Of a stretch of DNA of 64,000 bases, positions 1 to 64,000 are shown piece by piece. The notes beneath the pieces are model-generated. The model made no database searches. It saw nothing but the letters and a program-made list of their open reading frames with translations, and was not told the origin of the DNA. The DNA is from Marsupella aquatica (Eukaryota; Plantae; Marchantiophyta), in NCBI GenBank assembly GCA_973895155.1, contig OZ316893.1, positions 6,844,963 to 6,908,962 on the forward strand. The letters are read 5' to 3'. Made by a program: the position numbers and the translations under genes. Positions within the stretch are counted from its first letter, which is position 1; each line of letters starts with the position of its first letter.

Positions 1-2
1 TT

Positions 3-1928
3 GGTTACTATCGCCGGTTCATCAAGGATTTTGCCAAGCTGGCTTTACCATTAACCAATATGCTCAAGGCAGGAGCAGACTTCGAACCCACACCCGAACG
101 AGTCACAGCGGTGGTAGAATTGAAGCAGATGTTAGTAGAGGCCCCAGTCATGATAGCACCGGACTGGAACAAAGATTTTCATGTTTTTGTAGATGTCTCG
201 GGCTTCTGTATTGGCTCAGTACTAAGTCAGTTGGATGAGAAAGGAAGGGACCATCCCATATACTTCGCAAGCCGTCAGCTTGCCGATGCCGAACGGAACT
301 ACTCTACCACGGAAAGAGAAGCATTAGGAGTCATTTATTCTTGTAAAAAGTTTAGGCATTATTTACTAGGGTACAAGGTAATCTTTCATACTGATCATGA
401 AAGTTTGAAGTACCTAGTCAATAAGCCGGACCTTACAGGCAGAGTAGCAAGATGGATTTTGCTATTACAGGAGTTTGACTATGAGCTGAGGATCAAGCCG
501 GGAAAGTTACATGCCAATGCCGACTTCTTTTCAAGGATCACAGGTAAACCTGCCACGGATTGCATCGATGATCGATTCCCCGACGAGGAGCTATTCGTTG
601 TGGAAATAGCTGGTACATGGTACCCTGAGATTTTACAATTTCTCAGCACTTCCAGATTACAGCCAGGATTAAGCCGAGAGCAAGCCGCAGTCTTTGTACG
701 GAAGGTCAGACAGTATCAGTGCATTAAAGGCATACTGCACAAGCATGGAATCAACGGCACGATTCAAAGATGTTTGGAAAAGAGAGAGGTAAAACGAGTC
801 CTACGGGCCATGCATGGAGAGGAGGCCGGAGGACATTTTGCCCCAGTAACCACGTCTAAGAAGATATTAAATGCCGGTTACTGGTGGCCCACCTTGCACA
901 AAGATGTCTATCAGTTTATCAAACAATGCGATCCTTGTCAACGAGCGGGAGGACCAAGGGCGTCCACCAGGCATCCACTGCACCCTATTCTACCTCTGGC
1001 ACCATTCGAGAAGTGGGGTATTGATTACATTGGACCTCTGAAACCACTGACCCACCCTCGACGGAACAAGTACATAATCCTGGCTACGGATTATGCAACT
1101 AAATGGGTAGAGGCCAGACCAACAACGAAGGATGATGCAATTACTACGGCTAGATTCATGTATGAGCAGATCTTCACCAGGTATGGAGCACCCCTAGAAT
1201 TAGTTAGTGATAGAGGAACCCATTTTTTGAATGATATAATTAGTCGTTTAAATGAGCAGTATTTAGTTAAACATAGGCCTACTACTCCCTACCATCCAAA
1301 GGCAAACGGGTTGACAGAACGAGCAAACGGAATCATAGGAAAGATATTGAACAAGACAGTAGCTCAGAACAAACTCGATTGGGATGATAAATTGTTTGCT
1401 GTTGTTTTTGCTTACAATCTTGCCTATAAATCCACTACCGGTCATACACCCTTCTTCTTAACCTTTGGACAAGAAGCCCTGGTACCCATGCAACTTGAGA
1501 TACTGACATTTCAAGTTACAATTGAGGAAAGAGCCTCAGCGGAGGAGAGCCTAAAGGAGCGAGAATATAGGTTAGAAGCTTTAGAGGAAGCGAGAATGAT
1601 TTCAGCCGAGAGAGTAGAATATAGACAGAATATCATGAAGCAGCAGTATGATAAAAGGTTAAAAGTAGTTAGTATTCATACCGGTGATCTTGTGCTACTT
1701 TATGACAGTAGGTATAGTAGGTTTCCAGGAAAGCTTTACACTCGCTGGTTAGGACCCTTTAGAGTAACCATGATGTTCCCCAATGGCTCCGTACAATTGG
1801 CCAACATTACGGGAGAGGTATATCCAGTTCGCATCCATTATGACCGCCTCAAGAAATACTATATGGACGAAGATGAAGTTGTTCGCGAGGACGCTTCACA
1901 ATTAAGTGGGGAGCTATGTGATGCCTAG
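3..1928 (+). CDS. pol: Gypsy Pol C-terminal part: RT thumb/connection, RNase H, integrase (partial)
   Basis: Frame is open from position 3 (GYYRRFIKDF). RNase H motifs FVDVSGFCIGSVLSQ, ASRQL..AERNYSTTERE, HTDH..LKYL. Integrase HHCC (H..GGHF...CDPCQR) and core WGIDYIGP, SDRGTHF, YHPKANGLTER. No chromodomain seen. Confidence 0.95.
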   Translation, partial: GYYRRFIKDFAKLALPLTNMLKAGADFEPTPERVTAVVELKQMLVEAPVMIAPDWNKDFHVFVDVSGFCIGSVLSQLDEKGRDHPIYFASRQLADAERNYSTTEREALGVIYSCKKFRHYLLGYKVIFHTDHESLKYLVNKPDLTGRVARWILLLQEFDYELRIKPGKLHANADFFSRITGKPATDCIDDRFPDEELFVVEIAGTWYPEILQFLSTSRLQPGLSREQAAVFVRKVRQYQCIKGILHKHGINGTIQRCLEKREVKRVLRAMHGEEAGGHFAPVTTSKKILNAGYWWPTLHKDVYQFIKQCDPCQRAGGPRASTRHPLHPILPLAPFEKWGIDYIGPLKPLTHPRRNKYIILATDYATKWVEARPTTKDDAITTARFMYEQIFTRYGAPLELVSDRGTHFLNDIISRLNEQYLVKHRPTTPYHPKANGLTERANGIIGKILNKTVAQNKLDWDDKLFAVVFAYNLAYKSTTGHTPFFLTFGQEALVPMQLEILTFQVTIEERASAEESLKEREYRLEALEEARMISAERVEYRQNIMKQQYDKRLKVVSIHTGDLVLLYDSRYSRFPGKLYTRWLGPFRVTMMFPNGSVQLANITGEVYPVRIHYDRLKKYYMDEDEVVREDASQLSGELCDA

Positions 1929-1992
1929 ACAGGAATCACTCGGCCGGTTAACTGGGTAAAGCAGGAAGGCACCCTAGGAACACCTTAGTATA

Positions 1993-4900
1993 GTGACAAA
2001 ACAAGGAAAATATAAACAATTAGGGGCAACCATGGAACCCGGGCAGAGGCCGGAGGTAAGGCTCAGGGTGAAAACCCGATTAGGGTTAGGGCGCGTTAAG
2101 CGTCGGCGGCTAGGAAGGATCAACGGGAAGAAGGACCGGCAGAGGAGAGGGGTAAGGAGCGCTTGTAGGAGATGGTGGCTCATTTGCGAGCACGAACTAG
2201 GCAGACGACTACGGGAGGCCAACTACTGTCAGCTGCTTAGGCAAGCACTCGGGGAGAGAGTAGATACCGACGATCGACCTAAGGAGGGTATGAGCAACGT
2301 AAATCAAGCGGCACATTTCTGGGGATGCCTGTTCGAACGGGCAACTGAGTACATCAAGACTTACGAGGATGAGGAGTCAGAAAGGGCAGCTCGAGAACGG
2401 CAGGAGCTCACTCGATTGTGGGAGCTGCAGAAGACGGCTTTCTTAGGAGGCGAACTCATCAAGGACGAGTTCCTGTGGACGCCTACTTCCAATCAACTCG
2501 ATGATCTTCTGTTTTGCAAAGACAGCGTCGTCGGCATCCGAGAGGCCATCAAGAACTGCAACGACATACACTGGGAATTAAAGGGTAGCACGGAAAGGTG
2601 GACCCAGGCAACGGTGCTAGGAGAAACCTCCACGGCAGCAGAGATGAAGAGGAAGGGAGCCGTCAACGATGAAGCCACCCCGGCAAAAAGAACGAGGTCG
2701 GCGGCACCAAAGAAGCCAGCCGAGCAGCAGAGCAGGAGGCAGGGAGAAGCCGAAGAGGAGGAGGTTGATCCCATCAAGGCCATTCCAACCAGGGATGACA
2801 CTTGGAAGGGCTGGGCGGAAACCCTACCGGTGGAGGTGCAACTACATTTTGCACGGGAGGAGGATGCATGCTTTACGGCCATGCAGACCAAGAAGTACCA
2901 AGGCTTCATGGCCGGATCCAGCTTGGAGGCCTTTGTAAGATTACCATGGCTGAAGCCGGAGGTACCGGAGTCAGACCTATTAGAATTCGTGGGGTCATGG
3001 GAACCCGAGACCAATTGCACGAGGATATATGGGAAGTATTTCTATCTTACTCCCAAGGTGATTGCCGAAGTGTTTGGCTTGCCGACGGGCAATAAGACCA
3101 AAGTTGATACCAGGAAGACCTTGCCTGACAAGGAGTTCCGGTCGTTCCCCGGGCCATCAACGAAGAATGGCTTCTTCCGGAACACCTGCACCAACCCGCA
3201 CATAGGAGAGATGATCGACTTCTTGCGGGTGACCATGCATTGTAACTTGCCGAGGGCAGAGATCGGCAAGGCACAGGTCTATCTGGCAGAAAGGCTTGAC
3301 CCAAGCCGGGACTACAACGGGTACCTCCTCAACCAATTGAAGAAGATCTTAAAGGAGGAGCAGCAGGTAATCGGCATGGGGAGCGTGTCGCGGCTTGGCT
3401 ATCACATGCCGCTGTTGTGCCGGTATGCCAGAGGTCAAACTTTTGCCCCGGTACTTCCCCTGCAGGTAAGGGCACCCGAGGAAGCTCCAACGCCGAGGCC
3501 GTTGGCTGAGAAGCCTCAACCACCTGTTAGTCCTACGATCGAGCAGGTGTTTAGGCCCAGGAAGGAAGACTTGCCGATGCAGCAACCAGGCATGCAGAGT
3601 CTGCTGAAACTACTGGAGAAAGAAAAGAAATCGGCATCGGCAACAACAACGGCAACGGCAACAATGCAGGACACTACTACAGAGGTAGGCCTACACCGGC
3701 TCACAAGAGAAAACCCCTTTGCTGGAGACAAGGAGAGAATCAGGTCGGAATCCAAGCCAGGTGTTCGAATGTACGTGGGAACCTCAAGCTCCGAATCTGA
3801 GGCAGAATTGCCTGAAGCTCCTACCGAGGAAGAGGAGAGGGAGAAACCGGACGTCCAAGAGGTAGAGGAGGCAGTGGAGGACTGCAGCCATGATAATTCC
3901 GGCTATGGGTCGGACCATCACGTTCCAGGAGTAAGGACCTGTGGCCGGTTTGTCCCCACACTTCCAAGGGTAGTGCGAGGGGACCCCAACCAGCAGAGTA
4001 GCCCTGAGTCTCCCCCACCAGATGTTGCTCCCCCGAGCTTCGACGGCATAAAACAGACGGTGCAGGAATTTCAGGAGCGAATCAAGCAGGAGGAAGAGGC
4101 CGCCCTGGCTAAGGAAAAGGATTTACCAGGAGGAGATTGGCCGGAGGACATCAGGCGGCTAGCCGAAAAAGGAAGCAAACCTCTAGCCACGATTGAAGAG
4201 ATCCGCAGGACGGCTTGGGAGCAGAGGCCACGATGGGCGATGCCGATCACTTCTACTTACTCCACCTACGCTAAGAATAGAGCCATGGAGTATGGTGAGA
4301 TGTGTGGGGAACTTGCGCTCGGCATCTTTGGAGAGGAGTTGGAGGTAGGACCCTTTTTCCATAGGGAGCAGTTGGAGAAGCACCAATTAGAAGAAGCGGT
4401 GGCTTTAGAGAGAAGCAAGAAGGACGAGGTCATTCGGCGGCTTAGGAGGATGGAAGCCGAGATTGAAGATCTAAGGGCGGCCAAGAAAGCCCAAGATGAA
4501 CTATGGATTAAACGACATGAGTTGAACATCATGCAGGGGCAGTTGGACACCGCGCAGGCTGATAATCATAATATCAAGGATAAACTGACTCAGACGCAGG
4601 AAGAGTTGGCCGACACGATCAAAGAGAGGGAGAAGTGGAAGCAAGAGCTGAAGAATACAGAGGAGGCCCACATAACAGCCAACAGCCGGGCCATGGCGGA
4701 GACCCAAAGAAAGGAATGGGCGTTGAAAGGGGAGCTCGAGAAAATCCGCGGAGCCCTTGAGCAGAAGGAGGTCGAGTTAGGGAAATCCTATCAAGGGATT
4801 ATGGCGCTGCAGCAGGAGCTTGCGTCCCTGACGGCCAGCTTCAAGGCCGACCTAAGGGAGAAGGACGAGATGCTCGAACAGACTTACGCCAAGATGAACC

Positions 4901-5256
4901 AGATGGAGTCTGTCATCATTGCAGAGCTCGACAAGGAGCTAGGAGCAACCCAGGAGGAGAGGGCTACCTTGAAGAAGGAATTGGAGGAAGCCCACAGGGA
5001 GCAGGAGGAGGCCAAAAACGAGCTGGAGGGGGCACGTAAGGACCTGGATGAAACCCAAGAGGAGTTGGAGGAAATCACGAGGAAGATGGAGAACCTACAG
5101 CGGCGGGCTGACAACCAAACAGAGCGGCTGAAGAAACAAGCCGCAGTATTTAAATGCTTAGCTGCAGCAGGTCCATCTCCCGTTGGGACAAACCAGTTAC
5201 CAGGGGTGGTAATTGCCGAAGGACAAGCCGCGTCAACTGCACCAGTGCCGGAGTAA
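1993..5256 (+). CDS. Extra ORF of the Gypsy element (env position): Athila-type 'plant transposon protein'-like segment plus long C-terminal coiled coil
   Basis: Open for 1087 codons. The segment LLEFVGSW...RIYGKYFYLTPKVIAEVFGLP resembles the EFY...vrG...i..llgLP motif of Athila accessory ORFs. The last ~270 aa are E/K/Q/L-rich heptads. True start codon is uncertain. Confidence 0.75.
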   Translation: MTKQGKYKQLGATMEPGQRPEVRLRVKTRLGLGRVKRRRLGRINGKKDRQRRGVRSACRRWWLICEHELGRRLREANYCQLLRQALGERVDTDDRPKEGMSNVNQAAHFWGCLFERATEYIKTYEDEESERAARERQELTRLWELQKTAFLGGELIKDEFLWTPTSNQLDDLLFCKDSVVGIREAIKNCNDIHWELKGSTERWTQATVLGETSTAAEMKRKGAVNDEATPAKRTRSAAPKKPAEQQSRRQGEAEEEEVDPIKAIPTRDDTWKGWAETLPVEVQLHFAREEDACFTAMQTKKYQGFMAGSSLEAFVRLPWLKPEVPESDLLEFVGSWEPETNCTRIYGKYFYLTPKVIAEVFGLPTGNKTKVDTRKTLPDKEFRSFPGPSTKNGFFRNTCTNPHIGEMIDFLRVTMHCNLPRAEIGKAQVYLAERLDPSRDYNGYLLNQLKKILKEEQQVIGMGSVSRLGYHMPLLCRYARGQTFAPVLPLQVRAPEEAPTPRPLAEKPQPPVSPTIEQVFRPRKEDLPMQQPGMQSLLKLLEKEKKSASATTTATATMQDTTTEVGLHRLTRENPFAGDKERIRSESKPGVRMYVGTSSSESEAELPEAPTEEEEREKPDVQEVEEAVEDCSHDNSGYGSDHHVPGVRTCGRFVPTLPRVVRGDPNQQSSPESPPPDVAPPSFDGIKQTVQEFQERIKQEEEAALAKEKDLPGGDWPEDIRRLAEKGSKPLATIEEIRRTAWEQRPRWAMPITSTYSTYAKNRAMEYGEMCGELALGIFGEELEVGPFFHREQLEKHQLEEAVALERSKKDEVIRRLRRMEAEIEDLRAAKKAQDELWIKRHELNIMQGQLDTAQADNHNIKDKLTQTQEELADTIKEREKWKQELKNTEEAHITANSRAMAETQRKEWALKGELEKIRGALEQKEVELGKSYQGIMALQQELASLTASFKADLREKDEMLEQTYAKMNQMESVIIAELDKELGATQEERATLKKELEEAHREQEEAKNELEGARKDLDETQEELEEITRKMENLQRRADNQTERLKKQAAVFKCLAAAGPSPVGTNQLPGVVIAEGQAASTAPVPE

Positions 5257-5654
5257 GTGGGAAGGGGAAGGGACCAGCTGCCGAGCCACCAACGAAGAAG
5301 AAGCGGAAACCTTCAGGGTCAAGGAGTAATACGACTTCACAGGCCGTGGTGATCAAGGAGGTAGACCCAGCACCAACCCCAGACAGGGTCACGGCTAAGG
5401 ATCCAACTACCCTAGGGGAAGGGGAGGCCGAAGCCGAGGGAGTGGCTGAAGCCGAAGCCGTGGGAGTGGCTGAGGCTGAAGCCGTGGGTATTGCCGAGGC
5501 CGGTGTCGAGGCTGAAGCCGAAGGTGGACCCAGTCAGGCCGATGGAGAGTTGACTCGGTCAAGGGCAGGTAATCTGTCAGTAGGCGGGCCAACGGCAGTG
5601 GCTGAGGAGGAAGTGTTGGGGGCGTCCATTGAGGATCCACCACCGGTGTCGTGA
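5154..5654 (+). CDS. Possible small overlapping ORF with a basic NLS-like patch and acidic EAEAVGVA repeats
   Basis: 166-aa ORF with TKKKRK and 24-bp repeats encoding AEAEAVGV; coding-like composition, but function is unsupported. Confidence 0.35.
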   Translation: MLSCSRSISRWDKPVTRGGNCRRTSRVNCTSAGVSGKGKGPAAEPPTKKKRKPSGSRSNTTSQAVVIKEVDPAPTPDRVTAKDPTTLGEGEAEAEGVAEAEAVGVAEAEAVGIAEAGVEAEAEGGPSQADGELTRSRAGNLSVGGPTAVAEEEVLGASIEDPPPVS

Positions 5655-6364
5655 CGGTGCAAGGGCGCCGTTCCTTTTAGGGAGGGCGGACCTGGAGGGA
5701 GGAGGCGTGAGTGGGCAGGGCGGGCGCGGATCTCCACGTTTAGGATTAGGATCAGAACCAGGAGCGGCCCTGACACTTAGCTTAGTGGGATTGCGGTTCC
5801 ACTGGTAGGAGCAACACTTGTGCTCCTGCCTTACTGTACATAGGTAGATTCGGGCAAGTAGATTACTGTCAGGTAGATTAGGCTTACGATGCAAAGAATG
5901 GCGGATCCACTACCAGGATAAGTACCTGGGCAGCGGGGAGCTCAGGGCCTCTTCTTTAGCAAGTTTTTAGTTTGCACCAGCCGGGCTGGGATCAAGTAGT
6001 ACGAGAAGCTCTCGGTTAGTCATACAGTGACCCTTGTGTATATTCATGTTTCCTCATGCCTAAGAGCTGAATAGAGTTGGCCTCACGGCTTAGTTCGCAG
6101 AACTTGTGTATGAGATGTACTGTTTGTATGGCAAGTGCATGGTATGACTCAGTCAGAATGAGTCATTTTGCTATTTGTGTGTCGCATTAACTTGTGTGAA
6201 GAGTGCCCACATCAACAGAAGGAAGGAAAGTAAGCAGGGGAGTGAGAGTTGGATGTGTCGAGCTGAGAGAGGTCTTAGCGGCTTAACCAAGCCTATTGGG
6301 GATCATTCCGGCGGCGGAATCCAAACATACCTAACAAGAAGACAGGGGAAGACAGGGGAAGGCC

Positions 6365-6566
6365 TATATTAGGCCGGCTACGTATCTCATGACCCGATGA
6401 AGGATCTGTCCAGTATATGTGTGTAAAATGTTAATAGTAGTAGTAGAAAGTTAGCAGCGTCCCATGCCGCTAAGCCGCGGAAACGGCCTCGCCAAGCACG
6501 AAACCTGCGGGAATCGGCTTGAGCTGGGGGGTTTCTTGGGTTTAGGGAGCCATGGGACGCACCACA
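6365..6566 (+). repeat. Putative 3' LTR (~200 bp) of the Gypsy element
   Basis: Follows PPT AAGAAGACAGGGGAAGACAGGGGAAGG. Starts TAT (possibly mutated TGT) and ends ACA. The partner LTR is not in the window. Confidence 0.6.
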
Positions 6567-8204
6567 GCAATCAGTGCCTATCTTTCTCTGTAAGGGTGAT
6601 CTGCCTTCAAAAAATGACGATGGCCCATGTATATCACTTTCTGCAGGGCTCTGGAGTACCACTGGTGACATTGCGCCCATAGATAGTACAAGCACAATAT
6701 CCTTTTGTTGTTTGGCCTGATATGATCCCATGAGCTGGGTAGTCAGCTATAGTCAGAATGACGATGGCTATAAGGATGAATGGGTTTAACCTCCCAAGCC
6801 TCTGTAGGACATCATATGTGAGGACTCCTTCCTCCCAAAGCTTTCTCAATTCCTCCACTAGGGGAGCCAAAAACACATCTAAGTATGCTGGCAGATACAA
6901 CACTGTCTGGCCCTGGTATCAGTAGGACCATCAGAACAAAAAATTGCTTTGTAGTCATCCAAGGAGGAAGGTTATAATTCAAAATAGTTACAGGCCAACA
7001 CAAAAATTTGTTGTTCTTGTCTCCAAATGGGTTGACCCCATCCAATGACAGCCCAAGTCTGACATTCCTCGGCTCAATAGCAAATTCGGGATACATCTCA
7101 TCTATGAGTTTCCACTGCCTTGAATCTGCAGCATGTCGTTGTAGCCCATCATCACTTTTCTTGTCAGTTGCCCAAGTCATCATCTCCAAGATGGCACGGC
7201 TTCTGAACATCCGCTGAAGTCTGGGAATGAGTGAAAAATGACGAAGTACCTTGGCGGGAACCATAGACTTTCCTGAGTTCCGATACCTGTGCTTCCCACA
7301 CTTAGGGCATGTCAACGATTCTATATACTCTTTTCTGAAAAGAACATGCCCATCAGGATAGGCATGGATGGAATCATAGTTCAATCCAAGATTAGATATG
7401 CATCTTTTTGCCTCGTACATGTTCTTGGGCAAAATATTACCCTCTGGTAGCACAGTTGTTCGCAAGAATACCAACAACTCAGAAACCAAAACATTGGGGA
7501 CATTGTGGTTGCCGCAAATGTTCAGGAACATGATGACAAATCCCAGTTTAGAACATTTGCTACTGGGGTACAAAGACTTCTTGCCTTCCTGTATTTGCAG
7601 GGGAGAGCCAAACATCACATCATGCCCAGGGGTTTCCTGCCCTATCTCAAACTCATCAACAGGCTCTTCAACAGGGGGCACTTGCATTTGCAGCCGTATC
7701 CTCTTCGTTGTCCAGCCCATCGTGAAATGCATCCAAGTCTTGGAAGATGTCTCTCACCATCTCTTCCACATGAATTCCTTTGTCATGTGGTGCTGCCTGA
7801 GCACCATCCCGTTGGAGAGCTGACAACCCATAGAGACCAGCTACAACATTTTCAAATGCACTAGGCTGCAGAACCTCACTTGCCCGTCTTGCAGCATTGG
7901 CAGCATCAAATTCTAACCTCCACTCCTCGTCGGAAGAATCTTCCTCTACAGGATCATTCCAAACTCGATGTCGTGGATCTCTTCCATGAACCGTGATATG
8001 CCGCCAAACCTCATTCAGACCCCTGGTACGGGATCCTTGGCAGATTGCACAAGGACATCCAATCCTACTGGCTCTTGAAAGTCTGGTTCGTAACCTTTCA
8101 CGCTGCCAAAGCTTATTATCATGGCGTGATATCCTTGTGGGATGATGCAAAGGCAGTCCCTGTGCCCTGGGCTGGGTCTGGGGAGGGTGGTGACCAGGGT
8201 GCAT
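6567..8204 (-). pseudogene. tnpD: CACTA TnpD-like transposase, copy A (N-terminal part; frameshifted and interrupted by the Gypsy)
   Basis: Transposase-associated CPCAIC...H motif; Transposase_21 motifs LRHFSLIPRLQRMF, RNVRLGLSLDGVNPF, YNLPPW, ADYPAHG. Split over three frames. Confidence 0.93.
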
Positions 8205-8554
8205 TGTAATAGGCTGGGAGCTCTGTAGTCATGGACAACAATGAACAAGGATGCCTAATGGTGGTATTTGTGTTCCATATATCCCTAACTGTATCTGCCA
8301 ATGAAAAGAGTTAACATAACGTGTACTAAATTCTCACAAACCCTAAACCACCCCAAAAGAAAAAACCAGGTTCGCGAGTAGTGTACCTATTGTCAAGTGA
8401 ATGACACAAAATTCCTAAATATTGGAGGGTGTCACCACCTCCTCCGCTGTCCTCAAATGTACCGCCTCTGCATGTACACCCATGACCATATCAGAGTCCA
8501 ATCATGTATAGTCACAGGCACGGGTGTGAGATCGGTATCAGATATCTCACCTTA

Positions 8555-9082
8555 TTACCAGGTGAGATATGGGTACCAACCCTGTTCTCGATGCCACTCA
8601 GACCTCAGGTACTCAGGCATGTACATTAAATCATCAAGGTCTAAACCTTGCTCATGCCATGGGGGTCTTGCATCCGTGCCTACAAGCAGTGGATGCAGTG
8701 CCCTCCACTGGGGGCAAGTTGCTACCAAGTCCCTCCACCATGTATTAATTTGTCTATATTTGCAGATATCTTGTGCACAGGACACCACAAGAACCCTCGG
8801 CCAGACATGTGAAAGAACTATATCATCTGCCAAATCAGGCAACAAGGAACCACCTACAACATCGGGCTTGTCTAACTCATCTGCTGAAAAGTAGATGTCC
8901 ACTTCGGACTGTGCATCCTCATTCATGATAGATTCAGCGTCTCTTGCATCCTTGGGCGGTGCCAAGAAATGTTTTAGCACCAACCCATGCAGGAGAGTCC
9001 TAACTGTGGCCAGCCATATGGCAACCCAGAGGAGGAGCCGTAATAGCGCCTGTTGATCTAGGAAAGGCAACATACCCACCAA
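8555..9082 (-). CDS. F-box-like cargo protein, copy A
   Basis: LLPDLADDIVLSHVWPRV...YRQINTWWRDLV matches the F-box pattern LP.LPDD....il.rl......r.Vs+.Wr.lv. Homologue in copy B. Confidence 0.55.
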   Translation of the reverse strand: MVGMLPFLDQQALLRLLLWVAIWLATVRTLLHGLVLKHFLAPPKDARDAESIMNEDAQSEVDIYFSADELDKPDVVGGSLLPDLADDIVLSHVWPRVLVVSCAQDICKYRQINTWWRDLVATCPQWRALHPLLVGTDARPPWHEQGLDLDDLMYMPEYLRSEWHREQGWYPYLTW

Positions 9083-9299
9083 ATTCTACCGCCGAGATTT
9101 AAGCCCACCCAGTACGTTTACAGAGACACCCCCAGGCAGCAGGAAACAACAATCCGCCAACAGTAAAATAAGCCCAACTGCCACCAACCATAACAAGGTA
9201 CATTAGTTCAAAGATCACATTTATTTCAATGATCTGATTTATACAAAAAAACTTGTGTCCAAACTGATGCTACTACTCCTCACTCTGATTCAGAATCGC

Positions 9300-10154
9300 T
9301 AATGACCCATTCCTCACTTGTTATCTCATAGTCCTCTCTGTAAGGATCCTGACCCTTCCGTGGCCAGGCCTAAAAAAGATCATAGTCCATTGGGTTTTGA
9401 CGCTTCCCAGCTACTACTGATTCCACAAGCCAAGCATATGAAACCACAAACACATTATGGGACATGACATAATTTAAGCGAATGTCTCCCTTCCCAAGCT
9501 TGCGGCAGGCTTTGGGATATGACATAGTAATGACATGAGTGGTGTCCTCTGTTATATTCTCCTCCACTATCCCACCTAGGTCAAGCACTGTGGACTTGTA
9601 CACTTTGCACTTAACCTCTCCAATTCCTGCCTCCACAAATACCATGCTCAGCCCTTTCAGAATGGGGGTTGGTTGCTTCGTCTCCTCAGCCAACATACTC
9701 TTCAGCCTTGTAGACCTCTGTCCTTTGTTGAGTACAGGTCCATATTGGAGATCAGTAAGCCGTGCCTTTGCTTCCCAGACTTCTTGTTCAGCCCAAGCTG
9801 ATGCAGTAGCTTCTTCATCCTCCCAAGCTCATATTGCTCAGTATCCTGTACAATCTTATGTGCTATGGAATCTGTGATCCAAGAGGCCTCAACTACTTTT
9901 AGGCCTTGCTTAGTAATTGCAGAATTCATGTAGGACCATGACCACTTCTTTATCACTGATAGCCATGTCCCTGCAACAACATGTGTAGTCTCTGGAGTGA
10001 TGTCCTGAACTACAGTGCCATGGAGCTCAGAGAATCGTTTCTATATAGTTGGCCAATGCACTTTGGTCAACCCATGCTGGCCATGGACCAAAATGGCTCT
10101 GACCCCTATAAACACTGCTGGATGGTCACACTTTCTATGTTTCCCAGGCTCCAT
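9300..10154 (-). pseudogene. Tandem BRCT-domain cargo gene, copy A (stop plus frameshift)
   Basis: LGGIVEENITEDTTHVI, VVSYAWLVESV and VVEASWITDSI are BRCT hallmarks; homologous to intact ORF 29234-30097. The 3' end coordinate is approximate. Confidence 0.8.
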
Positions 10155-10746
10155 GTACACACACCCTACATGATGATAGTGAATTTTGGAAGAATGGGTT
10201 CACCTGACAATACAAGGACAACAAAATTCCTGCTTTTTGAGTTGATCTGGCCCACTGGTGCTCAGGTCCGATTTTGATAGGTACAAGGGATATGTGAACA
10301 ATACGTACTAGGCACCTGCATGGATGCAGGACATTGTTTGAATATATACTACAAAATCCATATCGAAGGTGAAATGAAGTGCAACCAACTTGTCATGGCA
10401 CATACATATTTTGTTGTAAAGGAGGATACGTTCAATGACAAAATTATAGGGCAATTTGATTAATTGCATGCCTGATAATTTATACGCTTACAACTTAGAA
10501 GTCCTGTTTTAATTTAGCAGTCTGATGAAAGTGTTTATGAAAATGACCACTCAGCCTAAATACTTCCAGGAAGGCTTGTAAGGACAAGTTTTTATAGGCA
10601 TGTACCCAACCACTGATGCCAGAGCACAAGATAAGTGCTGCCTATATAAACTTGCCTACCCAACTCCTTTTCAAAATTGGAATCTCTGCAATCTCAAAAA
10701 ATAGTACATCCACATCAGGTGCACTGTGCATGTACAATGTTCAGCT

Positions 10747-11424
10747 TCACAGCCAAGATATGTGATCTCTCACAGGAGTGCGCGAGGTAGGATCAATGGC
10801 ATGGCGATGACAATAAAATATCCATCGATCAACACCATGTGCAGAGTGATCATAGATTTCTCTGTCACAAGCATAACCCTTTGCTTGACGATCTTTCAGG
10901 CAATGATAGTGCCACATGGTGGGACACCTAGCACAGTGGACTATGTCAATCCAGTACTCATGATCATGCTCACCACATGCCTTGCACCTATGAAGTGGGC
11001 AAGCTGTGGCATGAGCAGGCAAACACTCAAAACAGAAAAATCTCACACAAAAACGGTCTGGACATTTCCTAACAATTGTTGGGGCATCAACAGAGCCCTC
11101 ATAGGACCCCAACTTTCCACACTATGCACACTTAGCCTGCTTCTCCAAACAATCAATGCACATCCAATCTCCCTGGTGTGTTGACGGGAGGCCCACCCCT
11201 GGACAGTTGTTTTCTGCAGCAAGGTCAGACTCCGGGTTGAGGTGGAAATGCCTCATGCAAGGGCCCTCACAAATGACCAGGCCCCCACCATCGTCACAAA
11301 TGGCACAACAATGAGCTGCCTTCTGGAAAATCTGACTTGCAGAGAAGTTAGCATCTGCCCCAAGTACAATTGTGTTTCTCACCTCTGTCACACGCTTTTT
11401 GGCTTGAATTTTAGGTCGTGCCAT
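10747..11424 (-). pseudogene. EDM2-type PHD-finger cargo gene, copy A (one in-frame TAG at 11122-11124)
   Basis: CAICDDGGGLVICEGPCMRHFH...CPLHRCKAC...CARCPTMWHYHCL...IFYCHRHAIDPTSRTPVRDHI. The two ORF-track pieces are in the same frame. Confidence 0.88.
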
Positions 11425-11435
11425 GCCTGCGCATG

Positions 11436-11579
11436 AGATAGACTCTACAATTTAGCAGACTGCATAGAAAGTAATATATATTTAGCATTTAAGATACAAA
11501 GGCATTTAGATAGACTCTACAATTTAGCAGACTGCATAGAAAGTAAAATATATTTAGCATTTAAGGTACAAAGACATTT
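11436..11579. repeat. 72-bp tandem duplication next to the Copia insertion site
   Basis: AGATAGACTCTACAATTTAGCAGACTGC... at 11436 and 11508, near-identical. Confidence 0.9.
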
Positions 11580-11580
11580 G

Positions 11581-11744
11581 TGTTGTAACCATTTACTCTA
11601 GACCATGGTTAACCCCTAACCCTATCCTGAAGGGGTAACATGGGTTAACACCAACCCCAACATGTAACCCTATGGTGACTATATAAGTCACACCCATAAT
11701 GGAACACAACAGTGAGTTGCAAGTCTCTCCATTGTCACACAACA
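11581..11744 (+). repeat. Copia 5' LTR
   Basis: Identical by eye to 17202-17365; TG...CA termini. Confidence 0.97.
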
Positions 11745-12198
11745 CGTTATCAGCGCGATAGCATCTAAATTTTTTTTCAGTTTGGAGTTAAGGTAGGATA
11801 ATTGGAGTACGGCTTTCAGACAAAGAAATTGACTTCCAATGTTGCGTTTTTAGCCCCACCCCACATCAGTAACTGCCACCGATTCAAATCACACCATAAT
11901 TTAAACTTCGGATCCTCTGAATAGTCCACGAATCCTTACGGAAAACACACAATCCGTATATAATTGATTAGTGACACTATCGGAGAGGCATGAATCACTT
12001 TGAAATAGTGTTTTCCCGTTCAAATTCGACTCAATTTTTTTTATATCTTATTGTTCCGCCACGGAAATCCTGAGTTTCTTTTATCGCCAAGGAAAATCCC
12101 GTGGATAAAAAGGCACGAGTGATTGAAGTAATTGAGAACGACATAGATTTGATATTAATCAGAACGCGGACAGTGATTTGTTACAGATTTGAGATACT

Positions 12199-15100
12199 AT
12201 GGCCACCCTGGAGAAATTACACTTTCCAGCCCTATTGGCAGATGGCAATAATTACTTAACCTGGTCAATAGATGTAGAGACCTACTTCGCATCAATACAA
12301 CTAGAGGATACATTAATTACTGATGACAATTTAACATTGCAACAGAAGGCCAAAGCTGTATTTCTACTTAGACAGCATTTGACACCATCACTGAAGACAC
12401 AATATATGAGTGATCTTAATCCCCGTCTATTATGGGACAAATTAAAAGCTCGATTTGACCATATGCGAGAGGTCTGGCTCCCAGAAGCCCGCAGGGATTG
12501 GTTTAATCTACGTGTCATGGATCATACTTCTATAGCAAATTATAATAGTTCTCTATTTCGTATTACATCTCAATTGGAGATGTGTGGCCACCCAGTTGCA
12601 GACTTAGACAAAATCGATAAAACGTTGAGTACTTTCCCAGAGGCCAACATCGCCTTGGGAACTCAATACAAGAATATGCAATTCACAACTTATTCTAACT
12701 TAATTGCACATCTCCTAGTAGAGGAGAAACAACAAATTGTCTCTCTACAGAATGCAAGGAAACGACCACCAGGCACTGCACCAATACCACGGAAACCAGA
12801 AATTAATTACAATGCCCCAGAAGACCAACAACGAAATATAAGAGGCCGGGGTACACAAAGAGGTGGATATAGAGGACGAGGTCGCAACTCAAATTATAGT
12901 GGAAGGGGAAATCAGTATGAAAATACCAGAGGTCGAGGCAGCAGAAGCCGTGGCCGGGGTAGAGGAAGAGGACGCGGCAGAGGTCACGCCCAATCATCTG
13001 ACAACACACGAGAAGACCGAATGTGTTATAGATGTGGAAAAATTGGCCACCTAAAGAAAGACTGCTGGGCTTCTGACCAAGCGGCTAAGAGGCACTCAGA
13101 AGCAAGAGCTAAGTTAAAGCAAAATCCAGATGGCAACTATATGGAATTGGAAGAGGAGCTACCATCTTATCGAGAAGAAACTGATATGATAGACCAATCC
13201 AACGCTGAAGCTCATCTGGTGACAGCAGAGCCACCATATCCCTCCTCCAACGATCCCAATTTAGGTATCATTGATAGTGGGACATCCCACACTATCCTAA
13301 AAGATAGGAGTTATTTCCAAGACATCACTCCATCTGCCAGGGTAATGACAACCATATCAGGTACGAATAAGATTGAGGAAGGAACAGGAAAGGCTACTGT
13401 CAAATTTCCCCAAGGAACAGTCATTAACATCGAAGCAGCTATCTTTGCACCAAAAGCTACTCGAAATTTGATTAGCTTCAAAGACGTTGTTGCTAATAAT
13501 TATCAACTCCGCACAGCAATGCTCCAGCAGAAACCTACTTTGCAAATAGTAGCCATGACCACAGATGGAATTCAAATCAAAGAGATACTACCTCTAATAC
13601 CCCCGGGTTTATATACAGCCCCAATAATAGCGAACTATGCCACAGCAGAATCAAATAATCTTACATACCTCTGGCACTGTCGACTGGGGCACCCGGGAAT
13701 AAATATGTACCGTCGCATCATCAATGACTCACGAGGAATCCCTAAAGGAGTGCGTCCATCTATAAATCATAAGCAATGTCTGGCATGTTCTCAGGGGAAG
13801 CTGAGTACACGCCCAGCTACACAAAAGACCATCTATACTATCCCTAAATTCCTGGAACGTCTAAATGCTGATGTCTGCGGGCCAATACACCCTCCAAGTG
13901 GGCCTTTCAGATATTTTTTAGCCATTGTAGACTCTTCAACTAAATGGCTCCAAGTTTCATTAATTTCTACTCGTAACCTGGTCTTTGCCAGAATCTTAGC
14001 CAACTTATTAAAACTTCGAGTACAATTCCCAGATTGTCCAATTAAGAAATTGCGAGTGGACGGGGCAGGGGAATTTACCTCCAGAGCATTTGACGACTTC
14101 TGTATGACAGCGGGGATCGACATTGAATACTCAGTTCCTTACGTCCATTTCCAGAACGGCATAGCAGAGTCAGTCATAAAAAGGATTCAAATGATAACAA
14201 GGCCACTTCTATTGAACTCTAAACTACCACCTTCAGCATGGGGACACGCTGTCCTCCATGCAACAACTTTGCTTAAGTATCGGCCGTCAGCATTTAATAC
14301 TAAAACCCCTCATCACCTTGCATTCGGTTTACCCCCTGATCTTTCACACATTAGAGTATTCGGATGTAAAGTGATGGTACCCATCCTTGGGCCACATCGA
14401 TCCAAACTTGGCCCACAGAGAAGAGAAGGTATTTATATTGGCCATGACTCCTCGTCTATTATCCGCTATCTGGAACCTAGCACAGCTGATGTATTTAAAG
14501 CAAGACACGCTGACTGCCATTTCTATGAGGAAATTTTCCCCTCATTACTTAAGGCGCCAACTACATCACACGACATAACACCAGTACAGCTCAATTGGAA
14601 TAGCAGAAATCTACTCAATCAAGATCCAAGAACTCAAAGTGCAGACGAGGAGGTAAGGCGCTTATTACATCTCCACGAAATGTTGGAAAAGATTCCTGAC
14701 GCTTTCAATGACGCAGCAAATGTGACCAGATCACATGTTGAAGCAGTCAATACCCCAGCTCGGATTCAGCTGCTACCAACTCAAGCAAAGGAAACCTTAC
14801 CTAAGGCGAAGAGAGGACGCCCACTAGGATCCACTGATTCTCGCCCTCGCCAGAGACGTGCACAAACGGTAAATACTGAAACCACATTTAATCTGGTCAG
14901 TATCGAACCAGAGAAAAAGAGGGCACCAGATAATGAAGAAATGTCTATTCAATACACACACACAGGACACATTTATGCTCGATCAAACACAATAATAGAC
15001 GAGCAGTTTGCTTATCATATAGCCCAATCCATCTCAAATGATACACCTGATCCCTATACAATCAAAGAAGCACAGAAAAGGCCCGATTGGCCACAGTGGA

Positions 15101-16839
15101 GAGAGGCTATCAATACAGAAATGGACGCATTAATCAAAAGACAAGTATTCGGCCCAGTTAAGGTTGTACAACCAAAGAATGACTATACAGATAGTCGTTT
15201 TATATTCGTTAGAAAACGCAATGCCCAAGGAGATGTCATAAGATATCGAGCAAGGCTTGTAGCGAAAGGCTACACCCAAATCCCTGGAAGGGATTACGAT
15301 TTAACCTATTCGCCAGTTATGGATGTAACTACCTTTAGGTACTTAATATCTTTTTCAAGAAAGCATAAACTCAAAAACATACTCATGGACGTGGTAACTG
15401 CGTACCTATATGGAGTCTTAGACTCCGAAATATATATGAAAGCTCCAAAGGAATTGCTCGAAAGAGTGGTAGAGCACATCCAGGGGAAGAATATACATAC
15501 CCTAAGTCAGGACATGAAGTCGGGACTTCGACAGATTGTCCCTGATGATGACATTAAAGGCCTAGTGTTGAGCAGTGGCAACACACTCAAAGAACCACTC
15601 CAGTACCCAGGTAAATATGGGACTGGACAGCAGGCATTTGCTGTGCAAGTCCTTAAATCAATAAACGGACTGAAACAGAGCGGACGCATCTGGTATCAGA
15701 CATTCAAAACTAAGATGCAGACTCTTGGCTTTATAAATGACGACCTCGCCCCTTGCATTTTTATAAAACACCTAGCACCTGAGTTCGTGATATTAGCACT
15801 ATATGTTGATGACGTCAATCTGTTCGGCACCCCCAAGCTATTAAAGCAGACTATTAATACAATGAAGGGCATCTTCGAAATGAAAGAACTGGGAGAACCG
15901 ACGTATTACCTCGGTCTACAGTTCGACCACCTGCCACAAGGTATGTTTATTAGTCAATCAACTTACACAAAGAAAATTCTTCGACAGTTTAACATGCAGA
16001 ATGCTTACTCAGTCTCGACTCCCATGGAGATGCGATCCCTGGACACCACTAAAGATATGTTTAGAAGGAGACAAGAAAATGAACCACTTCTTGATGCAGA
16101 CAAGCCTTATTTATCTGCAATCGGAGCTCTCCTCTATCTGGCGAACAACACCCGTCCCGACATTTCATTTGCAGTGAGTCTCTTGGCACGACATAGCGCC
16201 CAACCTACTATTCGCCACTGGAACGGCATCAAACGACTATTTCGTTATCTTCAAGGCTCCATGGATATGGGCCTGTATTTTGCCAATGATAACCCGGATG
16301 AACTGCAAGGATACGCAGACGCTGGATATCTATCCGATCCGCATGACTCGAAATCTCAGACTGGTTATGTCTTCTTGCAAGGCAACACAGCAATATCATG
16401 GCGCAGTACAAAACAAACCTTGACTACCACATCGTCCAATCATTCAGAAGTAATAGCTCTTTACGAAGCAACAAGAGAAGCGCTATGGCTTCGAAACATC
16501 ATAAACCACATCCGCAAGAATACTGGTAAGCCACTACTCACCAAACCGACGATTATCCATGAAGATAACAAAGCTTGCGTGGACCAAATCAATGCAGGAT
16601 ATATGAAGACAGACCGCACGAAGCATATCGACCCAAAATTTTTCTTTACCCATGAACAGATAGGGCAGCACATCAATGTGCACTGGAAGAGCTCCCAGGA
16701 GAACTGTGCTGATCTATTCACGAAGCCATTACCCGCCAGCCTCCATCGAAAGCACGTAGCAGCGATCGGCATGACAAGATTGTCGACATTGCGCCCGCCC
16801 GTCGACACACAAACGAGAGAAACTCCACAGTTTGAATGA
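12199..16839 (+). CDS. gag-pol: Copia Gag-Pol polyprotein (Gag, CCHC, PR, GAG-pre-INT, INT, RT, RNase H)
   Basis: CYRCGKIGHLKKDC, IIDSGTSH, LWHCRLGHPG, LRVDGAGEF, RARLVAKG, LYVDDV, GYADAGY, ADLFTKPL. The RSLD..KD.FR segment is typical of Bianca-lineage RT. Confidence 0.97.
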   Translation: MATLEKLHFPALLADGNNYLTWSIDVETYFASIQLEDTLITDDNLTLQQKAKAVFLLRQHLTPSLKTQYMSDLNPRLLWDKLKARFDHMREVWLPEARRDWFNLRVMDHTSIANYNSSLFRITSQLEMCGHPVADLDKIDKTLSTFPEANIALGTQYKNMQFTTYSNLIAHLLVEEKQQIVSLQNARKRPPGTAPIPRKPEINYNAPEDQQRNIRGRGTQRGGYRGRGRNSNYSGRGNQYENTRGRGSRSRGRGRGRGRGRGHAQSSDNTREDRMCYRCGKIGHLKKDCWASDQAAKRHSEARAKLKQNPDGNYMELEEELPSYREETDMIDQSNAEAHLVTAEPPYPSSNDPNLGIIDSGTSHTILKDRSYFQDITPSARVMTTISGTNKIEEGTGKATVKFPQGTVINIEAAIFAPKATRNLISFKDVVANNYQLRTAMLQQKPTLQIVAMTTDGIQIKEILPLIPPGLYTAPIIANYATAESNNLTYLWHCRLGHPGINMYRRIINDSRGIPKGVRPSINHKQCLACSQGKLSTRPATQKTIYTIPKFLERLNADVCGPIHPPSGPFRYFLAIVDSSTKWLQVSLISTRNLVFARILANLLKLRVQFPDCPIKKLRVDGAGEFTSRAFDDFCMTAGIDIEYSVPYVHFQNGIAESVIKRIQMITRPLLLNSKLPPSAWGHAVLHATTLLKYRPSAFNTKTPHHLAFGLPPDLSHIRVFGCKVMVPILGPHRSKLGPQRREGIYIGHDSSSIIRYLEPSTADVFKARHADCHFYEEIFPSLLKAPTTSHDITPVQLNWNSRNLLNQDPRTQSADEEVRRLLHLHEMLEKIPDAFNDAANVTRSHVEAVNTPARIQLLPTQAKETLPKAKRGRPLGSTDSRPRQRRAQTVNTETTFNLVSIEPEKKRAPDNEEMSIQYTHTGHIYARSNTIIDEQFAYHIAQSISNDTPDPYTIKEAQKRPDWPQWREAINTEMDALIKRQVFGPVKVVQPKNDYTDSRFIFVRKRNAQGDVIRYRARLVAKGYTQIPGRDYDLTYSPVMDVTTFRYLISFSRKHKLKNILMDVVTAYLYGVLDSEIYMKAPKELLERVVEHIQGKNIHTLSQDMKSGLRQIVPDDDIKGLVLSSGNTLKEPLQYPGKYGTGQQAFAVQVLKSINGLKQSGRIWYQTFKTKMQTLGFINDDLAPCIFIKHLAPEFVILALYVDDVNLFGTPKLLKQTINTMKGIFEMKELGEPTYYLGLQFDHLPQGMFISQSTYTKKILRQFNMQNAYSVSTPMEMRSLDTTKDMFRRRQENEPLLDADKPYLSAIGALLYLANNTRPDISFAVSLLARHSAQPTIRHWNGIKRLFRYLQGSMDMGLYFANDNPDELQGYADAGYLSDPHDSKSQTGYVFLQGNTAISWRSTKQTLTTTSSNHSEVIALYEATREALWLRNIINHIRKNTGKPLLTKPTIIHEDNKACVDQINAGYMKTDRTKHIDPKFFFTHEQIGQHINVHWKSSQENCADLFTKPLPASLHRKHVAAIGMTRLSTLRPPVDTQTRETPQFE

Positions 16840-17201
16840 GCAGCTCGAGCCGACAGACGACAGCCGACTCGACGACGATGCAACCTAAAACTTTCATTCC
16901 TGTATACATAGCCAGAATACGATTTCTCATACCAATACAAGATAGAATAATTATTATCGTAAACACCCCATTTAAACTAAGGGGAAGTAGTTTTAGTAAT
17001 AGGGGACCCAAATTAAACTTTACATTTGGACAAATTATAAGGTAGACTCACCTTAGTGCAAATTTAAGAAAATCCTACTAATGGTGGCTAGAACCCTTTT
17101 TCCTTATGAAGAAAGCAGAAGGTTTTAATGGGGCAGCACCAAAAATAAACATAGGGTTAGTAGTGTGGTGATTTTATACCCCTAAACTCTCCAAGGGGAA
17201 G

Positions 17202-17365
17202 TGTTGTAACCATTTACTCTAGACCATGGTTAACCCCTAACCCTATCCTGAAGGGGTAACATGGGTTAACACCAACCCCAACATGTAACCCTATGGTGAC
17301 TATATAAGTCACACCCATAATGGAACACAACAGTGAGTTGCAAGTCTCTCCATTGTCACACAACA
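17202..17365 (+). repeat. Copia 3' LTR
   Basis: Identical to the 5' LTR, preceded by the PPT. Confidence 0.97.
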
Positions 17366-17977
17366 ATTTGCTACTGCAATGAATTGGAATGGCCACACAA
17401 GGATGCAGAGCAGCCATACTTTTGGTATGTTGAGCCAACACACTCCCCTAATACAATTGCTCCACCAACACCTCAATTTTAATTGTGGCTATGATTCACC
17501 AAATGAGATCTGCAACAACATTTCATGCATTTGAATCACATACAATAGTCGTGACATGTAAAACATGCATTCTTCAAAGAGGATTGGTATGAAGCAGTGT
17601 CATAAGAGTTGAAATGTATACATCCTAAATAAGCTATGATAGTGGCTGGGACAAATAAGTGAGGCATAAATCACATTTTACAGGTTATCACATGGCCCAT
17701 TAATTCATTGAACGTTGCAATGTTCACCAGGTTAAAGCAGTCATGAAAGTAGTCTTTTCAATAGAGACTTTTGAGCGAGTTTGCTAGCCTCTTAAATTAG
17801 GATATTTTGCTTAGTACAGGCATAATAGGATAAGTTATGTACTGTTGACCCTAAACCCTGGACCCAAAATTGCTCATACATCAAAATTTTAAGTAAATAT
17901 CCTCTGTGTTGAAGTTAGAGTGTTAAGCTATAGGTCAATGGTATCTGGTCTGTGCATGCGGTGTGACAAGTGGTTCT

Positions 17978-18427
17978 CTAGAGCATGTAATCCAAACATG
18001 TGTAGACACCAAAGTCACCGGTGGTGGGGTCTGGGAGGGCAGGACAAGTAACATCACCAGGCACACTGTAGGATGGTGAGTGGTTCCAGATGATACATTG
18101 TGCTCTATGCAAAAATTGGCATCCAAGAGAACGGTCATCCAATTCTGAGCCAGAAGCCCTACAGGCAGGAAAGTCATATTGGCAATTGTGCACACACCCT
18201 TGGCACCTAATTTATGGCGGGTCATGTACAAGAGACACAAATACCAAGGATGTCGGGAAGGGTACTGAAGCAGGTAGAGGCCAGCTGTAGTTGTTCCTGG
18301 AAACAACAGGGTACTCAAAGTACCATGCAGACTGGGCTGGAAGGATCCCAAGTCTGATATACTCAAGGCGCAACATCTCTACCTTGCGTGCAAGCCGCAC
18401 ATGTTCAGCATTGCGGGTCCTCACCAT
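17978..18427 (-). pseudogene. Cys/His-rich orphan cargo ORF, copy A (one in-frame TAA)
   Basis: MVRTRNAEHVRLARK...; same start and stop positions as the intact 149-aa ORF 26849-27298. Confidence 0.6.
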
Positions 18428-18934
18428 AAGTGTTGCTTTTGTTGTGATGTCCTCTATTCACGTCCTTTGATGAGCAAGGCGAGCAGGAGGTCGACTTGCC
18501 TCGCCAACAACAACCAACCTAAACTAATCAGTTCCCATTCACTGTCTTGGTTCCAACTATAGGTCATAGTATACACATAGCATGAAACATGCATAGTACA
18601 TATTTGATTATGAGTTTATGAGTTTCCTAAGACAAAGAGCTTGGTGATAAACCCATGATCTTGACGGACATGTATCAATCATATTAAGATCCTATTTTTT
18701 CATTCAGAAAGACCAAAAGTCTCACCTTGTAGGTTGCACCAGAGAGAAAATTCACTGGTTGTCGTGTTGTGCAAGTGAACCTCCACTGATGCCCCCGGTG
18801 TAGCCCCTCAGATGCAGGTGACACTTACCAATTCCCAAGTTGCCTGGTCTAACAGAAAATGCTTATATCTTCAGAACTTTATAGAGCAAGTACATGATCA
18901 CATGGCGTTGGCCCTACCAAAATGTACGTTCAGA

Positions 18935-19040
18935 AATAGACTACAATATTCAGAAAGAGTCAACTCTACACTTGGTTCATACACATACTTCTGGATCTGT
19001 TCATATTTGGCCTTATGGAACTCTTGCCAACTACAACTCC
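18935..19040 (+). pseudogene. Ubiquitin-derived fragment(s) inside CACTA-A
   Basis: Translates to DYNIQKESTLHLV (matches the ubiquitin C-terminal segment), followed by GTLANYN. Confidence 0.65.
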
Positions 19041-19118
19041 CATTATGCACAAGCTCACATCAACAGAGAAAGATACAGAATGCATACTTACTATGGCTGT
19101 AAGCACCTTCACTACCTT

Positions 19119-21174
19119 GTTGAACCCAGTCCTGAAGTCTTTTCAGCGTTGTTTGGGGGGGAAATATGGTTCTTGAGGAAGCACCGGGCCTATGGCTGCT
19201 AGTGTCAAGAGAGAACTTAAGTTAAGATCATGATTACTATTCTAGACTGGGTAGCAGACACCACAAGGAATGATTTTGTGGATGAAAGCACAACATCATA
19301 ACCTTTTTCTCCATACCTACGGATTATTGCCTTCTTGGCAGCTACCTTGGGTCGAGTTACAAAACTAATATCTTCTAACGAGAAAGAAACGGGAGGTTCA
19401 TCGGAGGGAGGTTTGTTGAGATCCATCTCAATAAAGATAAAAATTGTGCAAGCCCAATCCTGCCCGTAAACTACATAAGGGTATACTAGTACGTGGCTCT
19501 ATTGAATTTAACACTATAGTTGCAAATGCTTTTCCAAAGTGAAAAGTCATATACTGATGCATTATCTCTTTTTGAAGTACATGAATTCTAATAAGAAAAG
19601 GATTAGGGAGAGGAAAAACAGGTACTGGTCTGGGCATTATCGTACTATCAAATATTCCATCCAACTAATATTCATTCTAATAACAAGATATAGAATCATT
19701 CAATGAAAAAAACCATTCATTCAAACAAATACTATGCATTGAGATAACTCTAAGTATATATATGCAGGTATTTATTTTAGTAAGTTTATCTCCTTTTGAA
19801 TGAAAATACTATCTGAAGGTCCAACGCATACAAATTACCACTGACTAAGCTAAGCTCCAAGCCAGCGTGCATGCATGGGTCTACTTCATAAGGGTTTCAC
19901 CTCGGGGGCCTCAATCCAAGGGGTGTCTCATATCACGCTCGAAGTTTTGGGGGAATAAACACCCTAAAAGTTAAATCAATAAAGCTTTTTTAGGAATTTT
20001 TTTACCCCTGACTTAATGGAATATTCCAAGAATATTTCCATATTTGATTTTAAAAAACCATATGATTCTTATAATTCTCAAAATTGGATTAAAATAACCC
20101 TAATGTTCTTCAACAAAAATTTAAAAGTATTTCACTAAACCCAATAAAAAAATCCTATACTTATTCGCGCATGATGGGTTGGAAGAAAATAAGTGAGAAC
20201 CCCAGGGGTTTCACCCAAAAGGAGCACATGATGTCAAGGTATTGTTGAGCACCTTCCAACTCTTTAGGACTTAATAACCATCTCCTATAAAATGATAACA
20301 CTTTTTGAAGGTCCAACTCATACAAAATATCTCTGGCCAAGCCAAAGATCTAAGCAAGCGTGCATGAGTGGGTCTACTTCATAAGGATTATATTCATAGA
20401 AGAGGTTATCAAGTCCAATGGATTCTTAAGGCTCCACAACTTAGTTGATGAAAAATGGGGAGTGAGGGGAGAGAGCCCTTCTCATCTTTATTTATAGTGC
20501 TCACACCTCAAGCACACGCGCGGATCAAGCATGGCACACGGATGGAAGCCATGTGTCACACATCCAAGGCAAGTAAGTGTGCTAGTACTGTAGTTACGTG
20601 AGTGGAGCAACTGTAGATCGTACACTATAGCATGCACACTGTAGGTCTTGCACTGTAGCATGCACACTGTAGATTGTATACTATAACATGCATACTGTAG
20701 ACCGTGTACTGTAGCATGCACTCTGTAGACCGTACACTGTAGCATGCACTATGTAGCATGCACTCTATAGACCGTACACTGTAGCATGCACACTGTAAAT
20801 TGTACATTATAGCATGCACACTATAGATCATACACTGTAGCATGTATATTATAGATCGTACATTGTAGCATGCACATTGTAGGTCTTGCACTGTAACATG
20901 CACACTGTAGATCGTACACTGTATCATGCATACTATAGATCGTGTACTGTAGCATGCACTCTGTAGACCATACACTATAGTATGCACACTGTAGATTGTA
21001 CACTGTAGCATGCACACTGTAGGTTGTGCACTATAGCATGCACACTATAGACTGCATATAATGCGAGAATTCAAACTACTATCCTATACTACTAAGCTAT
21101 ACTTAGGAGGAACTTACTAAACAAAGAATCCCCACGACAACGTGTTTGTTGTGCTGTCTCCCTTGATACCCAAC
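19119..21174. mobile_element. Putative ~2.06-kb insertion (solo-LTR-like or unknown) containing a 28-bp tandem array
   Basis: Bounded by ACCTT-GTTG ... CAAC-ACCTT (equivalently TGTTG...CAACA with a CCT duplication). Internal ~80-bp direct repeat at ~19815 and ~20308. Confidence 0.45.
20610..21055. repeat. Minisatellite, ~16 copies of a 28-bp unit (CACTGTAGCATGCA + CACTGTAGATCGTA)
   Basis: Directly visible degenerate head-to-tail array made of two related 14-bp subunits. Confidence 0.95.
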
Positions 21175-21520
21175 ACCTTAGTCCTTGATGTAACAGAATG
21201 TGATTTGACAAGTTAGATGCTTTGGAACCTTCTATGGTCTTAGCTGAATTGATGTCATCATAAGTGGTGAAAAACAAGGAAGACGAAAGCTGGTTCAAGA
21301 GCTGTGGACAACACACTAGCATGAAGTGCTTTCAACCAATCCACTGCCAAACGGAACTCTTACACAGTCATATTCTTTCAGTAACAGAAACTCAGTCAAA
21401 CTTCATAATCAAAGTACAGACTCTGAAGGACCAAAGGAGGATGTTGTGAGTTTCTCTGTTGTTTAATGTGTTACCCTTCTAGTTTCAAAGTTAGCAAATG
21501 CTGAATAATGTGTCTACCAG

Positions 21521-21862
21521 ATCTTCGAAAAGAAGCCCACCACAATTAAGAACTTCGGTATCTGGGTGAGGTATCAGAGTCGTACAGGTTATCACAACAT
21601 GTACAAGGAATATTGTGATACCACGTTGAACGGAGCTGTAGAGCAGATGTATGATGAGATGGCTTCTTGTCATAGAGTTCGGTTCCCTTGCATCCAGATC
21701 ATCAAGACTACGACAGTCCCTGTCTCTCTGTGCAAGCGAGAAAGTACCAAGCAGTTCCATGATTCAAAGATCAAGTTCCCCTTGACGTACCGCAAGATTC
21801 AACCTCTATCGCGAAAGCTAAAGACGACTTACAAGGCCACCAAGCCCAACACATTTGTTTGA
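21521..21862 (+). pseudogene. RPL18A: 60S ribosomal protein L18a (eL20) terminal exon, orphan fragment inside CACTA-A
   Basis: After acceptor ...TACCAG it reads [31 protein letters not shown]...[17 protein letters not shown]...KPNTFV*. No upstream exons seen. Usually conserved Arg residues appear as Cys (EYCD, ASCH). Confidence 0.9.
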
Positions 21863-22244
21863 GTAGTGCGGGTGCAGGTTCCCAATTTTGAAACAATTTG
21901 GCTCATTTTATGTCCCGAGGGACTCCTGGAGTTTATGTATTGAGTTTCTAGGTCAAGATGTTTAATATAAAGAAATTCAATTATCACTTTGTTCCCAACT
22001 TCTACTAATTGAATATACACAAGCTGGAAGCAAGAAGACACTAGTAGAAACCAGGGCAATTTAGACCATACCTTATAGGACTAAGCCCACTAAGTCCTTT
22101 TTCCATACTTGAAACGACTCGCACCCATTGCACCGGTTTTGTTGAAGACTACAAAAGACTATTAGTGTTTTATGGTTCACTAAAAGACTATGAGAAGTAA
22201 CCTTGCTACTTTGTGAACGGTGAATAGTCTAGCACATCATGGGT

Positions 22245-23440
22245 AATGTTCACTTATGTTGAGGAGGGGTAATTCTGTAAAGAGGGTGATAGCAAGGGGC
22301 ATAACTCAATAAATGGCCTTATTTGTGACCAAAAAGGTTTTGGAGTGAGGTTCATGGAGGGTGGACTACGGAGGGATCGATTACTAACTCCATCAATAAA
22401 AGGCCGAGATGCACAAAGGTAGATTTGTACCGGTCTCAAGGGGGTGTGGGTTTAGGGTTAGGGGGTTGTCCAGGCAAAGAACACTCGATTGAAATAGTGA
22501 CGCAATGGTTTAGGGTAAAGGAACATGTTTAGGGACCCTAACTTGTTTGCTGCCTTGGGAGGATCTTGAGAGCCTGAGCTTGCAAGCGGCATGCACTCTA
22601 AAAATGGCCCCTGGCATTGCAAAGATAGTCTGGCCACAGTCGAGTTGTGAAGACGTTTAGGGGGTTTATATGTCAAGGCTAGGGGGTGGCTGGGTTTTCA
22701 CTAAAGGGGGTTTAGGGGGGGTTTGATGTCAAGGGTCGGGGGTTGCATGTTAAGGGGATGGGGGTTTAGGAACCATTGGATCGTTGGCATCATGTCCATT
22801 GACATCATGTTCCCCATCATGTCCATTGACATCATATATGTCGGGAAAGATAATTGACAAATTATTCATGAGGGTAGGCAATTTGGACAATGTTCACTTA
22901 TGTTCAGGAGGGGTAATTGCATAAATTAAGAGGGTGATGACAAGGGGCATCACTCATTAAATGGCCTTATTTGTGACCAAAAGAGGTTTGGTTTAATGAA
23001 GTTCGATCACCACAGATATTTGCTAAGGCCAAAGTATTTGTTTAGCGACTCTACACTAAGTTGTCACTCACAACACTTGAGTGAATGGAGGGGGTTTATG
23101 GAGGGTCAAGATAATCTTGCCGTTACCATGTCGGCAACACCAGTGACTTTGGTAAGGGTATCCCAAGCTAGGGGCCTGTACCGTTGCAGTACCGTTTGGA
23201 CACCCGAGTCGCGCGACCGTTGGAAGGGAACAAGCCGGTTATGCAACTTTGCTTACACTTAGCAGGTTGTTGATGTGTTTAGGGATCCCGCCACATTCCC
23301 AACCTGCGGAGCAAGGTTTATTGTGTTCTCTTGGTGGGATCGGGAGTTTAGGGATTGGAGCAAGGTTTTATCGTGTTCTCTCGATGGGATCGGGAGCTTA
23401 GGGATCGGAGCAAGGTTTTCCGTGTAATCTTGGTGGGAAC
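22245..23440. repeat. Direct repeats in the CACTA-B 5' region: ~100-bp pair (~22245, ~22890) and ~49-bp triplet (~23308-23440)
   Basis: AATGTTCACTTATGTT...ATTTGTGACCAAAA occurs twice; GGAGCAAGGTTT...GGGATCGGGAG(T/C)TTAGGGAT is repeated in tandem. Confidence 0.8.
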
Positions 23441-26330
23441 ATCTCTACAATGAGGTTTAGTGTTCCCATTTTCTTGTGGTCGGCTCTGTGGAATCCGAGA
23501 AGAGGGATCGGGAGTTTAGGGATGCTGCAATGACCAGCTCTCGAAGGGTGAGGTGAGACAACCTATTCAACGCCCTTTTGCTGCACCCTTAAGTTGTCAA
23601 GCTGCCATTGAGTTGGTGAAGCTGCATGCGGGTTGCATCTGTTCTACGGGTGCGCTATCTGCCTGGTTTATGGATTGTGGACTTTGTGGGGAGCGACAAT
23701 TGGTAACAACGTGAAGGCCATCAGAGGCTGGGCAAAGCAGTTTAGGGTGCTGTGGTCGAGGAGGAGCTCACCACAAATTGGGGAGAAGACGCGGGTGACG
23801 AGCTGGGGGCGGGGAGGAGCTGCGGTCAGGGAGGATACAGACCGTCTACAGAACGACTGGCAGTCGGAGCGGCACAGGAGCTTAGAGTGGGCCAACGCCA
23901 GCTGAATACAAGCCAGGAGTTGCATAAGGTGAGAGTCCAAGTTTTGTGTTGCTTTAGTGTTCGAGCAGCGTGCTTCCATTTCAGCCACAGTGCACCGCCT
24001 TTGAAGCTCCCGTTGTCAGGGCTGGTAAGACATCACGGCTACATTGCTTTTCTTTGTTGTCCTCTGTCTTTTTGTGGGGACAACCTACTTGATTTGAGTT
24101 GCGCAAATCGTCATAAGTTAAGGCATGCATCATGCCATCTGGATAGTGTGCCACCAAACTGTGGGAGGATGAGCAACGCATGGCTGTAAGCAGGTATTCT
24201 GTCAGCACAGGCGAGATTTCATTGTTAAAATCCTATTGCCTGCAATGTGTCTTGTAATGTGTTTTTCCTCATTCAATCAGGAGCTGAGAAGGGTATTGTT
24301 AGGCTTCAATTACTCTGTGTTTTTCTCCAGCTCCATGGTACAGTTTGTGCTTTGTCTGGCGCCCATGCTCCGTCGATCGTAGAGCTAGGTCAACCGAGCT
24401 TTGAAGAGGGAGGCTGTGGGAGCTCCTTACTGTGCTGCAGCTGCTCTTCAATCAACGGTGTAGAGATTGTAGCTACGATCAGTGTTTGCGGAGCTGCCAG
24501 CCGGGTGCTTCGATAGTAGAGAAGAGCACCCACAGTGATTCAGTCCTTCTCCTACTTGCAACCAAGGACCCCCTGTGCATCGTAAAGTATGACCTCGGAG
24601 CTGAGCTGCGCACTGTCTCTATTACATGCCTTGTTGTTCTCTATTACATGCCTTGTTCTCCCGTCCACTATTTCTTGCGATTTTCTTTCTTCTAGAAGAG
24701 AATGGTGATTTCTTCTTCAATCAAACAAAACCCCACCCAACCACCACCCAAGAACGTGTGGTGCGCGCTTCTTAATCCTCCTCAAATTGGCCCCAAGTCT
24801 GCTGAAACCCCATATATTACCCACCGGCACCAAGGGTCCAGTCCCAACCCGTCTTCCGCTTGCCACCCTCCTCACTCTCTCGCGCATCTATCTCCCGATA
24901 TTTCATGCGCAGCCGAGCCCACCAAAAGCTCTCTCCCTACAATCCCTCCTAAATCAACTTTCTCGTTTCCTGCTACTGCTGATGTATGTTTGTTCTCCCC
25001 TATTTTTGTTTACTGATTGGTCTCTCCACACTTCCTGCTTGACATTACTGTTTTGCTCCTCCTGGATCCAAACATGCCTTGTGCCCCGTGCTCCAACCTG
25101 CATCCTTTTCTTTATTGAGGGGGGGACCACAGCCTCCAGCCATACCTTGTGGCGGGCCTGGTCAAGACGGTGGTCGGTAGCTCGTTTTTGCTTTTTTCTC
25201 TTTTGTTTCCCAAGCTTCTGGGCGAGGGCATTACCATTCTGGATTCTCCGCGAGGCGCCACTAGCTTTTTTTCTCGGTTGCCCGTGTGCCTGCCTTCTTA
25301 GTTTTGTTTTTTCCTCGAGTGACCGGGCCATCGCTGTATGCAGATTTTTCTTGTTGTATTCATGTACAGTATTTTATTGTTCTATCTAGGCTGTGGCAAG
25401 CCAACAAACTGTTGACCACCAACATGGAATAACAACTATGCAGTGCAATGGCAGAGGACACTGTCCAATACAGGAATGACATGGTTATGTTTTCAATTCC
25501 CTGCTTGGATGAGGCGTGGTGTTGCTTGTAATCATGTATTTCTTCACACTAGAAAAGCAGTCTGTCAGATGAGGTTGTCGGGATTGTCTGTGGGTCAATC
25601 ATCTTACGGACACCTAGCAACGTCAAATGAATGGCGGAAACGGGCCATGTTGTCATTTTGAAATTTGTCTTTCCTTTTGCCATGCTACCCAATCATTTTG
25701 TTAGTCCATGAGTCATAGATTCATAGATTCTATGTTTTGTGCTTTGTCTAGAATGCTATGGCGCCCATGCTACAATTTGTGGTTTTTGTCTAAGCACAAA
25801 TCCTCTCTGTGCCTGGTCTCTGTGTCCCGTCATTTGGATTGATTGTGCAGACGTTTCCTCTTCTCCCAGTCCTTGTCATCCACCAGCCAAAGCACATTGG
25901 ATTGTTTTCAAAGGAGGGCTGTGTAGTTCGGAGGGTTTGATCTATGCAGCGGATTTGAGCAGATTGGCGGTTGTTAGTTTCTTCTTGTAAAACCTGTTTG
26001 TCTTTTCTGCTTTTGGCCATGCTCCTTCACTTGTTGCTGCAAGCTCAATGTGCTTCAGCTATGGCAATATTCACTTACCCTATCCCAACGGCACTGCCAT
26101 GAGCTATAGGACAGCCAACAGAAGCAGATTGTATCAATTGCAAGTAAGTCAGGGTATTTTATGTATTGCGGAACAACTGTCCAAGTATGCTGCAATGGTC
26201 CATCTTGCGCAGCTGAATGAGCCAATTTCATTTTCCCTATGCACTTCTATTTCTCAGAGAATTCCCTGGTCATGCTCATTTCCCCCAGAGTTAGAAAGCA
26301 AAGAAGAAGAGCTGACTAATTGTAATTCCA

Positions 26331-26392
26331 ATCCATATCCCGATCGGTCAAGGATTGTGAACTACATTGGCCTTGTCATTGGCCGAGGTCAC
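26331..26392 (+). pseudogene. Possible SF1/BBP KH-domain fragment
   Basis: With small indels it reads IHIP-VKD..NYIGLVIG(P)RG, like the SF1 motif YIPVKEYP.YNFIGLIIGPRG. Confidence 0.4.
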
Positions 26393-26848
26393 CAAATTTT
26401 GCTTGGTTTCATTCCTGTGGAGCACTGCTGTGATGGATGAATAGTTGTCGTAGCATTTTGCAAACTCTCACGGTTTGCTTATGGCCATTATTTGCAATTT
26501 GCTGCTACTAATATGTCTTCTTCTAAGCAGCATACACCAGAAGTAAGCAATAGTGGAGGTTTAACTGCACATCAACACATCCAGTGAACTACCTCTCTGC
26601 TGCTCACTGGAGGGTGAGACTTTCACTCTTTTGGATATTGTAGTTTGTAAGCAAGCTGATTAGGAGTGTTTCATGCTATGTTTACACTGTGACCCCTAGC
26701 TGGAACCAATGGAATGACACAGTGAGTGGGAACTGATAATTTAAGGTTGGTTGTTGTTGGTGAGGCAAGTATAGCTCCTGCTCACCTTGCTGATCGAAGG
26801 TGCTTATCAGAGGACGTGAACACATGACACTCCACAAAAGCAACACTT

Positions 26849-27298
26849 ATGGTGAGGACCCGCAATGCTGAACATGTGCGGCTTGCACGCAAGGCAGAGA
26901 TGTTGCGCCTTGAGTATGTCAGACTTGGGATCCTTCCAGCCCAGTCTGCATGGTACTTTGAGTACCCAGTTGTTGCCAGGAACAACTACAGCCGCCCTGT
27001 ACCTGCTTCTCCACCCTTCCCAACATCCTTGGTATTTTTGTCTCTCGTACATGACCCGCCACAAATTAGGGCCCAAGGGTGTGTGCACAGTTGCCAGTAT
27101 GACTGTCCTGCCTGTAGGGCTTCTGGCCTAGAGTTGGATGACCGTTCTCTTGGATGTCGGTTTTTTCACAGAGCACAATGTATCATTTGGAACCACTCAC
27201 CATCCTGTAGTGTGCCTGGCGATGTCACTTGTCCTGCCCTCCTAGACCCCACCACCAGTCACTTTGGTGTCTACACATGTTTGGATCACACGCTGTAG
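26849..27298 (+). CDS. Cys/His-rich orphan cargo protein, copy B (149 aa)
   Basis: Open ATG-to-stop ORF conserved with copy A; CVHSCQYDCPAC...C..H..C...H...C...C pattern. Confidence 0.6.
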   Translation: MVRTRNAEHVRLARKAEMLRLEYVRLGILPAQSAWYFEYPVVARNNYSRPVPASPPFPTSLVFLSLVHDPPQIRAQGCVHSCQYDCPACRASGLELDDRSLGCRFFHRAQCIIWNHSPSCSVPGDVTCPALLDPTTSHFGVYTCLDHTL

Positions 27299-27969
27299 AA
27301 GACCACTTGTCACACCGCATGCACAGACCAGAGACCATTGACCTATAACTTAACACTTTGACTTGAACAGAGAGGATATTTACTTAAGATTTTGAATTAT
27401 GAGCAATTTTGGGTCCAGGGTTTACGGTCAACAGTACATAACTTATCCTATTATGGCTGCACTAAGTACAATATCCTAATTTAAGAGGCTAGCAAGCTCA
27501 CTTAAAAGTCTCATTTCAAAGACTGGAATTAATGGGCCATGTGATGTCCTGGAAAAAGTGATTTATGCCTAACTTATTTGTCTCATTCACTATCATAGCC
27601 TATTTAGGATGTATAAATTACAACCCTGATCACACTGCTTGATACCAATCCTGTTCAAAAAATGCCTGTTTTACATGTCACGACTGTTATATGTGATTCA
27701 AATGCATTAAATCTTGTTGCATATCTCCTTTGGTGAATCATAGCCACAAAATTGAGGTGTAGGTGGAGCTATTGTACGAGGGGATCAGTTTTTAGTGTGG
27801 GCTCAACAAACCAAAAAGTATGTCTACTCTGCACATGTGTGTGAACATTTCATTGCAGTAGCAATTGCCACTCTAGTCTATATGCTACACTGTACTTTTT
27901 GTACACTGCTAAATTGTATTGTCTGTGCACTCTGCTAAATTGTACTATATATCTGTCTCATGCGTAGGC

Positions 27970-28650
27970 ATGGCACGCCCTAAAATCCGAGCCAAGAAGC
28001 GGGGGACAGAGGTGAGCAACATAGGTGTAGTTGGGTCAGATGGTAGTAACTTCTCCGCAAGTCAGATTTTCCAGAAGTGAGCTCATTGTTGTGCCATTTG
28101 TGATGATGGTGGGGGCTTAGCCATATGTGAGGGCCCTTGCATGAGGCATTTCCACCTCAACCCGGAGTCTGACCTTGCTGCAGAAAACAACTGTCCAGGG
28201 GTGGGCCTCCCGTCAGCACACCAAGGAGGCTGGATGTGCACTGATTGTTTGGAGAAGCAGGCTAAGTGTGCACAGTGTGGGAAGTTGGGGTCTCATGAGG
28301 GCTCTGTTGATGCTCCACCACTTGTTAGGAAATGCCCTGACAGATATTGTGTGAGGTTCTTTTGTTTTTCATGTTTGCCCGATCTTGCCACAGCTTGCCC
28401 ACTTCATAAGTGCAAGGCATGTGGTCAGCACGATGAAGATTTATGGGTGGACATAGTCCACTGTGTTAGGTGTCCCACCATGTGGCACTTTCATTGTTTG
28501 AAGGAGCGTCAAGCAGAAGACTATGCTTGTGACAAACACATCTATCATCACTCTGCACATGGTGTTGATCGATGGATCTTCTATTGTCATCGCCATGCCA
28601 TAGATCCTACTTTGCACACTCCCATGAGAGATCACATTTCTTGGCTTTGA
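27970..28650 (+). pseudogene. EDM2-type PHD-finger cargo gene, copy B (one in-frame TGA at 28078-28080)
   Basis: MARPKIRAKKR start in frame with CAICDDGGGLAICEGPCMRHFH...YCHRHAIDPTLHTPMRDHISWL. Confidence 0.88.
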
Positions 28651-29248
28651 ACCTGAATAATGTACATGCATAGTGCACCTGATGTGGATACCTTGGAGAT
28701 TGCAGACATTCCAATTTTGAGAAGAAGGACCTCTGTAGGAGAGGATGCTTAGGCAACAAGTACCCTAAGTTCATTACTTGTTCTTGGGTACATGCCTTCA
28801 AAAACTCCCCTTAAGCCTTCTAGGAACTTTTTTAACTCTGCAATCATTTTGATCACGACTTACATGACACTGCTTAAATTAAATCAGGACTTCTCATTAT
28901 GAGCATATAAGTTACAAGGCTATTTAATTTGCGAGAATTCCCTTAAAGTGTACCAACATTTTGTATTCTCATTGAATGTCTGCCCATTTGCAACATCTGT
29001 ATGTGGCATCACAAAACAATTGCACTTGTCACCTTCAATATTGTGAAGGCACATATTCAAACTATGAGGTGCATGCTTGCAGGTGTCTAGTACGTTTGTC
29101 CCAATATTTCTCCCGTTTGGAATCGGAGCAGAGACTCACCAGACGACTGGACTGGACCAAGTTATAAACGCAGCATTTTAAGGGCCCTCCGATTATCAGG
29201 TGAACGCATTATCTTCCGGTCTGCAGTGATTAGGTGGCCCGTGTGTAC

Positions 29249-30097
29249 ATGGCCTCTAGGAAACGTACAAAGGTTGACCACCCACCTCTGTTGGCTGGAA
29301 TCAAAGCCATTTTGATTCCTGGCCACTATGGGTTCACCCAAGTGAGTTGGCCAATCGTACAAAAACGATTCTCAGAGTTCCATGGGACTGAAGTCAAGGA
29401 CATCACTCCACAGACTACACATGTTGTTGCGGGGACATGGCTGGATGTGATGAACAAGTGGTCATGGTCCTTCATTGATTCTGCCATTACCAACCAAGGT
29501 CTAAAAGTAGTTGAAGTCTCTTGGCTGACCGATTCTGTTAAACATAGGTGTGTACAGAGTACTGAGCAATATGAGTTGTGGGAGAGTGAGGAGGCCACTG
29601 TAGAGGCTTTGGCTGAAAAGGAAGCCTATGAAGCAGTAGCAGAGAAACCCAACTTTGCTTCTGTCCAATATGGACCTGTTGTCAACATAGGACACCATCC
29701 TATGCGTGTAGATGCTATATTGAATGAGCATGGCAAGGAGAGAAATACCATTATGAAAGGGTTCAGTGTGGTATTTGCAGAAGAAGGAATTGGGGAGACT
29801 AAGTGCAGACTGTACAAGTCCATAGTTGTTGAGCTAGGTGGGACAGTGGAGGAGAGTCTAACAGAAACCTCCACTCATGTTGTAGGTCTGTCATACATGA
29901 AAATATGCAGAAAATTCTTTAAGACAATAGTGCGTGATTTTGTCATGAACAACAATCTTTGGGTGCTTTCCCCTGATTGGCTTCTGGAATCAGCAGCTAC
30001 AGGGAAGCGACAGAATGCTTGGGACTTTGATATTTTTGAGGCCTGGCCCTCCAAGATTCAGCGGAGATGTATGCTTAGCAAAGGTGGGAGAGAGTGA
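29249..30097 (+). CDS. Tandem BRCT-domain cargo protein, copy B (intact, ~282 aa)
   Basis: Two BRCT repeats: TTHVV...VVEVSWLTDSV and LGGTVEESLTETSTHVV...VLSPDWLLESA. First ATG at 29249. Confidence 0.85.
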   Translation: MASRKRTKVDHPPLLAGIKAILIPGHYGFTQVSWPIVQKRFSEFHGTEVKDITPQTTHVVAGTWLDVMNKWSWSFIDSAITNQGLKVVEVSWLTDSVKHRCVQSTEQYELWESEEATVEALAEKEAYEAVAEKPNFASVQYGPVVNIGHHPMRVDAILNEHGKERNTIMKGFSVVFAEEGIGETKCRLYKSIVVELGGTVEESLTETSTHVVGLSYMKICRKFFKTIVRDFVMNNNLWVLSPDWLLESAATGKRQNAWDFDIFEAWPSKIQRRCMLSKGGRE

Positions 30098-30237
30098 GGA
30101 GTAGGAGTCCCTCATATTTTTGTATAAATCACAATTTTGTAATAAATGTGATCCTTGAACTAACTCATCTTGTCATGGTTGGTCGCAGTTGAAGTGATTG
30201 TTGTTTCCTGCTGCGTGGGGTGTGACTGTGAATCTAC

Positions 30238-30810
30238 TTGCTGGGCTCTGTTTGGCTGAAGACTTTGGTGGGTATGCTGCCTCTTCCAGACCGTCAGGCC
30301 CTATGTAGGGTCCTCCTACGGGTTGCATCGTGCATGGCTACTGCTTGGGCTTACTTGTGTGGATTGGTAACCAGACAGAGTGTAGCTCCATCCGAGATAA
30401 TGCCTGCAGACCTTGGATGTGTTGTGAATGCTGTGGTGAATGAGGATGCACAGTCCGAAGAGGACATTTACTTTTCAGTAGATGAGTTAGACAAGCACGA
30501 TGCTGTAGGTGGTTCCTTGTTGCCTGATTTGGCAGATGATATAGTTCTTACACATGTCTGGACGAGGGTTCTTGTGGTGTCTGGCGCACAAGATATCTAC
30601 AAATATAGACTAATTAGTACCCAGTGGAGGGACTTGGTAGCAACATGTGCACCATGGAGGGCACTGCTGCCACTGCTTGTAGGCACGGATCGAAGACCAC
30701 CATGGCATGAGCAGGGTTTAGACCTTGATGACTTAATGTACATGCCTGAGTACCTCAGGGCTGAGTGGCATTGACAACAGGATTGGTATCCGTATTTGAT
30801 GTGGTAGTAA
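30238..30810 (+). pseudogene. F-box-like cargo gene, copy B (late CGA>TGA stop at 30772-30774)
   Basis: LLPDLADDIVLTHVWTRV...YRLISTQWRDLV; homologous to 8555-9082. Confidence 0.55.
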
Positions 30811-31133
30811 GATGAGGACATCTCACACCGGTCTCGCACCTGGCACCTGTGTCTATGACTATACATGATTGGACTCTGATATGGTCATGGATGTACGTGC
30901 AGAGGCAGTACATGTGAGGACAGCGGAGGAGTTGACACCCTCAAACATTTAGGAATTTTGTCTCATTCACTTGAGAATAGGTACATGACTCAGGCACCTA
31001 TATTTTTTGTTTTTTTGTTTTTTTGGAATGTTACGTATTTTGGCAAGTACAGTCGGGGGTGAAATCCTTAACAGGAAGTGTATTTTTCACTTGCATAATA
31101 AAATGACAGGGTGCTGAGTGCGTGTGTATAGTG

Positions 31134-34100
31134 ATGGCTCCAAGGTTGCCTCTTCACAACCCATTTAGGATTAGGCATCATGATTCTAAATTGTGGATGC
31201 GTGAACAAGCCCAGGCCGCCCAAGGTAGGAGTAGGAGGATGAGATGCCCATGCACATAGTGCCAAGGATTCAAGTCATTGAGTTTGAACACTGTGCACCT
31301 TCACCTGCTGCGGCATGAAAGGCACCCTCGGTGGAGGGTTTGGAATGTACCAGCAGAAGAAGACTCCTCTGATGAAGAGTGGAGAGCTGACTTTGTGGAT
31401 TCTAATACAGCTAGGCGTAGAGACTACGTAGAGCAGGACATAGACTGTGCAGAGGATGGTCTTGGGGTCCAACATGAGAACGTGGATGACCAAGATGGAG
31501 ATGCAGAGGCAGTCACTGAGACGGTGGGATGGATGTCCCAAGAATGGTTCAAGAGATTTTTGAAGACCTTGATGCTTTTTACGACATAGTGGAATCAGAA
31601 GAGGACAATGAACTGCAGCCACACATTGGAGACGGCCAAGCTGAACCTGACTTTGACATTGGGGAAGGTGCAGCAGAGAGGGAGTGGGTGTTTGGGGGCC
31701 CAAAACACATCAAAGAAGCTTGCATTCCTATCTACGAGGGGTCGAACTGCTCCAAGCTGGGTTTTGTCATGTTGTTGTTGAACATCTGTGGCAATCACAA
31801 TGTTCCCAATATATTTGTGACAGAGTTGTTGACCTTCCTGCGCCAAAATGTGTTACCATATGGTAATTCAATTCCAAAAAATATGTACGAGGCTAGGAAA
31901 TTGATGTCTAACCTTGGGCTGAACTATGTGTCTATTGACGCATGCCCTGATGGGTGTGTTCTCTTTCGCAAAGAGCATGCAGATAAATTGACATGCCCTC
32001 ATTGTGGTAAGCACAGGTACAAGAATGTAGGGAAATGTACACACCCTGCCAAGGTTCTTCGTCATTTTCCTCTCATTCCTAGACTACAACGTCTGTTTAG
32101 ATGCCCTGCCATTTCCAAGCTGATGACATGGACTCCTGATAACAAGAGCAGTGATGGCCTACAGCGTCACATTGGAGATTCCAACCATTGGAAATTTGTT
32201 GATGAGAGGTGGCCACAGTTTGCTGCAGAGAAGCGGAACTTTCGATTTGGTCTATCACTGGATGGAGTAAACCCATTTGGAGACAAAAACAACCGTTATT
32301 CATGTTGGCCGGTTACGCTGCTAAATTACAACCTTCCCCCATGGATGACTACAAAGAGGTTTTTTGTCATGATGGTGCTGTTAATCCCTGGACCAGCTTC
32401 TGTGACCGAGCAATTCATAGATATCATGTTGGCTCCAGCAGTGGAAGAGTGGAAGACTTTGTGGATAGAAGGGGTGTTAACCCATGATGTTCTGAAGGGG
32501 CTTCTTCGACCCAGCCCCTTTAGACTGCATGCAATTTGTTTGCTGGATATAGCAGATTACCCAGGCCATGGCATCATATCTGGACGAGTGACAAAGGGCT
32601 ATGTGGGGTGCACACCATGTGGGAAAAATGTGACAAGTGAGTGGTCGCATGCCCTGCACAGTATGAAATTTCAGGGGCATAGAAGGTATCTGCCTGTTGA
32701 TCATCCTTACAGGCACACACGGTCTCAAATTGCACACTTCAACAACAAAACAGAGCTTCGTGGCCCACCACAGAGGGTCACCAGAGAGCAAGTCCTGAGG
32801 TGGGCAGCCAGGAAGGCTAATTGGGACAAGAGAAGTGTCACTGATCGAGAAACTAAGGATCCAGTGGTGAAACACGGTGTGAAAAGACAGACCTTGATAG
32901 ACTTGGAGTTGGAGTACTAGAGGGTAATGTACTTAGCCTCCAGCCCCTGTATGATTGCAATTTAGATTGGAGCAATGGTGGATTGATGTTGGTTACAATC
33001 CTCCTATGTGGTTAATTAGTGTTTCTGTTGTTGAATTCTTTGCTTTGTGGAGTGCAGGAATTCGAGCCCAGCAAACACAATGTGGACGTCATGCACATTG
33101 AGAAAAATATTTGTGAGAGCTTGCTGAAGTTCTTGTCGGGTGAGAAAGATACAGGAGCAGTTCGAGCTGATATGCAACAGAAGGGGATTCGCCCTCACCT
33201 TTGGTTGAAGCCCCATGCAAGCAATCCCAATGTACTTCTCAAGTTCCAAGCTCCCTATGTGTGCACACAGGATGAATGGAAGACATTCTTGTATAGATTG
33301 AGCTGTTTGAAAGTGCCCTCTGGCTATGCTGGTGCCTTCAAGAAGCATATTACAAAGAATAAACTTGGCAGTATGAAAACACATGACTACCATGTGTTGA
33401 TGCAACACATTCTGCCCCTATGCCTCAGAGGTCTCATGCAAAAACCAGTCCGTAATGTCATTCTTTGACTGTGCAATGTATTTCGCCGTATATGTGTGAA
33501 AGTGTGGGATCCCCAAGGATTGGAGCAGTTGAAGCAGGATGTTGCTTATGTCCTCTGTGACTTGGAGATATACTTCCCCCTTGCTTTCTTTGATGTTATG
33601 ACTCATCTCCTAATCCATGTGGTAGAAGATCTAGGGCAGTCTGGGCCAGTCAGTACCAGATGGATGTACCCTATGGAGCGATACATGAAGTTGTTGAAAG
33701 GTCATGTGAGAACATACTACAAGCCAGAGGCTTCCATGGCATTGGGGTACATTAAGGATGAGACGTTGGGATTCCTAACAGAGTACATGGCTGGGTCTGG
33801 TGAAGCTATGACAAGAGTTTGGAAATCTGGTGAAGATGATGCAGTGAGTGGCAAGGTTGTTGAAGGTGTGGGACGTGCTGTTAAGCTGCCTGTTGCGATT
33901 CGAGACAAGGCTCATTCATATGTGTTGGCAAACACAGAGCCTATGCAACCATGGTAGAGGTGAGTGATTGAATTGACTTGCCTTTGTTGTGATGCTTCTT
34001 GTCTGTTCCAAGGGTGATCTTAGGTTGTCATGTGTTGTTTAGACCTAACTATGCCTGTACCTCATATTGCAGGGAATATGATATGCAAAAAGCTGCACAC

Positions 34101-34832
34101 TCTGGGCAGCAGGATCCCTTCCCACAGTTCGAGCAGTGGATTCGGGTGACAATTCGAGAGCATAGTAGACATCACCCAGATATGGAGAAGGATTTGTATC
34201 TTCTATCTATGCCACCACGATTGTCTATTCTGACCTACAAACAGATGAGAGCTTATGGAAATCATTATCGAGTGAGGGATGAGCAGGGTGACCATTGTGT
34301 ATCATATGATTGTGGTTTGATTTCTGTGTTTGAGCAGAGAACCTCTGAAGAACAGAGGGGGTGGATGAAGATGGGTTACGTGGGGGAGTTGACCGACATT
34401 TGGGTGTTGAATTATGGTAACACAAGTGTCCCAGTGATATTGATGAAGGGATCATGGGTGAAATCACAGTGGCAGAGACCAAGGGCCACCATGAAGCGTG
34501 ATCATGATGGGTTCTTGTTGGCCAATTTTAGGTCCAGAGTACCAGAATGGTCTGAGCCTTTTGTTTTCCCTAGCCAAGTTGAACAGGCTTTCTTTGCAGA
34601 TGTGGAGGAGTCCCATGGCTGGAGGGTGGTATGCCATAGCCAAGCACGGAACAGGCGGATGGATGGAAGTAAAGTAGAGTTCAGTTTGGATGACCATGCT
34701 GCATTCGAGCATCCTAGTTATGAGACTATACTTCCAACTCGGGCAGGGACTGACTACATCCCCTTAACATTGAGAGAGACATATGATGAACCTGGGCAAA
34801 TGGAATATGATGAGGTTGATGATTTGCAATAG
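31134..34832 (+). pseudogene. tnpD: CACTA TnpD-like transposase, copy B (transposase-associated, Transposase_21, DUF4218- and DUF4216-like segments; spliced; nonsense and frameshift lesions)
   Basis: RCPC..C, FGLSLDGVNPF, DVMHIEKNICE, MKTHDYHVLMQ, RWMYPMERYMK, EPFVFPSQVEQAFF. Introns at ~32925-33057 and ~33960-34072. TAG at 32918 replaces Trp. Confidence 0.95.
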
Positions 34833-35009
34833 GCAACAGCTGGCGATTGGCAAGTATGAGGTTGAGGATGACTACCTGCACAGAGTCACAGAACGGGAAT
34901 TGCTGCCTGGAATGATGTTTAGGATAGTTGGATATGCATGAAATTGATTGATACTTTGAAGTTAGTGTGCTGATTCTCCCTGTTTGGTTGTGGGTGTTGT
35001 GCAGAAGCT

Positions 35010-38000
35010 ATGGGGGAAGAGGGTGATGACATGGAGACAGACATGGGGCTTGGAGAGTGGGGTGAAGAGGAAAGATTGGATATGGATGGAGACCCAGATG
35101 CAGGGGGCTCACAAAAAAATGCACTTGTGCAGGATGCATAGGGCCCTCATCAAGTCCCAGGTAGGTGGGCAGCTAGAGAGAAATCACATAATCCATACCC
35201 TAGAAGGAGCCAGAGTTATTGGCAAGGGACGCCTGATAATTATGATGATGACTATGATGGAGCAGAAGATGCATGGGATGAATATGAACACCCAGAGCGT
35301 GGTAGAGACGGGTACAGAGGGCAATGGAAAGGTGAGGAGGATGATTGGACAAGTAAGTGCCTTGTGCTAGTGATTTTGTGATGGTAGTAGAGATTTAGCT
35401 CAATATGGACTTATCTGATGTGTAGCTAGGGCAAAGAGTTTATCTTACAGGTCCATGAGTGTGGCATGTACCTGTTGGTATGCAGACTCTGATTGGGACA
35501 ATCACGAAAACAACAAAGGCCATCCATGTTCAGATTGGAGGCAATCATTCACAGGCGGGAGAAACGGCCCTAATTCATCAAGACAAAGCAATAGGACAGG
35601 TGATCCAGAACCATCTATGCGCCAAGGGAGAGGTAACTTGGTCATTGCAGAATTGCTCTGAAGTCCAGTGTATATTTGGCAGCAGGATTTATGATTCATA
35701 CTTACCTAATGGATCCTGTAAATGTGCAGGGACTCCAGGGAGGTTTGGACAATGCAATCCAGGCCGTGGGGGGAGATCAGGCCGTGGAGGGACCCCAGGC
35801 CGTGGGGGGACACCAGGCCGTGGAGGGACACCTAGTAGCGCTTCAGGGAGTACCAAGGCAGGAGACAGTAACAAATTTGGTAAAGTAGAAGTGAATTCCG
35901 ATGGTTGGATAACTCCCACATGTGATGGTAAGAACCGTTGGCATTCTGACCTAAGAGGAGAAGTATTGCGTTGGTTAGATTTGAGCATTACAGAGTTTAG
36001 GAGTCAGAACAAAGCTGATTGGGCTGCTATCTGCAAGGACATTCTTGAACGGTGGGACTATGTTGGTAATGATGGTAAGGGCCCAGTTGAAGATTGCATA
36101 TCAGATTATGCAATGAGGATTTTGAAACAAGAGAGGCATAGGTTGAAAAGGATGTGGATAGACAATGGTTCTAACAGGAGAATGCCACCACCCCCATCAT
36201 TGGAATTGGATCAATGGACACGGTTAATCAAAGGATTCATGTCAGAGGCTGGACAGAGCAAAAGTGAACTGATGTCAAATGCTCGAGGCAAAGTGAAACA
36301 CATGTCACAGGCTGGGAGAGGAAGTTATGCTCCAGTGAAAGAACAATTGGTAAGGCAGTGACATGCCTGATAGTAAGCCTCAAACTTATCATCTTGCTAC
36401 CATTATTACATTTTCATTGACAATCAACACTTGGTTTCATTCATATGTATGTTGATGTGGACTGCAGAAGAAATTGACAGGTGAAGAACCATCAGCACAA
36501 GAAGTGAGAGAGGAGTTCATGAAACAAAGGAGTGAGGTGACAAGTGTGACTTCCAAACAGGTGATTATGTTGTAATTCTGTATGTTCTGTGACTATTTGC
36601 CCTTGAGCATCAGAAAGAATTGTAGTAGGAAGTAAGCAACCAGTTCTTGGGGACAATTATCTGAGATATGTAAGTTGTGTTATGACAGGGAACTGTTACA
36701 ACTCTCACAGAGATGTGTGAACGGTTGAAGTCATTAGAGTGTGGACTCCCTCGAGTGGAAAGTAAATTGGCTGATCGTTTGGATATTGTGGAGGCATCTG
36801 TAGCGAACCTTCTTGCATCAGTGGAATCTAATTTCAAGCTTGTGATTGAAAAATTGGGTGGTTCCCAACCAAACAATGAGGGCAACATTGTACAAAGTGT
36901 GCCCTTGTTAACAAAAAAGGGAATTGGCAAATCTGACACAGGTATGGAAATGACACCGGCCCATTGTTCATTGTGTCCTATGTTCAAATGTTAGAAGTAA
37001 GTTTTCATGAATTGAGTGAATGGTTTGAATGCAGGAAGAGTGGAGGCAGAGAAGGACCCTGTAATCAGTAAGTGAATGGTTTGAATGTAGGAAGAGTGGA
37101 GGCAGAGAAGGACCCTGTAATCAGTAAGCAGAATGGCAAAAAGGTTGCTGAGACAGGTAACCTGCTATGATCCAGTACATTACATTTGAAAAGTGCATGG
37201 AGTTTTGTGAAGCTTAAGCCGGTTGGAGGTAACCTTTTTTGTAAGAACTGGTTGGATCAACTGGGATCTGAAGTGACATCATGATTGATGTATCAGGTGA
37301 TTCAAAGAGCAATGAAAAAGATGTGCCCAGTGCCTCAGTGACCATAGCCAAGGAGGTATCAGGTAAGCTGATGCTTTAAATTCCTCTCCTACCATTGTTG
37401 AGAAACAATTCAGTGGTTAATAGATTGAACCTGAATATTGTGGTGTGTTTATTGATCAGCAGAAGCAGACATGGAGGATATGGCAATGGTAAAGAAGGGG
37501 AAGAAGGCTGTTCATAATGGTAAGGAGATAGTGACAACTTTGTGGTTGGTGACATGTACATGGCGCACTTGTGATGTCTGAGTGATTCACTTATGTTGGA
37601 CAATGCACTGAATTGTAGTTGATGCAGAGTTGACAGACTCTCAACCAAGTGGGAGCAGGGTGAAGCGACGTCAAAACTTGGGAGCAACATTGGATGCAAG
37701 TAAGATTGTAGATGCTTCAATTGAAGCAAGTACAATGTTGGCAGATACTGAGATGATATCGCAGGGAAATCTTGCTATACAATTGGAAGTGTCAAATATG
37801 GATGCAGATTCTTTGAAGAAGAGTGTATCCAATTCTCGATCACCAGCACAAAACACTCGTGCCAAAGTCATGACTCGCAACCAAGGTATGAATAATGTCA
37901 TGTATAAGCCACCCAGGAAAGCCAAGAAAAGCAGCCAGGGTAAGGTGGAGGTGATAGCCACAGCAGAGCTAGTCCATAATCTTCTATCATGGGAGGATGA

Positions 38001-38223
38001 CTCGCAGGTATGTGTGGGTACAGGCATTTTGCGACCGGATCATGCTAAATTCCATGGCAAAGTGGTCCCGGATGACCATGTAGTAGTGTTGTTGACTACA
38101 GTGATTGTATCTGATTGTAATTTGCCATTTCCGAATAGAGACGATGATCCACCTCAAGAAATAATTGCAGATGCAGTAGGATCTCTTGTGCTCTGGCCAT
38201 CAGAGTGTGTTAGTCTGCAGTGA
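35010..38223 (+). CDS. tnpA: CACTA TnpA-like multi-exon gene (Ptta/En/Spm-type domain and C-terminal Tnp1-type domain); exon structure approximate
   Basis: ERHRLKRMW...PP....DQWTRLI...KSELMSNARGK...GRGSY; C-terminal FHGKVVPDDHVVV...LPFP...IADAVGSLVLWP; PGRGGT repeats at ~35760-35835; several GT-AG introns. Confidence 0.75.
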
Positions 38224-41200
38224 CTGAATGCAAGTGTAGATAGAATCATGTGACATGTGTTACATTTTGACATTGCCTTGGAAAGATCCAAGAAATATCT
38301 GTACCAATTTTTCCATTTGGTAAAGAGGATGAAGGAGCCGTTGTGTGTGACATTGATATTTCTGAATTCTGTATATATGAAACAAGTGATTGATGTCAAA
38401 CTATGGCTCTATGGTGATTGTCTATGATACTTGAATCTGTTTTGTATCATTTCAGTATTAGTGTGTATGGTATAGACGAATGCTTTGTGACCTTTGTAGT
38501 CTATGATGTTTGAATCTGTGAATTCATATTAGTGTACATGGTATAGAAGATGGCTTTCTGAAAATTTGTGTGAGGTTCTAATGTTAACATGGTGAATGGT
38601 GACCTTATAGAGTGAGTTCATTCCAAGTACACAATAAAACATGAATGGAATGTGTTATTTGTGCACAAGAGTGAGTTCATTCCAAGTAGTATAGTGGGGT
38701 CTTCATCACTCATTTCCAGTTGACATGAAAGACTTGTACATACCCCACAAAGTGTCTACTTTAGTCGTTTTATAAACCCACAAAGTATACTTAAAGACTA
38801 CCCTCCATAACCTTTTGAGTCGTTCCCAACCACTCACCATCGCAGTCCATAAAAGACTGAAAAAGACTCACCAAACCTACCCACACAAAGACTACAATAG
38901 ACTGAAAATCCAGTCTATAAAACGACTTATAAACCAGTTCTATAAAGGACTCAGTTGATTATAGTAACAAAACATACGACTCATAGTCCTATAAAGGACT
39001 GGAGTCCTTCCCAGTCGTTTCCAAGTCCTATACGGTACTGAATAGTTGTTTTATGGGGTCTAAATACCCCCCGGTTTCTACTAGTGAGACAAGCCACAAT
39101 CTAGCATCTTAGCCAAACACAATCGTCCAGACAAAGCAAAACTCAGCTGGACAGAAGTCACTCGGATCCACAAAAAATTGAAGATTCACCTCCAAGCCGG
39201 AGGCCGATCACTTCAGTACAGCAGCTTTTGGACGGAACAAACTCTGCTCAACCCCACAGAAACACAAATGTTAAGGCTCCAAGTTAGAGCTCACAAACAG
39301 AAACTCAGATAAATAACATTCAAAATCTGTCCATGTTTGTGCAAAGTGTACATATTCATTCTTTTGGAATGAACACGTAATGCATACATCACCTAGACAC
39401 AGTCATTATAAATCATTGGGCAATTGGGGACCACTAAGCAGGTGTGTTCCTATTTCGAGGCTACAGGAAAGGATAGAGTGACACCAAACTCAAGAGTACA
39501 CCAAAAGAAAAACAGCAAGAACCAAAGTCAATCATGTGTGGATAAATTGCACATGGGAAGTTCCCCTGAAGAAGCATCAGTTGCTAACATTGTCACCCGA
39601 ACCACACCCAATTTATTACCTCAATGTCTTTAGCCTCAATATCCAATCCTCAGCCCCCTGGTGCTTCCGTGTTTGTTCTGAAAATTTCTGTGATGAAATA
39701 ATTATTCAATACATTCAATAGCAAAGAGAACTCAATCACAAAAGAAAAATAGTTAGTGTGAATGCTAATTTCTCAACCCTTAACTAAATTCAAACCACCA
39801 ATTCAAGTAGTAAATTTCAAAAACTTGCCTTTACATGAAGAGAAACCAATTGGCCATGCATGTTACTAAAGCAATAAACAAATAATTAGGCTCAACACAC
39901 AGGCAAACTACTCGAAACATGCTGCTGAGAAGTAGCATTTTTTGAATGTCAGATTATATGTAAGTGCCATGATCGTGCTCCTACGTTTCACAAGGAGGGC
40001 TGGCCCGAAAGGGAGAAGCAACAATGTGGAGTCTATACACGTAGCACAAATCCCAGTTTAGAAGGGTGGATGAAGTTCAGACAAGAGTTCAGAACTTGCC
40101 ATTTGAGATTGCCAATCTGAACTTCACATTCAGACAGGACTTCATCCAGTTTAGGAGTTCAGATAGGAGTTCAGACAATCTGAAGAGGACTTTGGACTTG
40201 AATGAGGGCCATATAGTTATCCTTGTGGCCTTCAACTGCGTGTCTCAAGCTGAATTTCACTTTCCAGTTTCAAGAGTTGTGAAGGTCTAGTTTTAGTAAC
40301 TTCCTCCTGACTCGACTTGGGAGCATTCTTTGTATTTGCTAGCTTGTATAGTAGTTAGCTTTGACTCCTGTCAGCTTAGTTGACGACCCTCTTGAGATAT
40401 TAACAATTAGAACAAACACAAGTTGTCAGACAGATTCCACCGGAGCAAAAAGTCCAAAATCAGGTGAAAGAAAACCTAAGGAAAGTCCATAAGAACAAAA
40501 GTAGGAAGACAGGCACACGGGCCACTAAGAAAAGTAAAGGATGCATGTGATTAGTGGGGAGGGATCTTAGCAAAAACAGGGGAAAGCAAGGGAACTTGCT
40601 GCTAAAATTAGCTGAACGATTGCACGGTTCCTATAAATTTAGTGGACCTTAAGGTCGTCTGTTCACCCCCCCACCCCACCGCCAGAGCACGGGGCACAAG
40701 GCATGTTCTCATACATGGAGGAGCAAAACAGTCATGTCAAGCAAGAAGTGTGGAGAGACCAATCAGTAAGCAAAAATATGGGAGAACATACATACATCAG
40801 CAGCAACAGGAAACAAGAAAGATGATTTCGGGTGGCATCTTAGGGTCGGGGACACCACTGCAACACCGGGACTTAGGATATGACTTGTTCTTAATCTGCT
40901 GATAGCATCCGGCAGACCGGCAACCCATGGCAAAAGGGCAGAGCAGCAATCCGCTAAAAAAATGGAACATTCAACAGGAAATGAAGAATAGGCACCCGAG
41001 CTCAGACTGTGTAGGAGTACAATACCAAGGCTCAATCCCTCTCTTCATTGGGTCAGCACCTATGTAGGTGCACGCTAAGGAGCAGTAGTGACTACGGCAT
41101 CTGGGAAGGCGCAACTCAACAACAGAAATTCAGAAGCACCACTTGGCCGCTTGGGACTGTCTGTGGTAGTCGAACAATATCATGGGTCTTGCCTGGCTGG

Positions 41201-43237
41201 CAAGGTGTACGCAGAGAGCGATGTTTGCCCAATAAGAGCTTATAAGAAAAGGAATGAGTGGGTCTTACCTTGTGAGGGTTTAATCAACTTTGCGCTCGAT
41301 GATTGGATATATGTTGATAGCGTGCCCAAGGTTGTAGATTAGTAACGCATTTGCAATCCCTTCCACCTCACCAGCTGCAGCCCACAGTCACAGTCATTTT
41401 CAGGAAAATTTGCGTTACTGAAACTTTGAAGGAACCTAAGTAAAAAGAAACTTCGACAACACCAGTCAAGTCACGGCGTCTTACCAACATTTACAACAAA
41501 TGAAGGTCACAGCTCCCTAAACCTTGCCACTCCGCTACTCGCTCTCCGCTATGACCTTCAACCCTGCCACTCCGCTATGGAATGAAACTAACAAAACCTC
41601 CCAATCCCATAAGCTCCGCGGGGACTGGTGCACCAGTGTCACTGCCAATAGCCCTTAGATCCGAGTTGTTGTTTCTGCGAGAAAAGCCGAGAGTAGAAAT
41701 AATCACACCAGTAGTGGCAGCAGAAGACAAACCTTGATCAAGCGCTGCTGCTATGCCCGCACGCCATCACCATCTCTAGAGCTCTCGATCTTCTCACCTG
41801 ACAAAATCAATCACCGTTTGTTTTCAAGCTGGATATTGGAGTCTGCGTCTCTTGTCCAAGGCTTCCAACCATCTGCTCTAGTCCAAAGCTCCCAAACTCG
41901 CAGACTAAGAATGAGGAATGGGGTTGTGGTATGCATTGGACAAGAAGTCAGTGAGTGAGGTAGTCGACTCTCGGCCACGAAGAGCAGAAGACGAATCAGA
42001 CGAGCATGAAGACCCCTACAACAATGACATATCCAGACAATGAGCAGGGACTTACGCAATAAAGTCTAGCCTTGATCAAGCGCTGCTGCTGCACCTGCCT
42101 GCCATCACCATCTCTCAAGCGGGAGCGAAGTCCGTAAATCTCCTCGCACAAAACCCTTCACAAAACCTTCAGGCACGATGAATGTCCCCGGCCGTAAGCA
42201 CAATGGACAAGCGAGTTTTTCTGAAACCGTCGAGTTCCCGCGCACATTCAACTCAACTTTGCACTCTGCTGCCGTGTTAAACAAAACCCGTGCACCCTAA
42301 ACTTGTGTCCAAAGGCACACTCACGCACATTGAAATGGAGACATTAGTTCACAAAAGAGACACAAAAGTCTATGATTTGCCTAATTAGTTTTTTCCTTTG
42401 AAACCAAAGGACTTACGCAATAGTTATATGTGGGGTGAGTGGTTAGTCACAACTTTGAACCACCCCCTTTGGTGAAAATGTGGCCAAATAGTCAGGTATA
42501 TATGACCCCACATTACCATTATGAAAAGTACACTTTTTTAGGGTTGGGGTAGTGAAGAGCTGATCATATATATTTAAGTTGGACATTTAAGTTGGACATT
42601 TAAGTTGGACTTATATTGAACATGAACCATGCATTGGTTGTCATATATGAAGGGGGCATGGGAAACATGAAGGTTTATGGGGCATGGCAATAAGTAAACC
42701 CAACCTACATATGTGAGGCTGAAATTGGGTGATAATTAAGCATGCCTTTGGCACGACCAGAAGACGGCGATAGAAAAATTAGAGATTGACTACAAAAAGC
42801 ATTAAGTTAGGTTAGCAAGCTTTGACAAATCCTTTTTGCAGTTGAATGGGGCTGGGGCGCGCTTTATGGTGTCTAAATGGGGGCAGGAATAATGTGGAAT
42901 ACTCAGTAATGGTTTAAAATGGTATGACCTGAGTATAATTAAATCTATGTGGGATGACATATGGTGTATCCAAAATCATATGTATTGGGTTAGATCCCAT
43001 ACTTTAAGGTTGAAGGGCTCAAATGTTGTGCTCTCATAAGTTGTACTCTAATGTAGAGTCGCTTGTATGACTTCAACCTAATTGCCTTAACTGAGTTATA
43101 GTTACAACTTCCCTAAAAGTTGTAAACATGACTCCTCAAAACTCACCAAAACTCAGTCAAGAAGGTGTGACTAACATGACACCAACAACTTTGGAGTCGC
43201 TGTTTCATGAAGGTCTCGGACAAGTCACGTTCTTTGT

Positions 43238-43267
43238 GGTCTCAGAAAGGGTGGGTTTCTTCTAGTG
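43238..43267 (-). repeat. 5' terminal inverted repeat of CACTA-A
   Basis: GGTCTCAGAAAGGGTGGGTTTCTTCTAGTG, versus the copy-B end GGTCTAAATACCCCCCGGTTTCTACTAGTG. Confidence 0.85.
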
Positions 43268-45949
43268 AACCCTGTCACGTTCTTTGGCATCGACACTGCC
43301 AACAATAGAACCACTGCGTAGATATTCCAACACTCTCACATCATTGTGAATATCTTGTTGTCCAGAAGTTACCTCACCAACATCCACATCTGAAGACTCA
43401 TCATCCACTCCATCCAATGAGGTAGAGTCCACAGATCCACTGTATGCTGGCACCCAACAAAGAAAGGCAGATGCATGTCATCTTGGCACCATCTCCTTAT
43501 CTGACTCATCATGCCATCTAGCTCCAGTCTCATCCTGCTGACTAGTACATGGATTGCGGCTCCAAACAAACAAGTAGCAACGAAAGTGTGCAACAGCCCA
43601 CACTGCTGCCAAACACTCTCCCTCATAAGAGCTATACTTAGCCTCTCCTGAATTGTTTGATCTACTGGCATAAGCCACAACAAACTCATTCCCCTCATCA
43701 TCATTCTGAGTCAACACTGCTCCAAGTCCTACTCCACTCCAATCAGTGTGTAGCTGAAATGGTCTGCCTGAAATGGGTCTTCTCAAAATAGGGGATGATG
43801 CCAACCTTTGCTTCAACTCTTGAAAGGCATGCTCTTGGTCATCACCCCAAATCCATTCCTGATCCAACTTAGTGAGTATGGTTAAAGGTTTAGCAAGCTG
43901 GCTAAATCCTTTAACATACCTCCTGTAGTAGCTCGCCAATCCCAAGAATGCACAAACTCTACTCACATCAGTAGGACAAGGAATCTGTGTAATGGCCTCC
44001 ACTTTAGTCTGCTGTACACCCAATCCCCCTGGGTATATAGTGTGGCCCAAATACTCAATCTGGTCTTGGAAGAACTTACAATTGCTAGGATGGAGCTTCA
44101 ACCCATGTGCTCTCAATCTCTCCAACACAATCTATAAGTGCTGCTGATGTTCTTCCACAGTAGAAGAATAGACCAAAATATCATCAATATAACATCTGAC
44201 AAAATCCAAACCTGCAAGGATTCGATCCATGACTCTCTGGAACTCAACTGGTGCATTCTTCAACCTAAATGGTAAGAATAACCACTGATACAAACGATCT
44301 TTGCCATAAGAATCAATCCCCCAGAATGTTGTCTTGGACTTGTCAGCATGCCTAATTGGAAGCTGATGGTACCCTGCTCTCAGATCCAATGTGTAGTTTG
44401 CTATGAAGAACCAAAAACACACTTAAAGGTCTTCAAACTCGGTATTCGTTCTCGTAAGGAACAAGATGGGGTTGGTTTGATAGATTTAAACAATAATAAA
44501 GAACTAAAAATGTTTTCCACACATAGTAATCAAGTTTGATTACTTCACTAAGGTATTTTGAAGATTGCTCCACAGCGGTGAGTAGTTTTCAATGATAACT
44601 CAGCATCAGGTAACCATAAATTAATGAAAAGGAAATGATTAACAAAACACAAGAGAAAATAATCTCAAAGTACACTAAGGGAGTTTGGAGTAGACCAAGG
44701 TTACTCCTTAGACATAAGTCAAAATGAAAAGACTTAAGGATTCAAATCCATATTGCTTTTCAGATCTAAACTGCTTACTAGAGTACCTTTTAAAATGCCG
44801 TCAACATGTCTTATCCTTTCTTTCTAAGTGGTACTCGGATAAGATCTAAAAGGTAGCTACTTCAACATTTAGATGGTACTAAGCAACACAAAAGAAAAAT
44901 CCATCAATTTCAAATAAGACTTAAACTCAGTGAGTTAACTTCAAGAACTCAAGAGATTGTAATGAATCACCAAAAAGGAATCTATCATTACAACTCAAAA
45001 GATTTGCACAAAAGGAATTTTACTTCCTATGATTTATTCAAAGGATTAAACCACAAGAAGGAGGAAAGTCTTCTCCTGGTGTCAAGCTTGATCTCGAACT
45101 CTTAACATTCATGATCAACTGGCAGAACACCAAGGAAAGGCAAAAATTGCTAGACTTTACCATCAACTACACTAGTGATGGAGGGGTCTTATAGTAAAAA
45201 TCTACAGAGTAAGAGGTCATAGGGTCGAAGAGACATGCCTTTTCAAACTCCTCAAAAAATCAAAATAGCAATTCAGTAAGTGAAAAGCTGGGAAATGGCT
45301 AAGTAAGAACCCGTAAACCCTTAAAAGCGTAAAAGCGTAAAAACGTATAAGCGTAAAAGCATAAGGGCGTAATCCGGTTATAAAGTATACCCGTAGTTTA
45401 CACTTGGCATTTTAACAGCAACAGCAGGCTTAAACACTGTAAAAAGTTTAAATTTTTCAGTAATTTCAGGTTTTTGGTATTACCCAATACTCACACAATA
45501 AATTGAAAACCTTTGCATGCCCCACAGCATCAAAGATCTCCTCAGGTGTGGGCATGGCATATCTATCAGATTTTGTCTGGTGATTAATGGGTCTATAATC
45601 ACCACACATGCGCCTATCTGTGTAATTGCCATGCACATCCTTCTTGGCTGGCATCACTGTGGCAGATGCATACTCCCCATATGACATGTCCACCAATCCA
45701 GCCTCCAACAAATCTTGAGTACGTTCTGCTTTGAATCAGAGCTCTCTCCATGTCACTGTAACGGTATGGCCTATGAAAGATTGGTGCATCACTAGTCAAT
45801 TCAATCTGAATACCAGGACCCTTTAATGTCCCCAAATCCTTCATGCTAAATGCAAAACAATTCCAGTAACTCTTCAGGAATCGATGCATGCGACGTCTCT
45901 TCTCCCCTATCAACTTAGGGCCAAGCTGTGGTTCCCAACTCTCCACCAA
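43268..45949 (-). pseudogene. pol: Gypsy RT/RNase H, interrupted by a solo LTR
   Basis: RPYRYS, RMCGDYRPIN, LDLRAGYHQ, LPFRLKNAP, YIDDILVYS, FLGLASYYRRY, LHTDWSGVGLGAVL, YSSYEGECLA. An internal deletion removes part of RNase H. Confidence 0.93.
44392..45495. mobile_element. Solo LTR (~1.1 kb) inserted in the RT
   Basis: TG...CA termini with TSD CAATG/CAATA. Removing it restores in-frame KVFNSLDLRAGYHQ. Confidence 0.8.
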
Positions 45950-45994
45950 ATCCCTAATATCTCTTTGTAGGGTAGAAGAGATAGCCGATGATTG

Positions 45995-47188
45995 CTATTT
46001 AGCAGTAGATTGAGCAGTCCCTTCCTGCTCAACAATCTGTCCAGCCTTGGCCAATCCTGCCATAGGTCCGTGGACTATCTGCTCGCCCCCAGCTATGGTC
46101 AGTACTGTCTTAGTGGACGGCAAGCTCACCAAGGGACAATCAATAATTCTAGCAGAGCGCATCCGCAACTGTTCAGCTACTCCCAAGTTGATAATCCAAG
46201 TCAAACAATTCAGATCCATTGCTTGACCAAGAACCTGGCGCCACAAACCCTCTGACACAGAGGCAACTACAATGGTGCCAGTAAAAAATCCCATAGCACG
46301 CTCTCTCTCATCAGTAGTAGGTTCCACTAGCTGCTGGAGAGCTGTGTCCCACACAAGTCCAGGGGCACCTGCTCTGAATGCATATGAAGCAGAGTGGCTT
46401 ACAAGAGTGGGTAATGCACAACGTGGGCGCCCAACTGCATTGACCATTGCCAATGGAGGTCTATTAGGTTGGGTCACACCTGGTGCACGACGCCCTGGAT
46501 CCAAAATATCATCCACCACTAAGGTTGGTGAGCGTGGAATGTTGTCAAATGCGCGCTTCAGCACCTCACATGGAATCAAATTAGTCCACCACAAGCGTGG
46601 ACGATGTGCACGAGAACCCACATGTGTAGCATCCAATAACACAGTAGGTCCAATCCAAGACCTCACCTGGTGAACACTGGCAACAATCCGACTATGATCA
46701 TCACCTAACAATGGCACATTCTCCAAAATGTATGCTAGAGACTGTGTTTGATGTAGTTGGAGATGACGCAGCACCCGTAACATCTCCCAAAATAGTGCAG
46801 AGCGTGGATCATGAAGTCCATGCCCAACACCAACTCTAGATTGGCCTTGACATGGCCAACCAACAATCACCAAATCAATGGGGCCAACATGATGCAGATG
46901 ATCCACTCCCAGCAATGAAATATTAACAGGTAGTGCATGCTGATAACCACGAATAGCATCCACTAGCAGCAACTGTGGATATCTATCCATCAACATAGCC
47001 ACATGTCGCAATGAGACCCTGCGTGCTGTCTCATCTGTCTCCACATACAAATAACGACTCACAGGAATTCCTACCTGAAGAACAACAGCCAATCCAGTGC
47101 TAATCCCACCAAAAAGATCCAACAAACAAATACCCTCTGGTGGATACTGCCAAGCAATAGGAGTGGTATCCAATGGTGAAAGAGTCAC
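45995..47188 (-). CDS. DNMT3-like C5-cytosine DNA methyltransferase domain within the Gypsy Pol frame
   Basis: Motif I LLDLFGGI, II YVETD, IV DLVIVGWPCQG, V SALFWE, VI ILENV, VIII AHRPRLWWTNL, IX ERERAMGF, X RQVLGQAM, in non-permuted order. Confidence 0.93.
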   Translation of the reverse strand: MTLSPLDTTPIAWQYPPEGICLLDLFGGISTGLAVVLQVGIPVSRYLYVETDETARRVSLRHVAMLMDRYPQLLLVDAIRGYQHALPVNISLLGVDHLHHVGPIDLVIVGWPCQGQSRVGVGHGLHDPRSALFWEMLRVLRHLQLHQTQSLAYILENVPLLGDDHSRIVASVHQVRSWIGPTVLLDATHVGSRAHRPRLWWTNLIPCEVLKRAFDNIPRSPTLVVDDILDPGRRAPGVTQPNRPPLAMVNAVGRPRCALPTLVSHSASYAFRAGAPGLVWDTALQQLVEPTTDERERAMGFFTGTIVVASVSEGLWRQVLGQAMDLNCLTWIINLGVAEQLRMRSARIIDCPLVSLPSTKTVLTIAGGEQIVHGPMAGLAKAGQIVEQEGTAQSTAK

Positions 47189-47206
47189 AAGTCCATCTGC
47201 AAGAAA

Positions 47207-47914
47207 CTACTTTGCTTCTGACTGTGGTGTAAAAGCATGACGCCATGTATCATGTACCAATCGTACTGCTGCCTGTGGCAAGGCCTGTGCAGTGCCCCAC
47301 ACTGGTGGCACAACACTGCCAACAGGTAATCCTCGCATGATGTGCTCCTCATGAGACTCCTCCAATGGTGAAACATCTGCAGCATGCGTATTACCCTCAA
47401 TCAAATCATCAGGTCCAACAATTAGACCACTAAATGCTGCCAAAGACAATGGTGTGGATTTAGGACCTTCCACAGGTCCACTAAATCTCACTGGCAATTT
47501 GCTCAATCGAGCATCTCCTGACTGCCAATCAGGTCTATATGACACTGATTCCTCCCAAAAATCAAGAATAAATCCCATGGGGTAGAGCACTGTACATCCC
47601 ACCAACACATCATATGACTTTGCCTTAGTCAAAATAGCTCGTGCTTGTATCTGTGAGCTATCTATTGGATGACCTTCTTGAATCCTCAAATCAAGTGGTC
47701 TCCTGGTGATATGCTATGTAGATGTAGGTCCCCCCAATGAAGTCTGAATGGGAAAGGGACAATCCTCCAAATCCTCTGGACGCAATCCCAATCCACGTAT
47801 GGCAAACTTTCCCAATATCAAGGGTTGAGCACCACTATCTAGTAACACCCTCTCTGGCTGGTATACTGCTCCAGAAGGCCCAACTAATCGAAAGATACCA
47901 CTCCGATTATCCAA
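47207..47914 (-). pseudogene. Gypsy aspartic protease and linker
   Basis: VLLDSGAQPLILG catalytic motif and YDVLVG C-terminal motif; same frame as the MTase, separated by TAG codons. Confidence 0.8.
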
Positions 47915-48399
47915 TGATACAACACTAGGTTTAACCTAGTCCTCTCAAATGCAGGGCATGCTGGTAAATCCACCAACCTCACTGCTGCTGCATGACATGT
48001 CTCACTAGTAGCAGTAGGTGGCATGGTCTTCATTGCTTCAACATTGCAAGCTACTTCTACATGGGAAGCAACCACTGGAGTGTCCTCACAGAGTGTAGCT
48101 GCCAATCTAAACACTTATGCAGGACCAACTCCCAAGTTCAGCATGTCTGTCACTAAAAATAATGGGGTGCATACTATGGCAGTAGCCGCCCCCAACAGGG
48201 TACCTATCATCCCTACTACATCACTATCTGATTCTGCCAACTTACCCTCGTCAGGGTTTGTCCGAACCGGGTTCATAGAGGCAGTCTAAAATATCTCTAA
48301 CAATGTAAAAGATTGAGGAAGCTTTGTCTGCCGACGTGCATCCCCCCTCTGTGGATCTAACTCCACTACTGCTCCTCAGGGCTCAAGAGCTTTGGCTGC

Positions 48400-49900
48400 C
48401 CCACGTGTCAAAGCTGCTGATGCATCAATATGTGCAGTGCCACACATGAATCTCATGGTGGCAAGGTCTCCATCAGCTCCATAAGATGTGGAAGGACCAT
48501 GGGATGTGGAAGGTCCATAGGATGTAGATGCCCCATCACCAGAAGTAGGTCTCACCTAGGAACTAGCCATGGCAGCTAGCTGTTGCTCCAATTGAGCAAT
48601 CTTAGCATCCTTTGGATCTATGGTTACAGTAGGGGCAGCGTCACCTCCCTGTCTCCCTGCATGTGGCATGCCACGACCACGTCCACCACCTCTACCTCCT
48701 CCTCCTCTTCCCTGATCATGTGTATGGGATCCTCCCCTCCGTAACTCAGGGTGGAGTGAGAAACACCTATCCTTGGTGTGTCTAGGAGCTCCACAATGAT
48801 CATATTGTCGCTGATCAGATGCTGATGCTCCCCCTGATCCTCTATGATCTGGGCAATATCTTTGTGCATGATCCCCATCACAGGTCTAACATCCTGACTG
48901 CTGTCCAGCATAAGAGGGCACATGTCTCTAGCTGGTAGACTCTCGTGCAGTAGGCCTCTTCCTCTGGCTCTTTTGTGCAGTAGGTTGTGGTGTGGATGTA
49001 GATGCAGCCTTTGGTGCTTTCTTGGCAAATCCGGAAGTCACCACCTTCTCATTCACCATATTGAGCTCAATGCGCTCAGAAAGGGTAAAAACAACTGCTA
49101 ATGTGGGATCTGCATCCCTAAGTAGAGTGACATCTCTCACTCTACGTCGCAATTCTTTGTCCAAAATTGCATACCAAAACTGGACTGCCTGAGCCTCTAT
49201 CACTCCCTTGGTGACAATGATCAATCTGTGCATACAAGTGTATGCCTCACATAGACTCTCTCCAGTCTTGCGCTGGAACTCCTGGAGACTCTTCAACTTA
49301 TCAGTTCTCACACCCTGATAGTTCTGCTTCAGTACTCCAAAGAATTCCACCACAGGGTTAAATGCTGGCGCAACTCCAGTTCCTGTCACAATCACACCGG
49401 CAAGAGTAGCGGTGGATGCTGCTGGAGTGCTACTGGTGGATGGTATGCCACTCTGGCTAGTGCTGCTAGAAGAAGTAGCAGTTGTGGCAATGGGTTGGGC
49501 AGTTGCACTAGTGCCATAGGTGATGGACACGTAATTAGGCGACCAATGCTGCCTCCATGCCTCAATCTCAACCAAATGAGCCTTCCAAAACTCATGGTAG
49601 TCATCCATGGATGGTCCCTCCAAATGCTGAAATAATCCCTTCCATGCCATGAAAGGGGTAAACAACGTGGCGTTACGTAATGTCTGCATATCACACCACG
49701 TATCAAACTCCTAGATGAAGTCATCCAGATCAATTGTGCCAACTGCACCAGAGTATCATCGTGGGCCCTTTGTAGCCCCGTACATCTTTCCATATCCCAC
49801 AACAAAGGTGCAACCACCTGATGACGAGGAGAACTGGTCACTGAGTCCTCGTCGGAATCACTGTCTGAAGTTGCACTGCTGACTGCGACCAATGCTGCTG
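48400..49900 (-). pseudogene. gag: Gypsy gag (degenerate; boundaries approximate)
   Basis: FQRKTGESLCEAY gag motif; decayed zinc knuckle YDHCGAPRHTKDRC at ~48765-48806. Confidence 0.7.
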
Positions 49901-50662
49901 GCCGAAATTGCGCCCCACTCTGAGTGAAACCGGTCCGTCATCCATTGGGTAACCCAACAGCACCAGAAGAATCCGTGGTGTCCAACCTAACCTAATCTAT
50001 ATGCTAATCCTAAGGGCAATCTGTCCCTGTCAGCAACACAAGCACTCATCATGGTGTGTTGGGCATCACTCCAACATCACCAAGAGAAAAATACGTAGCA
50101 CAACTAGAATGTCCGGTGCAAACCCGGATCACTCCTATAGAATCAAGCGCCCACGCCAAACTAACATGGCGCATAAACAGGAAGCATATGTGGAGAGGAT
50201 CCAATCAACAAGAATAGATCCACAATAACTCTCCACATCAATAGTGATCATACATCAATCAAACAATGTTTATAATGTTCAATGTGGGGCCTTCATAATA
50301 GGCCTCTCAATGTTCAATGTCGTAGCTAAGGATCCATGCACCTTTGGTTCAATCCATGCATCTAGATGGATTCAAAAGCATCACAACCTGAAGGGAGCTT
50401 ATGATTTGGCCCAAAATGGCAATCTAAATAAACTAGAATGTGTATAAAATGCCTAAGTGTTCATTCCATTAACATCAAAGTGGAAAGGAGTGTGTGTACA
50501 CAAGAGCACTTAAGAACCACATAGTTAAGTGCATGGGGAAGGAATAGCTTTGAGATGGGTGACCTCTCACTTGTAGTTATGCACCAAAATGGCCGCTCCA
50601 AAATCAACAGCTTGCAACTACTCCTCATGTACCAGCGCTTGCTGGCCCGCCCGCTCCTACTG

Positions 50663-51930
50663 TGTCCCGAGTAACCACGAGTTGCCTCGAAGCCTCTAAA
50701 CGCCGAGATGAGCCAAAGAGTGAGCCCGCAACGCTTTGCTATGCCGAATCAAGTTTTGGCAACATTCAGATTTCCGTTTCTTGGTTTCCCTTCACAGAAC
50801 GCATCCGGATCAGCTGCGAACAGGCGACAGACAGTCTGCCGTGTCGACGCCCTGTTGAACGGATCCGTGAGTTGCAGCAACTTTGCGAGTCGTTTCCTTC
50901 ATGAAAAATGCAGCCCTTCCACAGAACTTCGGACGCAGCCCTTCCATAGAATCGGCAGCAGCTCGATTCAACATCTTTGACCCTTGTTTCTTTCACGGAA
51001 ACAATGATACCACCGCACGGGGCATCGGCAGATCCGTTCCTTCAGGAAAAGAGCTGTCGCTTCACCTGCGCCTTGCCAACCTCGTCCCATAGTAGCCGAC
51101 AATCAGATCTAAAACCTCACAGTAGCCAGCAATCAGATCTAAAGCCTCAAGGGATCAACTTCCACTGTTCGACATCTACTCAACATTCGCTTTCCTCCAC
51201 GAATCATCAATCAACCTCCAACTCAAAACCTATCACCAATCACAGATCTATAGCGTACAATCGCAGATCTATCAACATCCGCACTCAGCCAACCCGATCT
51301 ACTTCACAAAAATGCCGGCAGCAGCATACTGTCCGTCAAATGGAAGCACAAACTTCTCAATACCGGCGATCCACTCCATGATCCGAGGTACCACGGACCA
51401 AAACAACAGCTCCAATCGATTTGATCTACCACAAATCGTCAATGACAAACTTGGATTGAGCTTCTGTCCGCACAATAGAGTTTGAAGCTACTTATCTTTC
51501 AATGTAATCTCCATACAATCGGCACAACGATCCCGGTCAACAATACCCCATCGATCCCGCACCGATCCGATCACACACGTATGTCAAGCCAACGCACCTT
51601 GCACTACTAAAGGAATCCACGTTACACAAGCGGAGCTCACAGCCACCATAGCCACTCAAGCTCCTCTCTCTCCAAGGCTCAACATTGAAAGATGACCTTT
51701 CAATGCCTCACAAGTGAGAAGTACCCTCTCACACAAACCTAACAAAACCTTATCAGCTCATATAGCACACATACCAAACATACGGATCTAGATAGTACGA
51801 TACACTCTAACACTACCTAGAATGGTGTGACACTTCACAACTTCTGTGGCTCTAGACATGGTTGGACAAGTTGATTGATTGACTTCAAAGACAACTACTA
51901 TTTTACGAGATTAAGTTTGTCACGGAGACA
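50663..51930 (-). repeat. Putative 5' LTR of the MTase-bearing Gypsy
   Basis: Short inverted termini TGTCCCG...CGGAGACA upstream of gag. No canonical PBS recognised and no partner LTR in the window. Confidence 0.4.
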
Positions 51931-53492
51931 TGAAGCAGACTATGATAGTGTGATCTATCAATAAAGCAATGTGATCTTGATTCCTCTGATGATGATCCAA
52001 TAATAATGATGATCTTTTCCATATTTCCCTTCTGACAATCAACCTCAACAACAAATGATAGATTGTCTTGATGGGCCTAATTTTTTTCCGATTTGATAAT
52101 TCATGGACTGGGTGAGAACAAGCTAAATGGTTGGATCCAATGGGAAGGTGGACATGCCCATCCACTTTAGACGTCTGGTCTCTCTTTACAAGTGTACACT
52201 AATTGGTGTTCTGTTTAGGGATGAGGGAGGAGCCAATGCAGCACAGCCAAAGAAGGAGTGATTGTCACGAGGCAGGGGGCAATGTTCCTTCATTGTAGCA
52301 TAGCTATGACTAAGTATTTTTAAAATTGTTGTTAGTTTACTCTTTACATTCTTTCTACTATAACTGTTTTTGTTCGCCTTGCATCAAATATCAACAGTTG
52401 TCTCTAGTTTATATTGCAAACGTAGACATTCCTATTTGTGACAAAAATTGATAGTGTCATCGCAAGTGTTACCATAGAATTTAAAAGGCACTTACCATGG
52501 GGGTCACTAAATACAGCTTGTGCGGAATAGTCCAAATATGGTGCTCAATAACATAATTTACTTGTTAGAGTCAATTGATCAGACAAGACTTAGTAATTTC
52601 AGATCATCTACAGATATATCACTATAAGAAAGAGGATGGAACAAATGTAAGTTTTCCAAGCAAATGTACGGTCAATAATAATTCTAATTGTTTGAAAAAC
52701 ATGAGTAAAATACAATAACACTTGCAAAAGCAATGAAAACTACAATATTACACACTTGAGTAAAGCAAATAAAAACACTCATGTGTAATCACTAGTGATA
52801 CCCAACATATTCATAGACATTATATCCATGAGGGTTTATATATCCCAATGCTTATGGTTTATTGGAGAAGTATTTCATAATGTATTTATGTAATATTTGT
52901 GATAAAATTTCTATGTAATTTTACCAAATCATGCTTACATATATCCTAATGTTCATGGTTTATAGATCAGTAGGTTTCACCTAAACAAAGAGCCCCTACC
53001 TAAATAGAAAGCTCTTCAAAATAGAACTTAAAATTAGATAGGTACAAAATTAATTTACTTTGCTTTCAATCACATAAGAGACTTGTACATTCAACTTAAT
53101 GTATTTATCTTCACTTAGAGACAATATTGTATATCTTTTCACTTTAATGATGTGTTTTTTCTCCTTCATTATCTTATAATAATTGTTTCAATATTCATGA
53201 ATAGGATATAATAAGTGTTTCATAAACTAGTTACAAAATCAATGCTTTACGTACATAAGATAGACTAGACTTTATTATAAATAAGTTAAAATAGGTACGT
53301 GTGTCTTAAAAATGGATATATCTGGTTACCTGAACACATTGCTTGTATCATGTAGACATATTTTTATATTTTGCCTACCCTTATCTAACCATAGTGGAAG
53401 CTTTGCGCATTTCAGTCAACACCCCATTCTATCCCTCTGAATTTTTGGATGTTATATCTAATTACAGGAATTGTGAGAATAAAGCCCTCTTG

Positions 53493-53855
53493 AACACTTA
53501 GTGACATTACTACTATGATTGCACGGGAGAGGCGGTACTATGATTGCACGGGAGAGGCGGTGACACTGCTCTCCTATTGTCCCATTTTTGGGGTGTCTGA
53601 CTTACTATTCTATGTGGTACAGCCTACTTTTCTCTCAGGCCTTGTGCCTTTGTTGGATGGTTGGCCCTTGTTATTGCCGTCATCGTGGTGTGCAGGGTGG
53701 TTTCCTTTGGGTGGTTTTGCCCCCTTTGAGTGTAATTTTTGTGTGCTTTGGCCCCCCTAGGTCTGTTGTTCTTTGTGCCCCGCTGGTCTTTGCCACAATG
53801 GCCTCTGGAATAAATGGGCGGTCTTCTGCCTTCTACTTTAAAAAAATATAAAAAA
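53493..53855 (+). mobile_element. Possible 5'-truncated non-LTR retroposon (A-tailed)
   Basis: AATAAA followed by an A-rich tail; flanked by AAAGCCCTCTTG / AAAGCCCCCTTG; internal 25-bp tandem duplication at ~53510-53560. Confidence 0.35.
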
Positions 53856-54534
53856 GCCCCCTTGTTTTGAGGGGCGTTATATCTCAAAATTCCCTCTAGC
53901 CAGGACAATTATCCTATTCATTGTGCACAGTTTTTGCTCCCAACCCACCACTCTCGTTGCAGCTCACACAGTCCTTGAAATACATTTGCCAAGCCAATTT
54001 ACCCTCCATAACACATTTATTTAACATGCTTATTATTCACAACTATGGGCAAAGAGTAAAATGATGTTCCCATGGATGACAAAGTTGGTCTTGGAAACCC
54101 CATGTACCACATTTCCCAAAATTTGAGTTTAATTGCAATAATTTAATTTTCATAAATTTAAATATTTTTCAGTTTTGAGGATGTGAAGTACTAGGTAAGC
54201 TATTCCCATCAAAGTGACCGTGATTTTTGGCCATTTTGATTGAATTATTCATCATGGAATGTGGAGGCATAAATTCTAATAATTGATTTTCATTGCATTG
54301 ATATGAGATATTAGGGCTTGTGTTTTTTTTGTGTCTCCTCCTTCTCTAGTTACCTTGCCTGTGAAAAACTGAAATTTATTTTAAAACTTATAATACTCAA
54401 ATTATAAGCCCAGCCCTCCTATGGACTACCAAAATGTGATACATGAGAGCATTGTGTCCAAGGTGATGGTCCATCCGGGTTTCACTTTCGGCAACGAGAC
54501 AAGAACATTCGGCTACTGAAATAAATTATAAATA

Positions 54535-54835
54535 ACCAATTGGCTTAGGTCAATTGGCTAGGGGATTTGCTTGGAACTGAGAGGTCCCAGGTTCAATCCC
54601 CTCTATATGTGTGTGGGTGGAATGGATTTTGTGGGTAATGGATTGGAGTTCTGATTATCTGCTCGGCCCCTGGTCGTCCACTTTGTTGCCCTGATTTAAT
54701 CTTCTCTCCTTCCTGGTGTGGGTCAGTGTGGGATCTCTTGGGGCTCACCCTAGTCTAGGTTCCCTACAGAAAAATTGTCACATGGGGAGAATCTAATTGT
54801 ATTTCTTTCCCATTTCCGTTCAAGACAAAAAATAA
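54535..54835 (+). mobile_element. tRNA-derived SINE (~300 bp)
   Basis: Box A-like TGGCTTAGGTCAATTGG, box B GGTTCAATCC (54590-54599), A-rich tail, 16-bp TSD AAATAAATTATAAATA at 54519-54534 and 54836-54851. Confidence 0.85.
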
Positions 54836-55516
54836 AAATAAATTATAAATACTCAAAAGGAAGAAGTGAACAGGATTGGTTGTTGAGCCAGGACCAATCG
54901 ATGCCTCCACATAATTTTATATAGCTATAGGCTCTGGGATCTAACGGACGTGGTAGCATCCCTCACTCCGACAGGAGAATCCGAACCGTGAAATTCACAA
55001 TCATAAATTGCTCCAATTAGGGCCTGTGTAATTCTCTTCGCGTCGTGATTGGTCAAAACTCGTGAAAAGCGATTTTCCCATGTTTTCTCGGCTTATTTTC
55101 AGTGGTTGTTGGGTCGTTGCATGATTGTGAGCGAATCCTGTTGCGTGGGAATAATTACAGTAATAGTTGTGTAAGCGAGAAAAACAAGACCTTTGTTGGC
55201 GCGGAGGGGATGTTCCTCACAGTCGTGACAAGTCGGAAAAATTCGTTCGGAGCTTTTCGAGCTCGGAAGAATCGGTCATTCGGTCCCTTCCATGCTGTGA
55301 GCTCGACTTTTCGCAGCAGCGAATCCTCTGTGCGCGATTCGATTCGACTTGCGGGAGCAGCGAACATCCCAAGAGGCCGCGCGCCATTCGACTCTGTGAC
55401 GAGCGACGATCCCCAAGAGGCCTCGAGGAATTCGAAGCTCTGTAGGGCACCCCTCAGGCGAGGCGGGGTCGCGTAGGTGGAGGGAGAGGTTGGTTGCTTT
55501 CCCAGAACAGAGAGGC

Positions 55517-58725
<3,209 letters not shown>

Positions 58726-59409
58726 ACCAACCACCATGCAGGCTGATAGGTCTCTTTCTCAGTTATTCTTATCTTGATTTGGAAATTCAGCTTTGGCTAG
58801 AAAATGAATTATTAGAGAAGTTTGTCATTGATTACCTGTGATCTGCAAATAAAAGCCATCACATGGCACGGCGGAGGTAGGATAGACCTAGTCTGGAGAG
58901 CAATGTTCAGCTTCTGCTACTGTTTTGGCAAATTTGAGAGGGCTGTGGATGGGCTGTGGATTAGGCAGAGAACCCTAAACCAATTCTTCTCTTCCGATAT
59001 GAATTTTTATGTACCATTGCCAAAAAGAATGCCGAGGCAGTTAATCGGTATACGAGGAAATGCGTGAGAAGGCGGGTAGAGTCCAAAGTAACAATCTACT
59101 GGTGAGATTTACTTCGGACGAAGAAGTTATAAGTAGAAGTTTTAAGTGGAAGTGTTAAACTTCTGATGAATGGAGTTGATGCGCCATGGGAACAGACATT
59201 GGCCTGACAACTCTTGTTGGGTTTCCTGGTATGCAAACTTTTTATTGGAGTCTTGAGCCTGTGGAAGAATTACTAGCATATCAATACTTCCACAAACGCA
59301 TTTCTGTCTGTAAAATCAATACAGCTATTCATCTGAAGAACTGGAAAGTTGATCTTCCAGGAAGGTTTGAACAAATTCTGGTTTCCTTGGATTTTAACTT
59401 CCACCAAAA

Positions 59410-60200
59410 TTTATAAATCAGGGAAAAACAAGGTACAATGAAAGGAGAGAAAAAGAGGTTCAAAGACAACACACACCATGCAAGGGAGAAAGTAAGTGCA
59501 ATACCCAAAAGGACGAAGATAAAAGGAAAAGTGAGGGTCTGTGAATATCAAGAGCAGCCTATCGAAGAAGCTCATCAAACTGATTATGAAGAGACCCAAA
59601 TATCTCTATAGCAAGGTTGAGCCTATTGAAGAAACTCATCAAACTGATTATGAAAATACCCAAATATCTCAATAGCAAGATTGAGGAAAGTATTAGGTGA
59701 AACTTGAGTGACATATTTTGCAGCAAGATTGAGTAAAGTATTAGGTGAAGCTTGAGTGACATATTTTGCCTTTTCTGTTGTGGCCGCCTGGGATGTTGGT
59801 GCCTTTTTTGTTGCCGTTGCTCTCTCAATAAGGTCCTGGCGCAAAGGGTTTGTTATCGCAATATCTGTCAAAATATGTTGACCATCATAGACCATGGTCA
59901 GATCAACCCGCAATTATTGTGGTGGAGGAGTAGGTAGCTCAAGTATCACTTCCTGCCGCACGTGTACCAAAGACCCAAAAAGAACATGAACAATAACATC
60001 ATGAACAACTATAGTTTTGTCTCCCAAATTGAAACAAAGAAAATGGACCCCTATGACATCACAATACATCCCACATGTGCATGAAGTGGGTAGACTTACA
60101 AGAATTGAATGGCAGTCAAGAATTCCTTTGTAGGCATCCGTAGATGAGGGATGGCCAAATTGGCTTGAAGCCACCCTTTTTATCCAGAAGAAGGAATCTG
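59410..60200 (-). mobile_element. Decayed 3' end of an RLE-type (CRE/NeSL-like) non-LTR retrotransposon
   Basis: CTCG...D..GVHFLC......HD zinc knuckle followed by RVDL......TDIAITNP...AA..EK.KY restriction-like endonuclease motif; internal tandem duplications at 59560-59770. Confidence 0.6.
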
Positions 60201-60227
60201 AGTTCGGTCTATTTCAAGTGCCTTGGC

Positions 60228-63200
60228 TGTTAGATATTGCTCTAGTCTTGTGACTCATGAGCTAACTACAGTTAGTCTAACTCGGGTTAGGACTTAGCTA
60301 ATGTTAGCGGTAGTGCTGTTGTGTATATAACCAGGGCTGATGCCAGACCCTGGTGGAACTTAGGCTCATTGTTATGGAGCTAGTCGAGAGATAGGGAGAG
60401 CTTGTGCTGTGGATGCTTGGTATGGCCGGTCGGCCTAGAGTGCAATAAAGCTCTTGTGTGTTCCTGTGGATGTAGCCTCATGTGGAGGTGAACCACGTAT
60501 CTCTCTGTGTCGGCTATTGTGCGTTGGATGGTTCATGGGCTTGCAATTGTGAATGTCGTCTATGCTCAACAAGTGGTATCAGAGCATGCTTGGGAGGTGA
60601 TGAGGTTTTTTCGTGACAAGTTTTTCCAGCGTTCATTGTCGATGGTACATTCGGAGTTTCGTCGCATGAAACTCGAATGTGTGTGGCTGAGCGGATAGGT
60701 TAGTGAGAGGGCTTTCTAACGGTGGTTAGAACTCGCTGATCGGTATCCATGGTGCGGAGGAATCAAAGTTTGCGTCGTTCAGGGTTTATTCGTGTTCGAC
60801 GGTATTTCGGGGGAGAGACCTATGTTTGCGTTTTTCAACGGTGTGAGCTGTGTGGTGCGGGAGGGATCGCACATTATAGCTCAAGTTGAAGGTTGAAGCG
60901 AGCTGGTTGTTTTGGTAGCTGGATAGTTGCCGAGTTGTTACCGAGTGAGACGTGACGAGTGACGGAGGAGTTCAGGTTTTTTCACAAGCTATGGAGCTTG
61001 TTCCCATCTGAACCGGGTTTCTCTTCGTGACGTCCGACTCGGTGGAAGAAACGCAAAGTGCCATGGCTCAACGGTTTGATCGCGACGAAGCGGTCATTTT
61101 GAGTCCGGGATTGGCACTTGACGCGGAGTGAGTGTGACACGACGGAAAGTTTTTCCACTGCTGAGCTTGCAGACTGTGCCGGTGAAATCCAGAAACTTTA
61201 CCCGTCGGTGGTCGTCTTTTTCTTCATGTAAAACAGCGGCGATTTAGGTGTGTAACCAACACTTTTTCCCTTAAAATGACTTTTTTTTTCGGGTTACTTT
61301 AGGGCTAAAATTTTCAATGTGTATACACACGTAGTTACCCCCCTTAAGGCCCTGCCCCGACTTGGACGCCCTCCTTACGGCCTCATTCAGGCCGTGCCCC
61401 CGCGCCCCTATTCATGCTTTGTGCACCGGCAGGCTGCTGCCGCCGCTGACTCCCGTGTTTTCCCCCGACCTCCTTTAAACATCCCCGGCTGGTATGCCGC
61501 CGCCTGGGTACGAGCCCGGCCATACGCCCCCTTACAAATCCCTGGCCCCATACGGGGTGTATTTTGTTTTTTAAGGGACTTAAGGGCCTATTTTAAGCCG
61601 TTTTCTCTTCCTCTTGTTTTCCCTTCGTGTCGGGACTTGCCGGCCTCCGTTTTAACCGCTTGGACAGGAGGAACGGCCCCCTGTGAGACCTGTCGGACTG
61701 TGCGGGAATATTCCCGAAAAACATAGAGTTGTTTTTTGGCCGTCTGACAAAGATTCCATCTACCGAACGATAACATTTTTGGTTCTTTTTCGGCGAGGAC
61801 GTTGCCACTGGAGTTAGCAACGCGGCGCGCCAATCATATCGCGATTCCGACGATGGGTTGTACTTGGTTTTTTGGTTATTCTCCGAGGTGGTCAAAACGG
61901 GGGAGTTTCCCAAGGTTTTACCCACCCCGACCAAAATTTGAATAACTTTTCCGTCGAATTTTGATTTTGATTTTGGCTTTCAGTATTGGACTCCTAGCTT
62001 TGTGTGCTACGCGGCAGTGTTGAGTTTTGAGTTTTGTGAGAAGTTTTGAAAAAAGACGTTTTTTTGTGATTGTTTCATATGAGTGATTCAGAGGATACTG
62101 GAAGAATTAGCGTCGGTGGAGCTTCAGGATCGCGACGGTCAAATGGAGAGTCTGAGGAGGAGCTGCTACCGTTTGAGGAGGAACTTGTAACACCGGTATG
62201 ATCACCGGTGCGGCGTGCAGTGGAGGAAGTTGTACTACTACTAGAGCTGTCGGTAGTAGGGAAGAAGAGGGAGATGGCTAGATTTGGAGGAGTGAAGTTT
62301 GAGGTGGAGAAGTACGATGGTTGTACTGATTACTTGTTGTGGGAGAAGCAAGTGAAGGGTGTTCTTTGGACCATGGGCTTAGCTCATCTGCTTTCATCGC
62401 GAGAGCAGTATGATGGAGAGGAGGAGATTTCTATGAGGCAGTGGAGACAGGAGCAGGTGATTGCTGTCAATGCAGTGATGCTATATCTCAAGCCGCACAT
62501 CATCAAGCAGCTGGATGATTATGCGGATTGTGTGTCACTGTTCAAGGCTCTAAGAGAGAAGTACTATTGGGAAGATGCATCAGACTGGTTGTACAAGAAG
62601 TCTCTCTTGATGAGCCTCAGGCTCAAAGAAGGGAGCAAGATGCAGGATCACCTGGATGAGTTTGACAGTCTAGCAGTGAATCTGTCAAATCTGGGAAAAG
62701 GAGTTGAAGATAAGGATAAGGCCTTGCTTCTGCTAAGCTCCTTACCGCCGCCATATCAGGGCTTGAAATAGGTGCTCTTGTATAGAGATCTGAAGTCCAT
62801 TTCGTATAATGAGGTGGTGAGCTCCTTGCTATCTGATGATGCTCAGAAGAAATTGGGTCATTCACAGACAACATCTTCTTCTGGCATTGCGCTGAACATG
62901 AACCGTGGGAGAGCAGCACAACGCACGAATGGGCAGAACAGGTTTAGATCTACATCACGGGGGAGATCTAAATCCAAAGGGAAATCGCAAGAGAGGAAGC
63001 CTCTTGCATGTTGGAATTGTGGCAAGCCTGGTCACATGAAAAGGGATTGTCGAGTAAAGGTCCCTACTGCATCTGCTAACACGGCATCAAGCTCGCATGA
63101 GGTAGATTTACTCGATGATGATGATATATTGTGATGTCAAGGTTATGCTCTCAACGTAGTGTCAAATCCAGGTAGTGATGACTGGATTCTAGATAGTGCA

Positions 63201-64000
63201 TGTACTTTTCACATTTACTCTAGGAGAGATTTTTTTGGTTCTTACACGGTTTCCAACGGGTCAGTGTTGATGGGAAATGGAATCCCATGTCAAGTTGTTG
63301 GACTTGGATCTATAAGATTTCAGATGTTTGATGGTGCTGGAAAGAACGTTGAGGAATGTGAGACATATTCCCAGCATGATGAAAAATCTCATTTCACTTG
63401 GAGTTTTAGAAGCAAATGACCATCAGTGGAGTTTTGCTAATGGTGTCCTTCAGGTTTCAACTGGTACTAAAGTTGTATTGAAGGGAAAGAGACATAACAA
63501 TCTATACGTTTTGGAGGGCAGTGTAGTTTGTGATGAAGCCAATGTAACCTTATCTCATGAGGAGACGGCCCGACTGTGGCACTTTCGTTTGGGCCGCATG
63601 AGTGAAAAATGTTTGGCTATTCTTCAGAAAAAAGGATTACTTTCTAATTTGCAGTCTTGTAACTAAGTTAGAATTTTGTGAGCACTGTGTGCTTGGGAAG
63701 CAGCACAGGAAACCCTTTGGAGTTGGAGCTCACACCAGCAAGGAGGTACTTGAGTATGTACATAGTGATGTGTGGGGTCCAATCCCTACTCCCTCACATT
63801 CTAGATGATTATACTATGTCACGTTCATAGACGATTACTCAAGGTATGTGTGGATCTACTTTCTACACAGTAAGTCTGATGTTTTTGCCACTTTTAAGGA
63901 GTGGAAAACCCAAGTTGAGAATCAGACTGGTAACAAGGTGAGATATCTTCAATCGGATAACGGCGTTGAATACAGTTCCGAGGAATTTAGAATGTATTGT
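60228..64000 (+). mobile_element. Degenerate Ty1/Copia element (Tork/TAR-like), 5' part
   Basis: 5' LTR 60228-60571 (TGTTAG...TCAACA), PBS TGGTATCAGAGC (tRNA-iMet) at 60574-60585, ~1.7-kb leader. Confidence 0.92.
62274..64000 (+). pseudogene. gag-pol: Copia gag-pol with stops and frameshifts (runs off the window)
   Basis: KFEVEKYDG, LLLSSLP, CWNCGKPGHMKRDC, WILDSACTFH, LWHFRLGRMSEK, CEHCVLGKQHR, VHSDVWGP, SDNGVEY. Confidence 0.92.

What the first reader, a model, noticed from the sequence alone, without database searches (positions are those of the whole stretch)
26849..30810. CACTA family carrying a conserved four-gene cargo cassette (Cys-rich orphan, EDM2-PHD, tandem BRCT, F-box-like) upstream of its transposase
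Seen: two diverged family members (A minus, 8555-18427; B plus) have the same four apparently intronless ORFs, in the same order and co-oriented with tnpD. Inactivating lesions fall at different sites in the two copies, so the ancestor had all four open. BRCT differences are mostly conservative (e.g. KWSWSYMNSAITKQGLKVVEASWITDSI vs KWSWSFIDSAITNQGLKVVEVSWLTDSV), which suggests purifying selection. Established: canonical CACTA elements encode only TnpA/TnpD, and some MULEs (VANDAL) encode anti-silencing proteins. Inference: a transposon-encoded host-manipulation kit combining a chromatin reader, a DNA-repair adaptor and an SCF adaptor. I do not know of this combination being described.
Basis: partly seen in the sequence, partly recalled or inferred. 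Interest (0 to 1): 0.9.

Follow-up and report, generated by a model that had tools for sequence, protein, structure and literature searches.

The report
CACTA transposon carrying four accessory genes
This is a complete 17-kb cut-and-paste plant transposon that carries, ahead of its transposase, four extra whole genes (a histone-reader-type zinc finger, a double BRCT, an F-box-like and an unknown cysteine-rich protein) shared with a second element, and because at least two of them show purifying selection they are likely the element's own tools for coping with host silencing, which is untested.

Summary
Observation confirmed and extended. Element B spans 22039-39086, with exact 14-bp CACTA ends, an AGA target duplication and an empty site in 4 of 4 runs laid. 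The four co-oriented, single-exon ORFs lie inside it, at about the same contig depth as the transposase. A-versus-B dN/dS: PHD 0.33 (p 2e-5), F-box-like 0.42 (p 4e-4), ORF1 0.56 (n.s.), BRCT 0.69 (p 0.05; replacements conservative, frame kept), tnpD 0.14. Each ORF has intact stand-alone relatives at 44-62% identity. The PHD belongs to a 16-row clade of PHD-only proteins apart from host EDM2 (34-41%), which argues against recent Pack-CACTA capture. Corrections: cargo modules are younger than the transposase split (4-fold divergence 0.11-0.31 vs 0.57), so they were exchanged between families. B probably sits inside A's 5' arm. The F-box call is weak. The B stop in the PHD is unresolved at family level. 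Best reading: element-maintained accessory genes, likely a chromatin/host interface (0.6). No function or expression was shown. Accessory genes are known in VANDAL and in algal and fungal EnSpm/Plavaka elements; I did not find this set in 10 literature searches. New variant of a known kind.

The parts
22039..39086 (+). CACTA element B, complete, 17,048 bp
   Evidence: Exact TIR CACTAGTAGAAACC at both ends; AGA on both sides; empty-site joint 22035>39087 in 4 of 4 runs laid
22039..22052 (+). 5' terminal inverted repeat of B, followed by subterminal repeats
39073..39086 (-). 3' terminal inverted repeat of B
24948..25311 (+). 5'-arm block shared with 40491-40831 (inverted); candidate leader-exon end and splice donor (inferred)
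   Evidence: 90% and 84% identical pieces; GTATGT donor-like site in both
26849..27298 (+). ORF1, 149 aa Cys/His-rich protein of no known family, open in B
   Evidence: No Pfam hit; relatives P0001/P0002 at 53-54%; 7 Cys and 3 His invariant in 4 of 4 aligned sequences; omega 0.56, p 0.12
27970..28650 (+). ORF2, PHD-only EDM2-type zinc-finger module (226 codons), TGA at 28078 in this copy
   Evidence: NSD-type PHD Pfam hits; 233 hits, short relatives first, then EDM2-like proteins; omega 0.33, p 1.9e-5
29249..30097 (+). ORF3, 282 aa, two BRCT domains with an about 55-aa linker, open in B
   Evidence: PF00533 E 1.7e-13, 2 stretches; intact relative P0003 at 61%; omega 0.69, p 0.05; conservative replacements
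30274..30807 (+). ORF4, F-box-like (weak), 177 codons; the early TGA at 30772 is specific to this copy
   Evidence: All laid depth reads C at 30772 in X1 (2005.6 of 2005.6) and X5 (64.7 of 64.7); relative P0156 at 56% to A's ORF4; omega 0.42, p 3.7e-4
31221..34832 (+). tnpD transposase gene (Tnp2, DUF4218, DUF4216), spliced, with stops and a frameshift in this copy
   Evidence: Pfam; translation; the 31519 frameshift and the stop at 33955-33957 are absent from the contigs shown
35000..38223 (+). tnpA-like multi-exon gene (start approximate)
   Evidence: Transposase_24 E 0.01 on 35480-36358, below cut-off; exon layout by eye
6697..18817 (-). Element A core: ORF1 (18427-17978), ORF2 (11424-10747), ORF3 (10154-about 9285), ORF4 (9073-8555) and truncated tnpD (8204-6697)
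43254..43267 (-). Candidate 5' TIR of element A (one mismatch), which would make B nested in A's 5' arm
   Evidence: collinear shared arm block; no matching 3' end in the window, so inferred
11581..17365 (+). Intact copia retrotransposon inserted in A between ORF2 and ORF1
   Evidence: Identical 165-bp terminal repeats, ATTTG duplication, 1546-aa ORF with gag-pol domains
21521..21862 (+). Ribosomal protein L18a last-exon fragment in A's putative arm; looks like ordinary passive capture
   Evidence: PF01775 E 2.8e-13; begins at a splice acceptor; about 1000x depth nearby in X1

Best explanation
The four ORFs are whole genes inside a mobile, multi-copy CACTA transposon, at least two are under purifying selection, and together they likely form an accessory kit that helps the element work inside silenced chromatin. 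Shown: element boundaries and mobility, co-occurrence with the transposase, selection on ORF2 and ORF4, frame retention and conservative change in ORF3, a separate PHD-only lineage, and exchange of modules between families A and B. Inferred mechanism: ORF2 is a stripped-down EDM2 reader that likely binds H3K9-methylated chromatin on family copies. Host EDM2 binds H3K9me2 and suppresses premature polyadenylation in heterochromatin (PMC7529245, passages), and here the transposase genes lie downstream of four genes, so read-through would matter. ORF2 would either bring partners there or compete with host readers. ORF4, an F-box-like protein without a recognisable substrate domain, would act as an SCF adaptor or decoy. 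ORF3, a fast-evolving double BRCT apparently lacking the canonical phosphopeptide pocket, would contact host repair proteins at the excision or insertion break. ORF1 is likely a zinc-binding protein of unknown role. The four are possibly expressed by alternative splicing from one leader in the 5' arm. Odds: element-maintained accessory genes about 0.85; an anti-silencing or read-through role specifically about 0.45.
For: TIR, TSD and empty site. In X1, contigs over ORF2-ORF4 and the spacers have depth 1650-2010, like those over tnpD and tnpA (1770-2070) (a hint, not a copy number). GY94 omega 0.33 (ORF2), 0.42 (ORF4), 0.52 for all cargo (p 5e-8); shifted-frame controls gave 0.51-1.91. ORF1 has 0 indels in 450 bp and ORF2 one 3-bp indel in 681 bp, against 13, 24, 6 and 9 in the four spacers. 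A neutrally evolving ORF3 stays stop-free over half the A-B distance in 0.15% of 2000 simulations. Intact stand-alone relatives with the same start and end exist for all four ORFs. 19-20 of 22 PHD cysteines are kept in each of 5 relatives, against 36-53% of other residues. 16 of 31 short PHD rows form one group (SH-aLRT 94) apart from 55 EDM2-like rows and share an about 21-aa deletion. 14 of 14 non-window members come from unannotated contigs, and at least 4 run off-frame, as does L001, which is the pattern of decaying mobile copies. Higher dN/dS in accessory than core TE proteins is reported (PMC13547354, passages).
Against: No function was tested; every mechanistic step rests on domain identity. 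ORF1 (p 0.12) and ORF3 (p 0.05) are not clearly below omega 1; ORF3 three-way conservation is no higher than expected from uniform rates (p 0.42); ORF4 replacements are no more conservative than neutral (58 of 100 simulations reach the observed value). dN/dS rests on two copies. ORF2 lacks EDM2's other domains, and PHD-only EDM2-like proteins also exist as annotated host genes in grasses and Marchantia, so PHD-only is not unique to transposons. I could not show that the distant relatives lie in transposons or beside each other: the one locus fetched (L001, 1495 bp) has no ORF1 relative in the 750 bp upstream. The B-family state at 28078 is unresolved (29 of 69 rows hidden). The F-box call is below threshold. 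The PHD group's support is 94, from a quick tree with a midpoint root. The genome's own EDM2, BRCT and F-box genes were not available. Conserved acceptor-like sites before the ORFs are not distinguishable from background conservation.
Confidence: 0.6

Rival explanations
1. The genes are element-maintained, but they serve transposition mechanics rather than anti-silencing: the PHD guides insertion to particular chromatin, the BRCT pair steers repair of the breaks, and the others regulate transposase levels.
For: Same selection evidence. The best solved-structure match of the BRCT profile is DNA ligase 4 (E 0.0056). B appears to have inserted into another CACTA's arm, compatible with a preference for TE chromatin.
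Against: The ligase 4 match is weak and not repeated for BRCT2 alone (top Rtt107). One nested insertion in a TE-rich region is expected by chance. No fusion or contact with TnpD or TnpA was shown.
Confidence: 0.2
2. Old passive cargo: host-derived pieces hitchhike in a successful family, and the apparent constraint is inherited from host donors or from a few host-expressed copies, spread by recombination between families.
For: Cargo is much less diverged than tnpD (4-fold sites 7/65, 11/72, 20/71, 16/51 vs 37/65; p 1.3e-8), so recent exchange happened. ORF1 and ORF3 are not significantly constrained. A's putative arm carries an ordinary rpL18a fragment.
Against: Whole ORFs with conserved starts and stops at 44-62% identity, a deep PHD-only lineage at 34-41% from six named host proteins, indel-free ORFs between indel-rich spacers, and omega 0.33-0.42 measured between two element copies.
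Confidence: 0.13
3. The cassette is kept because it benefits the host plant (stress, DNA repair, development), with the transposon as vehicle or with domesticated copies feeding the family.
For: All three named domains come from host regulatory pathways; short EDM2-like host genes exist.
Against: Both window copies and several relatives are broken, and the cassette sits inside mobile termini at family-level depth.
Confidence: 0.07

Closest known systems
VANDAL MULEs with VANC and Kaonashi/ULP1 accessory genes (PMC13317346 passages; PMC13547354 passages; PMC10398659 search listing only)
   Same: Plant DNA transposon with extra genes of host origin, kept by the element; VANC is reported to derive from a host chromatin regulator (MAIN).
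   Different: MULE, not CACTA; anti-silencing is proven for VANC and untested here; no VANC, MAIN/PMD or ULP1 Pfam hit on the four ORFs.
Giant Plavaka (EnSpm superfamily) elements of the red alga Bostrychia with PAG1-3 (bioRxiv 10.1101/2025.02.11.637652, passages)
   Same: 17-19 kb EnSpm-type elements with a fixed set of accessory genes, one unknown and others chromatin-related.
   Different: Those encode modifying enzymes (adenine methylase/SET, 2OG oxygenase). This element has a canonical Tnp2 transposase and carries non-catalytic reader and adaptor domains.
TET/JBP-carrying fungal EnSpm, Plavaka and KDZ elements (Kojima 2025, PMC12730594, passages)
   Same: Epigenetic accessory gene inside TIRs, with frequent transfer between transposon families, like the module exchange seen here.
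   Different: Single enzyme gene in fungi; PHD, BRCT and F-box occur 0 times in that paper's main text.
Plant CACTA with Peptidase_C48 or captured fragments, and Pack-CACTA (PMC8978399 passages; PMC13317346 passages; PMC6379663 search listing only)
   Same: Same superfamily and domain set (TAD, Transposase_21, DUF4218, DUF4216, Transposase_24); additions in the 5' region.
   Different: Published additions are one protease domain in ORF2 or short host fragments; here there are four complete stand-alone ORFs with signs of selection.
Host EDM2 (PMC7529245 passages; PMC10241880 passages)
   Same: ORF2 is homologous to the whole 2.5-repeat atypical PHD module (34-41% identity).
   Different: ORF2 lacks the RFD, acidic, PGR and methyltransferase-like parts, has an about 21-aa deletion and a His-to-Cys ligand swap in the second finger, and forms its own group.
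Zisupton with an F-box isoform (as cited in PMC12062965, passages)
   Same: Precedent for an F-box domain in a DNA transposon.
   Different: Fish KDZ element, F-box fused in a transposase isoform; here a separate, weakly scoring ORF.

Membership tests
CACTA/EnSpm superfamily | Terminal inverted repeats beginning CACTA | tested here: met
   Exact 14-bp match at 22039 and 39086
CACTA/EnSpm superfamily | 3-bp target-site duplication and an empty site | tested here: met
   AGA on both sides; joint 22035>39087 in 4 of 4 runs
CACTA/EnSpm superfamily | TnpD with Transposase_21, DUF4218, DUF4216, TAD | tested here: met
   PF02992 E 7e-60 and PF13960 E 6e-17 above cut-off; PF13952 E 1.4e-5 and PF13963 (copy A) E 5e-5 below cut-off
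CACTA/EnSpm superfamily | TnpA-like second gene (Transposase_24) | tested here: inconclusive
   E 0.01, 16.5 bits, below the 28.7 cut-off, on one exon
CACTA/EnSpm superfamily | Subterminal repeats | tested here: met
   8 and 11 motif hits in the terminal 300 bp vs 0 in one control stretch; motifs chosen after inspection
Pack-CACTA passive capture | Cargo consists of gene fragments near-identical to host genes | tested here: not met
   Whole ORFs with conserved ends; PHD 34-41% to six named host proteins. The own host's genes were unavailable; donors of ORF1, 3 and 4 were not found
Pack-CACTA passive capture | Neutral evolution of cargo | tested here: not met
   ORF2 and ORF4 omega 0.33 and 0.42; ORF1 and ORF3 alone not decisive
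Pack-CACTA passive capture | Non-autonomous, no transposase genes | tested here: not met
   tnpD and tnpA-like genes present, though damaged in this copy
EDM2 | 2.5-repeat atypical PHD module | tested here: met
   Aligns over the full module with Zn ligands kept
EDM2 | RFD and methyltransferase-like domains in one long protein | tested here: not met
   226-codon ORF with conserved start and stop; RFD seen only in long relatives
EDM2 | Binds H3K9me2 chromatin and suppresses proximal polyadenylation | not testable with these tools
   Host function from PMC7529245 passages
Phosphopeptide-binding tandem BRCT (BRCA1/MDC1 type) | Two BRCT domains | tested here: met
   (repeats about 24% identical)
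Phosphopeptide-binding tandem BRCT (BRCA1/MDC1 type) | Ser/Thr-Gly and Lys phosphate pocket in repeat 1 | tested here: inconclusive
   In a weak HMM alignment (E 0.065) BRCA1's Ser and Lys face an aromatic residue and a Ser; residue roles recalled; plant BCP3/4 bind with a variant pocket (PMC11014961 passages); no usable model
F-box proteins | F-box motif above Pfam threshold | tested here: inconclusive
   No hit for window copies; P0156 17.7 bits vs 20.5; Atlas F-box clusters 0.86-0.91, 86-91 shared features
F-box proteins | Binds SKP1 | not tested
VANC-type anti-silencing system | Sequence-specific hypomethylation of cognate copies in trans | not testable with these tools
   Needs methylome or transgene data

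The most novel reading that the evidence does not exclude
A land-plant CACTA lineage encodes its own miniature EDM2 to hijack the host's heterochromatin read-through pathway, so that transposase mRNA is made from silenced copies, plus a split ubiquitin-ligase adaptor (F-box-like with BRCT or PHD as separate substrate arms) that removes host silencing or repair factors. The modules are traded between families like virus accessory genes.
Probability: 0.2. Interest if true: 0.9.

Novelty: new variant of a known kind. Interest (0 to 1): 0.7.

Why it matters
Proven anti-silencing proteins in plant transposons are few (VANC is the main case in the papers read), and described EnSpm accessory genes are mostly DNA- or chromatin-modifying enzymes. 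A canonical plant CACTA that keeps reader and adaptor genes, one derived from EDM2, the host factor that lets transcription pass through heterochromatin, offers a directly testable new route of transposon counter-defence. It also supplies a natural minimal EDM2 PHD module, an uncharacterised Cys/His protein family, and a case of accessory modules moving between transposon families faster than their transposases diverge.

Tried and rejected
No whole genome is held, so family copies could not be enumerated. No RNA holder listed among 5 runs; this says nothing about expression. 4 of the 5 runs were laid on the element and 2 of 5 on the cassette; all are contigs, tables were cut, and no contig spans the cassette. 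Structure prediction failed for ORF3 (pLDDT 31) and was poor for ORF1 (42.6); the ORF1 fold search gave best Z 3.6, uninformative. PDB sequence searches: no hit for ORF3 alone at E 0.01; generic BRCT hits for profiles; no meaningful hit for ORF4. A recalled resemblance of BRCT2 to the BRCT of plant DNA polymerase lambda could not be tested (TdT scored only E 0.08-0.18). The Atlas search for ORF1 did not complete. The metagenome scan gave 1 locus from 37 pattern matches; the viral scan for BRCT gave 0 of 95. Two sub-range rows ('BRCT2', 'ORF4 Fbox') were out of frame by my error and were discarded; one search replaces them. The tree used 71 of 152 fetched PHD relatives (those under 300 aa or in the top ranks; 4 dropped for region length) and is the quick version; two long-branch short rows are unplaced. 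Considered and rejected: that the four ORFs are exons of one gene (starts and stops are conserved in distant relatives). No complex prediction was run (shallow alignments, no histone or SKP1 partner held). Earlier-finding look-ups by sequence and place returned nothing. Literature: 10 full-text searches showed no report of this gene set; subscription journals, Repbase and supplements (for example the domain table S6 of PMC12973397) were not seen and could hold it. Duan et al. 2017 was not available.
Full report
1. Observation. The four ORFs exist as described in both copies, in the same order and on the transposase strand. In B, ORF1 and ORF3 are open, ORF2 has a stop at 28078 and ORF4 a stop at 30772. 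In A, ORF4 is open, ORF1 and ORF2 have one stop each, and ORF3 has two stops and a frameshift. Pfam supports NSD/EDM2-type PHD fingers for ORF2 (below cut-off) and two BRCT domains for ORF3; ORF1 and ORF4 have no informative hit. The F-box label rests on a relative at E 0.0034 and on Atlas features, and is weak.

2. The element. The 14-mer CACTAGTAGAAACC occurs exactly at 22039 (+) and 39086 (-), flanked by AGA on both sides. Contigs from 4 of 4 runs laid join 22035 to 39087, so the 17,048-bp unit is an insertion. It holds tnpD (Transposase_21, DUF4218, DUF4216) and a weakly scoring tnpA-like gene. This copy is dead: tnpD has stops and a frameshift, two of which the run contigs lack. Over 27900-30900 the window differs from the X1 majority at 27 of 3001 sites, 19 of them C>T or G>A in the window's direction, typical of decay after insertion. 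The ORF4 stop is among them. The ORF2 stop is not among the 40 of 69 rows shown, so its family-level state is open. In X1, contigs over ORF2-ORF4 and spacers have depth about 1650-2010 and those over tnpD and tnpA 1770-2070, while part of B's 5' arm has about 280. Depth is not copy number and no contig spans the cassette, but the pattern fits a family that carries cassette and transposase together. The five holders belong to three coded organisms. A second CACTA-type end at 43267 (one mismatch) and a collinear arm block (40491-40831 vs 24948-25311) suggest that A runs from 43267 to at least 6697 with B nested in its 5' arm; this is inferred, as A has no 3' end here. The host is an unnamed plant; liverwort proteins are among the best named long PHD hits, so a non-seed plant is my guess, unverified.

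3. Selection. Codon-model estimates between A and B: ORF1 0.56 (p 0.12), ORF2 0.33 (p 1.9e-5), ORF3 0.69 (p 0.05), ORF4 0.42 (p 3.7e-4), tnpD 0.14. Post-insertion decay in both copies biases these upward. Indels avoid ORF1 and ORF2 (0 and one in-frame) but fill the spacers (13, 24, 6, 9); ORF3 shows 14 gaps in the DNA alignment, mostly compensating or in the tail, and ORF4 three that sum to 15 bp. ORF3 is the mixed case: its frame would rarely survive neutral change (0.15% of 2000 simulations), its replacements are conservative (0 of 100 neutral simulations reach the mean), yet three-way conservation equals the uniform-rate expectation. It is a kept but fast-evolving gene. ORF4's replacements are not more conservative than neutral.

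4. Relatives. Each ORF has intact, stand-alone relatives: ORF1 2 of 22 candidates (53-54%), ORF3 1 of 635 (61%), ORF4 1 of 61 (56%); these three searches covered only near lengths, so host donors could not appear. For ORF2, 233 proteins score E 0.001 or better; short proteins lead, then long EDM2-like ones. In a quick tree of 73 rows, 16 of 31 short rows, both window copies among them, form one group (SH-aLRT 94) apart from 55 rows with the named host proteins. The six group members aligned share a deletion of about 21 aa, and five relatives keep 19-20 of 22 cysteines. All 14 non-window members come from unannotated contigs; at least four run off-frame, and so does L001, which starts with the same N-terminus as ORF2 but has no ORF1 relative upstream. 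Whether these relatives lie in transposons is not shown. Short EDM2-like host genes also exist in grasses and Marchantia, outside this group.

5. Mosaic history. Four-fold sites differ at 7/65 (ORF1), 11/72 (ORF2), 20/71 (ORF3), 16/51 (ORF4; core 6/37, N-terminus 10/14) and 37/65 (tnpD); p 1.3e-8. The modules were therefore exchanged between the two families after their transposases split. A's putative arm also carries an rpL18a exon fragment, an in-window example of what ordinary capture looks like.

6. Mechanism. Shown: selected, element-borne genes. Inferred: a host-chromatin interface. Host EDM2 binds H3K9me2 and suppresses premature polyadenylation in heterochromatin (PMC7529245, passages; PMC10241880, passages). 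The transposase genes lie behind four genes, with a conserved AATAAA after ORF3 and acceptor-like sites before ORF2-ORF4 (not above background), so read-through or shared-leader splicing would be needed unless each gene has its own promoter. ORF4 would be an SCF adaptor or decoy, ORF3 a contact to repair proteins (best structure-database match ligase 4, E 0.0056; donor unresolved), ORF1 a likely zinc-binding protein (7 Cys and 3 His invariant). I give 0.6 to this reading, 0.2 to targeting or repair roles only, 0.13 to old passive cargo and 0.07 to host benefit.

7. Known systems and novelty. Accessory genes are described for VANDAL (PMC13317346, PMC13547354; passages), red-algal Plavaka (bioRxiv 10.1101/2025.02.11.637652; passages), fungal TET-carrying EnSpm (PMC12730594; passages), plant CACTA with Peptidase_C48 (PMC8978399; passages) and Zisupton's F-box (PMC12062965; passages). 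PMC12973397 (passages) calls anti-silencing evidence in plant TIR elements confined to few cases and has 0 occurrences of PHD, BRCT or F-box in its main text; bioRxiv 10.64898/2026.08.24.746577 was seen as abstract and outline only; PMC11014961 as passages. Ten full-text searches did not show this gene set; supplements, Repbase and subscription journals were not seen. Earlier scan notes on giant CACTA/Plavaka elements in algae and fungi are unchecked leads and were not used as support. Verdict: a real CACTA member with a new accessory gene set; new variant of a known kind; interest 0.7.

Noticed in passing
window 45995-47206 (-): A 403-codon stop-free frame with a C5 cytosine methylase match (PF00145 E 1.7e-9) lies between protease-like and RT-like pieces of a decayed Ty3-type element: a retrotransposon apparently carrying a DNA methylase.
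   Followed up: no
window 11581-17365: Intact copia with identical 165-bp terminal repeats, ATTTG duplication and one 1546-aa ORF; a very recent insertion into copy A.
   Followed up: partly
window 21521-21862: rpL18a last-exon fragment with its splice acceptor, in A's putative 5' arm, in a stretch at about 1000x depth in X1; looks like passive capture.
   Followed up: partly
window 20610-21058: Tandem array of about 14-bp units in A's putative arm.
   Followed up: no
window 2032-5256 (+): Open 1074-aa ORF with a coiled-coil C-terminus and no convincing Pfam family (ATG16 E 0.017), upstream of an LTR-like stretch; A's tnpD similarity ends at about 6697 next to it. Possibly an LTR-retrotransposon accessory gene.
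   Followed up: no
window 24948-25311 and 40491-40831: The only block shared by the distal 5' arms of B and putative A (84-90% identical), with a donor-like GTATGT and a T-rich stretch; candidate leader or regulatory element.
   Followed up: partly
window about 55895-58725 (+): Host enolase gene with a plastid-type N-terminal extension and few introns, recognised by eye.
   Followed up: no
P0046, P0050, P0080, P0090: Short PHD-only EDM2-like proteins annotated in Triticeae, Miscanthus and Marchantia, outside the element group; whether any are transposon-borne was not checked.
   Followed up: no
window 11436-11579 and 37015-37136: Local tandem duplications of 72 bp in A and about 56 bp in B.
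   Followed up: no

Follow-up and report, generated by a model that had tools for sequence, protein, structure and literature searches.

The element and its relatives

The window, a stretch of 64,000 nucleotides from the liverwort Marsupella aquatica (contig OZ316893.1), carries on its minus strand a dead and truncated copy of a Ty3/gypsy retrotransposon in which a DNMT3-like methyltransferase (DNMT) domain lies between the protease (PR) and the reverse transcriptase (RT); its parts are listed in Table 1. The order Gag, PR, RT and RNase H (RH) is present in this copy, and the integrase (IN) is missing from it but is found 3' of RH in relatives. Gag is 63% identical to Marchantia Mp_4g09160 over 246 residues, and a weak match to PF03732 was obtained in the relative P0127. 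The Cys/His spacing in the translated zinc-knuckle region is knuckle-like; a Pfam scan of the window copy gave no match for this region or for the protease. The protease is nevertheless 68% identical to that of P0196 when its stop is read as X, and Asp_protease_2 was matched in the relatives P0139, P0151 and P0154. The start of RT is in parts 74–89% identical to Marchantia and Sphagnum gene models, and the remainder of RT and RH matched RVT_1 (E 1.9e-14) and RT_RNaseH_2 (E 1.5e-31).

Table 1. Features of the element copy in the window (positions are those of the window)
Feature	Position	Strand	Remarks
Putative 5' terminal repeat A1	51490..51832	-	TGTC start at 51832; inner end roughly placed by the 339-bp A repeat in relatives
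gag, broken	48931..49940	-	contains stops and a frame change near 49788; approximate upstream limit
Zinc-knuckle/RGG region of Gag	48559..48885	-	36–45% identical to this region in Marchantia proteins
Aspartic protease and spacer	47210..47914	-	LLDSGAQ at 47845; private stops 47716-47714 and 47209-47207
Open frame with DNMT3-like C5 methyltransferase domain and C-terminal tail of ORF1	45998..47206	-	domain about 47140-46160
TAG stop in frame, with CAA TCA next; candidate site of programmed read-through	45989..45997	-	stop at 45997-45995, family-conserved
Possible RNA stem directly 3' of the stop	45880..45988	-	suggestive only
Start of RT	45501..45994	-	frame change near 45720
AT-rich insertion in RT, 1109 bp, private to this copy	44392..45500	.	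skipped by a contig joint
Rest of RT, RNase H, linker	43268..44391	-	YIDD at 44191, one stop; ends before the integrase
CACTA-type terminal repeat truncating the element	43255..43267	-	differs by one letter from the terminal repeat in the CACTA copy (22039-39086)

Decay of the window copy is seen as many stops in gag, as frame changes near 49788, 47932 and 45720, and as the insertion in RT. The joint that skips this unclassified insertion was found in contigs of three of the four runs compared (X1, X2 and X10); no terminal repeats were seen in the insertion by eye. Homology to the relatives stops at 43268-43265, and contigs of run X10 carry other letters from 43267 onward. Neither the integrase, a PHD finger and the 3' repeats nor a repeat or LTR pair and a target duplication of this copy were found within the window. 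The 5' end, originally placed at 51930, is probably at 51832, as suggested by a few indications: the region aligns weakly to the A repeats of four relatives (L001, L043, L047 and L052), summed contig depth (which is not copy number) is high at 51350-52017 and drops beyond, and a single X10 contig runs past 51832 with letters resembling the end of the relatives' repeat B.

Complete relatives are 9.2 kb long and have the order Gag-PR-DNMT-RT-RH-IN-PHD between split direct repeats arranged as A1...B1-A2-B2. They thus show the Ty3/gypsy domain order including an integrase, but have split repeats instead of two flanking LTRs; by eye no TGG-type primer site follows A1, and a purine-rich run lies just 5' of B1. 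In the window's own family a B-A junction is hinted at by one contig only. Target duplications of 4 bp were found at four of the 66 loci (L043, L047, L048 and L052, of which L047 and L048 have common flanks), and the ends of these four are TG..CA, with one letter changed in L043. The arrangement Gag-PR-DNMT-RT is identical in relatives from Marchantia (Mp4g09160, Mp8g17980, Mp5g06330, Mp5g06860, MpVg00370 and MpVg00540), Calypogeia and Sphagnum and in metagenome loci, which refutes a one-off insertion of the domain and bears out the original prediction of a polyprotein domain. Close relatives are open from the protease through the DNMT. In chlorophyte relatives the methyltransferase domain lies between RNase H and the integrase.

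The domain is of the DNMT3 type

The DNMT frame measures 403 codons from stop to stop, rather than the 397 first given for it, and translation confirms that it shares its reading frame with the protease and with the start of RT, as had been proposed. PF00145 is the sole Pfam family on it (E 1.7e-9, above the curated cut-off). The C5 methyltransferase motifs follow one another without permutation: I at 47116, PC at 46861-46844, ENV at 46726, RxR at 46609-46586, IX at 46309 and X at 46228. Motif III is changed in the window copy and kept in 18 of 20 bryophyte-clade proteins, so that the earlier description of the motifs as intact is true of those listed here and not of the whole SAM pocket. The best sequence match in the PDB was DNMT3A (E 3.6e-12), compared with E 0.06 for DRM2 chains, and a structure model of the domain (pLDDT 92.6; 32.6 when built without an alignment) retrieved DNMT3A/B as best Foldseek hits (E 2.9e-19). 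The linear motif order and these E-values reject a DRM identity, in agreement with the original prediction. Judged by sequence and model, this is a real C5 methyltransferase domain with a DNMT3-like fold and with its catalytic residues present.

Among 143 proteins the catalytic Cys is kept in 140, the Glu in all, and the two Arg in 139 and in all, respectively; the signature expected of an active enzyme (Cys, Glu, Arg-x-Arg and SAM-binding motifs) is present family-wide at the level of sequence. We also considered whether the frame is a host plant DNMT3 gene and rejected this, since it carries PF00145 only, without DUF3444, and is embedded in a retroelement.

A conserved stop codon closes the first frame

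The three TAG codons that interrupt the frame had been taken for mutations. This is correct for the two private ones in and behind the protease, where relatives are open, but not for the one before RT: the same stop codon is present in all 48 rows covering the site (47 of the 66 loci plus the window, the other 19 loci having no downstream anchor), and CAA follows directly in 47 of them. Among 1174 other codon columns the share of stops does not exceed 0.375. Nor did any variant reach 5% over this stop in 297 contigs of the window's own family from four runs (172+97+27+1). Both flanks of the stop are open in this frame, with 7–15 stops within 250 nt in the other two frames in all five copies inspected, and 39 of 49 long relatives stop before RT; an uninterrupted run from DNMT into RT is confined to more distant relatives (P0157, P0158/P0200, P0235, P0237 and P0438). 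In terms of independent lineages the loci number about four, because most come from one family and few assemblies. The stop that separates DNMT from RT is fixed in the family and is not a product of decay. It follows that the domain closes the Gag-protease frame: its predicted position between protease and RT stands, its simple assignment to Pol is not supported.

The context of the stop in the window copy fits UAG-CAR-YYA, a motif described as the type I read-through signal (PMC3542737). The exact context occurs in four of the 48 rows (the window, L013, L040 and L041); 43 rows deviate in the final letter, and in one the CAA is gone. By comparison, of 460 decay stops 15 precede a CAR and none a CAR-YYA. 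Together these features suggest that the DNMT is likely to be made at capsid levels and RT-integrase by read-through. The RNA 3' of the stop offers only a hint of a stem: the fold reached a z-score of -2.36 in the window and -0.5 to -0.9 in four relatives, hence significance in one of five, and the pairing of the arms (synonymous shuffles giving z of -1.3 to -3.5) was tested post hoc, on arms picked after the folds had been seen.

Selection, phylogeny and traces of methylation

The ratio dN/dS between lineages, where dS is near saturation, was 0.17 for DNMT (0.17–0.18), 0.12 for RT, 0.18 for RH and 0.26 for the spacer. Among dead copies of the main family it was 0.59, 0.29 and 0.38 for DNMT, RT and RH, respectively. 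From these alignments the DNMT is under purifying selection between lineages, and neutral evolution, named beforehand as part of an outcome that would speak against the prediction, was not observed there.

The RT tree and the DNMT tree each contain a bryophyte-containing clade, and relatives ending before RT form one branch with the bryophyte clade (SH-aLRT 98) in a quick tree of 44 picked rows made up without host DNMT3 and Klebsormidium sequences. No match in the protein database was named Klebsormidium. Phage methyltransferases, 24–31% identical, were used as outgroup; the bacterial label of P0029, which sits inside the retrotransposon clade and on a 2.4-kb contig, was rejected. Over the domain, identity is 33–41% to chlorophyte retrotransposon domains and about 23% to human DNMT3A. 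Of the two origins initially considered, a related or an independent lineage, these data support one related to the algal Gypsy-DNMT elements over a fresh capture. A single capture, in a green-plant ancestor of these elements, is the likely origin of the domain, which in the chlorophyte branch likely shifted within the polyprotein; as the deep branches are weak, the direction of this move is not given by the tree.

The element is as depleted of CpG (0.29) as a CACTA neighbour that has no DNMT, so that depletion gives no sign of self-methylation. Genomic copies decay alike at CG, CHG and CHH (0.19, 0.21 and 0.06, versus 0.02 at A/T), and CpG and CHG counts do not tell self-methylation from host methylation.

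Proposed mechanism and alternatives

Building on the observed domain order, stop and context, catalytic residues, purifying selection, split repeats and 4-bp duplications, the reading that we favour, with moderate confidence, is that of a multi-copy Ty3/gypsy family whose first ORF encodes Gag, PR and DNMT, whose conserved leaky stop leads on to RT, RNase H and integrase as well as a PHD finger, and whose own cDNA becomes methylated. Most ribosomes would halt at the UAG, so that each Gag chain would bear a protease and a methyltransferase, and read-through at low frequency would add RT, RNase H, integrase and the PHD finger. Packaged into the particle in numbers similar to the capsid's, and released by the protease, the methyltransferase would methylate cDNA of the element ahead of integration, such that new copies would already bear the mark on arrival; insertion may be steered by chromatin state through the integrase's PHD finger. 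Related Dnmt3 domains of Symbiodinium retrotransposons methylate CG in yeast, whereas the Klebsormidium domain showed no activity there, a result that its authors call inconclusive (PMC5890265). A wider version of this reading is more tentative, and we would not yet count on it: a split-repeat clade spanning the green plants may have kept one DNMT3 since before land plants, with Gag-PR-DNMT, a leaky UAG and in-particle 5mC on cDNA as a dosed core step in the bryophyte branch, and with naturally open first frames that the Marchantia annotation lists as unknown genes.

The same anatomy and leaky stop could also serve an abundant DNMT that acts on chromosomal DNA, or that binds to DNA or RNA and leaves the cDNA unmethylated, for instance to restrain the element's own copies or rival ones. 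Synthesis at the level of Gag would leave surplus enzyme for such tasks, the 2018 authors left host-directed and brake roles open, the Klebsormidium domain showed no activity in yeast (PMC5890265), and the similar decay at CG, CHG and CHH in genomic copies is explained by host enzymes. Fusion to Gag, however, places the domain at the site of cDNA synthesis, and near-invariant catalytic residues argue against a purely binding role; we regard such roles as rather unlikely. Doubt of another kind concerns the stop, which may be real and conserved while RT-integrase is reached by Ogre-like splicing or by re-initiation. Ogre's GAG-PROT is indeed set apart from its RT-RH-INT by a partly spliced intron (PMC6317226), four gene models (P0125, P0130, P0132 and P0155) skip the stretch with the stop, and the main family has an ATG three codons past it. 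But here no spacer exists, and a single stop is all that interrupts an open frame; potential donors vary in place (-132; -243 and -38; -198; none), the first in-frame ATG falls at codon 3, 5, 36 or 48 depending on the lineage, and the gene models skip differing stretches, as gene callers presumably do at stops. Such a route therefore appears improbable to us.

That the domain is a passenger, inserted once or recently captured from a host DNMT3 and now neutral, might be supposed from the decay of the window copy and of most loci, where the DNMT is free of stops in only 5 of 49 and all four catalytic residues are kept in 19 of 45. This is contradicted by its identical position in all bryophyte-type relatives, by the purifying selection and the two trees, by its greater similarity to chlorophyte retrotransposon domains than to human DNMT3A, and by the absence of DUF3444, PWWP and ADD from the 45 scanned of 52 DNMT-only representatives, whereas host DNMT3s of non-flowering streptophytes have DUF3444 (PMC6453930). 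We consider it highly improbable.

Why transposons should carry a silencing enzyme has been an open question since 2018, as the known cases are in algae that are hard to handle. The present family is plentiful in mosses and liverworts, and naturally open Gag-PR-DNMT frames exist in Marchantia, which serves as a genetic model and has methylation mutants, so that activity and read-through become directly testable. The conserved stop also predicts a dose, the methyltransferase being made like a structural protein and unlike RT. For annotation, frames of these elements inflate DNMT counts and yield false spliced gene models in bryophytes.

Comparison with known systems

Gypsy-borne Dnmt3 is already known, and what our literature search did not return is a conserved stop ending a Gag-PR-DNMT frame, nor did it return a land-plant Gypsy-DNMT; most subscription papers, Repbase, the main 2018 supplement and the bioRxiv supplements lay outside its scope, and the 'streptophytes' of two later papers may include land plants. 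SymbioDIRS-Dnmt3, which methylates CG de novo, and SymbioLINE-Dnmt are likewise retrotransposon-borne C5 methyltransferases, but belong to other retrotransposon classes (PMC5890265). The EpiLTRs of Cymbomonas and Euglena are retrotransposon-borne too, but there the domain is related to DNMT4 and stands last in pol (bioRxiv 10.64898/2026.05.21.726589). The descriptions examined of these three systems (PMC5890265, bioRxiv 10.64898/2026.05.21.726589) contain no read-through stop.

With regard to the stop, tobamoviruses, pomoviruses and Providence virus use UAG-CAR-YYA, the same stop and six-letter context as the window and the three loci that match it exactly (PMC3542737). In contrast to the viral type I signal, the stop here parts Gag-PR-DNMT from RT, and the context most often seen in the main family deviates in its final letter. 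Among copia elements, SIRE1 has an env-like read-through. Ogre shows a comparable split into a first frame with GAG-PROT and a second with RT-RH-INT, but has no DNMT and a spacer of about 274 bp that is spliced as an intron, whereas a single codon separates the frames here (PMC6317226).

The DNMT3s of bryophyte hosts (PpDNMT3a/b and MpDNMT3b, Mp5g09290) have the same linear DNMT3-type catalytic domain, but carry DUF3444, which the element domain, inside its polyprotein, does not (PMC6453930, bioRxiv 10.1101/2021.02.12.428880). The Marchantia relatives are genes other than MpDNMT3b. KnitGypsy-Dnmt3 of Klebsormidium nitens, as portrayed in the text and figure legends of PMC5890265, is like the window family a Ty3/gypsy element whose Dnmt3-type domain is intronless and unpermuted, keeps its catalytic residues and is under purifying selection, and the DIRS-like repeats given in the legend of its Fig. 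4c are matched by the A1...B1-A2-B2 arrangement of our complete relatives. The paper places its domain in the Pol ORF, whereas the one described here ends the Gag-protease frame before a conserved stop. The present family differs further from KnitGypsy-Dnmt3 in residing in a land-plant host and in being highly abundant.

A DNMT3-like domain inside a dead Ty3/gypsy copy

The open frame between protease (PR) and RT comprises 403 codons (397 in the original prediction) and matched PF00145 with an E value of 1.7e-9, confirming that it encodes a cytosine methyltransferase domain. Its motifs lie in linear order. In a sequence search of solved structures, DNMT3A chains were the best relatives (E 3.6e-12), with HaeIII (2e-4) and DRM2 (0.06) far behind. 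A confident model (pLDDT 92.6, pTM 0.92), folded from 77 aligned sequences, also gave DNMT3A and DNMT3B as top Foldseek hits (E 2.9e-19, TM 0.70/0.84). The motif order is thus non-permuted and DNMT3-like rather than DRM-like, as had been proposed; the motifs had also been called intact, which holds for those named there but not for the whole SAM pocket, as motif III is changed in the window copy. Protease motif and RT start share the DNMT frame, again as predicted.

The domains of the window copy run Gag, zinc-knuckle region, protease, DNMT, RT and RNase H (RH). The copy is dead, with stops in gag, protease and RT, three frame changes, and a 1109-bp insertion inside RT that contigs of three of the four sequencing runs skip. 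Integrase (IN) and the 3' end are absent because homology is broken at a CACTA-type terminal repeat. The summed contig depth in two runs (X1 and X2) was hundreds-fold higher over the element than over the region beyond 52018, which gives no copy number but indicates a multi-copy family. Plant transposons and an enolase gene of plastid type with introns lie around the element.

Features of the window, with coordinates and strand
Feature	Position	Strand	Remarks
Second gypsy element	3-5253	+	RNase H, integrase, then a 1092-codon open frame without Pfam match
CACTA copy	about 6700-18800	-	Transposase_21, DUF4218, DUF4216; extra BRCT and NSD-type PHD frames
Copia element	11580-17365	+	young, intact; inside a CACTA copy; repeats of 165 bp with 100% identity; a single 1548-codon open frame
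14-bp satellite	20586-21112		
Ribosomal protein L18a fragment	21509-21859		
CACTA copy	22039-39086	+	domains and extra frames as in the other copy; 14-bp terminal repeats; 3-bp target duplication
End of element homology	43268		at a CACTA-type terminal repeat
Conserved stop	45997-45995	-	TAG
DNMT frame	47206-45998	-	403 codons
Upstream TAGs	47716-47714, 47209-47207	-	
Protease motif	47845	-	
Frame changes	near 49788, 47932, 45720	-	
5' end of element	51832	-	probable
Short tandem repeats	55518-55788		upstream of enolase gene
Enolase gene	55880-58722	+	introns; Ser-rich N-terminal extension resembling a plastid transit peptide
Copia fragments	62202-63663		

Relatives and their layouts

Searches returned 198 near-length relatives (120 among the matches listed), 75 longer and 94 long-polyprotein ones, with 212 clusters (50% identity) below E 1e-30. 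Named hosts are the streptophytes Marchantia, Riccia, Calypogeia, Sphagnum and Closterium and the chlorophytes Scenedesmus, Haematococcus, Chlamydomonas eustigma and Hariotina; no protein from a vascular plant, Physcomitrium or Klebsormidium appeared by name among the matches, a weak absence. In 160 relative proteins of at least 700 residues, the DNMT lies before RT in 25, after protease without RT in 41, between RNase H and integrase in 78 and before integrase without RT in 15, with one unassigned. The layout with DNMT before RT belongs to the named streptophytes, and the RH-DNMT-IN layout to the named chlorophytes. The order Gag-PR-DNMT-RT-RH-IN-PHD recurs in 66 metagenome loci, as far as each extends, and this recurrence, together with the named streptophytes, supports the earlier view of a polyprotein domain rather than a later insertion. 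Four loci (three distinct insertions) have both element ends. These copies measure 9.1-9.2 kb, open on the 5' side with repeat A (339 bp) and close on the 3' side with the series B-A-B, in which B is 113 bp long; their termini are TG..CA, and target duplications of 4 bp flank them.

Two of four Marchantia proteins (P0447, P0448, P0449 and P0452) are open Gag-PR-DNMT frames at full length (1281 residues); all four carry Mp_Vg gene names, which denote the V sex chromosome. Among chlorophyte-type relatives with DNMT between RNase H and integrase (P0161-P0187, P0241-P0297), Glu replaces the Pro preceding the catalytic Cys in 22 of 85, and Cys replaces the motif I Phe in 37 of 85. Related domains are also fused to a PCIF1_WW match below cut-off (P0414) and to a copia-type gag (P0379).

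A stop conserved between DNMT and RT

Three TAGs in the window copy had been regarded as mutations. This holds for the two upstream ones, where close relatives are open, but not for the third, as the stop is conserved at that codon. The two closest proteins (79% identity) terminate exactly at its residue; in Marchantia and in Calypogeia-type proteins, full-length frames run for 94-100 residues past motif X before they end. Together with the window, the 47 of 66 loci with a downstream anchor gave 48 rows, all with a stop at this codon (37 TAG, 11 TAA) and 47 with CAA directly after it; the stop share was at most 0.375 in every other of the 1174 codon columns. It should be underlined that these rows are not independent and represent about four lineages at the DNA level. 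For each of the four, folding predicted a 3' stem at an equivalent position, a weak and post hoc observation. At the distant locus L045 a stop occupies the corresponding codon too, and within the window's own family (297 contigs, four runs) no variant at or above 5% was seen over the stop.

Among 49 long relatives at no less than 42% identity, 39 terminate before RT, including one gene model jumping to integrase and one broken member of a continuous cluster; the ten that continue are four genome gene models without the stop stretch and six proteins outside the clade. The window context, UAG CAA UCA, fits UAG-CAR-YYA, the motif of type I read-through (PMC3542737). Four of the 48 rows match that motif exactly and 43 differ from it by one letter; it occurs at none of 460 decay stops.

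Selection and descent

For dN/dS, 49 of 58 well-covered rows were kept after near-duplicates were removed. Medians for the window copy against the main group of loci were 0.17 (DNMT; 44 pairs, dS 1.9), 0.12 (RT), 0.18 (RNase H), 0.14 (gag) and 0.26 (spacer). Dead main-group copies compared with one another gave 0.59 for DNMT versus 0.29 for RT. Catalytic residues are near-invariant across 143 proteins. That the DNMT is a neutral passenger is nearly excluded.

The window DNMT nests among liverwort and moss sequences, in a bryophyte clade with FastTree support 1.0 and, in a quick tree built from 44 selected rows, SH-aLRT 100 (99 for the RH-DNMT-IN-type clade). The RT-RH tree (106 rows) joins the window with L045, L013/L040, Marchantia and the main loci (support 1.0), with Closterium adjoining less firmly (0.75). 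These groupings, in trees without host DNMT3s and Klebsormidium, fit one old DNMT capture followed by descent with the element. DUF3444, PWWP and ADD were absent from the 45 scanned of 52 DNMT-only representatives.

Proposed expression and function

We propose that most ribosomes would stop at the UAG, yielding Gag-PR-DNMT, and that a few would continue past it to append RT-RH-IN-PHD. Particles would then take up the methyltransferase in capsid-like numbers; once released by the protease, it could methylate new cDNA. Read-through itself we consider likely. RT-IN might instead be made via an Ogre-like splice, but the five copies compared have no splice donor or start codon in common around the stop; in all five, only the DNMT-RT frame can be read on either side of it, the others being closed.

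The proposed chain as a whole, with cDNA methylation included, is at best slightly favoured. Counted against it are the reported inactivity of the Klebsormidium domain in yeast (PMC5890265) and the base composition, which gives no sign of self-methylation since a CACTA neighbour is equally CpG-poor. Another rival reading is that the DNMT acts on host DNA. Window elements are CpG-poor but not CHG-poor, as is locus L013, whereas loci L001 and L052 are depleted of CpG and CHG alike, suggesting that the hosts differ in methylation pattern.

Comparison with known elements

The available text of the plant LTR survey (PMC6317226) contains no mention of PHD or methyltransferase. In the literature searched, which took in passages of later papers that speak of 'streptophytes', neither bryophyte nor chlorophyte elements of this description nor the conserved stop were reported. 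Gypsy-Dnmt3 is already known from Klebsormidium; the 2018 survey covered Physcomitrella (nine DNMT genes) and Selaginella (ten), with Marchantia and Sphagnum not included (PMC5890265). New here are the range across green plants and the two positions of the DNMT domain, and above all the predicted leaky stop that would put the methyltransferase at Gag dose. The split repeats of the complete relatives resemble the DIRS-like layout stated for the Klebsormidium element (PMC5890265), so these relatives are very probably of the same kind.
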